Source of the DNA: Zootoca vivipara
Lineage: Eukaryota
Assembly (NCBI RefSeq): GCF_963506605.1
Contig: NC_083277.1
Span: 94,116,001-94,180,000 of the forward strand
Reading direction: 5' to 3'
DNA: 64,000 nucleotides
This document shows, one piece after another, positions 1 to 64,000 of this stretch. Position 1 is the first letter of the stretch, and every line of letters starts with the position of its first letter. Both the position numbers and the translations under genes were made by a program. The notes under the pieces are model-generated. The model ran no database searches, was not told the origin of the DNA, and saw only the letters and a program-made list of their open reading frames with translations.

Positions 1-42
1 CTACGCTGCCCGCCAATGCAAAATGTCAAGGGCACTTTATAA

Positions 43-420
43 TCTATATAAATAAAAATGTAAATATCCGTTTGTTCCCGACCAAAAATCTCTGAAAGTG
101 CTTGACCGATTGGTTTGAGATTTTGACACAATGTTCTGGGCCAATACGGGAGTGTTTGTATATACTTAGATTATATAGATGTCACACCTGTGACAGGTAA
201 AAACATGATTTTGTGTAAAAATAGCGCCATCTGTTGGACGTCAAAGCAACAGACGCTATATGCTTTTGTGTAAAAATAGCGCCATCTGTTGGACGGGAAA
301 GGAACAGACGCTATAGTCCATTCCTTACTCCCAGGATGCCACGGGGAACGCGGTGGCGTCGTTCCGACGCGAGCGAACAGAGGGAACTGGAAAACTACAG
401 ACTGCTTTAAAAAACCCACC
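43..420 (+). mobile_element. Helitron-like 5' fragment with an internal 55-bp-period tandem duplication
   Basis: Begins A|TCTATATAAATAAAAATGTAAATATCCGTTTGTT..., resembling Helitron 5' ends; CpG-rich; no CTRR/hairpin 3' end identified. Confidence 0.5.
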
Positions 421-469
421 ATTCACAGCAGGGCAATCAAAATATCTTCAGAGGTTAGGAAAACTAGAA

Positions 470-680
470 GTTTTTTGCCTGGTGCCTAAAAGATAGTGGC
501 ACAGGTACCATTGGGTGAGCCTCTGGGGAGGGTGGGGAGAGCTCCACAAGCAAGGTTCCACAGCCAAAAAGGCCCTGCCCCATGTAGCTCCAGAGGGGAG
601 GGGGCCCAGATCAAATTGCAGCTCTCACAGCGTGAAGGGAGCCTTCAGGAAGCTTACAATGGCAGTGTTGTGCTTCTTGT
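470..680 (-). mobile_element. LINE L2-like 3' fragment
   Basis: gcctggtgcctaaaagatag...aaaaaggccctg resembles the antisense of squamate L2 3' ends. Confidence 0.45.
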
Positions 681-1838
681 TCTTGGTAACTGAGGAGAAA
701 CTACATCAAGGTTTTAACACTATATTCTGCTAAATTTTGCACAGCAGGGCATTTAGTTAAGGATAGCCTATTATGGTAGCCATCAGTTTAGTCAATCTAC
801 AAGGGATTTAATCACCCTTTCAATAAGGCGTGAGGTCATCAGCTTTACTAAGGGTGGGTTAGATTCAAGATGGCTATGAAATCCTGAAGCAAAGCAGTGG
901 GTTTCAATTTAAAAAGTGCACTGCCGTACCTCAATCAGAAGTAACAATCTTTGATTGAGAAATTGCTTTGTGAGATTCTTGGTCCTATACTATTACATCT
1001 GGTCAGATCAGAAGATTTGAGCTTTGCCTCTCAGCTTTAAAAGCTATGAATGCTGATTTTGTAGAAAGGAGAGGCATATTGATTGAATCTCTATCCCAAG
1101 TAACAGTGGGATCACACATTGAAATTGGCAAAGCAATGAATTCCACCACGATGCATTTATATTCAGTGGAATAGAAGAAATAGTGATACACCTTTGATAG
1201 TTTATAATAAGCCCTCAAAGGTTTCAGGGAAATTGAAGGTACTGTGCGCATCCTCATTTCCTTGTAGGGATTTGCAATAAAATTAGATGCTGGAATATTA
1301 GGCTTACCCAAAATGGTGCTGTTGTAAGCATGGGAAGCTACAGTATTTCCTTTTTCTTATTGGTGTATCCTTCTTTGAAGGAGGGGAAGCATCTGAAGAA
1401 AGGTGATGTCTTCTGAGACATTAAAGAGAATACAAGCGATGGGCCATTTTGTGCGGGGGGAGGGGGGTTCCATTCCCAGCCCCCATGCATATCGTTGGAG
1501 CACACATAAGCGCACCCTGCCCCATTCCACCCCCATTATGCCCCTGTTCTGCCATCTTCTGGGCCCAAAATGGGAGCAATACAAATGGGGATGATATCAG
1601 AACTTCCTAATTTCTCAAAGCTTCACCTGTTATGGTTTGTGTTCAGCTCAGCGTAACGTCCGCTAAATTTCAACCCTGCATTTCAAGGATGGTCTGTAGC
1701 AGGAGAGGCTAGTCTGTTGCCTTCCAGTTGCTGTTGGACTGCAACTCCCATCATCCCTGACTCTTGGCCACACACTGGCTGGGGCTGATAGGGAGTCCAG
1801 TTGAACACCTGTGGGCACCACCTTTGCTCTGTGGGTAA

Positions 1839-1864
1839 ACACACACACACACACACAAACACAC
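1839..1864. repeat. (AC)n microsatellite
   Basis: Direct reading. Confidence 0.9.
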
Positions 1865-1934
1865 TATATGATGGTTAATATATTTATTTGTGGCTGTACT
1901 TTTCTCAAACAGGTAACATGTTGTTGTTTCTTAG

Positions 1935-10434
<8,500 letters not shown>

Positions 10435-11349
10435 CAGGACAGCTGCTATATTTCTCACCAAAGGACTAGTTACTGGGTTTCTTTTTTAAAAGCAACAACC
10501 CAGAAGCAATACCTGAATGTACTGTACTTTTCAAAACAGCATTTTTAATTTTTTTGCGATACGGAATCAAAATGTTTCATATGCCTATGAGAACCAGAAA
10601 ATTTTAATTTTATATTTTTAAAAATATTTTCTACATACAGAAGTATTATTATTTTTACCTGACAAACATCTTACTGGAAATGGATGTGAGTGTGTGTGTA
10701 TGCATAGCACTTAACTGTATTCTTTTTATCTTATATAGTCAATTACAGCTAGCGATACAAAAGCACTGGCATTATTCGTCGGTTCATTTTCTGTTAAGTA
10801 AAATGAATCAATGAAATGTGGAGCTATGGTGCTGTTTCCAGGATTAAGTTGATTTAATAATTAAAAAAAAACCACCTGTAGCCCACTTTTCAACAAAGTA
10901 CCCCCAGCAGCAGCATTTTAAAAATCAGGCAAAATGTGTGGGACCCCCCCACCCCCCAGGATAAATACAGTATACATGAGGAAATCCTCGAAACACTGCC
11001 AATATATTTTAAAAGCCCACATTTCCCATTCAGCCTGGAGCACTGCACACACAGAAGGGGACTTGTGCAGCTTTAGCTGGATGGTTCTGCTCTTCAAACA
11101 GTTGAAGCCCAGTGTGTTAAGCCCTTATTTAAAAGCTAAAATCTTGATGCCACTTCTGAAGCAGGACTGGTTACTGGTTGGCTGGGCCAAAAGCTGTACT
11201 TCCAGACGCAGGACTACCAGAAATTTCTGGACTTATTCCGAGGCCTGCTTCTTATAAAGTACAGTAGTACATGTAGTAGTAAGATCGAAAACTTACCATG
11301 GCATGTAGAACAGGAGCGAAGTCCCTCTAAAAAAAAAAAACCTCCAAGG

Positions 11350-11676
11350 CATGGGTAGGCAAACTGGGGCCCGGGGGCTGGATCTGGCCCAATCGTCTTC
11401 TCAATCCGGCCCGTGGACGGTCCGGGAATCAGCGTGCTTTTACATGAGTAGAATGTGTCCTTTTATTTAAAATGCATCTCTGGGTTATTTGTGGGACCTG
11501 CCTGGTGTTTTTTCATGAGTAGAATGTGTGGTTTTATTTCAAATGCATCTCTGGATTATTTGTGGGGCAGAGGAATGCATTCATTTTTATTTTATTTTTC
11601 AAAATATAGTCTGGCCCCCCACAAGGTCTGAGGGACAGCGGACCGGCCCCCTGCTGAAATTGTTTGCTGACCCCTG
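11350..11676. mobile_element. hAT-type MITE with internal ~70-bp tandem duplication
   Basis: CATGGGTAGGCAAAC ... GTTTGCTGACCCCTG termini; duplicated catgagtagaatgtgt...atgcatctctgg. Confidence 0.8.
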
Positions 11677-12602
11677 CTAAGGCAAAATGTTCATTCAGAA
11701 TTTTAACTTTCAGCCAGGACAGCTAATTTCTCATTACATAGAAAGCTTACAACGAGCATCCTTTTGAGAAAAAATATATATTTAAAAACAAACCAAAATC
11801 TCCCATTTTAAAAGCAACAAACTTTTATTAATTGTAAAAAGGGCACAACATATAGGAAATAAGAAACTCAAACCTAAATCATTTGGTTAATTCTTCATTT
11901 TTAACCATGGTTTTTTTCAGTGTAGTAATAAAGTTCTGAATCTTTTATTTCCACTGATGTCATAAAGTACCACACAGTTATTATTAGGTTAATAATTTGG
12001 TTAGCAACACTAATAAAATCCTCTGTTATAAATTGCATAAGTTATACAATATAAAAATATTCCTCTGAGTGCATAGAAAGATGCCAGCAACTGTGCAGTA
12101 TAATCAACAGACTTGTAATATGTTAATTAATACTATGGCTAATTAATAGAGCATGCCAATTTGTTTACCCACATACTGGATACCCGTGGATGCCAGTGGA
12201 TATCTGCTTCTCAATGAGAAGCCCAAAAGCATTGCAGCCATGATCCAGCAGTCTGGGGCACACCCACTGACTTCATATTGGATTGTGGCCTTCCTCTTCT
12301 AAGAACCTTGCACATTTCCCTTCAAGCACTTCCAGAGAAGCTGACTGTGTGTGTTGATTTTAGGCACACACTTAAAATCAAAAGGGGATAGGGAGAACTG
12401 CCACCTTAAATACGTTGTGCAAATCCTGACCTGGCACCTGTCAGAAAATGCGGATACCCTGGAACACGGTCAGTGGCGATATTTTCATTTCTCTCAATGC
12501 ATTAATTTTATGGCAAGACTGAATAAACCCTAACAAGGAGTCACAGTAATATAATATGCTGCCAATGGCTTTGTCTCCAGAACTCGGGTCAGGGGGCACC
12601 AA

Positions 12603-12692
12603 CATAGCTGCCAAGTTATCCCTTTTTTTAAGGGATTTTCCATTATGCTGAATAGGCTTCCTCGCGAGAAAAGGGAAAACTTGGCAGCTATG
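12603..12692. mobile_element. 90-bp hAT MITE with perfect 8-bp TSD, nested in an older hAT-like element (~12590-13143)
   Basis: GGCACCAA|CATAGCTGCCAAGTTATCCCTTTT ... AAAAGGGAAAACTTGGCAGCTATG|GGCACCAA. Confidence 0.92.
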
Positions 12693-15600
12693 GGCACCAA
12701 CCTTTTTGGACCAGTGGGCACATTTGGAATTTTTAGAAAGTGACATGGGTACTAGTCGCAACATGATCACCGTGAGAGTGTGGCATAACATCAAGTAGCT
12801 GTTGCATCAAAAAGAGCATAAGAAGTTTGGACCACAAAATGTTGCTGCTCCATCTCCCCCATCAGTGGCTCCTCTATCAGCCACCTCACTCACAGAATGA
12901 GCCACTCCTCTGTTCAGAATCGAAGAGACGGGAGTGTCCAATCTGGGAACTGGGTGAAATGTGGGCATGCTTAAGGGGGCGGGGTTTAAATATAGGACAG
13001 GCTGATTCGGTGCGAATAGGAACTGAGCAGGAAGAGCAGAGTCTTCCATGTTTTGAGGGAATATTTACTGAGAACTTTTGGGGACCCTTAGGAGGTGTTG
13101 GCGGGTACAGTGGGGCCCACTAGTGCCACATTGGCAGCCTCTGACTTAGGCTGTACCACAAAAACGATGTGCTGCCACAGTGCTCCATTGAAAGTAAGCA
13201 TTTTCTAAACCCTGTGCTAATGTTTTAAGGCCTACAGGAGTTCAAAATTCACATTCCAGGTGGCATTGGACATGTCAGTGCATTAAGTCCTGGATCAGGC
13301 AGAGGGATATCTTGGCTCTCTACAATTAGGCAATGAAACGACTCAGGACAACTAAAAGCTTGCTTGCACTATAAAGTTCCAGTGAGTCTTATGCTGGGAA
13401 TTGTTACCTTGAGACGGCACTGTGCGAGCATGTTAGACCCGTGCTAACTATCCTGGATTGTCACAAAACACTTTTGTTTCCTCTGTGGAGCTGTGACCCG
13501 TGGTCACCAGGGATAATGAGCCTAAAGAACCGAGTCTGGGTTTCTTGGCTCTTGCAAGGAACTGATGACTCAATTTGGCCACTGTTTAAAGGGATAAAGT
13601 ACGGTAGTTCAGGGGGTTGTCCTCAGCATACAGTAGCTTAAATTGGTTAGCTATTAAACAGTTAAATGCTTTAGTCAAATAACTGCTTTACCTGTCAGTT
13701 ATAAATGCACTGAAATATTATGGTATCTACCCAGGCATTTAGTGACAGCAATAGTTTTGCTTGGAATAATTCAGGCAAACTATGTATTGTTTAGGCCTGG
13801 GACCCTTGGAAATCTCATACCACAAACTTCCCCCAGGCCCCACACTTCTCTGGATCCTATAATGTATCCTTGAACTGTGCTTCTACATTCATTGAACCAC
13901 CCACTTTTGCCCCTGGCTCCTCCCACCACTGGTATGTGGCTCCCACAGAAGGGATTGTGGCCCCCAGGCTGAAAAAAGCTGTTTTCCATTTGTGCAACCA
14001 CTGGGTACAACCCATTAATCACAGTGAAGCTTTTAAGCCCTAGCTTAACTAGGACATGTGACCAGTGTGGGCCACTGAAGCTGAATAACATTAAATTCCT
14101 TTGTAAAAGATGTGAGTTGAGATGAAAAACATAGTGTTTGAGTAGTAAGCTACGGTTGAGTTATCATCTTGGGAACTACAGGACTGAGGAAGGGGCTTAA
14201 TATGTTGTTAGATGCTCCACTCACACAGTTTGCCTCTGGCAAATAATGCAAAGCAATAGCGACCCCCTTAGTGGCACCATTCTTTGCATCCCGTTGTGAT
14301 AAATAGGTCTCTTGGAAAAGCAAAATAAAATCCAGGTTTCTGGAATTTGCAAGTGCACAGAACAGCACTTCTTTCCAGCCTGGCTCAATTTAAAGCATCT
14401 AAAAAGAGCATGAAGGTCCATCACACCACTGGTCATCTGAAGGTAGCACATCTACTCAAAGTTACACAAAGTAGGTGTGGCTAAGCCCTCCTCAACCCTA
14501 GTCTATTTCCTGCCGACATTTGAAGCTGTAGTCTTTCCTAGCTTCACCTCCATGACTTTCCATGCCTTTACTAACCTTCATCTTCCATTGTTTCCTCTGA
14601 TTCCCCCTCAAAAAATCCAATTTTCTGTCCTTTGATTCTTCTGTCTCCAGTTTTCCTCCTGCTTCCCTCTATTTTCCAGTAGATTTTGCTTTGCTTTTCC
14701 CTTTTCCCCCTCCAGTCGCTGCCATCTATTCGCCTGGCTATTGCCAATTGCCCTTTCCAGCCACAGCTTTCTGGCCTCAGCTACTTGTCCTTCCTGACCA
14801 GTCGTTCATTCTCCCTGGCCACAGCCACTTGCTCTCCTTGGCCACAGCTGCTTGTTCTCCCAACCCTGCTGTTCATTTTTTTGTGGTCCCCAGCTGCCAA
14901 GGTCTGCCTTTCCCAGCTGCTGCATTCTGTCTCTCCTCCGTGCCAAAGTTCACCTCCTCAGGTCCTTTGGTTTGTGCCATTTCTTCAGCCCTGTCCACCT
15001 AAACATCCTCCTCCATTGGTTCTCATCCTTTTCTACAGTGTTTTCTGAAGGGACCTGCTCTGTCAGATCCTTTTGCAGTCCACTGCTTTCCCTCAAGCCC
15101 CCAAAAGGTTTTGCAAGCTCCTCAGTCTCTTCCCTTTGTGCCTCTTAAGACTGTATCCCTATGGTTTCTCTCATCCAAGGTCCTTTTCTTTGTGGTCATC
15201 ACTACAGCCTGGGGCTCTGAGCTGGGGGCCTTATCCATCACTCATCACCTTTGCATTTTTCAGAAGGACAAAGCAATTATTCGACTGGAACCCGTTTTCA
15301 TCTTTTACATGGAGAAGGGAACATTGGTTCCTTACCTGAAGGACCCTTCTCTGAGATGAAGTTCCATCACAGCCTCCTCTCCCTATCTATATCCTTCTGA
15401 GTGGCTACCTAATCCATGGAAGGGTTTCTCTGTGTTTGCTTCAATTATCTTGCTTGCATTCTTCCAATATGTTCCTCCAATATTTTCTGTTAAGACCATT
15501 TATATGCACTCTCCTGTTATTTTCTTGAAGAAGCAGTTTGTAGCCGCTTGTCCTCTGTGCATTTGTCTTCTCTATGTTGTTTGCCCTTCTTTGCTCTCAT

Positions 15601-17795
15601 TGTGCGTTGGACTGAGCTTGAGGAGGACTATGGCACACCTACTTCTTGCAACTCTGAGTGCCCTTCTGGCGTTTGGGTAACCGGTGGCGCTACAATCCAT
15701 GTGATGGACCTTCATTCCAGAGAAATGACCTATCCCTCTGGAGCACATCTGGTGGAGGCGAGTGGGAAAAGTCCTGTTGAGCAAGTGGAAGTTGCTGAAT
15801 ACCACCCATTCCAAATGCATTACTGTGGACACAAATTTCCCTTCAAAGCTGCTTGTAATTCTGTAATATCAGTCAGGGCCATTGCTTAGAAAGCCATGGC
15901 TCAAAGCTAGGGTTACAGAGCACATGGGTGTTTGCCCTAAACTGAAACTTAGGAGCCTGACATGGGGGCACTGAGATCAGCAGCTGAATATTTTCCTGTT
16001 AATTAATTCATCTAGCTGGCTAGTCCAACCAACTTGAAGCACATACTCATTGTGCTGTAGTTAGTACAGTAATTGAGATCCCTTCACTAGTACACATAAT
16101 CCTAAAACTAGGTATATTATAGTTTATTTTAAAATGTTATGTTCCATGCTTTCCCAGACTCTTTAATTCTAGGCCTTGACAGCAGACTATTTATACAGAA
16201 AGTGAACTAGCAAGAAGATGAAAAGCTGAGCATGCCTATATGAGATGCAAGCAAGTCTGTCAGAAATGCATAGAAACGCCAAGATTTTCTTACTAATTTA
16301 TCTTGGTATTAAAAATAATTTTTGCTATTTAAAATGCTACAAGATTCCTTTAAATAGTTAATAGTTTCAAGATCACAGGATAATTAGGATAAGAGGCTAA
16401 AGGGGATTGTGCTTGTTTCATGTGTGGCATCAGGCTCTGGAGTCAAGTTGCATTCTTAATCATCCTTCTGGAAGCCTCTCACTCCTAAAAACCAACATTA
16501 ATTTTTTTTAATCCCCAATCATCAACATATATTACCAGCCATTCTGTATTGTTTACTGGCAAGCAAGAATAATAAGTTAGAAACACACCATAACGGTTTT
16601 GGTCAACATATTTACAGCTTGGGTTAACACAGTAAATAGGTTCAAATATTTGACCTGAGCACCATCTTGAAGAAATCACAGCTGATTTAGCCACCTGGTG
16701 ACGGTTTTAACTCAGCCAAATAAAGTGTCAGAAGTCCTAAGCCTTCCTCCCCAAAGGAATGGGCATCTGGACCTGACTGGTCCAGTCTCCCAGGCCACAG
16801 CATACCGCTGGGGGGTGGAGAGTCTTTCCCTGCTTGTCAGTTCCAAACTGTACAGACCTCTCCCCTTGTGGAAGCTTACAGGTGGCTTGTCCTATTAGTA
16901 GCAGTGAGGCTAGAGGGACCATCTCGGGCTACCGTTCTGCCTCTAACAACACTGACATTCTTCGTAACATGCATAAGTGGTGAGATATATCCCACTTACA
17001 TTTTGCAACATGCCATTCTCCAAAGGATGCTGTATTCGCATTGGTTTGAAACACTTCGCCAGAGTGACTAACCTGTGACCCTCCAGAGACTCTTGGACTC
17101 CAAATCCCATCAGTCCAAGCTAGATAAGTCAATAGGCAGGGACGATGGGAATTGAAGTCAAACAACAAGTGGAGAGCCACAAGACGGCCACTCCTGCACC
17201 AGGCCAGTGTGTAACTACTGTTTGAGAGCCCTGGTTTCTCCTTCCTCTTACCCTTTCTCCTGCAAAAGTAGCTTATTCTCAAGTTAACACATTTTAACAC
17301 TGGTTATACTAGGAGTCTCTGCATGCTAAGTATCCAATTACAAGTGTTAAATGTGTTCCGGGTTCTCTCCTTCAATGTAAGTGCTCCTGCTCTTTTTAAT
17401 AAGTAGCAATTATTAGAGCAATTTAATTTAAGTCTTTCCCTGAGAGCTTCTAACTCTGCAGTGTTCAGAGATGTAATGATTTCCTAGCAAGAAACACTGC
17501 TGCATGGAGAGAGAGGCAATAATCTGTTGCTGCTTAGTATCCTATCCAAAAACATTACTTAACTGCCAGTTTACTCAAAAATAAACTGCAGATACTCTTA
17601 AGTGGATATTCTAATCCTAAAGACACTTAAGTAGGAACAAGCCCAAATGTTTTCAGCAGAACTTGCTTCCAAGTAAGTGTGCTTTATAGGTTAACTCTGT
17701 CTTCCAAGGTAAAGTAGTAGAATCTGAGGTTATAGCCCTTGCAAAATCCTAGGTTTAACTGTTAAATACTAATGACAGGTTTTTCATTTGAATAG

Positions 17796-17942
17796 CTAGT
17801 AAGTCAGCTTTGATGCTTTCTTATTGTAACAAGGCCTTTCAGTTAACGTTGGTGCAGCATTTCTAAACAGAAAGTCATTATCACTCATCGTCAAAACCAG
17901 CTCCAGTTCTTGGAAATCCTGAAGCCTTGATACATCTTTGTC
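17796..17942 (-). CDS. ANKRD40: ANKRD40 terminal coding exon (DKDVSRLQDFQELELVL...ASKLTY*)
   Basis: cag|GAC AAA ... TAC TAG, 147 bp. Confidence 0.95.
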   Translation of the reverse strand, partial: DKDVSRLQDFQELELVLTMSDNDFLFRNAAPTLTERPCYNKKASKLTY

Positions 17943-20900
17943 CTGAAAGAAATAAACACAATAAATGAAAAACGATGTCCGTACTAATAGGAGGCATGCT
18001 AGTCCAAATGATGCAACGATTTCGGCTCACCTTTGTGTTGTGCTACATCTTGCACATTTAATTCTGATGTTCCAACTGACTGCAGGAAAGAGAAACTGGA
18101 CAATAGGATCCACGCCATTGTCTGGGCTGAGAGACCAGTTGCCCTTTTGGTTCCTCTCCTCCCTGAACTGTTTTCATTCAAGCTGACCATTATTAAGAAC
18201 TTCATTAACTTTAAGAAATGGTGTTTGAGTTCGCATGCTCTGCCCTTCCCATCCCCATTTCCTTTCGTGCTGTGTCTTTTAGACTGTAAGCCTACCAACA
18301 GAGAACGTCTTCCTTTTAATCTGTACACAGCACTTAGTAGATTTTAACAGATGAATTCAACATAGCACTAAGCAGGTTGTTTCATCAGGCAAACAGATAT
18401 ACTTGTGCTGACAGAGAAATCTGCCCTCTCCTCTGCTGACGTGCTGTTTCAGGTGTTCTGCCAACATCCCCAGCCTATTTGTGGGGTTATGGGGAGTGCA
18501 GATGGTGGGAAAGCCTTGTTGTACTAGAAGTACTTGTAGGGGTTCTGGTGGTAGGACTCGTTAGCTGTGTTTTATAAGTGATTACTGTTGATGATAGATC
18601 CAGAGCAATTTAGTTGCAGTTGTCCCATTGAAACCAGTGTGAAAAATTAGTCATGGCTGCTACTGAAATCAGCGAGAGATCCAAACGGTTTGGATCCAAC
18701 CCAATGTTTTATTCTTGGACCTATGATCTGATTCTCCATGTGTTCTTGCTATCCTATGCTTTGTGAGGGTCTTTACATGGAGATTGCTAACAGATTGAGA
18801 AATTTCTTATGCTATAGCTTTTGAGGATCAGCTCAAAGTTGTTGAGCTTACATTGCAAAGGGGAAAAAATCCTGGTTTTATGGGGTTCAACTCACAGTTC
18901 TAGGAAAGGGACCCATTTCTACAGTTTCCTGGCAAATAATCTAATCAGCCAGTCACATGTCGCTGGGGAAACAAGCAGCCTCTCTCTGCAGACAACAATT
19001 GAGGCCTGGGCAAGGGGCCTGGGCAGGTCGGGAAGGGAGCTAGTTCCCGTATCTCCCTCCCCGATCTCTTGCAATCAGCTGCTGAGCGTGCCCTTTCAAC
19101 ACTCTTTCCCTCTTGTTAGCCTTTAGATCTTTCTTATAAAAGGAAAAGCACAATCTGCCTTTCGCCCCTGCCTTTCAATTTGGCTCCAGGGACCACGCAT
19201 TCGCTCCATAAGTGCTATATCCCTGCCACAGTGTGAATATTATTATTATTATTTTATATTATTCTATGTACACCACTCACTTTTTTTTAATTGAACCTCT
19301 CAAAAAGTTTTCTAAACAGATAAATGAAAAGTTCTCTGTAGAGACCTGGAATGAATTTTGATTAATAAAAAAAAGTCCAAGCTAAAATGCCTATTCTGGG
19401 AATGTTGCTTGCTGGCAAAGTACTTTGAACCCAGCAAAAGCTAAGGGTTATCAATATGAATGCAGTTCCCCTCCTGTTGGGACTGCATATATGTTGCCCT
19501 ATCAGGAAATCAGTGAGAATGCCAATCAGATGTTCCAGAGGAGGCAGAGGGAGCTAGAATTGATTGATTTGAGCAGGGCTACATCTGTATAACTGGATTG
19601 GGAGCCAGAGCCTTTAAGAGGATTTGTGCTCCAATTCAGTTCAGCTTGGCTAGAGCAACTGAGAGCACAGGTTTTTGAAACATCTATATCAACAAAATTA
19701 AGTCCATCATGCCAGGGTACAAAAATGAAGCAGACAGTTCCATATTGTAAAATGGGGGGAAAGCCAGTGCTTCCTATTTGATCACCTAGCACTAAAGTGG
19801 ATCACAGCCGGATTAAATTGACCAACGGGCCATATTAGGCCCCCAAAACGGACTTTGGACATGCCTGGGTTATGGTGACTAGTGAATAGTGCAGGAATAT
19901 CTTGATCTTGTATTACTTGCACAGGAAAAGTCCACTCATTCTATCATGATGAGGAGGGCAAGCAGAGATTCTAATTCTAAGAGGGCTTTTACTTTTTAAG
20001 CATCTCTTTTCAGAAGGTATTCTTTATTTAAAACATAAGGTTTAAAACTACAGATATGAGACATTCACAAAGGATTGGATGCTTATGAAGGCTGCTGTGC
20101 AACATGTGTACTGCAGGATAGTCCCACTGACTTCAAGAAATGTTGGTATAAGAACTGCAGTATCCGTAAATGCAGGTTGGAGGAAGATGAACCTGTTATA
20201 TTTACCCTGAATTTAGTATGAAGGCTTGAATAATCATAAATTATAACACATATCTGAAGGAATGGGGCTTGGTTATTAGCTGCCAATATTTTTGAGAAAA
20301 TGAAAGCCAGCCTGGGTTATTACTCTGATAGGATAATTGGCTTTAGTAAAAGGAACCAAATGGATAAAATATCTCAATTCCAGCAGGGCTTTTGATAATG
20401 TTCCATATGCTACTCTTACAAGTAAATTGGAGAAGGGTGAATTGGAACAGGCTGCCATGAGGCAGGTCTACTTTTGGCTGGAAAGCTACACAGAAGATGT
20501 TCCAGCATGCTGTGGATTTCAGCCAGAGTAGCTATTAGTGGATTGCTATTTTTTGAATTGGGGAGCTAAATGACATTCCACAGGGATCTGCCCTGGACCA
20601 GCACTAGTGAGCATTTTTATTAACAGCTTGGAAAAAGCAATGATGAGGGCACTAAGATTTTACAATCTGAACTGCAAACACAATAGAGGGGAAATCAGCA
20701 CATTTAACTCAAAACAAATGTTTAGGTGGGGTGGGGTGGAGGAAGAGAAACCTAGGAAGAGTGAGCAAGCTGGGCATTCGGACTGCAGCAGGAGATACTA
20801 CAGCAGCAAATAGTCAGCTGGTAGGCAAGAAGATTGGTCATACGTGTGGCTACAGCAGCTCACCATTAGCTAGCATGGAGCTGATGTGCAAATACGTTAC

Positions 20901-23900
20901 TGTAACAGAGATGGAAGACAGGAAAAACCTAAACTATTCTGACCTGCAAATTCTGAAGTTAGCATCTTGTACTGGCCTCAGGGAGGAAACAGGGAGACAA
21001 CTCAATTCCTTGAATTGTCAATATACTAACATGCATGGCACATCAAGCATCACATGGCCATCTGTCAGGGATGCTGTAGCTGCATCCAGCATGTTGAGGT
21101 TGGACCAAAAACGTCCAAGTCTCCTTTCCAACTCTAAATTCTAGGACACTTTGAACCCATGTGGTTTACAGACTGTGTGTGTTGCCCAGTCCTAACCTAT
21201 GGGTTATACTAAACTGCAACTGCAAAAGGAATCAGAAGCTGATATAACCAATGTCAGAGAAACAGAAGCAGTGATGCTGAATAACTTTGGCCCCAATTTC
21301 AGCTCTCAGGTATGCAGCTGAAAGCCACTGGCCCGCATCTAGATGTAGCTGTGTGCAAAACCTACTTAAATAAGAACCTCAGAAAGAAAAGCCACACATA
21401 GTGGCCTCTGAAGTTGTATCAGGACAGCATTTCCATTACATCACTTGGGGATGGAAACCCTTATCTTCACCTGCCCTGAGCAGGGTCAAATGAGAATAAA
21501 TAGATTGTGTGCATTTGGATGTGTATGTTTCTCCTACCCTTTGAATATCTATACCTACATCTGCATGTGTAGATCAGCTTCTCTGAGAGCAGGAGCTCCC
21601 AGTACCAAACTACACAGATGGTAAATCCTTTTGCACATAACATCCAACATGCAGTGCAGGTTTGAACATGGCTTGCGGCCGTTCTGCACACACAAAACTC
21701 CCTCCTGCATGGGCTGAAATTTTAAAAAGACCTGGAGTGGGAACACAGTTGTCCTACTCATTTGCAATGAAATGCAAGACTTCTAACATAACCAAAAATT
21801 CAACATAGCACAGAGAAAGAGAGAGAGAGATTCCACTGAATCTTTGCACTCAGTGCTTTTGACTTCTAGTCATTTTTATTGGAGTATCCAATTTCCATCA
21901 TTGCACCGATTTTCTAAATTGATATTTAGAATACAACAAAGTCTTATTGACACAGAAATCTGCTCCAGCACCAAAAATTGACATTAGCATTAGCACCAAA
22001 ATGCCAGTGTCAAATATGAACTCCAAAATCTAAACTGATTACTGGGGGAGAAATAAGACCCATCAATTAATCTATTACCTACACACTTAAGTGACCTATT
22101 CTTGTCCAGGCAGAGTTACACTGCTGAAATGCTACTACCGTACTTCTGATTTAAAAGTCTCGGGAAATAATACAGGTATCTTCAGCACCCCAGCAACCAC
22201 ACAATCTCTTAAATGCATAAAACAGGCCTGCAGAACCCAGGCTAAATGCAGTATGTCAGGCGAAAAACCTGGTCAAGCAAAAAGTCTCCAGTCTTTGCTG
22301 CTTTCCTCAGGGTTGAAACCCAGGGATGTTATAGAACACGAATCAGATATAGCCACTGGACTGTATTCAGCTTGATGCGTCATTCTACAGGTCTGGCATC
22401 AGCGAAAGAAAAAGAATAAAAAACGAAACAGAGGACCGAGGACAGAATGAGGATCTTACCTTTCTCAATACTGTATTTGGAAGCTTCCTAATTTTCTCCA
22501 CGTGTTCCGGGTTAACCCCCAGCTCACAGCAGCTTACTCTGAGCAATTCATTGTAAGTCAGCTCTTGCCGATCCAGTTCAATTTCAATGAAATCGTTCTC
22601 TTTTAGAGTACGGTTTTGAACTCGGACCTTAAGCACCAGTTCTAATTTTAAAAGACACACACACAACCACAATGTTAGGAGCATTAATAATAGGTAAGCA
22701 CTTGGCAAATGTTATTGGGTAGCAATTAAATTTCAAAAGGTTGCCTTGTTTCACTTTTGGCAATCCCTTTTTCCAACTTGTGAACCGCCCTGCAACTTGC
22801 AGGTATAGGGTGGTATACAAATTTTATAACTAACTAACTAAAATAAATAAATAAATAACAACAACTTCAATGTGATGCTTGCCAGGGAGTAGCAATGAGG
22901 CTCCTGGACTAGAGATGGAGAGCTTCAGCTCTCCAGACCTCTATCTGAGGCTCAGAATGCTCCTCAGCCCTGCTTGCCACCTTCCTCAAGTGTATTTGCC
23001 TGGCTGCACTGTCTCCTTCAACTGTGATGCTTCTTGCTTGTCTGCGTAGAGCAAGGTGTTTGTGAGTAGATACTAACCTACTATACAAAGATAGCATTTA
23101 CATTCATGGATCTGCCCACTTTTCCCCAGGCCCTGCCCACCACTGGAATGTGGTCCAGAATATAATGTAACCATTAAGCTGAAAAAGCTTCACAAAGTCT
23201 GTGATAGACCAAACCTGCCATCACATTATTAAACCCTCGAGTTGGGGGGACGGGGGACGCAGAGAGAGGCAGGCGATTGACAAGGTCCTTGAATATGCAG
23301 GCAGCAGGAAATAAACATGGATATAACCCCCCCCCCCCCGGCCATGCTATCTCTGCCTTTAGCAGAAAGAGCCAGGCTTAAGTATTTTTGCACTGTAAGT
23401 TGCCTCAATAAGGTTTTGGAGGCCCAAAACAATGAAATAAATAATACTACTTCGGTAATATGCCTAGATACGCACTCAATTTAAGCAACAGCAATTAAGA
23501 CAAATGAGCATTAATGTTTCTGGGGAAAGAGAAATCCACGGTACCCCTAATGATACACTATCATTTAGAGGTCAGGAATAACAACTTCAATAAATCAATT
23601 TTTCTGTATCTGCAATAGGCTAAACAAAAACAGTGAAGTGATTTGGGAGGGTATAGAATCCACCTAGTTTAGTAAGATAAGGAACAATTTCTACTACTAA
23701 AATATACCCTCACTTATATAATCAATAGGCAATGGGTATGAGTTCTGTAAATCCACAGAAGTGACCATCCTCTGCTTGGTGTGAGAGGGATTAATTTAGC
23801 ACTATTCAACATTCACATGAATGTGCTTAGGGGCAGTGATCATGACTGGGCTCACCCAAGCGCATTTGATAACATGTCTGGAAATAATTGCCAGATGTAG

Positions 23901-26900
23901 ACTCTTCCCATGTGATTCGAGGACTCTGCCTGTTTGACAGAGCCTACACACAGTTTTATCTCCCCACAGATTTTCCAGACATTACATTGAATGCCTCCTT
24001 CCCTCTTCTATACACCTTCAGACAAATGTCTGATTAGTGCTTATGTGACTGTTTCCCAGGCAGCTGGGGGGAAAACCCCAGAAACTTTGGGGGATTTCAT
24101 TTAGAGATCACTGTCTTGACCACTGGGTTATATGAAGTGACAGAAAAATTAGGAAGGGACTTCTGACCAAGGAGGATTATAAACAAAACCCTGTGCTAAT
24201 TGATTTGTTATCCTATCCTATCCAATTTCTGTTCAATCTACACACAGTTTTTATTCTAATTGTTTTCACCAAAAGGCAGCACTGAGTTATCCTGAAAGCT
24301 TAGCAGCTGAGGTTACCTTGCATGTTACTAAGGGGAAATGTTCCGGTGAAGAAAAAGGGCTGAAATGTTGGAACAGGTCCAGCAGAGGAACCATTTGGTG
24401 GCTGTGTTTCAGGCTGTTTAGATGCAACAGGAGAAGAGAATGTCCTGTTTGGAGGAAGAGGCATCTGGTGACCGTGACCATTCTGGACTGCAGGCTCTGG
24501 GGATTCTGCTGTCATTGCCCTTGCCATGTTCCCATTGGACCCCAGAGAGGAAAGCTTTTCATTTTGCAACATGGTAGTGCCAGGTGCCTGAACTTGAGGT
24601 AAAGAAAGAGGGCAGTCTTCATTGTGCTGTTCTAAGGAAGGGGAAAGTCTTCCATTCAAAGAGGAAGCTGAGGTGCTGGTAGTGCTGCTACTCATGGAGT
24701 TATACACATAAGGGAAAGGTGGGTTAGCCAAGTAATTCGGTATAATGGGCAAGGCAGAATCTTTCTTCTCATCCGGAAGCTCTTCAGCATCTTCCACTGC
24801 AAAAGAAAGAATAGCTCTAAATAAAGGCTTTTTTCCAACTAAACATACAGAGATTTGGTGAGTAACCTGGTGGGAGAGAGAGAGAGAGAGAGAAATAGCA
24901 CTGCTAAGCTAGCTGTACATGTTAAAATTGAAATGTGCACATAAAAATAAATTAAGCATTTCTAACGCTATAATAAAATGCAATCATTTGATACTTCTAT
25001 TATGAAGTTAGATATTAAATTAAATGTCACAAAAACTATCCCTGCACTTCCCCACCTGGGATTAATGAGGGGCTACATTTTTAACAAAGTCAAAGTTCAG
25101 CAATCAATTTTTGATGGTTACAGTGTTCCTTTTTCCAAATCAGTATCTGTACACATCAATGCTGATTCTAGCAAAAGGATTAAAGGAGACTTGGGGGAGA
25201 AAGTTACAAGGGCAGCAAGATCATACTGTTTCATCTTCATTGAATCACTATGGATCCCTTCGGCACCAAAATATTCTTGACAGTTATTAGTATCAACCGA
25301 TCATTTTACCTCCCAGCATCTTCCTAATTTCCCTCTTTGATGTTAACTGGGCTGGTGTTTCTTCTTTAACAGTCAGAACGTCCTTATCAGCGCCAGCATG
25401 TAGCAAGTATGATACCACTTGAGCATGGTTCCGTTTGCAGGCCCAATGCAAGCAAGTCCTGCACAAGGCAAATGTAACAGCTAAGTTTGGGAGGTGCAAA
25501 CACACTACATTAAACAAAAATAAAAAATTGATGTACTGTATTCGTTGAAAAATGAGAGCCTACCTGAGTTTTGCTATACTGTACTTAGATTTTTTATACC
25601 GGTATTTCTTATACATTCCTATAGTGACACCTACTGGCAGAATCCTTCCCTACTGCAAATCACAGGGCTTCAAAGTTCAGTACAGTACTTCTAGTTTCAC
25701 AGCTTTCACATGCAGTTCTCAGGCAGAAAGGCCAAAGAGATGAGCCCACACTCTAAAACGTCCAATATCTGGGGCACACTTAAAAACAACAACAACTGAA
25801 TTAAGATTTGAGGCACATTTCCCCTTCCTGGAAAAACAAACAAACCAAAACCCATTTTTAGAGAGGATTTCACTAATTTAATGCAATTACCTAATTTACT
25901 TGACAAGGTAAGGTATAACTACAAAACATTCATTTCCCCCCTCCAAACAACATCTCAGTGTAACAGCAAACTATTGATAAAGGCAATCTTGCATATACCC
26001 AAATCCACAGGCAATACCTTCGTAAACAGAATTCTTGTGTTCAAGTCTAGTGTATTTGGAGTGATCTGGATAAAAAGGCGCAAAACTTTTTTTCCTTTTG
26101 TATGTCTGCAAACCTTGGGAGCTTCCCATAGTCTGCTGTTGTGTGCGGATGGCACCACGGTGGCTACAAAAGGATCCACACACACTAATTGACTATGCAA
26201 ATATGAGGAATGGTGATAATTAAAGCTCCAGTGGGGCAGAGACTTCTTCCTGCAACTCTGTATGGTTTATTACCTTGCCCCTTTCCAAACAACGCCCAGT
26301 GAGGGCAAGTAATTCTTCTGCACCTTTGAAGCAACTGAAACTGGACCATCCAATCAAGACTCAGGGCTTATCTACACGTCCTGCTGCAGGGCAAGGGGAA
26401 AACTGAACCCATGTCTAGAAAACCGCTTGGACCCATGCTTTCTAGGTACAGCACAAGCAGAAGTGTGGGCAAGCCTATAGTGATGTTGACCTTTTCAAGC
26501 ATGGCCCCCCTACTATCCTGCAAAACTGCTATTTCTTTGTTTAGTGCATTTGTCTACCTTCTTTCTTCCAAGATGCTCAAGACAGCACACATCAGGTTAT
26601 CCTATTTTTATCATAAGAGCAACCCAATAAAGTAGTGTAAGACCATCCAGTGAGCTGCCTAAGTGAGCAAGGATTTGAGTCCGAGTCTCTATAATCTAAA
26701 TTCAATGCTTTTTCCAGTTCAACAAATAGTGCCCAGTTATGCAGTGTCAAAAAAGTATGCAGGCATAATTGAAAAGGACATAGATTTGCATAGGATAACG
26801 TATATGCATCAATGTCGGTTTATAATACCGTAATTACTATAATTTAAAATATGTACAATGCATCTCACTATAGATGAGACAACTACAATCAAGTGACCCA

Positions 26901-28382
26901 TTTGCTTGTTCAGTCTGCTGTCCAGTTGTTTACTGTTGATGGAGTAACTTCAGAGCTCTTGCCCTCCTTTTCAGGTTCATCTTTAAACCAGACTTGGACT
27001 TGACAGCCCTTCAAACAGAGGGGGACACCTTCAAATAGAATCCTGTCCTCTCTAAAGCAGGACACTTGGTCACCCTAGTTCATTACTACTTATTTTATCT
27101 CAAGATTCTTTTTAAAACATTACTTCTGCTAGAAAAGGTCACAGATCATTGCAAATAAAAACCATTTCCATTATAAAGCTATTCTCTTTCAGATCCATAT
27201 GGTTGATTTTGAGACTACTGCAGTATTAGACTTTGTTAATTGGTTAACGAAGTCATATAGCTCTAACCAATGTTAAACTTTCTGTATTTTCTAACATATT
27301 TAGTATACAATGCTGATTTTGAGATTGCCAATAGTTTACTGTACAGCAAAGGTAAAGGTAAAGGGACCCCTGACCATTAGGTCCAGTTGCAGACGACTCT
27401 AGGGTCGCAGTGCTCATCTTGCTTTATTGGCCAAGGGAGCCGGCGTACAGCTTCTGGGTCATGTGGCCAACATGACTAAGCCACTTCTGGCGAACCAGAG
27501 CAGCACACGGAAACGCCATTTACATTTACTGTACAGTATTGTACTATAATACTATAATTCTCTGGGTATAGGGTGGTATATTAATTAATAACAATTTATA
27601 ACTACACTAATATTGTTAGAATTTTTCTCTCCAATGTGCAGTTATCTATCATTGTATCATTCTGACAAAGTTTTGCTATATTCTTCTGCTCTCAACAAAT
27701 CTCAAAACAATTTTGTGCCACATGCAAATCTCACTAATTCACTCCTTCCCTTTCCACGTCCAAATCACAATACATTTCCAAATCACAATACATTTCCATA
27801 AGACCAACCAACAAGAGAAGAAAAGAAAGCACAGTGGCCATATATTCAATTTATATTACAAAAAAATGATCCTTTTACTTTATGAGAACTTTTAGAAATA
27901 TCTGACAACACGAAGAATATAATTGCTAAAATATGAGATTCACCTCACAAAAGCCAACAAAAGAGAAAGGCACTTGTGATCAAACAAGCAAACAGATCTC
28001 TTCAGTGTGATGTAGACACTGTTAACAAGATTAAAATAAACTTTTGAACACTATAAAACGTAACAGCAAATGCATTGTCTGACCCTCCTTTTAGGAATTT
28101 TAGAATGGATGAATTGCAAGAAGAAAAGACTTTAAAAATATCACTCCAAACTCGGTGACCAAGTCTACCACACACCGCTCTCTGAAAATGCCAATACGTA
28201 TGGTATTGCCCAAAAGCTGTCAATGCAATTCACTTGAAAAATGCTCACCAGCCGTTGATTTCGTTTTGAGAGTTCACACTCACGCCACATTCCACCAATC
28301 GCTGGACTTCTTCAACATCCCCCAAAGCAGCGGCTTCTCTTAGTCGCTCCTGAAGCTCTTTTTCCTCTGCTGCAGAGGTCAT
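17796..28382 (-). CDS. ANKRD40: Ankyrin repeat domain-containing protein 40, 363 aa; exons 28382-28249, 25458-25310, 24796-24317, 22641-22460, 17942-17796
   Basis: Five GT-AG exons (134+149+480+182+147 = 1092 nt) give an uninterrupted ORF: MTSAAEEKELQERLREAAALGD...NGWTCLHWACKRNH (ankyrin repeats), a S/P-rich linker, ELVLKVRVQN...FIEIELDRQELTY domain, and end PCYNKKASKLTY*. Syntenic between ABCC3 and LUC7L3. Confidence 0.95.
20270..20650 (+). mobile_element. Ancient CR1/L3 LINE reverse-transcriptase fragment
   Basis: Decayed RT motifs SRAFDNVPY..L..KLEK and IPQGSALG/D..L..IFINSL. Confidence 0.75.
22460..22641 (-). CDS. ANKRD40: ANKRD40 exon 4 (C-terminal domain)
   Basis: tag|AA CTG GTG ... 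AAG|gtaaga, 182 bp. Confidence 0.95.
24317..24796 (-). CDS. ANKRD40: ANKRD40 exon 3 (low-complexity linker)
   Basis: cag|TG GAA GAT ... CAA G|gtaacc, 480 bp; matches ORF 24300..24797. Confidence 0.93.
24873..24893. repeat. (GA)n microsatellite
   Basis: Direct reading. Confidence 0.9.
25310..25458 (-). CDS. ANKRD40: ANKRD40 exon 2 (ankyrin repeat TCLHWACKRNHAQVVSYLL...)
   Basis: cag|G ACT TGC ... GGA G|gtaaaa, 149 bp. Confidence 0.95.
27347..27524 (-). mobile_element. 5'-truncated Sauria SINE with 12-bp TSD TTTACTGTACAG
   Basis: (ACCTTT)n tail seen as aaaggtaaaggtaaaggg; TSD at 27335-27346 and 27525-27536. Confidence 0.9.
28249..28382 (-). CDS. ANKRD40: ANKRD40 coding exon 1 (MTSAAEEKELQERLREAAALGDVEEVQRLVECGVSVNSQNEINGW)
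   Basis: ATG at 28382, donor TG|gtgagc; missed by the ORF track. Confidence 0.93.
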
Positions 28383-29130
28383 GTTACAAAATTATCTTTG
28401 CAGTAAAACTTTGGGATTGTCGAATGGAGCCGCCTACTGCGAACGACGGATCATCTTATAAAACTAGTCCATCAGAGGCAGGAAGAATCCGATCCGTCCT
28501 GAAAGAAAAGTCTCACACCTTAGTCCTTTTTAATCTTAAACTCATATGCAGCTATTTCCTACCTATGGCTCATAAATCAAAATGTTTCACATTTCTGAAG
28601 GCCATTTCCCCCTAATTGCATAGTCTAGACGGATACGACTTCCTCCTTCTCGCAGGGGGACTCTATTAAGTGCGACAACAATGACCTAGATATTTAGTTC
28701 CTACCAACAGTCCGGCACGCGAACATTCACGCGCTCCTGCAATCTGTTAGCTTGCAGAACACTTTCATCCCCCCCCCCCATTTGCTCATACGGGTTAGTA
28801 TTTAAAATATAAGCAGTTTTTGTCGCGATCACTACTTTATACCACAACCTATCCCAACTCCGGATCTCCCTGCATTTTATTGCTTGTGCTTCCACGGAGA
28901 AGGATCGTCAGTTTCCCTCCCTTCCCCGGTGGCAGATTCCTAGCGCGATGTACGTTGCAAATAATATGTTAAGACTACTGATCCAAACGTACTAAAACCG
29001 TGAGCCAGTTCCTTGTAAAAGAGGAAGCTCGGCTTAAAAAAAAGGTATGATGCGTCATGAGATGATGCTGGAGCCCAGAAAAAAATGGTAGCAGTTCTAC
29101 AGGGATGCAGAGCAGGCTACAGCGGTAAAT
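28383..29130 (-). promoter_or_regulatory. ANKRD40 5' UTR/promoter, CpG-retaining but relatively AT-rich
   Basis: Many CpGs immediately upstream of the ATG compared with CpG-depleted flanks. Confidence 0.55.
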
Positions 29131-31439
29131 CTAAAATACAGTAGCTAAATATAATGTAGAGCAGCCCATTTGAAATATTGACTTGGTAAATTTATGTCTC
29201 CCTAGTAATCTGCCAGTGCCGTCCTCAGTTTTATTACAATGTGCACATTTTGCTATAATTAAGGTTTCTTAGTCCATGTTGCAGATTGCTTCTTAAAATG
29301 GAACAGAAGGGTGCTTGCTGTCTGAATTACGATGGCCAGACACACAGGGCAGCAGTTTCTCAGTTGGGGCGTTATAGCTATGGGAAGACCACCCAAGTCC
29401 ATCACTGCTGGCCTGTCCCATTACCTAACATATTTTAGTAGGACCGATTCACTGTTTTGACAGTTTGTGGGGGGTTCTGCCTGAGGAAATGTAAGGACAC
29501 CAGAAATGTAATATGGATGATTGGCTTCCCAAATTGACCAGACGAAATCTCAGGCAGTTGTACATATTATAAAACAGATTTATTAAAACATTTATTGCAA
29601 TAAATGGTGGCAGTGAGAATGAGTTTCTCATTCTGCCCGACCCATGGGCATACACAGAGTGCTTTTATACCTTTTTGACAGAGTGAAGTGAAGATCAGCC
29701 TTTCTGCAGTACTTCATCAACCAATCAAGAGAGAGCACCCCAAGATGCAAAGTCACCCGCCCAACTCTACTAGGTGGCGTTATGTACCTGGTACCTTCAT
29801 ACACGTGTCTATGTGGAATTTTACAGGCACAATTGTGGTTGTGCTCTACTTATAATTTGCGGTGGGCTACATCCTCTTGCTCTTGTGGTTTATGCTAGAA
29901 TTTCTTAGAAGTGCTGTGTGTGGTTAGATCTTTGCATTAGATGTGCAAACATGCTGTGCCTGTTTGCTTTCTATCAGAGGCAGAGAGATTTAGAATTGAA
30001 TATACAAAATGGAGTTCCTCTTGCTTTTATGGCCTGACCAGGATTATTCTGGCCCTGGTCATTGCCACCCTATAGTATACTTTCCATATTTTGGTTGTTT
30101 CCTTTTAATGATTTAATATTGTTTAAAGTGCCTAGTAGTCTTTTTTAAAAAGAAGGGTGGGGAATAAATATATTAATAAAATGTGGGAAAATAAACAAAA
30201 CTTTAGTGCCAGGTTCCTTCTAGCAGTAAAACATAAATACATACCATTGTTTTGCAGGATATGGTTAAGATTTTGTGTCCTGTTTTTGTTTTAATGATAC
30301 TGTTTTTTGCATTGAACACTGTGCTGTGATTGCATAATAAAAATTCACATTGATTGATCCAGAAGCAAACCCTTGCCCAGACCTCACAGGCATTTTACAA
30401 CTAAAATAAAACATTTGGAACCCTGGGAATACTAAGAAATTTACTTGGAATGGGTGGGATTCTCCATGAAAAAAAAAGTGTGTTATTTTCACAGCTACGT
30501 AGAAATGACAGGCAGAGAAGCCTTTAGAGAACAAAAGGTTGGCAACTCACATAAACAAGAAGGAGCCAAACATGATTTCCCTTCTGTTTCTCCTTCACAA
30601 AGTCAAGACAATACTTGCCTAATGATAGTTCTCTTTTGGGGGAAATTCTGACTTAACATGTTTACTCAGAAGTATATCCCATTATGCTCAGGACTAGTGT
30701 TTAGGATTGCAGTCTGAGTCTTATGTACTCAGCCTCAGGTGTCAGATGTTTTATAAACAAAAACTGGCCATGTTTTATAGAGTGATTGTATTATGATTCT
30801 GTCTCACAGCATGAGACTATTTTTTAAAAGTACCCCTTGTCAAAGAAGTATTTAATTTCCTTGGTATTATTGAGCTGTAGGGTAACACCTACACACTGCC
30901 TTTCCCATTGGGGTTCTAATAGTAACAGGTGCAGGACTATTTTTGAAGGTTCGTTAAGCAAATGTGGGACCAGAGGATTATTTAAAACAAATCTGAATAG
31001 AGCCATTGTTTGTGTATTATGGCTCTGGAAGGCTTGGGTAACAGGACTTCGATTTTACAGTTTTTATAGTTGAAAGGGACCACAAAGGTCATCTTTTGCT
31101 CAAACCCATGACCTAGATTAAGATTCTCCTGCTCCATCGACTGAGCTTTCTCCTGTATTTGTCACCTTTTTTTCTTTCTTTCAGAAACGAAAACTCAAAA
31201 GTGACTTACAAAAAAAGAGAATAACAAAGCGACTTAATATACAGCAGTGTTATATATTGTACAGAAGAGCAGATCAAGTCGTTCCAAAAATTTATTTCGC
31301 GAATTCTGTGAAGAGGTTGCAAACTCATGTCCATTTCTATCAAAAAGAGGGGATGCTCTGTGCAAAACTGAACGCTGCTCGTTCTTGAAGGCGGAGGACA
31401 CTCTCTTTTAGGAAGGGCTGTTCTAGTCAGGAGTAACTG

Positions 31440-32420
31440 TCAAAGGCGGCGGCGCAGCTGCACCTCCCACGACTCCCTCTCTCCCGCCCCAGGCAAGACC
31501 CGCGCGCAGGCAAGCGCTAGGCCTGGGCCACAAGACCCTGGGCGGTTACGCGAGATCTGCGCGGTGCATTGTGGGGAACGCCCTGGGCTTGAGGGTGCCG
31601 CCATTTTGTCTCTGTCACTCTCGTCAGCGGCGCGGTTTGGGTGTTATTGAAGGAAGGGGGGGAGGCGGAGGCGGCGGGAAGGAAAGAAAGCGCTGGAGGC
31701 CGCGGCGGAGAGGCCGGACTTGACGAGCGGGGCATCATGATTTCGGCCGCCCAACTTCTGGATGAGCTTATGGGCCGGGACAGGAACCTGGCCCCGGATG
31801 AAAAGCGCAGCAACGTGCGGTGGGACCACGATAGCGTGAGTATGGCCGAGACGGGGCCTCCTCCTCATCTTATCGCGGGCCCTCGCTTGGTCGAGGCCCT
31901 TTTGCGCGCGCTTTGAGGGGCGGAGGTAAAGTGGAGGGGGAGAGAAGATGGACCCGTTAGCAGTACAGTGCGAGGAAGAGGTTTACCTGGCGGAGGTCCT
32001 AAAATGGGGAGGAGGAGGAGGAGCCGCTCCGCTATTAACTGCTAGAATAGCTTGCAGTCAAAGAGGTCAGGGCGCCTTAAGGCCCTGCGCAGCGGGTAGC
32101 GGGCGTGATAGGCAGGGAGCCTCGGAAAGGCTTTGCGGGAGGAAAACGGGGTTGCGTTTCGTGGCCTTGGGGATTGAAGGACAAACAAGGAAAGGTTCAC
32201 GCCTTATGTTCACGCTGAGGATTTGTGGTTGAAGCGAACAAGAGCTAAACCTCAGGATTTGGGGCGACTGCCTTTTGGGGGAACGCACGGACAGGGAGAT
32301 TTGAATCCTTTGGGGAGGGCGAGGCACCCGCTGCTCGAATAAAGGGCGTACCGTTCCTGTAGTTTCAACTCTCTTTAATGTGTGATGCTTTTAAGATCGC
32401 TTGTTCCACCGCCTTCTAAT
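31440..32420 (+). promoter_or_regulatory. LUC7L3 CpG-island promoter with YY1 site (GCCGCCATTTTG, 31597-31608) and ZNF143/Staf-like site (GCATTGTGGG, ~31566-31575)
   Basis: Sharp rise in GC and CpG around exon 1; motif matches read directly. Confidence 0.8.
31737..31835 (+). CDS. LUC7L3: LUC7L3 exon 1
   Basis: ATG ATT TCG ... AGC|gtgagt, 99 bp. Confidence 0.96.
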
Positions 32421-35400
32421 ACGAAGCACAGCTGCCTACGAGAGAGTGTTAACAACCGGAAAGCATTGCAGTGCTACTATCTGGCGAAGTGGTAAATAAG
32501 GCTGCAAAATACAGGCACAGCCGAAAACTAAAACAAGCGGGGGGACCGAAATAAACTCGAGCATTGATCGGGCAAAAGGTCTGCCAAAACACAAATTTAT
32601 TTAAAGTATTGTGCGAGGGGCTGGGGCAGGATGTTCTAAAGTCTATGAGTGCTGCAGTCAAAGGTCCTGTCACCTCTTCCCACCAACTGTGCTTCAAATG
32701 AGGGCCACACATGGGCAAGAGTCTCAGCACTTGACTTAGTAACTGACTATCTTAGGAGAGGACATGACCCTTTAGGTATCCTGGTTGCACACTGTTTGGG
32801 TATAAAGATAATGGCCAGCAATCTCAGTTGCATCTGGGAAATGACTGGGACCTAGTGATATACAGGAAGATTCCCACACCTGTCCCACTCAGAAATCAAA
32901 GTGCTGCATTTTGTACCAGCTGAAGTTTTCACACTGTTGTTCAAAGGCAGCCCAGTCTTGATGTAGCTAAACCATTTGTGATTGTAGCCCTTATCCACAA
33001 ACAGTGCTGTGAGTACACCAGCCAAACCAGGCAACCACACTGTTGGCCACAATCACATCTTGGAATCAGAAGCAACACTCCTAAAATACAAATTTTGCAT
33101 TTGTAAAGAATTCAGGACAATTCCTGTTGACATTGCAGGAGTTAGGGATTTGTGACCATTGAGTTTCTCCAGAGGCTTTGCTTCTTAACTTGTGACAGCA
33201 GTGAACGTTCATTTACATTGAAAGAGTACATTTCCCCCTTTAACAGCTAGCATACAGTACACAGTTTTTGCTATATCTACACATAAAGAGCTGTTGAATT
33301 CATAATGTTGAGAAGTATTTTGCTCCTCTGTTATAGCATTGCCTTAGGAAACTCTGGGCAGGCTGCCTAAAACGTGTTGGAGTCACACTCCTGAAGGAGC
33401 AGGTACCTAACTTGAGGGTGTTTCTGGATCCATTACTATCACTTGAGGCTCAAGTGGCCTTGATGGCTTTGAGCAATGGCTCAGCTGCATCACAATTTGG
33501 ACAGGAACAACCTAACTTCTGGTGTCTAAGCTTGTGATGATCTAAGTTGGACTACTGCAATGTGTTATACAGGCAACTCCGGCGGAACATGTGTAAGCCC
33601 ACCTCGTTCAGCCCCCTTTCAGGGCCACAGTGTGCATGTCTGGGATCACACACCAATCAAACACATGTAAAATTGTTGCCGTCTGTACATTGAAGATGGT
33701 TCTGCAACTGGTGCAGAATTTGGCAGCCAGATTGTTGACTGGGACAGAACTGTCTGAACATACGGTATAACTGATTTTAGCATGACTGCACTGGCTATCA
33801 GTTTCTGGACTCAATTCAGAGTGCTGGTTTTGACCTTTAAAGCCATATGTAGTTGAGGACCACAGTACCTCAAGAACCACTGCTCCCCTGAAGCCTGCAG
33901 TCATCATATGAGACCCTTCTTTGTGTGCCCCCTCCACAGGATATTTGGAGGGTGTAGTATGCTCTTCCCAGGGATGCACGCCTGGCACCATTTTATTTAT
34001 TTTAGGCTCCAGGCAAATACTTTTCTCTCTACCTTGCCTCTGGTTCCTTAATTTGAAAGGTGGCATTGTGGCCTCTTTTAGTGGGGTCAGTAATTCCTCA
34101 TCTGTTGTATCTGTTTAACTGTATTTTTAGATTGTTGTTGGGTGTTCTTAATTGGTTTTAATGTAAGTTGCTAAGGGTCGCTCTTTGAGAAAAGCAGCTC
34201 ACTGATATAACCAATACTGTATATAAATTGAATAACCTCTGTGCAGTTGGGAAAACGTTTCTGATTTCCAGATGCTAGAACTTAGTGTTTAGGAAATTTC
34301 CAGAGAAATGTACCAATATATTCCTCAAATATCGGCACTACACATGGGCAATCTGTCGCAGACATTCTTTCACTGGCCCCTGTGAAGAAATGAGTCAGTA
34401 CTCATCCATACTGTATAGAAGCTGTTTAAAGATAGCACAAAAAAGTGTTCCTTTATTATTTTTTCCAGAAGTCAAATAGTGGCTCACATAGTATATACAT
34501 TTCTTTAACGATATATTGAAAATTTTTATTTCCTGCTCACTTACGGAGCAATCCATTACATGTCTACTCTGCAGTAAGTCTCCCTAAGTTCACTGGTGTG
34601 AGCAGATACACCAGCATAGTTAAGCTGCAGCCTATCAGTTCTAGGTTGGAGGTGGGGCAAGGTTGGAGAGCAGTGTAAACATTCATTTTCTGTGTTTCCA
34701 TTGGCTGCTGAATTTTAGTTGCACCTACCCTGTTTCTCCTAAAATAAGACATACCCATAAAATAAGCCATAGCAGGATTTCTAAGCATTTGCACAATATA
34801 AGCCATACCCCGAAAATAAGACATAGTGATAGGCGCAGTTCTGGAGGGCCCCAAGGAAGAGGCGAGGCTGGACGCGTAATAAAAAATAAGACATCCCCTG
34901 AAAATAAGCCACTGTGGGGTTTTTTTAAAGGAAAAATAAATATAAGAGGGTGTCTTATTTTCGGAGAAACACGGTATATTTTGGTGGCATGCTCTGGAGG
35001 TGGAACCAGTGAATGAAAGGATTTAATATGCAGTGTAAATGTGTTTATCCCTCTCCTTGTCCCTGACATACACTCTTTTTGTCCATTATGCCAACATAAC
35101 TTCCACTGGCTTATTTTATGCCAAGATGAGTCATTCGATCAGTTTAAGGCCAGGATATGGTAATATGCCACATCCTAATTTCTCTCAGAAGGTGCATTTA
35201 GGAGTTAGGATTGCATTGCTTTCTACTGAGGAACATAGGAAGCTGCCTTATACTGAGTCAGACCATTGTCTACACTGACTTGCAGTGACTGTCCCCAGTG
35301 ACTCCCTGATTTCAAAACTGAGTTCAGCCTCACCTAGAAAGGCTGGGGATTGAACTTGGAACCTGTATGCCACTGAGCTACGTTACTATAGGATTGCAGC

Positions 35401-38400
35401 CTCAGGTGCTTCCATACATGGTTTAAATGAGAAGAACTGAGATCAAGTTGCTAGTTTCTTTCCAGAACCCCAAAATATAGCATCTTGTGTTTGGGTGTAG
35501 ACAATTCCGGCAACTGGTATTCAGAAACATTGCTGCCTCTGACTGGAGGCAGAGCATAGTCAGCAACAGCTCTTGACTGAAATTCTTAATGTATTGTATA
35601 GGTTTTTACTTAATAGTTTACTTGCTAGCCATAGGAAACCAGGAATTGATGCAGGTAGGTGAAAAGTTGGAGAAGGGACAGATTGTGCTATTCCTCTTCT
35701 GACAGCCCTCTAAAAGGGCCTGAAGAAATGAGTCAGTACTCATCCATACTGTAAAGCTTACCTAGATGGTTTTAAATGCAGCCAAAATTAGCACTGGTGG
35801 GTAAGGTTGGTTTAAAAAGAAAGAAAGATAAAGAATTGGAACAAGAGCAAATTTCTTGATTCTTTTACAGCTTTCTGTCTGACTAAATTTGATGTGTAAG
35901 GAAAGTAACTTAAGTTTCTTCTTCTCAAACAGGTTTGTAAATATTACCTTTGTGGGTTTTGTCCAGCTGAATTATTCACAAATACCCGTTCTGACTTAGG
36001 TAAGTGCCTTTGGTTTTTTCCCTTATATTATAGCAAATGTCAAGGTCAGGGATAGAAGGTGCCGCCAATAAATATTTGAGGCATTAATCTTTTCTTTGTT
36101 TACCTCCTATATGTATGGATGCAGACACACACAAACACTGTCACAAAATCATCTCATTAGGATGTCTGAAAATCTTAGATTTGCATAAGTTCAGAGCCAA
36201 TAAAGTGAATCTTCCAGAAAATTTGAAATTAGTAAATAGAGCAAAAGAAAACTGCAAAGCTGCCTACATTCATTGCAGTTGGGATCTGTTCATTGTTACT
36301 ATTGAGCTTATAAAACAGAAAAATTTCAAAAGAAAAATGAAGCACTGGGGAGGAGGGGAACATTTTCAGTTACTGGAAAACGTTCTGCCTCACATTCCTA
36401 TTCATAGCAGATTATATCTTAAACTTAGAATTTCAATTCAGCAACAATTTGCTTATTTCTAATACAGGCAACCCTCTACTTACACGGGGATTACATTCCA
36501 GGGCCCCCACGTGCATAAGCAAAAATCATGTAAGTGGGGAGCCCCTTCTAAAAAGCCTATAAACACCTGTTTTTTCCTGCTATCCAGTTCCATCCACAAA
36601 ACTCTCTTCAACTAGAGTCGATGCTTGGGGCTGGCTGGAAGATGCACGGAAAAGCAGTAGCAGCTCCTTAAGAGCCCCATTGACTCCAGCTCTCCTGCCA
36701 TGTCCCAGTTTGAATCTACAGTATCTATTTTCTAGTAACACCTCTATACACAGCCATGTGTGAGTCGATTGCTCTTAAGTGGACGGACGCCTGTATATGG
36801 CTTCTGTCAAAGAATCAAAATGCAAACTTCCAGGTTCTTGCAAATACCTTTAGCAATAGTTTCCCAATCTTTCCATCATTTATGGCCTTAAAGGTAAAGG
36901 GATCATTAAGTCCAGTCACGGACGACTCTGGGATTGCAGCGCTCATCTTGCTTTATTGGCCGAGGGAGCTGGTGTTTGTCCGCAGACGGCTTCTGGGTCA
37001 TGTGGCCAGCATGACTAAGCCACTTCTGGCGAACCAGAGCAGCACACGGAAACGGCGTTTACCTTCCTGCTGGAGTAATACCTGTTTATCTACTTGCACT
37101 TTGGAACTGCTAGGTTGGCAGGAGCAGCGACCGAACAACAGGAGCTCACCCTGTCGCAGGGATTTGAACCGCTGACCTTCTGATTGGCAAGCCCTAGGCT
37201 CTGTGGTTTAGACCACAGCGCCACCCACGTCCATAGCTTACTCCATAGCTAACTATATACTGTAAGATTTAGTGCTGTCATGCTCTAGTTCACATTTCAG
37301 ATCCAGCGGCAGTGTTTTAGCCTGTTCCTAAGACTTCCACTAGCATTCTGATTTTTAATGTGGGTCATACCAAAATTGTACCAGGACAATATCACAGATA
37401 TTAATGGGTGTGTATTTTAAAGATGTGCCACCAACAAGGTTTGGAATTGTTGTCGCATTCTAAATTGATAGGTAAGATCTCTTCAGTACATTCTTTTTCT
37501 GGAACTCTTTGCCTCGACAGTCGTGGGCTTCTGTATTTCAGAGGTTCATAACCACTTTTTATTAGCTCAGTAAATGTTGCAGGGGTATGATGTGCTTGTT
37601 CTTGTGCTGTCACTGATTCAATTCAAACTTTGAAAAAAACAAATACAGTATGAAGCCAAGTACACATGAATCTTCATAGAAATATATTGCTTCACCTTAG
37701 GCTTGCAAATCTGTACCCTACCTCACCCCATTTTGTCTCGGAGCAAATGACTCTTGATTTTAAACATTAGCCCTGCTCTAGTGTGCCAGTGGAATATTGA
37801 TCAGGTTACAGTCATTCTGGTACTATGCCAGCATGATGGCAATATGCTAGTAATTCATTTAGAACTCTTAGTACTGTTGTGGAAAGGCACCCGAGTTTTA
37901 ATCTTTACATTAGTTTGGTTAAAAACTGTTGTCCTTTATCCGGGTCTTTGTTGGCATTGTGTTATCAGAAAGTAATTTGAATGTATCACCATTATTGCTT
38001 TTATTTCTAGGTCCTTGTGAGAAAATTCATGATGAAAACCTCAGAAAACAGTGAGTGTGTTTGTAGTTATAATTGATAAGAAGCTAATAAATATAATTAA
38101 GCAATAATGCAAGCATTTAAATGAGGTTTTAAAAAATCCTCAGTTAAAATTTCACAAGGTGGATAGCATATAGTCTTTTGTTGTTAGGTAATATGGAGAT
38201 GGCATTTATCTGAAATTTAATGTAATCATTTCTTTTTTAACATTGTCAGGTATGAGAAGAGTTCTCGATTCATGAAAGTAGGCTATGAAAGAGACTTCCT
38301 TCGGTATTTACAGAGCCTGCTTGCAGAGGTGGAACGCCGAATTCGAAGAGGTCATGCACGTTTAGCATTGTCTCAGACTCAACAGGCTTCAGGTGTAAGT

Positions 38401-41400
38401 ACAAAAGCAGAGGGCACGTTAAACATATATGGTCTTGTGTGATATCCATTTGCAGAACTGTTTGCAGAACATATTGTTCTCTCTCCCTTGAACTTCTATA
38501 ATGTGCCACAAATCTACTCTAGTGTGGGAGCCTGCAGAGGGGAAGGGAAGAGGAGCAGTCTCATTGCACATGTGGATGCTCATTCATGTGATGTTGGATA
38601 CCACCCTTTGTATTTTCTTATAAGTGTTCTTTAAAGTAGGATAGATACACATACTTGACCAGGAGTTAGAGCATGTTTGAATTACTTTATCTTAACTGTG
38701 TTTCTCAATGTATATACAGTTCTCTTACTGCTTTATAAGTTCCTTAAAACTGAAAAAACACAAGAATGGCAGGATACAACATAAGCCACACTTAGATGAA
38801 ACTAATATATGTGCTATTTGAAGCTAACTTCTGAACTCGTCAAAATCGAGTTTCTAAATGTGTACTGTTGCTCTGATGGTTAAGAGATAACTGAGTGGTA
38901 GGTGGAAGCCACAGTGTGGAAGGTGAAAGCTTAGCTTTCAAATTTTCCAGAAAGGGACCCTGCAAGTGCAGAACCCATATTTGGGTCTGCACAGAGACCA
39001 TGTACAACAGAGGTGGAGAACCTCCAGTCCATGGATCAGACTTAGCCTTTCAGGCCTCCCCCTTTCGCCTTGCAGACCATTTGGGGCAAGCCATGTCTAC
39101 CTGCCCTACATCTGATGTCATCCTATTAACTGTGGGGCTTGTCCATAGCTGCCTTGTGCACCTCTCCAAATCTCTGACAACCAGCTGGTTGTCAGGAGCC
39201 TTCAAAGCACTGCACAGTGCTAAGCAGGATCTCTCTCTCTTCACATCAGCTGCTGCAAAGGGGGAGCAATCCTGAGTTCAGACTCAATAGGAATCTCTGG
39301 TGCACCCATTTCCAGCACTAAGTGGGATTCCCCTTACTGCTGTCCCTATCCTTTCAAACTTTTAGGAACAAACTTTAATGGGAGGGAGGGGCTTCAGAGA
39401 GCAGTTTGGCAAACCATTATCTGAAGCAGTTCCATCGCTCTTAACGTTGCTCCAGCAAGGGATTTTGACAGGTAGTCAGGGCCACTCACCTGTCATATTT
39501 GGCCTGTAAGGCCACTCTTGATAAGCATCTGGCCCATGGAGCCCAAAAGGTTCTCCACTTCTGATGTAGATGAACTTATTTTGGAATTTCTTTCTTCTTA
39601 CAACTTATTCTTTGATATGAGTTGTGCTGTGGACATGACAAAGCAGAACAATGTTTTGTTGCACTCATAACTTTTAGGTGTTTGTTGTCACTTTTATTTT
39701 AATATTTAGCAAGCAGCAGGACCTACTGGTAAAAATGAAGAGAAGATTCAAGTATTAACTGACAAGATTGATGTACTTCTACAACAGGTAATTGTCTTGA
39801 ATCATACATACAGAAATGTTTATAAAGTTGGATCAAGACGTATACTAACTTTGTTCTCTCTATTAGATTGAAGAACTAGGTTCTGAAGGAAAGGTGGAAG
39901 AGGCTCAAGGCATGATGAAACTTGTTGAACAGTTAAAAGAGGAAAGAGAGTTGCTCAGATCTACAACTTCGGTAAGTAAGAGTCCTATTTTTCTCTAGGT
40001 CTGGAAGCCCCAATAGAATACAGTCAAATAAACTTGACCTCACAAAAGCCTTATTTTTCCAGCTTGTATTCTTCCAACTTTTTGAATAAATAGATTCTTT
40101 TGATTGCCACCAAAATATTTTCATATTTTATTAGTAATTGAGCTTTAACCATGCATATATGAGATTAATAGCCTGTATAAAGGCAAGTCAATTTATGGGC
40201 CCAAAAAATTGGAGAATTGTTTCTAGTGGTATCGTTCCACTGGTGCAAGGCTCTTTGATCCAGCAGAGGCTTTCAGAAATAGCAGGACAGGGAGGAGGGG
40301 GCAGTTTTCACCTGTTCTTCCTTTAGCACCCCCCTTCAATTGCTCCAGAAGGTAAGAGGGGGATCTTGTCCCCATCCCTGTTCTTGTCCTATTAAGGGAT
40401 AGAGACTATCTTAGAACTTCATTAAGGCTTTGGAATTGAAATTAACCCAGTAGAATTTAACACCATGGAAGATTATGACTTGTTTCTTATCCAATGGCAG
40501 CCTTGGGTTTAGAGGGGTTGTTTAAATGCTATATTGTGTGCAGCTGGACTAATATGCTTGTCAGTTGCTTTGCAGATAGAATTGCATGAAGGTCTATTTT
40601 AAAGGTGCACCTGCACTTGAATTATAATGCAGTTAGACCAATCTTGTGATCTGCTTTGGACATGAAATTTTGTGTATTTTTATAGCAAATGGTTAGCTGC
40701 TTGCACGCCAAGGGGTAGGTTAAGAATTTGAAAAATAAGTTGTATTGTTGCTACGTAATTAAATAAAGTGTTAATGTAACTATCTGTTTTAATAAGTATC
40801 TTCTGTTTCCAGACAATTGAGAGCTTTGCAGCTCAGGAAAAGCAGATGGAAGTTTGTGAAGTCTGCGGAGCATTTTTAATCGTAGGAGATGCGCAATCCA
40901 GGGTAGATGATCACTTGATGGGAAAACAGCATATGGGTTATGCAAAAATTAAAGCTACAGTGGAAGAACTAAAAGTATGTTCAATCTGCATGTTTTTTTA
41001 GATTTGTATGTGCTTGGCATTACTGTCAACATATAGACTGTGTACGTGGCAATGCCACTATAAAAATGATTTTAGAACTGAAATACTCGGAATCTTGTGA
41101 TATCAAGTAGGTGAACTTCTCAGCTTACATTCTTGAATACTACCAACAGAGAAAAGTATTGACTTATTTTTATTTTCATCCATGTTACACAAAGGTTAAA
41201 GTACATACTGGCCTGATTCATGCATATCCCTAAGCCAAACCATGGCTAGGCAGGTACTTGCAGCAAAAATTGCAGTTGCTTCTGGTCTGCTCAGAACTAC
41301 CAGGGCTCATGGTTCATTTTCTTCCAGGCAATCACAAAGCTGGGTTCATGAGTAAACTGATTTAGCACAGAATAATGTGCTTTTTGCTGTGAGTACCTGC

Positions 41401-44400
41401 TTGCTCATGTTTAGTTCTTGTTTGGCTTGGTATTATGTGCAAAGTGGGACAGTGTCAATTATTATTTATGGGGAATGGAAAACCAAAAATTAAGCAATAT
41501 ATCAGAATAGCCACTGGCATAGGAATGAGAAACTAATAAGATAAAAATATTGGATTGATATAGGTGTTTGCAGTTTAGGATCTGTTTACTGAGCTAAGAA
41601 AGACAAAAGTTGGTATTCCACAAGTTTCAGTAAAAAGCATTGACAGTCTTAGAACTGTCCCATACAAAATGTTATATGTTCATGGCACTTCTATGCATAA
41701 TTTAGCTACATATTTTGATAAATGTCTCCAGATTTTAACCAACAATTAACAAGTGGTGTCTGAAATGGTTTTGCTTGGTTAATGGCCTGTTCTGTGGAGT
41801 TTTAAGCACTATACGTACACATAAATGTATACATACAATGCATCCAACTGTAGTTAGCTGAGATTCTAATCTGCCAAATCATGGTACATTTGAGGACAAG
41901 GTGTTCAGTACAATTTTGTTCTTGCATTGAGCAGGGTTCTTCAAAAATATGTTCTTTGTGTGCAGAGATACAGCCTATTGCTTTCATTGGAGGTTTTTAA
42001 GCAGAGGCTGGGTAGCCATCGTGCCATGGATGCTTTCGTTGAGATTCCTGCATTGTAGGGGGTTGGAGTAGATGGCCCTCAGGGTTCCTTTCAACTCTAC
42101 AGTTCTATGATTCTATTTGTATATATGTTATCATTAATGTTACCAGATAATGGAGGTGTTTTAAATTTTATCTGAAATAGACTGTTAAAGCGTGTTTCAT
42201 GGTAGTGAGTATTGCCCTTTCTTAAGAAGCATTAAATCTTCCAGTAGTTTTGGGTTCGAGCCCCACATTGGGCAAAAGGTTCATGTATTGCAGGGGAGTT
42301 GGACTAGATGATCTTCATGGTGCCTTACAGTTCAACAATTCTATGATTCTGATAACCTTTCTGTAATACTTTCCTTTTTAAGGAAAAATTAAGAAAGAGA
42401 ACTGAAGAGCCTGAGCGTGATGATCGGTTAAAAAAAGAGAAACTAGAACGTGAAGAGCGAGAGAAGGAACGTGAAAGGGAAGAAAAGGAAAGAAAGCGAC
42501 GGCGTGAAGAAGAAGAAAAGGAAAAAGAGCGGGCTCGTGATAGAGAGAGACGAAAGAGGAGTCGTTCACGAAGCAGACACTCAAGCAGAACTTCTGACAG
42601 GAGGGGTAGTCGGTCAAGGGACCATAAAAGATCAAGAAGCAAGGACAGAAGACGAAGCAGGTATCAGTCTGGGAAGGGGCTAAGGACATTAGATTTCTTT
42701 GAAGTTAATTGAATAAATTGAGACGGATGGTGAGTCGAGAGAACAAAGGTGTAGACTTCCTGAAAAACTGCTTGAGGTTTTCAGTACTTAAAATTCCTCA
42801 CAAGTATCTGAAAACTTGGCATAAATAGGGTTTAACCAGTTTTGAGCAAACTTTGGCTTACATTTCTCAAGGCAGTTTTACACTAAGCACTTTGCAGCAA
42901 AACTGTGGTTTATATCAAAGTTTGGTTTAAGTGTGAATCTGCCTCCCCCCAATTTTGCCAATCCATATGTGGCTTCTTTTCTGCCCACACAATTCAAACA
43001 AGTCATAATAGGAGGAGTTTGAGCTGCACAGGCAGTTTCAGTTGAACTGTGATTTATCGAGTTACAGTACATGAACCAGCTCTTTGTTGCCAAATGTTTG
43101 CTATGAAACTGTCTTCAGAAGTGGAATCCAAAGTTTCTTAAAACTTTATAAGCCTTATATGTGTCAATTTTTTATGTCAAGTTTACTTGTGATAAATTTA
43201 GGGAAGTGCTTTAACTATTATTGGGGATAGTCAGCTAAATTATTGCATATGCAGAATGACTTCTGCTTGTGCAATGGGACACTCCCCCCCCCCCGGCCCT
43301 GTCCATTACTCACACCATCCCCAAATCTGCTCCAGAGAGTTGAGGGAACCATTGGAACATATCTAGGGACATGTGAGGGGGGAGAATGTCCCATTGTGCC
43401 AGGAGAAATCCTTTCACTGGTGGAACGTTCACATTAGCACCAGGTTGAATTCTACCCATTCTTCTTACATTTTTAGGAGTCGAGATCGACGCAGAAGCAG
43501 AAGCCATGATAGGTCAGACAGAAAACATAGATCACGTAGCAGGGACAAAAGGCGGTCAAAGAGTCGGGATCGGAAATCTTACAAGCACAGAAGCAAAAGC
43601 AGAGAGCGAGACCAAGACAGGAAATCTAAGGAAAAAGGTCAGTTCATATGACTGGTGAAGAATAGTTTTTCTGCAGAGCTGTGCCATGATCTTCTGGTGA
43701 TTGTTGCCCCCATAGATTCCTCCTGAACTATTAAATACAAACTTTTAAATACTTGATGCACCTTTCCTTCTCCCTTCCAATACTGTAGCATATTAGTATT
43801 AGTATATTCAGAACCATGTTTTTGGTGGTGGTTGTAAAACAACCAGGAGTCAGAATTCCTGATCTGTAAATAACCCAAACATTTACCAGTCAAGCTTCAT
43901 CTGCCTTCTGCCCACTTCTGCATTTTGCAGACTCAACAATACTAACAGTAAATTGGTGTGATATTTAGAGTGTTCCTGAAGACATGGTGCATAAAGATGG
44001 CATGTCACTACTGTTCCATGTTCTTACATACAGTTACTTCCCTTTGGTGAACACTTTCTCTTCAGCCTCTGTGGTTTATTATTCACCCTTGTCTGCATTT
44101 CCAACACTTTAGGAATATGAAAGAGCCTAATTAAATCTGTTCTTGGCTTGTTATTTATTTTTCAGGTATTAAGTTAAATATGTATTTTTTAAAATCAGTT
44201 CTAATGAATGTAGTAGTTTTCCTTATTGTGGTGGATACTGCACTGGCTGATTTCTTGCATTAGCATATAATGGTAATCAAGTTCTAGTGCAACATGATCG
44301 ACTTTAGCAAATTTTGGGCTCTCCTCCTGCAAACCTGAGATAAAGAATTCATAAGCTTCTGCTTTTAGTTAACCAGAGTTTGTCATGTTGTTTGAATATG

Positions 44401-47400
44401 AAATTGTGGTAAGGACTAACCTTGCTTGTGACACAGCAGCCACAGTAAGCAAAAGCTTCTGAACTGTTCCTCTTGACCACACAGGAGAGGCGAGCACACA
44501 AGCCTGAAGCTCATTGTGAATCATTCCATTGTTTGTTACTTTGTCCACCCAGAAATAACATAAAACCCCTCTCTCTCAAATTAAGAATCCGTGTTAGCTT
44601 CAATTCCCATTTTTAAATGACATGCACATATATAGCCATGTAATGGGATACTTGCAAAACCTCGAAGGTCAGAGGTACACCTCTTGTCTAAAAGATGTTG
44701 GGGAAATTTCTGGCCTCTGGAACAATTTTCAGTGTAGTCTTCTCTTGAGAATAAGTATGCCTGTTTTCCAAGCCCATTATCAAAGTAACTTGGGAAATGG
44801 CCTGTTATATATGCTCCGCCCTAAATTATTTTATTTGATACGCTGGAATCTCCCTTCTCAGCATGTGGGTCACTTACACTGCAATCATATGCCTGTCTAC
44901 TGGGAAGTAAGCCCCAAAGTTAAACTGAGCTTACTCCCAGGTAGGTGTGTAGGATTGCTGCCTTAGTGGTGAACAATATGAATGTTTAGTGTTCTGCATA
45001 ACGCTTTGTGGTCTCCACATTGAAAGGAAGCCTTTAAAAGCTGTCATCAGCTAGCCAGCCTCTTCAAGCTTCACTGCCTCAATTTTGGATTGTATTTCAT
45101 AAATCCCTGTAAGGTCTCCTTACTAGATAGAGGCTTGGAGTTTTTTTCTGCTTTAGGCATCCTTTATATGTATAGAATGATGGTCATTGAATTAGATATG
45201 ACTGCCAGTTATTCGCCTCTAGAAATATTCATTTTGGTATGTTGGTTGTGTATTTCTTTTTATTAATGCAAAGTTAAACAAATTCCTGCTCAAGGAAGTA
45301 TTACCAAAGTCCCCAGGACTGTGATTAAAAAAAGCAGAGTAATGGGAATGGTACAAATATATGGTTGTGACCCAGTGAGGCAAGCCTGATGCACTCAGCT
45401 GTGTACTATTCTAAAATGTGGCATCAGAATAGGCTGCAGAGTCTATTATGGCATTCATTGGTTCTAGAGAAGACAACAGTGCTTCTTGCATAAATAGTGA
45501 TCTTATTATCTCCAGGGGGTCTGCATTTAAACAATCTTGGACTGCTTCATTCTCTTCTATTCAATGCCTTTTGTCTGGATTTTCAAAGAACTGAGTTTGT
45601 GTATAAACTAATGGTTTTATAGCTTAGTAGAATACTTCACAATTTAATGGTATGCAATGCTAAATAACGTTTATCTATACCAGTAACACGGGAAGGTATC
45701 TGCCCAGAAGTCATAACCAGAATATACAGCTCATTTCCCCTTTCCCAGTCACCCTGTAACACTAAAAAGTGGTGTGACTCAACTACATTGCACACACCAG
45801 CTGAGGGTGTGTTTAAATACTATTCTTGCTATTTTCCCACTTTCTCGCCTACAACTCTTTTGGTGTTGTGATTGTGGTTACTCTTGGAATTTGACTTCCT
45901 CCCATGTCACTTGAGCATTGGTAAAAAAAAAATGTTAGTCATTGTTAAGCAGTTGTATGAATGTCTGTCCTCCCTACATGTTCTATATTCTATTCTGTTG
46001 TACTTATGAAAGCATGTTTTAAGTTTATTCAGTTAATTACACATAGGACCTTTCTGAAGAAAGCCTCAGTGAAGATAGGAGCACAGATATTATCAACTGG
46101 TCTGGTATTGAGGAACTGGAATTTTAAGCAAATCTTGCTCATTGCCTTGCATTAAATTGGAGCTTCATAGTAAGAAAATACCCCAGATCTGAGAGAAACT
46201 GAACAAATACAAAATAAATTTTCAGTTCTATTAACTTGACTGTGAAACACTCCACCCCGATTTCTGACCCTATTCAGTGAAACAGTTAAGTTTCTCTTAC
46301 TTAAGCACAGCTAGTCAGTATTTGAACAGATAGCACTGCAGCATTTGTACTGTATGTGTGCCCATTTTATTTCCCTGTTTATGATCAGAAAAGCAATTTT
46401 CAAGAAATAGGTAGTAGGATTATACTCCTTGCAGATATGCTATGGGGGTCGGTAACAAATCTTTCATCAAACAGAATTATTCCTTGAGCTCTACTTACCA
46501 AATCAAAGATAAACTACTTTAGCGTAGACAAAAAAGTTTTTATCGTATAGCTTCCTATTTTAATTCACAGGCCAATAGGTCAGTAACTGTTTTACAGTTG
46601 CCAAGAAAAGCGCCTCTCTCCCCCATCTGTCCAAACTCAAAGCAATAAAACACCTTCTGGAGAATCTACATATTTTGCCCATTTAAAGGGCTGTTGAGCT
46701 CTATCGTATCTACATAGGACAGAAGATAAGCTTATTGGACTGACAGCTAGTCCTCTGCGGGGCAACAAGACTGGTGTTCCTCAGTGGATCTACATGTGAA
46801 TCGGCGATACCTAATAAAGCAAAAATTGAAGACTTTCAAAAAGGTCAGTTAGTGCAACCGATCCAGGCAATTATTACATCAAACAGACACCTCTTAAGAG
46901 TTCCAAAGTTAACTGGACTTTGGTGACTGGTTTTCTCTCCGCTTCAAATATTGAGTGTTTTCCCTTAGGCAGTGGTTCCTTTGTAGTTCCTCCCCACCTC
47001 CCCTTTTTTGGCTGTTATCTGCATAATAAAGCTGTTCAAATTTTCTTGATGAAAGGAATTGAAACTAACTTCAAAAAAATATTTTGTTTCTACAGTAGGC
47101 CATAAGTATGCCTTTCCAGAAACTTCACCCATACAGCTTTGACAGTATCTTCTGTTTGTTCCCTGTTCTTTATTCTTTGCTCTTGCATTAAATACAGCCA
47201 TTCAAATAATCTAATATACTTTATCTGGATGCTTAAAGAATAATTTTGGTTCATTATGCTGATGAGAGAAATACCCCCAAGTGATTTCAGTGTACAGCAT
47301 ACACGGCTTACACTATATGCATGTTATATATACATAACAGCTTTAATGGGACAAAAACCTGGTAACCATGTCTGATATGAAAACTGCCCACCATAATGAG

Positions 47401-49447
47401 CTATGCATTGAATAAGAGAAAGACACATGGCTATCTTAAATTTTTATTTTCTCCAGGTCAACTCATTATTCTGGCTTTACTAATTTTATTGGCAGCCAAT
47501 CCATTGTCAGATTCTCTTATAGCTACCTCTGCTATTTAGAGTTACCTGTTTTCAGTGAACCAGGAGTCCCATTAACCTAGTGTCCGAATTTCAAGCAACT
47601 TTGTCAAGTTTGTAACTTGTAATTGTTTTGGACATGAAAATTAAGTGCATCTTCTTGCAAGATAGGAAAATGAAAATTGAAAACCTATTGTGCTTTGAAG
47701 GTTACTTCTTTTTGGCTCCCAGCAGTCATGGATTGTTAAATATCAGCCTGATAATGCACTTACACAGATTACTTTCTCTCTTCTTGGCAGTGGTTGGCAA
47801 GTAGGGAGACAATCCCCAATCCTGGTGAGGTGATGGGGCATAGCAGGCAAATGAAGGTAAAGGAGGTGGGAATGGGCTCTGGAAAAAGAGTGAGGGAAGA
47901 GCAGGCACTACCATTTGAGAATAGTACATGAAGCCATGGAGAAAAAGGTTTCGGGAATACGGGCTATCAAAAAGATAAGCATGCAAATCTATAAAAACAA
48001 TACAAAATTTAAATGTTCTTAAAACTTCAGGCAGTAATATGCATAATTGATTCAAATAGCCAAATCAAAATCAGCTCTGTGGTTTGGATCCAGACTTTGC
48101 CTTTCCCAGATGAAAGAGACTCCTTCCATCCAGATTTTCAGCCGAGTGGGAGGAGAGGTAATGTTTGCCAATTCACCTCTCTGCAGCCCCCAGTTCCACC
48201 TCCCATGTTCTTCCAGAAGGTGTTGCAACCCTCCAGAACAGTGTTAGAGGTGGCGCAGGGTGTTGCATTGAGGAGAAATAATTAAAATCACTCCTTCCTC
48301 TGTCACCTGCAATATCTCCACCAATGAAGTAAGGCCTGGATCTAACCCTGTACGTTAAGGTTTGTTACCTAAGATCAGTACGTAAAACTGTAGAAATTAA
48401 ATTGCTTTAAGGTGTTCTGTGCATATGCTGTCTGAGAGGTCAAGAGTTCAAACATGTTCTGAATACCAATTGCGGGAAACCACAATAGGTAAGCATCCTC
48501 TTGTACTCAAATCCTGCTTGCTAGTTTCCTACAGACAGCTGTTTGGCTACTGTGAGAACAGGATGCTGGACTAGATGGATCACTGGCCTGATCCAGCAGG
48601 CTCTCCTTATATCATTTTGTTCTTATATGAAGTTTTAAAAACATAGGGTCATTTCCCTCTCTGCTCTGGCCCAGCAGATTAGGTGTTTGCATCAGAGGTC
48701 ATAGGAAGCTGCCAACAGGAATCAGACCAACAAGTCCCTTTTGCTCAGTATTTTCTGACCAGCAGTGGCTCTCCAGCATATAAGACAATAAGTCTGTCTA
48801 AGCCCTGTCTGGATATGCCAGGGGCTGAAGCTGGGACTTTCTGTATGCAAGGCAGGCGCTCTACCACTGAGCTACGGTCCTTCCCCAAATTTGTTCATGG
48901 TCTTGAGCTAAATTAAGTGATTAAAAGTTGTATACTGTGATGAGTCTGTAGTTTTAGACACATTTTACACTAGTCTCCACATCAGGTAGTTTTCAGTTAG
49001 GTAGCATGTACATGGCTTGCGGTTTTGACCAGAACTATCAAACAGGTCAGTGACTTTTGCATTGTAATCTTAAGCAGTTCTGCCTCCCCTTTGTGCTATC
49101 CCTTCCCTCAGATCTTGTTCATTCTGGTGGAATATTTCATTCAATATTAGCACTGTAACTTTGATCTCTAGTTTGCAATTTTACAGCCAATTGCTGATGT
49201 CTCGGCATATACTTCACCCCTGAAAAGCGTGATACCTTGTGTGTCTTTACTGTGAAGTCCATGGTCAATGTCTTCTTTCATGGCAGAAAAGAGGGGATCT
49301 GATGATAAAAAAAGTAGTGTGAAGTCCAGTAGTCGGGAAAAACAGAGTGAAGACACAAGCATGGACTCCAAGGAAGGCGATGCTAAGAATGAGGTCAATG
49401 GGACCAGTGAAGACATTAAATCTGAAGGTGACACTCAGTCCAATTAA
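31737..49447 (+). CDS. LUC7L3: LUC7-like 3 pre-mRNA splicing factor (CROP), 431 aa; exons 31737-31835, 35933-35999, 38011-38050, 38250-38394, 39710-39787, 39867-39971, 40813-40974, 42383-42660, 43477-43637, 49287-49447
   Basis: Ten GT-AG exons (1296 nt) in frame: MISAAQLLDELMGRDRN, ZnF1 (VCKYYLCGFCP...GPCEKIH), coiled coil, ZnF2 (CEVCGAFL...DDHLMGKQH), RE/RS domain, and end EDIKSEGDTQSN*. Confidence 0.97.
33375..34190 (+). mobile_element. LINE L2 3' fragment, interrupted at ~33570-33685
   Basis: Decayed GVTL.LKEQV..L.V.LDP.LSLEAQV, DYCN, LQLVQN.AARLLTG and LHWL motifs. Confidence 0.75.
34728..34974. mobile_element. Tc1/pogo (Tigger-like) MITE
   Basis: TA|CCCTGTTTCTCCTAAAATAAGACA ... TGTCTTATTTTCGGAGAAACACGG|TA. 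Confidence 0.88.
35933..35999 (+). CDS. LUC7L3: LUC7L3 exon 2 (ZnF1)
   Basis: acag|GTT TGT ... TTA G|gtaagt, 67 bp. Confidence 0.96.
36465..36793. mobile_element. Tigger-like MITE
   Basis: TA|CAGGCAACCCTCTACTTA ... TAAGTGGACGGACGCCTG|TA, imperfect TIRs. Confidence 0.65.
36890..37232 (-). mobile_element. Near full-length Sauria SINE
   Basis: Reverse complement reads GGACGTGGGTGGCGCTGTGG...AGAGCCTAGGGCTTGCC...CCTTTACCTTT. Confidence 0.92.
38011..38050 (+). CDS. LUC7L3: LUC7L3 exon 3
   Basis: ctag|GT CCT TGT ... CA|gtgagt, 40 bp. Confidence 0.95.
38250..38394 (+). CDS. LUC7L3: LUC7L3 exon 4
   Basis: tcag|G TAT GAG ... GGT|gtaagt, 145 bp. Confidence 0.95.
39710..39787 (+). CDS. LUC7L3: LUC7L3 exon 5
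   Basis: ttag|CAA GCA GCA GGA ... CAG|gtaatt, 78 bp; this is the only acceptor in frame with the GGT|gtaagt donor. Confidence 0.9.
39867..39971 (+). CDS. LUC7L3: LUC7L3 exon 6
   Basis: ttag|ATT GAA ... TCG|gtaagt, 105 bp; branch point TACTAAC at 39843-39849. Confidence 0.96.
40813..40974 (+). CDS. LUC7L3: LUC7L3 exon 7 (ZnF2)
   Basis: ccag|ACA ATT ... AAA|gtatgt, 162 bp. Confidence 0.96.
41985..42352 (+). mobile_element. CR1 3' end (41985-42116) and a SINE with CR1-like tail (~42250-42352)
   Basis: gggttggagtagatggccctc...ttctatgattctat, CR1 terminal repeat seen twice. Confidence 0.75.
42383..42660 (+). CDS. LUC7L3: LUC7L3 exon 8 (RE/RS-rich)
   Basis: taag|GAA AAA ... AG|gtatca, 278 bp. 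Confidence 0.95.
43477..43637 (+). CDS. LUC7L3: LUC7L3 exon 9 (RS domain)
   Basis: ttag|G AGT CGA ... AAA G|gtcagt, 161 bp. Confidence 0.95.
48440..48885. mobile_element. CR1-like 3' end (+, ~48440-48625) and tRNA-derived SINE (-, ~48700-48885)
   Basis: aacaggatgctggactagatgg...cctgatccagcagg; ...gctctaccactgagctacggtccttcccc. Confidence 0.7.
49287..49447 (+). CDS. LUC7L3: LUC7L3 exon 10, canonical C-terminus
   Basis: gcag|AA AAG AGG ... AAT TAA. Confidence 0.95.
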
Positions 49448-49532
49448 AACTGATCTGATATGACCTCAGATCAGACAGAGGTAAGTGCATTATTTCAAAC
49501 TTTGATTAGGGCTTTTTGTTACTGTTTAACAG

Positions 49533-49618
49533 TGCAGCGTAAGTATGTACAGATGAAGATGGAGCTAAGTCAACAAGAAGAGGTACTAAAGCAACTTCTG
49601 AAGGAAAACACAGTGTAG
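49533..49618 (+). CDS. LUC7L3: Putative LUC7L3 alternative C-terminal coding segment (VQRKYVQMKMELSQQEEVLKQLLKENTV*)
   Basis: Internal donor AAG|gtgaca (49427/8) joined to acceptor ttaacag| (49532) gives an in-frame read. The start resembles the human alternative isoform as I recall it. No transcript evidence. Confidence 0.55.
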
Positions 49619-49876
49619 TCCTGCAAAATCTTTTGAGGTACATTGTTTTGTATCGGCTATTTTGTAGCAGATTCATACCCCCATTAGTGTGCCTCTTGGG
49701 AACATATTTGTAATCTAGTCCCTTAGAAATTAATTATCCTATTTTTTATTTTTAGGGGATTTATTATCTTTTTTAACAACTTGAACTGATTTTGTAATTA
49801 AGTCCATATTGTGTTGGTGCATCAGAAACATTTGCTTTAATACTTAATATTAGAGGCACATGTTGGACTATTTTGT

Positions 49877-50166
49877 NNNNNNNNNNNNNNNNNNNNNNNN
49901 NNNNNNNNNNNNNNNNNNNNNNNNNNNNNNNNNNNNNNNNNNNNNNNNNNNNNNNNNNNNNNNNNNNNNNNNNNNNNNNNNNNNNNNNNNNNNNNNNNNN
50001 NNNNNNNNNNNNNNNNNNNNNNNNNNNNNNNNNNNNNNNNNNNNNNNNNNNNNNNNNNNNNNNNNNNNNNNNNNNNNNNNNNNNNNNNNNNNNNNNNNNN
50101 NNNNNNNNNNNNNNNNNNNNNNNNNNNNNNNNNNNNNNNNNNNNNNNNNNNNNNNNNNNNNNNNNN
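49877..50166. other. Assembly gap (290 N) in the LUC7L3 3' region
   Basis: Run of N. Confidence 1.
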
Positions 50167-51112
50167 AATCTTTAAGCTTACTGTTGTGTGTTTTATTTAC
50201 AAAGAGTGAAAAGGAATCTTTGTGCATATATTGTGAAACTGTTAACCTGATATTAACTTGATTGGAATTTTCTTTCAACTGTGTGTAGGGATGCAGTGCT
50301 GCCCAGAATTAGATATCTTTATTAAATGCAATAAATACTACACAATAATCGCCTTGTAACATTCAATGCATTTCAAGTCTTTAAGAGGTATGTGTTTATA
50401 ATTTCCTACTGCGTAGGAGAATTGCCAGGCAGCCATGGCACACAGCAGCATATACTGGCTGATACCAGACTTGGGAGGCAAATGAAAATAAAGGCCAATG
50501 TCAGAAACACCCAATAGGTATATATAAATGGCAAGAATGTATATAACCACATTGTTAGTTAAATGAAGCTAAATCTTATACATAAATAATTGCCCCGTCT
50601 TGACCTATGATTTCTCAGGGTCATTCCTTAAGTAAGGAATAAACCCAAATAAAACCAGCTGATTTATTGATTTCCTTGCAACATAGTTAATATAGTTTCA
50701 GCTTATCTTCTAAGAACCCCTAACCAATTTACAGTGCAGGCCTATGCATGCTTATTCAGAAGTAGGTTCCACTGTGTTCATTGGGGCTTACTTCCAACTA
50801 AATGTGCATAGGATTTTAGCCATACAGTGCAATCCTCTGAGCACTAATGTTGCACACCCTCCATTCGGTATTTGCATTTGACCTCTGTGCAAGCCCTGTT
50901 GGAATACATGGCTTCCCAACAACAGTGGTTGGTGAATTGTGACATCATGTTTGTCCTTAACTGTCCAATACACAGGGGTGTTAGGTGTAATTTTTATGAG
51001 ATTATTTTGAAGAGTTAAGCAGGCAGCAAGCAGGCGCTATTTAGGAATGGCAAATGAAAGTAATTTCTGTTCCCACTATCTGACTCTCTTTTCCCAACAT
51101 TTTGCGTTATAG

Positions 51113-51625
51113 GAGAACCATGTGACAAGTCTGCGAAGAAGCCTGAAGACTGCTTAATACGAAGATCTGCTTTAAAATGAGGTGAAAGAAAGCTGTAGTG
51201 GCATAGAAAAAAAATTAAAGTTCAGTTAGATTTTTTAAAATAAAAATTAATTGAGGACTGTTGTGACCTCTCAAAATGCAGAGAGAAGTTAATAAGCAAA
51301 CATGCTACTGAGAATTTAAGTCCTGTTATCATTTTTTTTCCTATAAGACTTTTAAGACGATAAACCAACATAACCTGAACACATGGCTTGCTCAGTGTTT
51401 AATTGCAAGTTTTCATTCTTGAACTTTGAAACACAAGGATAAATGTTTAGTATTTTGTGTGACTCAGACTAAAATAAACCCCATTTTTACAACAAAGCTA
51501 TACCTGGCTTCTTGATATACCCTAATGGAAATACAGTATCTATGACTTTCTGTTACACATTTGATTGTCATTGAGTGTTTAATATTAAATAGACTTCTTT
51601 CCAAATAAATCAAATGTGTTCAAGT
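51113..51625 (+). other. LUC7L3: Probable distal non-coding 3' UTR exon of LUC7L3, with AATAAA at 51473-51478 and 51604-51609
   Basis: Pyrimidine tract plus ttatag| at 51112; strong upstream donor GAG|gtaagt at 49480/1; poly(A) hexamers downstream. Confidence 0.55.
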
Positions 51626-53005
51626 TCATTCTTGTCTATCCCCATGCCCCCACCCCAGATCAAAATGAGAGGTTGGGGTATTCCTCTTTATCAAAATTTA
51701 CGTAACCAATTTCTGTCCCAGTAGTTTCCATAGCTTTTTTAAAAGTGTAAATAAAGATAAAGAGGTAACACTGCAAATTTCATGTGGTTGTGTTTTCTTG
51801 GATATGCACTAAGATATATAGTTAAAGTATAAAATATTTGTATTTGTTGGCAAAGTCAGACCTGCATAATATTTGAGAGAAGTGTCAAATTAGAAGCGAG
51901 AATAGGAACAGAAGACCATATGATCCGATACTCCACACATTTTATGTAACCTGCCACTTGTATAAAGGAAAGCATGTAGAACACGTTGTCAGCCTAGGAA
52001 CCAGACAAAAGGAAACTAATAACCTTGTCGGGGTATTTCTCTATGTAATCCAGTCAGCCCAAACCTTAAGTAGATGAGGGCCTACATCAACTGTTAGAAG
52101 ACATGTTGGCAAATGCACACAGCTTCATGACAGGTGAATTGAGGTGGTGCCACAAGGCCTAAAGGAAAATTTTAATTTACACACTTTAAAACTCTTGGCT
52201 ACCCTGTTACAAGTTGATAGTGCAAAAATAAAGCTGCCATTGAAAACTCTTCTTAGGTTCACAGGATAAAGCATCACATAAATACATCGTTTTCTGTTGG
52301 TTTGGTTTGCATTGCATGCCTTTTTATATAAAACTACAAAAATAGTTTTCTAAATGCATAGATTTGCTTAGTTACCAGCATTGCTATATCATCTCTCAAA
52401 CTAACATTACTATGCAACAAGCAATATTATAGAACAAAAGCTGGTAACGGAAAACACTTGTTAAACCTGTTTCTCCATTGTTTATCTTCTCAAAACAATT
52501 CAGTTTTTACAGCATTATATTATAAAGAGCATAGGACAAGAAAACTGAACTTTTACTTGTTCCTCAGTTCATTTGTCTGTCTTACTGTTACACAGAGAAG
52601 GTACCTAGCAGTACTTAAAAAAAAAAAGGACCAGTGATTATGACAACACTAGTTTTTCTGTGGCAACGTTGGCCTGAAAACAATGTATAAAATATATTGA
52701 CTCAATACCTATCATTAGGTGCCAGACACTAGTTGACTGAGGGAACAAATATTTATTGAGGAAACAATTGTGATTAGTTTCCCCAACAAATGTTTTCCAC
52801 TTGTGCTTCTTCGTATAGGCTACACAAGAGACTGCTGAAGTGCTTGAGCAATCCAAGAGCCATCTTTGAGATAGCACCACTCAAGAAATATTAACCAAAG
52901 TTAAGAAAAATATTGCCTATAAAAATATTGAATAGTAAACCCATACTGCTTTAATTTTAACGAGAATAAGGTTTTTAGATATCAACTTCCTAGAAGTCTT
53001 AAACT

Positions 53006-53149
53006 TCAGTATGTCAGCTTTGCTGCTTTAGTGTTAAAGCAGGGTCTTTCCATTAGCGTTGCTGAAGCACTTCTGAAAGGAGAACTGATGCCTCTCACCA
53101 AAACCAGCTCTAGCTCTTGAAAATCCTGAAGCCTGGCAACATCTTTATC
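53006..53149 (-). CDS. ANKRD40CL: ANKRD40-like paralogue terminal coding exon (DKDVARLQDFQELELVL...AAKLTY*)
   Basis: aag|GAT AAA ... TAC TGA, 144 bp; minus-strand AATAAA at 52757-52752. Confidence 0.92.
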   Translation of the reverse strand, partial: DKDVARLQDFQELELVLVRGISSPFRSASATLMERPCFNTKAAKLTY

Positions 53150-56100
53150 CTTGAATGAAAGACAAAAATATCAAACTGATTAGTTGCAGTAACTTTATAA
53201 AATCAGTTTAACAAAGCAAGTGACAAAGCAGGGTGAGAAGATGTATTGAGATAACCAGATGAAATACATCTAAAGAACTACTTTTAAGTCTCCATTATGA
53301 AATAATATTCCTTGTACCAAGTTGTTGAGTAGGAAGTCACTCCAACAAATCTACATTTATAATGCTAACTCACTTCATTCACAGAACTGCATTAGTATGG
53401 TGGGTTGCTAGAGTAATAGCCACGGCATGACCACTTAGTCATTACCATACGTGGGAAGATATACCAGCTTTTATCTGATGTAAACATTTTTGCTTGGATC
53501 TAGCATTTTCCTGAATGTGCTTGAAGAAGGTGGAGGGAGTAAAATCTTGCTGGTTCCTCTAGAGCCCACTGTAAAGTGTCTTATCACTGTGTAGCTCAGT
53601 TGGTTAGAGCATGGTGCTGATAACACCATATGGGACAGCTGTGTATTCCTGCATTGCAGGAGGTTGGACTAGATGATCCTTGGGGTCCCTTCCAACTATG
53701 ATTCTGTGGGAAATTGGGAACTCCAACAAGCAATGTAAAGGGCAAAGCAGGATAGGGATCAGAAACTGAAAACCAGCAAACAGCACTACTTCAGCAGGAG
53801 TAGTGTTACATAAAAGAGACATTCTGGATACAACCCCTTGTAAATCTGAAAACGTTTGGCTGTATCCAACAAAGTTGTCCCATTCGCACAGAGATTCCAC
53901 TTGCACAATGGAACTTCCCCTCTCTTCCCCCGTGCACCCCAAAATCTCTTCTGCGGGTTCTGCTAACCCTCCAGAGCAGATTTTCAGGAACATGCTGAGA
54001 AAAGCGGAAGTTCTGTTGCACAAAAGACGGAGTAGAAGTAGAGCAGGCAGGCAGCCCCTGCAGGGTCAACTCCAGTACTGTACTGAGAATGTGCTGGCAA
54101 AGTAGGACTTCAGCAGGACTGAAGACAGCATCTTAGAACCGTAATTAAACATTGGGGCTGGCTCCATAATCAATTTGGGGCCTGATTCTGGGTCAGGTCA
54201 GCCCCAGAACAACCTGCAGCTGATCTGGTGCCAGATCAGATGAGGAGGAGGTGTGCACAGCCCTAATTAAAAAGCAGCGCCCATCATTCTTCAAGTAGTC
54301 CCCTAAAACCCCTTATCGGGGTACTCAGCCACTGGATGAATGACTGAATATGCTAACTGCTTTGACCATTTTAAAAGACATGCTGCAAGTACTGTATTAT
54401 ACTTTATCTTGTTTATGCTATTTTTTATGTGCAACACAATATACAACCAAGAAACAAAGATTTTCCTACCTCTGCTTTTAAGTGGTACAGTCCAGCAGAA
54501 ACTGCACTAGGATTCTGTAAATTGCATATGTTATTAGAGCCAAACTCTGCATTCTGTTCACTATTTGAGAGCTGGCTGGCTCTGCCTGTTAAAAATTCTG
54601 AAGGCTCCCATACCCAAAGGCAGAGTGAGTTGGAGAGAGGTTCAGCTACACCCACAGGATTGCAGGAGCCACCGGCTGCCTTTCTCCATCAGTTGCTTAT
54701 CTCTACTTAGCAGCTACTTTGCCCTAAGGCCGAAGAACTGGGAAGGAGAAGAGGCAAATTTAGTCACTAAGGGTCAAAGAACACCTATGCTACCTAAAGA
54801 ATTGCCTGCTACCTAAAATTACCAGAATAAACTAGCAGATAGTTGCCTGTACAAAGCATTATCTCAGGCTACTTTTAAAATTGCCTATGTTCTGTTTTGG
54901 ACAGAGATTTATTCTAACATCACTGGTAATCGATGGTCCTTACCTTTCTTATCAGTGTATTCGGTAGCTTTCTAACCTTTTCCACTTGCTCAGGATTAAT
55001 GCCCAATTCATGGCAACTCACTCTGAGCAAATCTTGGTAAGTCAGTTCTTGTCTGTCCAGTTCAATTTCAATGAAGTCATTCTCTTTAGGGTTCTGAACT
55101 CTTACTTTAAGTACCAGTTCTAGAAGTGAAGAGGAAAGAGTATTTTGAAGTTAATCATCGCCAAAATGCAGAGAAACAGAAATGACAGCCACAAACCCAA
55201 ATATATATCCTTGGAAATATACCCTACAAATGTTAACAGATGTTTACTAGACCACCGCCTCTATCATTTATATTTGCTCTTTGCACAGACTCAATAGAAT
55301 CCAGTAGCAGCAAACTCCCATTGTAAAGCAGTGGGGCTCTGTCATGAACTCTGCTGTGTTGTGTGGCCACAGATTCTCAGATATATGCATAAGTAATGAC
55401 TGAAGAACAAAGTTGAGAAGTTTAAGGTTGAGAAGGGAACAAACACGAAGAACAACAAGCTACGGTATGGCAATGTTGCTACAGGCAACTGCAGCAAAAA
55501 AAAGTCTACATTATGCACACACATACATGCTCTGCAGACGAACAGCCCCAGTCCACTAAAATTACTCAAGGAGATCAGTAAGTGTAGAGTACAATGAAGA
55601 AGCAAGTGGGGTGGAGGGCTGTGACAGCTGTATAAAGCTATTAAGGGGCTAAAGATGGAAAAGTGATTCACAGGCCACTGCCACAAAGAGATGAGCTCTT
55701 CAGCTCTCCACCTTGTCTTCTTACCCATCTCATTCTCTTGCTTAGTGGCTGCGTCTTCACACTGATATTTCCAGCATCTGATTAGTGCCAAGTGTGCTTT
55801 AAAAAAAGAAAAAATCTGCATCTGCAGATTTAATGAAGCCCTGAAGTTAATGATTCTCTACTCTTAAGCAATTAAATGTTAAAGCTGACCAGCATAGAGG
55901 ATAGGCGTGCTTTAGTTTTATGGTTGAAGCTAAGTAGGTGGAAGACAGCCTAGGCTCCATGTGTAAGTTGCTCTGAGCTCAGAAGAGAAGGGCACAAGTG
56001 AAACATCATAAATAATGCCTCAATCCTAATTTTATATGTGCCAGAGTTAACTGTCGCAAGCAGATTAACGTACTGCTTTGAAATGTTAAAGGTAAAGGGA

Positions 56101-59100
56101 CCCCTGACCGTTAGGTCCAGTCATGACCGACTCGTGTTGCAGCGCTCATCTCATGTTATTGGCCAAGAGAGCTGGCGTACAGCTTCCAGGTCATGTGGCC
56201 AGCATGACTAAGCCGCTTCTGGCGAACCAGAGCAGCACACGGAAACGCTGTTTACCTTCCCGCTGTTTATCTACTTGCACTTTGACGTGCTTTTGAACTG
56301 CTAGGTTGGCAGGAGCTGGGACCGAGCAACGGGAGCTCACTGTCGCGGGGATTTAAACCGCCGACAGCAAGCCCTAGGCTCTGTGGTTTAACCCACAGCG
56401 CCACCCACGTCCCACACTTTGAAATGTTACAGTGCAAGTCTCATTCTTGCCACCTGCACACCAATCTGAAGTCTGGCACATGTTTTTCAGTAGGAGTTGT
56501 CTAGTTTGGAAGAGCTGCCCATTTCCTTCATTACAATGTCACCGTTTCCTTCAACCCATTGCACTCCAACCAACAATTCTGCTATTATTCCAGGAAGATT
56601 TCCAAATCACAGATACAACAACTACTTCCTCAAAAGTTCATTTCCCTCGTGAACACTGATCTGTGACAACCTATGATCATATTACACAGAAGCATAATAA
56701 CACAATACTCATCCTGTTCATGCGGCAATTAAGAGAAAATGCCCCATCTTGACAAAGCTCTACCAACTCTCTTTCAGGAAAGAAAAAGAAGAAAAGGTTC
56801 TTAAAGCAGATATGAAACACTAAAGGTAGTTATGCACATGCACTGTCTCCAGCTATGCAGTAAAAGCATTACAATGGAAAAATACTATTCAGTACCTTGC
56901 ATATTATATGAAAAAGTTCCTGTGAGAAGCAGCGGCTGTACGGGTGGTGCAGTGCCCATACAGCAGCCATTTGCTTGCTGAGGTCCATGTCTAGGAACAG
57001 ATGAGGTCAAGAGAGCTCTGTTGTGAGATGTAGATGAGGGATAAACAGGGCAGCTCTGGACTCTGGACACTGCGCATTCTGATACTCCTGAGCTGATGGG
57101 AGAAGGAAGCTCCCCTTCATGCAGGTCTTCAGAAAGTTCAGTTTCAGCATCCAAGGAAATGGGTGTGCAAGTATTTTCAAGCTGAGTTACTGATAAACAA
57201 GGGTTAGGTTCACTCTCTGATAAGTAAGAGATGGCAGTGCTATTGTCCTCAGGTGGTGCTAAGAGATGAGGGGCATTGTCCTTTTCTTGATAGTCAACGC
57301 AAGGGAATGACGGGTTTGTTGGAGAGTCTCCAGCATTTGGCAGCTTTAAGTTACTAACTTCTTGATTGTCACATTCTTCCACTTCAATGGGGGTGGGGTG
57401 GGAAAGAAAAATAGAATATTTTAATAATTAAATCTATTTTAAATAATGGCAAGCAGAATTCTAATGCCACCCAGAACGTCTGCCAAATATGTATATTTAA
57501 AATCATAAACGGCTAGTTTTTAGCTAAAAGAAAGCAAACTTATTTCAGAGTAGAATTCAGTATGGCAAAAAATACATGCAGCTGTTTAATGTACATATAG
57601 AATCAATCCAGAGAGCTGGATTAGCAAATCTATGGTTCATGGAAGAAACATCCTGCCGAAATTTTATTTGCTTATTGGAATTGGTAAGTGAAAAGATGTA
57701 TGTACACACATACAGGCCAAAGCTGCATTGCTGAAGAAATACTCTTTAATCTGTACCCCAGCTTTAATTTGACGTTCTGGGGGGCTATACTTTTCTGGAG
57801 TGAATTGGAGAAGAGGCATTTTTAGGTTCCCAGTATACCATACTCTGCTTGACCATCTGTCCAAATTCCTAGAAGCCACCATGACCAAAGGAATGGAATC
57901 TAAGTATTACAGAATCTGACTGGCACAAGAGCTCTCATTTACTGTAATTGAACAGCATGTGCAAAACAATAGTTAAAAAAAATTTCTGGTCCTATATACA
58001 GTTACTCAGAAAGAAGTCCAAAAAAGGGCAAGGGGATTACCCCAAACTCCTATATCAGGCAGCTCCCCAATTGCAGTCAGGTCAGTAAATCCTGGTCATA
58101 AGTCTACCTTTGTTTTAGATGAGACAAGCAGCAAGGAGCAAAGCTTTCACTGTCATTGCTCTCAGGCTTTGGGATGCCCAGCCTAAGGTACAGAGCAAGT
58201 CTTTGTTGTTGCTGGGATTTCCCAGAGGATGAAAAACGTGTTTTGTTCATTGACTTTTAGCTGATGTGACTAGTTCTGTTTTACATTTAAAGCTGTTTTA
58301 ATTTATGTGATATTAAAACTGTTGCTAACATCTTTAAGCCTCATAGGAAAACGGCCTATAAAAGCTTAAAACAAATAAAATTAAAACTGCAGCCTCAGTT
58401 TCTCTAGCCCACAAACAGCCTCACATAATATTCTGCCTGTAACTGTAAATAGGAAGTCTTGTCTTCCTTGGGAACTTATCAGGGACTGATGAAAAGATCA
58501 GAGATGGCAGATAACTTGTCTGAAAAATGCAGTGCATCTAATACATTACATTAGTTCATAGTATATTTTTGGAAAGACAAATTCAATATGTCGAGTATAC
58601 CTCCCAGAAGCTTTCTGATTTCTTTCTTTGAAGTTAAATGTGCTGCCAGCTCTCCATTAACTGTGAAAATCTCTTTATCAGCTTGAGAATCCAGCAGGTA
58701 AGAAACCACTTGGGTATGATTCCGCTTGCAAGCCCAGTGCAAACATGTCCTGTAAAAGTTAAACCTATTTGTTAGTAAGCATTTGTAAAGTTACCGTGTT
58801 TCTCATATTATAAGACACGTCTTATATTTATTTTTTCCTCAAAAAAACACACTATGGCTTATTTTCAAGGGATGTCTTATTTTTTTCCTCCTCCTCCTGC
58901 CGCGGCCGGCATTGCTGCTGCGCCTATCACTATGTCTTATTTTCGGGGTATGGCTTATATTCCTTGAATGCTTAAAAATCCTGCTATGGCTTATTTTATG
59001 GGTATGTCTTAAAATATGAGAAACAGGGTATTACTCTGAAAGTCACTGTTTTGTATCATTAAATGTCCGCATGATGTGTACCATGAGAGCTGCTTTAAAA

Positions 59101-62062
59101 ATGCTAAAATTTGCAGAGATGAAACAATTACACCTTGTCTATTGATCCAGATTGTTACGGTAGTTGTACTTATTTTCCACTTACAGGTAGGTAGCCATGT
59201 TGGTCTGAGTCAAAACAAAATAAAAAAATTCCTTCAGTAGCACCTTAAAGACCAACTAAGTTTTTATTTAAGGTCTTTAAGGTGCTACTGAAGGAATTTT
59301 TTTTTCCACTGACCTCAATATAATTCAAGTCATGACCAATTTCTTCCATTGATTACAATGGGACCTAAGTTCAACTAAGTTCAAACTTAGTCTGAATCCA
59401 ATCTTATATGTTACTGCTATGCAAGAATGAAGGCTTCGTGACCAGGCTGAGGTTTATTTTCTGTTGTAAATCAACAGGCCCAATTTGACTGTGCAGTCAA
59501 AGCTTGCTTATTGAGCTAGCATTCAACACCATAAGCTGGAGAGGGAGAGAATAATGTTTAAGCTAAATGACAGCTAATGTTTAAGCTAACTAATGCTCAT
59601 AAAGGTACAGTTGTCCTTGATGCACATACATGCTTCTTTTGTTTTACTGGTTTCATTTGCACATCACAGGAGAAGCAACCAGAAGAGTTTGCACCTATGG
59701 CACTTGCTCAGAATTCCAAGGCCCAAAAGTATTGTCCGTTTTCAGTATCAAATTCAACCCCAATATCTCTCATACTGGGCCGTTTTTGTCAATTTCGCAT
59801 GGCCCTTTGCAAGCAATAAAGCAGGCACAAGAGTGTTGCAGCCAAGAAGATGGCTACATGCCTAAAGGCAGTAGCAGCCAGTGGAGTGGATTGCATTGTG
59901 CAGGTGCAGCAGCAGAGCCAATGCAACCCTCCCAACACCTTGTCCCTCCATTCTCGGCTACTGGTAGCGATCACCATGTTGGGAAGCCAGAAGTGGAACA
60001 CACCCCGCACTCTGCCCCTATCGGGCTCTGCTAAATATCACACACACATCCTCCCTTTGTACTGGAACAAATATTAGCCATATGTATTATATGCTACCAT
60101 CTCATCATGCCTGAGTGTTACTGCAGCAGTACAATCTCCAGTCCTGAGCTGAGCGGGGGGGGGGGGGGCAGGAAGACTGCTGCCTGCCAGCTTACAGGTA
60201 GGTAGCCGTGTTGGTCTGAGTCGAAGCAAAATAAAAAAATTCCTTCAGTAGCACCTTAAAGACCAACTAAGTTTATATTTTGGTATGAGCTTTCGTGTGC
60301 ATGCACACTTCTGGAAGAAATAGACTGGAAAGAGAAGTTGCTGAATTGCAACTTATCACCAAGCTCAAAACCATGGAGGGACCTGGTTTGAACAGAGATA
60401 TCGGGTTCTTATCTCATTATACATGATAAGCGATCTTCAGCCATCTCAACCCTTGCTTTTTCATGCAAAACCATTTGCAGTCGTTTGCGGTCATCAACAG
60501 CTATCAGTCAGTCAATCACCCATTTCCACCACCCTTCTGAGTGATCCCCCCTCCCCATCCCCACCCCTCCCCACCCCTTCTCTACATAAGTGCCTGGAAA
60601 CTTCCATTTCACTGTATCTGAAGAAGTGTGCATGCACACGAAAGCTCATACCAAAATAAAAACTTAGTTGGTCTTTAAGGTGCTACTGAAGGAATTTTTT
60701 TTATTATTATTTTAAAGCAAATGAATTATACAGCACCAATTAACTCCATCAGAAGGGCATTTTCTAAGCCATCATATTCACAATTCAAACCTTTAGGACT
60801 TGCAGTGACGGTCATAATTATAAGACTAATATGCTGCCAGACCACAAGCCCTGAATATGAGTGCACTGAAGGACCCAAGTTGCAATTTTAATGAAAGAGC
60901 CACTCATGGCAACAGTATAGGATTCAGAGAGCAAAACAAAGGCATGCAAACTACTTCAATGACCAAATTACCGTAAAAAGCCTTCAATCAGACACAATTT
61001 GAAAAACCTGAAACCCCACACTTTTAAGCCTCCTCTGCTTGCACTCACACAATCGTATAGAGGTAATCACGAAGACACACGTCACATAAATCCTTGTGCT
61101 CACTGGATGTGATTTAATAGGAGAGGAACTGTAGCTCAGGGGTAAATGGTATACTTTGCATGCATAAAGTGTCAAGTTCATAGGAACAGAAGGGCCCTGC
61201 TGAATCAGACCAAAAGCCCACCTGGTCAGACATCCTGTTCCCACACTGGCCAAACCTATGAGAAGCTCACAAGCAGCACATGAGCAAAACAGCACCACTT
61301 TTCCCAATTGTGTTCCCCAGCAATGGCGTTCATACTGCCTTCAGTACTGGAGACAGTACAGAGCCATCATGACTAGTACCTGATAGCTTTATCCTCCATG
61401 AATTTGTCTAACCCCCTTTTGAAGTCATTCAAGTTGTTGATCACTACATCCTGTGGCAGCAAATTCCATTATGTTTAAATATGTACACTGTGTGTCCTAC
61501 TCAATTTTTGCTTAGGCAGAGGTGTCTAAGACTCTCTTCCAACTGGCAGTGGCTCTCTAGACAATATTGGACTAGATCCAATGGTAGCTCTTTGTATATT
61601 GTTGGACTGTAACTCTCATCAATCCCAGCCAGCAGGGCCAAAAGACAGGGACAGCAGGAGCTGTAGGCAAACAACATCTGGAGAACTACAGGTTAGACAT
61701 ACTAGGGCTCTAGAGCCCAGTGCTCTGCCTCTTGAGCAAAGCTGCTTCGTGTGCAAGGTTTTGTGAGAACACCTGTCTTCAGATTTGGGGAGTTTTCATG
61801 GGAATAGTACTACAGGCACTCTCCCTACAAGGGCATCTTTAGACTCATTCCTATACAACAGGGGTTCCCATTTGCTCAAAGCCTGTAACAATTCTCCCAT
61901 ATAAGAATTTGCATTAGAAAAATAATAGAAGCTGTGCTTGATCCTTTGGGGAGAACACGGGATTATGTCATCTGCTTTCTGTTCTCTGTGACCTGAATAA
62001 CACAATGGCTAAGAGCCAAACTGCACAACTACATGTTATGCAGGGGATTTTCCACTAATAAT

Positions 62063-62097
<35 letters not shown>

Positions 62098-63152
62098 TGG
62101 ATCAGAACAGTGGCACTGGGCAAGAGTTTTACTTGAACCTCTCCCCTCACACCAGTTCCCCAAGATAATAAACCCCTTGTCCCTCAGGGGACTAGCACTG
62201 CTGCTCTGATCAAATTAACTCCTCCCTCCCAATCACAATGGCTCATCTTAGAAGTGAAAATCAATGTGCTGGAAGATTCATCACAGTTCTGAGTAAACTG
62301 AAGGCAGGCTCTCAGAGTGATAGCTTGGGAGTCTCCAAATGTCAGCCCCACCAACATTTATCTCATTTTGAGCAGCACTTACTCATAGGTTCCCTATAAA
62401 TATTATTATAACAAATATTAAATGTCTGCAATTATGAGAAAATAGTGGTCTTGACCTGCCTTGTAGGGCTAAAGCTGCTTGAACAGGAACACACACACAC
62501 ACACACACCTGGATGTTATTATGAAAGGTTTGTGACTGATGGCTGGGCAAATGTGTGATTTGTTCATACTGGCTCTATTTTCCCAGGAGTCTGTAGAACC
62601 AAAGCCTGAAAGGAATTTCTGCTTAGAATTTCATAACCAGGCAGCCCACTAATCAGGATGAAGCCACGACATCTGACCCATCTATTCTTGTCAGATGCTG
62701 GTGAGATTTTGCCCACCCCCGTGGGGAGCGTTTCTGTAACTTGCCTTTAAGATGAACTCCCAGTAAACACGCATTTCAGAGCCAGACGGAGGGGGGGGCA
62801 CGGGAACACACAGGGGGGAAAGATGCTCTTGGACACGGGTACAGAGGGTACACATTGGCTGAAGTTGCATTTGCGTGTAACGTGTTGCTGGCGGTTGCCT
62901 CACCATATACAGCCTCGGAAGTAAGTGTATTAGCGACGATGGCTGCTGCCCTGCTGCTAACAACGGGAATAAGGAGCACAGCGCGGAGGGGCTGGGGGAG
63001 CAGGCGAGAAAATGAGAGGCGTCTTACCAGCCATTGATCTCATTCTGGGCATTCACCTCCACCCCCTTGTCGAGCAGCGTCTGCACCTCCTCTAGGTCGC
63101 CTAGTGCAGCAGCTTCCCTGAGCCTCTCCTCCAGCTCCAGGTGGCTGCTCAT
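53006..63152 (-). CDS. ANKRD40CL: Full-length ANKRD40 paralogue at the ANKRD40CL locus, 359 aa; exons 63152-63028, 58749-58601, 57381-56896, 55119-54944, 53149-53006
   Basis: Five GT-AG exons (125+149+486+176+144 = 1080 nt) form an intact ORF with the same intron phases as ANKRD40. The symbol rests on synteny (downstream of LUC7L3, minus strand) and the shorter QNPKENDF loop, which I recall from human ANKRD40CL. Confidence 0.88.
53588..53708 (+). mobile_element. Short tRNA-head SINE with CR1-type tail
   Basis: gtagctcagttggttagagc (A box), then ggttggactagatgatcc...ccttccaactatgattct. Confidence 0.75.
54944..55119 (-). CDS. ANKRD40CL: ANKRD40-like paralogue exon 4
   Basis: tag|AA CTG GTA ... 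AAG|gtaagg, 176 bp. Confidence 0.93.
56089..56416 (-). mobile_element. Full-length Sauria SINE with 13-bp TSD CTTTGAAATGTTA
   Basis: TSD at 56076-56088 and 56417-56429; same family as 36890 and 27347. Confidence 0.93.
56896..57381 (-). CDS. ANKRD40CL: ANKRD40-like paralogue exon 3 (linker)
   Basis: aag|TG GAA GAA ... CAA G|gtactg, 486 bp open; matches ORF 56885..57382. Confidence 0.88.
58601..58749 (-). CDS. ANKRD40CL: ANKRD40-like paralogue exon 2 (ankyrin repeat)
   Basis: cag|G ACA TGT ... GGA G|gtatac, 149 bp; branch point TACTAAC on the minus strand at 58777-58771. Confidence 0.92.
58794..59028. mobile_element. Tigger-like MITE, same family as 34728-34974, opposite orientation
   Basis: TA|CCGTGTTTCTCATATTATAAGACA ... 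TGTCTTAAAATATGAGAAACAGGG|TA. Confidence 0.88.
59181..59305. mobile_element. Penelope-like terminal fragment folded into an inverted repeat
   Basis: ttacaggtaggtagccatgttggtctgag...agcaccttaaagaccaactaag followed by its reverse complement. Confidence 0.75.
60192..60703. mobile_element. Penelope-like element with inverted terminal copies (60192-60311 and ~60613-60703)
   Basis: agcaccttaaagaccaactaag...gagctttcgtgtgcatgcacacttc and its reverse complement, the arrangement typical of truncated squamate Penelope insertions. Confidence 0.75.
61120..61495. mobile_element. tRNA-SINE head (+) abutting a CR1 3' fragment (-)
   Basis: gtagctcaggggta...tttgcatgc, then ctgctgaatcagaccaaaagccca...catcctgttcccaca...tcactacatcctgtggcagcaaattcca. 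Confidence 0.65.
62066..62096. repeat. (GT)n microsatellite
   Basis: Direct reading. Confidence 0.95.
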
Positions 63153-63610
63153 CCTCTCTCTGCCCCCCTTCCCCACCGCTCTCCTGGAGGGCTGACCCAG
63201 AAGTGCCCCTTGCACACCCTTGCAGGGATCTCTCGCTCCGGGAGTGGGAGCTCCTGCCACCGCCGCCGCAGCTAGAGCAGCTCCTCCTTGCCCAGCTCCC
63301 TCTCGTCTGCGGGACTCTATTCTCAGTGACACACCAGGCAGAAGCCTCTGGTTCCTACGTGCCCAGGCAGAGCTGGGCCGGTCGAAAGGTGGGCTGGGGA
63401 AAGAGAGGGAAGAAATCCCTCCGGAGGTGTAAAGGGCCCTGTTCGCATCGCATCCGCAGGCGAGAGATTGAGAAGCGAGCAGGGAGGGCAGCCGCCTCTT
63501 AGAACGCTCGGATTAGTGATGCTGAGCCCCGTTGCCCTGGCAACGAAGGGATTCTGAGAGATGAGCAAGTCACTGAGGAGCCTCAGCGGCGGCCAGAGCC
63601 CAAATGCTTC
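62690..63610 (-). promoter_or_regulatory. CpG island/promoter of the ANKRD40 paralogue, with RFX X-box GTTGCCCTGGCAAC at 63531-63544
   Basis: GC/CpG-rich around exon 1; 13/14 match to palindromic X-box GTTGCCATGGCAAC. Confidence 0.7.
63028..63152 (-). CDS. ANKRD40CL: ANKRD40-like paralogue exon 1 (MSSHLELEERLREAAALGDLEEVQTLLDKGVEVNAQNEINGW)
   Basis: ATG at 63152; TG|gtaaga donor. Confidence 0.9.
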
Positions 63611-64000
63611 TAACAGCAGCAACAAATTACAACACAGGGGTTTGAACAATGTGCAGGAGCTCCTTTTGAAGTGGCTTTCTAAGGTTGTTTATGAAGGCTT
63701 GTGCAGAACCTTGCCATAGCCAACTGATTTTAATTATCCTGTGTTGTTGGGTTTTGTTTTAAAGCACAATGAATGGGTAAAAAGGCATTTCTAAGGAAAC
63801 CAATTCCTCACAAACCACTTGCTGAAAGCACGAGATGAACGTGACACATGCCAGGGACCTGGCTCCTTATTTACACGCTTGGAAGAGAGACCTTGGGCCA
63901 CGGTTTGGACCACGATTCAGTGAGCCTTGCCATACTTAAGAACCGTAGATTTGTGGAGTTGGAAGGGACACCCCCCCACACACAAGGGTTATCTAGTCCA

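Follow-up and report, generated by a model that had tools for sequence, protein, structure and literature searches.

ANKRD40 combines ankyrin repeats (Pfam Ank), a linker and a ubiquitin-like domain (PF27687, ANKRD40_UBL), is encoded by five exons with intron phases 2, 1, 1 and 0, and ends in a tyrosine. The available text of PMC6797479 presents human ANKRD40 as a PKA substrate. Human ANKRD40CL (LINC00483) is 114 residues long (bioRxiv 10.1101/734657), and the gene list of the horse reads ANKRD40, LUC7L3, ANKRD40CL, WFIKKN2, TOB1, which shows the order but no strand for ANKRD40CL (PMC6679042). Among papers on LINC00483/ANKRD40CL, the titles listed first present it as a non-coding microRNA sponge in cancers. 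According to the available text of PMC10006087 and PMC9652315, pTINCR is a ubiquitin-like microprotein whose transcript had been classed as a lncRNA; it is a conceptual parallel to the placental form only, and no homology is claimed.

We analyzed a 64,000-nucleotide stretch of the genome of the lizard Zootoca vivipara (the window), in which a locus beside LUC7L3 contains an intact copy of ANKRD40, as an earlier note on this DNA had observed. We are fairly confident in the following reading: the locus is an intact five-exon paralogue, probably orthologous to placental ANKRD40CL and probably older than the mammal–reptile split, and it encodes a predicted adaptor; placentals would afterwards have lost the ankyrin half.

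The two ANKRD40 copies of the window

The paralogue extends on the minus strand from 63152 to 53006, and its five coding exons (1080 nt) encode 359 codons and a TGA without internal stops (Table 1). All four introns have GT–AG boundaries and phases 2, 1, 1 and 0, and exons 1 and 2 each score above a Pfam ankyrin cut-off, as do the Ank families in protein matches P0001 and P0002. The earlier description of a second five-exon gene with the orientation and phases of ANKRD40, an open 359-residue frame and ankyrin exons was thus borne out. The C-terminal domain belongs to PF27687 according to precomputed assignments on matches sharing exon 4 of the window exactly; the local copy of Pfam gave no match. 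Ankyrin repeats, PF27687, and the number and phases of exons make the paralogue a member of the ANKRD40 family. It is not the one-to-one orthologue of ANKRD40, since it falls outside the group of mammalian and sauropsid ANKRD40 and does not have the 9-residue loop; the other copy in the window fits this role.

Table 1 Features of the window in the order of the forward strand.
Feature	Position	Strand	Details
ANKRD40 proper, 5 coding exons, 363 aa	17796..28382	-	translation = P0123, named ANKRD40 of Zootoca vivipara; exons 28382-28249, 25458-25310, 24796-24317, 22641-22460, 17942-17796; strand and phases as in paralogue
LUC7L3 coding span (approximate), between both ANKRD40 copies	31740..49444	+	ORF scan, first exon, last exon
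Paralogue 3′ UTR, minimum extent	51931..53005	-	X1 record 1; A(A/T)TAAA hexamers ~52955, 52757, 52176
Paralogue exon 5, coding part (ubiquitin-like domain end, Tyr-ending tail, TGA)	53006..53149	-	144 nt
Paralogue exon 4 (ubiquitin-like domain, loop shorter by 2 residues)	54944..55119	-	176 nt, phase 0
Paralogue exon 3 (predicted disordered linker, without PNY motif)	56896..57381	-	486 nt, phase 1
Paralogue exon 2 (ankyrin repeat 2 plus capping helices)	58601..58749	-	149 nt, phase 1
Paralogue exon 1 (start codon ATG, ankyrin repeat 1)	63028..63152	-	125 nt, phase 2
Weak CpG-enriched promoter region around paralogue exon 1	62701..63650	.	CpG rule; X1 record 8 at 63164-63640

The two copies have in common the five exons and their phases, the ankyrin–linker–ubiquitin-like layout and the terminal tyrosine. 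ANKRD40 differs in its longer loop with Ser/Thr, a dibasic PKA-type tail motif, a conserved linker motif and, in squamates, an evolutionary rate roughly half as high. Residue identity between the copies is 29/42, 35/49, 43/153, 50/59 and 32/47 in exons 1–5, the value for exon 4 being exactly that reported earlier. A genome search with exon 4 gave three candidates and two matches, which are the two copies in the window.

The region 62700–63700 around exon 1 has a GC content of 58% and a CpG observed/expected ratio of 0.52, compared to 0.29 for the whole window and 0.88 for the LUC7L3 island. Two sub-stretches (62701–63110 and 63261–63650) satisfy a 200-bp, 0.5/0.6 rule, and therefore the CpG promoter of the earlier note stands as a CpG-enriched stretch, but only as a weak island.

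The order of genes in the lizard is ABCC3-like, ANKRD40, LUC7, paralogue, WFIKKN2-type, TOB1-type. The label L3 of the LUC7 gene comes from this order, and its first exon scores under the Pfam LUC7 cut-off. Compared with the horse list, the paralogue occupies the ANKRD40CL slot between LUC7L3 and WFIKKN2, which bears out the position given for the mammalian gene in the earlier note.

The gene is already in public annotations. Full-length paralogues are annotated as "ANKRD40-like" in squamates, tuatara, turtles and birds; public records include XP_034954896.1 and XP_060127038.1 (Zootoca), XP_053231727.1 (Podarcis) and XP_015151021.2 (chicken). The two Zootoca models contain 10 or 17 extra residues at the exon 1–2 junction, which are superfluous under the canonical splice. 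At NCBI, some sauropsid copies already go under the name ANKRD40 C-terminal-like, and the paralogues of chicken, green turtle and Pogona carry the plain name ANKRD40, which is a naming trap.

Relationship to placental ANKRD40CL

In the main tree (38 rows, 228 columns), ANKRD40 of mammals and sauropsids forms one clade (98/91), and a second clade (99/96) contains the lizard paralogue, its counterparts from lizards, snakes, tuatara, turtles and birds, and placental ANKRD40CL. The phylogeny that the earlier note had proposed as a check thus places the paralogue with placental ANKRD40CL, apart from lizard ANKRD40. A tandem duplication specific to squamates or lizards and unrelated to mammalian ANKRD40CL is refuted by this tree and by the AU test (p = 2e-5), and we regard it as exceedingly improbable. 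Additional long-loop ANKRD40 copies in geckos (P0152, P0165) demonstrate that such events happen, but orthologues of the paralogue are present in tuatara, turtles and birds, and the DNA common to the two window copies consists only of exons and mobile-element copies. Between these copies, to which the suggested per-exon calculation was applied, dS is saturated (above 1.3), whereas dN is 0.09–0.30 in exons 1, 2, 4 and 5, which speaks for selection.

The AU test also rejected a sauropsid-only duplication (p = 0.004) and the grouping of placental ANKRD40CL with mammalian ANKRD40 that a mammal-only duplication implies (p = 0.0055; 0.017 without squamate paralogues). The joining of the frog, represented by a single row without exon 2, with ANKRD40 was not rejected (p = 0.16), which leaves the mammal–reptile split as a minimum age for the duplication. 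Placental ANKRD40CL provides only 106 columns and has a long branch. With squamates in the trees, it falls next to an agamid, a biologically impossible placement that shows attraction. When the seven squamate paralogues were omitted, it became sister to the tuatara, turtle and bird paralogues (85/78). A tree of the C-terminal part alone (62 rows over 109 columns; three mammalian rows without the first strand left out) had 26 of its 58 inner branches open. The top 80 of the 120 long matches listed for a profile of four placental ANKRD40CL proteins all have the short loop, 79 being sauropsid-type and one from a scorpion.

From these comparisons, placental ANKRD40CL and the lizard paralogue are likely orthologues, and the whole ANKRD40 gene was likely duplicated before the mammal–reptile split. 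The earlier proposal of a full-length duplication of this age holds against sauropsid-only, squamate-only and mammal-only origins, but a tree with placental ANKRD40CL outside both amniote clades was not rejected (p = 0.06).

The loop has 7 residues in the paralogue clade, compared to 9 in ANKRD40 and in frog, fish, ray and hagfish sequences. The branch of the 2-residue deletion is not uniquely placed, and most invertebrate rows also have 7 residues. The domain plus tail is mostly 106 residues long in the paralogue clade versus 109, and S or T replaces the first basic residue of the tail. The QNPKENDF motif that the earlier note gives for the human protein is present in primate ANKRD40CL rows. 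The shorter loop length is common to the lizard and primates, but the exact QNPKEN match between the lizard and primates is probably convergent, as judged from QNLREN, QNLRDN or QTLRES in turtles, birds and tuatara. The tail motif [RK][RK]AS occurs in 89 of 92 long-loop rows, in none of 136 sauropsid paralogue rows and in none of 36 placental ANKRD40CL rows, counts that include isoforms and close kin. The paralogue has no site of the PKA consensus [RK][RK]x[ST], compared to two in ANKRD40 of the window.

Like the lizard paralogue, placental ANKRD40CL is characterized by the LUC7L3–WFIKKN2 slot, short loop, 106-residue domain plus tail, S/T substitution in the tail and membership of the common clade. 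Unlike the 359-residue lizard protein with ankyrins, the placental rows are short C-terminal-domain products of 110–192 residues, with one or two short, unrelated-looking first exons; in several isoforms from primates, the domain also lacks its first strand. The loss of ankyrin exons that had been attributed to mammals agrees with the absence of ankyrins from all 36 placental rows, but these cover only primates, ruminants and squirrels. The placental N-termini showed no detectable exon 3 remnant, and a profile–profile alignment of nine of them to exons 2 and 3 scored no better than the null (equalled by 122, 136 and 89 of 200 shuffles). In an anchored test, the first placental exon ranked in the first 10 of some 210 positions when placed at the end of exon 2, for 10 of 11 paralogue targets with the squirrel exon, 11 of 11 with that of cattle, 9 of 11 with vervet, 6 of 11 with gibbon and 3 of 11 with sheep, but ranks against ANKRD40 were similar, and a final Gly in common is a confounder. 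The second placental exon ranked 4–174. The first exon as a remnant of exon 2 is therefore suggestive, not evidence.

Alternatively, two events could have occurred at one site: a whole-gene duplication in sauropsids and a separate duplication of exons 4–5 of the placentals' own ANKRD40, with short loops arising convergently. The different loop letters (QNLREN in turtles, QNPKEN in primates) would fit two deletions, as would the placental N-termini without an exon 3 remnant fit a partial copy. None of the paralogues among the matches listed (best 120 of 460, of 698 and of 593) came from marsupials, monotremes, crocodilians or amphibians, and the first two absences are also in line with separate events. 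However, the AU rejections of mammal-only and sauropsid-only duplication oppose this scenario, which requires identical position, loop length, tail length and tail substitution to have originated twice, and we consider it very unlikely. We prefer a single whole-gene duplication of ANKRD40 before mammals and reptiles parted, after which placentals would have lost the ankyrin half.

Transcripts and the state of the lizard gene

The RNA check of the four junctions suggested earlier was successful in part. The 1426 letters of record 1 of the Zootoca contigs (X1) equal the 3′ UTR with exon 5, exon 4 and 30 letters (1219+1+176+30), and the length indirectly supports junctions 3–4 and 4–5. Junction 2–3 is indicated only by contig ends, which fall at the donor of exon 2 and at the two boundaries of exon 3: record 4 spans 56896–57383 (exon 3), and record 6 ends 30 letters inside the exon 2 donor. 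Junction 1–2 was not seen in the X1 contigs of this lizard. The contigs differ from the window at 12 positions of the paralogue, with 5 silent and 6 replacement differences among the 11 listed in exon 3 and one silent difference in exon 4. In raw RNA reads (X19–X21, some 6% of each run), the depth of exon bins was 0–1.6, and paralogue junctions were absent among the joints listed, beyond which there were 70 further joints. None of the holders of the paralogue sequence among the matches listed is on record as RNA. The entire 359-residue bird orthologue (P0453) is encoded on a single contig that was derived from a run and is no longer than 2478 bases.

It is conceivable, although unlikely, that the orthology is right and the lizard gene has gone some of the way towards the mammalian state, with most transcripts starting in intron 1, an ankyrin-defective protein, and the full-length form minor. 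The X1 depth is 8.5 at 59416–60083 in intron 1, 0.1 at exon 1 and 0 at 61091–62758; the start of the X2 isoforms of Podarcis and Lacerta lies directly ahead of exon 2, three isoforms from lacertids have their start at exon 2, and the paralogue of the gecko Paroedura is annotated from exon 3 onward (265–267 residues). The alternative first exon of Lacerta had no match in intron 1 of Zootoca. However, gaps in contigs prove nothing, and record 8 lies on the CpG promoter. Exon 1 is, moreover, better conserved than exon 3, with 42 of 42 residues identical in Podarcis, 36 of 40 in Varanus, and 36–39 of 40 across Varanus, Elgaria and Rhineura.

The conserved linker motif is retained in turtles and most birds but in only 1 of 12 squamate rows, as a part-way state would also lead one to expect. 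Because the lizard copy evolves about twice as fast as ANKRD40 and is missing this motif, it is derived, and turtles retain the older state better. The ancestral two-paralogue system that the lizard was thought to preserve is present as an intact full-length copy, but not as a rare relic, since squamates, tuatara, turtles and birds all have it.

Predicted protein and its possible role

In the predicted model of the paralogue protein, residues 11–90 have pLDDT values of 95–98 and match ankyrin structures with Z up to 17.7 (rmsd 1.0 over 90), the linker is mostly below 50, and residues 255–330 (81–95) follow a strand-strand-helix-strand order. Ankyrin proteins took up all listed matches in the fold search with the full-length model. 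A low-confidence model of macaque ANKRD40CL (pLDDT 47) matched mostly ubiquitin-like chains, the best with Z 5.5 and rmsd 3.1 over 66, which is under the trusted range. A sequence search of solved structures found spurious repeat-protein matches only and no relative. The paralogue ends in Thr-Tyr without a di-glycine, and therefore its conjugation is not expected.

The paralogue protein is predicted to be a non-enzymatic adaptor of ankyrin–linker–ubiquitin-like layout. The ankyrin half may bind one partner, and the ubiquitin-like domain with the Tyr-ending tail may bind another. Since the dibasic PKA-type motif of the tail and the Ser/Thr of the loop are both missing throughout the clade, we tentatively propose that the duplicate is a putative phosphorylation-blind version of ANKRD40, and that the stand-alone placental domain might compete with ANKRD40 for partners of the tail or domain.

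More speculatively, and with still less confidence than in the part-way state of the lizard gene, the human cancer "lncRNA" LINC00483 could be what erosion has left of an ANKRD40 duplicate 320 million years old. The PKA-type and loop phosphosites would have been shed first, and the ankyrin half lost repeatedly (in placentals and perhaps geckos, with lacertids part-way via an intron 1 promoter), so that what remains is a ubiquitin-like microprotein, enriched in the gut, that competes with ANKRD40. The successive steps would then still be seen in living reptiles.

Genes commonly lose a domain after duplicating, the gene is widely annotated, and neither paralogue has a known function; therefore, the gain is local. 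Descent from a full-length sauropsid protein gene supports the protein-coding reading of LINC00483/ANKRD40CL, and ANKRD40 and its paralogue, with and without ankyrins, form a clear test pair.

Structure and position of the second ANKRD40 gene

The second ANKRD40-like gene of Zootoca vivipara (the paralogue) has GT-AG ends in all four introns, intron phases 2, 1, 1, 0 and a frame of 359 codons without an internal stop. The ANKRD40 copy (28382-17796), whose translation is the protein named ANKRD40 of Z. vivipara (P0123), shares the paralogue's strand and intron phases. The gene structure and open frame described in the earlier note therefore hold, and its exon 4 identity was recounted exactly. 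DNA of at least 40 bases common to the two loci comprises only exons 4 and 5 and mobile-element copies, synonymous sites are near saturation (dS >1.3), and dN is 0.09-0.30 outside exon 3. Thus, this is an old duplication, and both copies are under constraint. A genome search with exon 4 gave two matches among three candidates, these two copies only. The promoter noted as CpG-rich is enriched (observed/expected 0.52 vs 0.29 for the window) but weak.

Exons of the ANKRD40 paralogue and residues identical to ANKRD40
Feature	Position	Strand	Identical residues
Exon 1	63152-63028	minus	29/42
Exon 2	58749-58601	minus	35/49
Exon 3	57381-56896	minus	43/153
Exon 4	55119-54944	minus	50/59
Exon 5 (coding)	53149-53006	minus	32/47

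A LUC7-family gene separates the two copies. Near the start of the window lies an ABC-transporter exon, presumably of ABCC3; Pfam gave no match for this short piece. Past the window lie a WFIKKN-type Kunitz-Ig-NTR exon and a TOB1-type gene of the BTG family. The order in horse is ABCC3, ANKRD40, LUC7L3, ANKRD40CL, WFIKKN2, TOB1, according to a table in the accessible part of PMC6679042. Because the lizard neighbours match this list, the paralogue occupies the ANKRD40CL slot, as had been proposed. Indirect support comes from other sauropsids: in many species the contigs that carry the two genes have the same length, and the two Phrynocephalus locus tags are 002122 and 002124.

The 3' ends of LUC7L3 and the paralogue face each other, no more than about 300 bases apart (51600-51931); of 40 molecules in sequencing run X19, 10 start at 51644, at the LUC7L3 end, and a paralogue contig reaches 51931. 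Outside the paralogue, the 3' region of LUC7L3 has a stretch of 290 N (49877-50166). Between 28382 and 32470, roughly 3 kb separate the first coding exon of ANKRD40 from the strong CpG island of LUC7L3; close to this exon only 200 bp are CpG-rich, and the head-to-head ANKRD40 and LUC7L3 may therefore share the island.

Age of the duplication and distribution of the paralogue

Thirty-nine of about 460 fetched proteins were hand-picked and aligned; four conserved blocks were kept and hagfish was dropped (38 rows, 228 columns). In the tree, mammalian and sauropsid ANKRD40 form one clade (98/91), and the lizard paralogue and placental ANKRD40CL belong to another (99/96); frog, pufferfish and ray fall outside both (94/73). 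Placental ANKRD40CL nests among squamates, which is a long-branch artefact. A single clade of sauropsid paralogues was not rejected (AU p 0.14), and once the seven squamate paralogues were taken out, placental ANKRD40CL joined tuatara, turtles and birds as their sister group (85/78), mirroring the ANKRD40 side. Grouping placental ANKRD40CL with mammalian ANKRD40 was rejected (p 0.0055; 0.017), as were a squamate-only (p 2e-5) and a sauropsid-only duplication (p 0.004). Placental ANKRD40CL outside both clades was not rejected (p 0.06), nor was frog with ANKRD40 (p 0.16); frog with the paralogue clade was borderline (p 0.047). The tree and AU outcomes make the duplication at least amniote-old, in agreement with the proposed origin before the reptile-mammal split, and it may predate amniotes. 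Placental ANKRD40CL likely has its full-length orthologue in this paralogue.

The ubiquitin-like domain contains a loop that is 7 residues long in every paralogue row and 9 residues long in ANKRD40 and in frog, teleosts, ray and hagfish; the length of 7 is also seen in many invertebrate rows. Its letters are QNPKEN in squamates and primates, and QNLREN, QNLRDN or QTLRES in turtles, birds and tuatara. Since the tuatara, the sister of squamates, has other letters, the lizard-primate match is probably convergent. Of the primate-like loop in the earlier note, the length thus stands, and the letters probably do not indicate shared ancestry. Length appears to be the loop's sole common mark, backed by tail length and an S/T tail substitution.

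The best 120 matches were examined from each of three sets: 460 proteins found with paralogue exon 4, 698 found with ANKRD40 exon 4, and 593 of at least 260 aa found with a profile of four placental ANKRD40CL proteins. Among the matches listed, lizards, a python, tuatara, turtles and birds have full-length, ankyrin-bearing proteins with the short loop, most of them annotated 'ANKRD40-like', so the lizard is not a special keeper of the two-paralogue system. At NCBI, the name 'putative ANKRD40 C-terminal-like' is already given to a gecko copy and to a blackbird isoform that has ankyrins, and plain ANKRD40 to the paralogues of chicken, green turtle and Pogona. Of the best 120 of 593 profile matches, 94 have the short loop, among them all of the first 80, and none is mammalian. 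The 36 intact-ended placental ANKRD40CL rows (primates, ruminants, squirrels; human was not among the matches listed) are all at most 192 aa and none has an ankyrin motif, which bears out the proposed mammalian loss of ankyrin exons for these placentals. Human ANKRD40CL has 114 aa (bioRxiv 10.1101/734657, accessible part). No marsupial, monotreme, crocodilian or amphibian paralogue was among the best 120 of 460, 698 and 593. Crocodilian ANKRD40 was listed in these sets without a short-loop paralogue, a possible loss.

On the 38-row tree, path lengths measured from the duplication are 0.43 (lizard paralogue), 0.19 (lizard ANKRD40) and 0.15-0.19 (turtle paralogues). Across 49 ANKRD40 proteins that extend to invertebrates, conservation of the Pro and Tyr in a linker motif is at least 90%. 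The strict pattern occurs in paralogues of squamates (1/12), tuatara (0/1), turtles (4/4) and birds (6/7), in 27/29 ANKRD40 rows and in 1/5 outgroups, some misses being isoforms without that segment. By these sequence comparisons the lizard paralogue is derived, and turtles are the better model of the ancestral pair.

Several gene models vary. The Paroedura picta paralogue (P0094, P0440; 265-267 aa) is annotated without ankyrin exons, either a second ankyrin loss or an incomplete model. Gekko species have an additional long-loop ANKRD40 (P0152, P0165). In birds, turtles and a rodent, the annotations of the two paralogues include isoforms of about 200 aa that skip exon 3 and fuse the ankyrins straight to the ubiquitin-like domain (P0076, P0117, P0170, P0181). 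Exon 4 begins five residues late in many isoforms of placental ANKRD40CL, 114-aa primate forms among them (P0395-P0408, P0414, P0416, P0430); these isoforms lack the first predicted strand, and their domain may not fold.

Transcripts of the lizard paralogue

Three raw RNA runs, each sampled at about 6 in 100, barely touched the gene; contigs of run X1, taken as RNA by guess, were more telling. Record 1 has a length of 1426, equal to 1219 (UTR and exon 5) + 1 + 176 (the exon 4 size) + 30 (overlap), and a difference inside exon 4 has its depth, 11.6. Junctions 3-4 and 4-5 are therefore supported, by arithmetic rather than direct reading. Junction 2-3 has contig ends as its sole support: record 4 (56896-57383) contains exon 3 plus two letters common to the exon 2 and intron 2 ends, and record 6 terminates 30 letters inside the exon 2 donor. 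The five-exon splicing expected from the earlier note is thus partly borne out, with exon 1 at a depth of 0.1.

Distal intron 1 reaches 8.5, and three lacertid isoforms begin at exon 2. Transcription could start downstream of exon 1 in this lizard, and the X1 coverage and lacertid X2 isoforms hint at a second promoter in intron 1. Both RefSeq Zootoca models (P0001, P0387) also pad the exon 1-2 junction, extending exon 2 upstream by 10-17 residues. However, conservation of exon 1 is strong, and one run-derived contig, at most 2478 bases long, codes for the complete bird orthologue P0453, indicating a spliced full-length message in that bird. The Zootoca models look mis-spliced, since a plain GT-AG splice yields the Podarcis and Lacerta form. 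Their extension falls inside an ankyrin repeat (58781-58790 and 63028). The X1 contigs cover 59416-61090 of intron 1, not 61091-62758, and the covered part adjoins mobile-element copies.

Protein architecture and possible function

An AlphaFold model of the Podarcis orthologue (alignment of 56 sequences) has three helix pairs at residues 2-89, for which ankyrin matches reach Z 17.7; a linker with pLDDT mostly <50; and a compact domain at 255-330. The model's pTM of 0.37 suggests no fixed packing. The C-terminal domain is Pfam PF27687 ANKRD40_UBL, and a poor model of macaque ANKRD40CL matched ubiquitin-like chains weakly (Z 5.5). The paralogue protein has no C-terminal di-glycine and would act as a two-ended adaptor.

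Human ANKRD40 was validated as a direct PKA substrate, and an ANKRD40 peptide phosphorylated at Ser271 has been used (accessible parts of PMC6797479 and PMC5651433, respectively). Ser271 falls within the loop shortened in the paralogue. The tail motif [RK][RK]AS is present in 89/92 long-loop rows vs 0/136 and 0/36 paralogue rows, with 11 unclassed rows set aside, and lizard ANKRD40 has two PKA-type motifs vs none in the paralogue. We speculate, as a tentative lead, that the paralogue might be a phosphorylation-blind duplicate of ANKRD40.

No paper on the evolution of the pair was found in the literature covered, which has few subscription journals, and its history seems unpublished. According to the accessible part of PMC7795790, LINC00483 is specific to the gut, shows conservation across vertebrates and has been re-annotated as ANKRD40CL, and Figure S4 of that paper may show part of this history; the accessible parts of PMC7855711, PMC8243332 and PMC10243072 hold nothing further on ANKRD40CL origin. 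The paralogue is real, old, constrained and already annotated, and its history is an ordinary case of duplication followed by domain loss.
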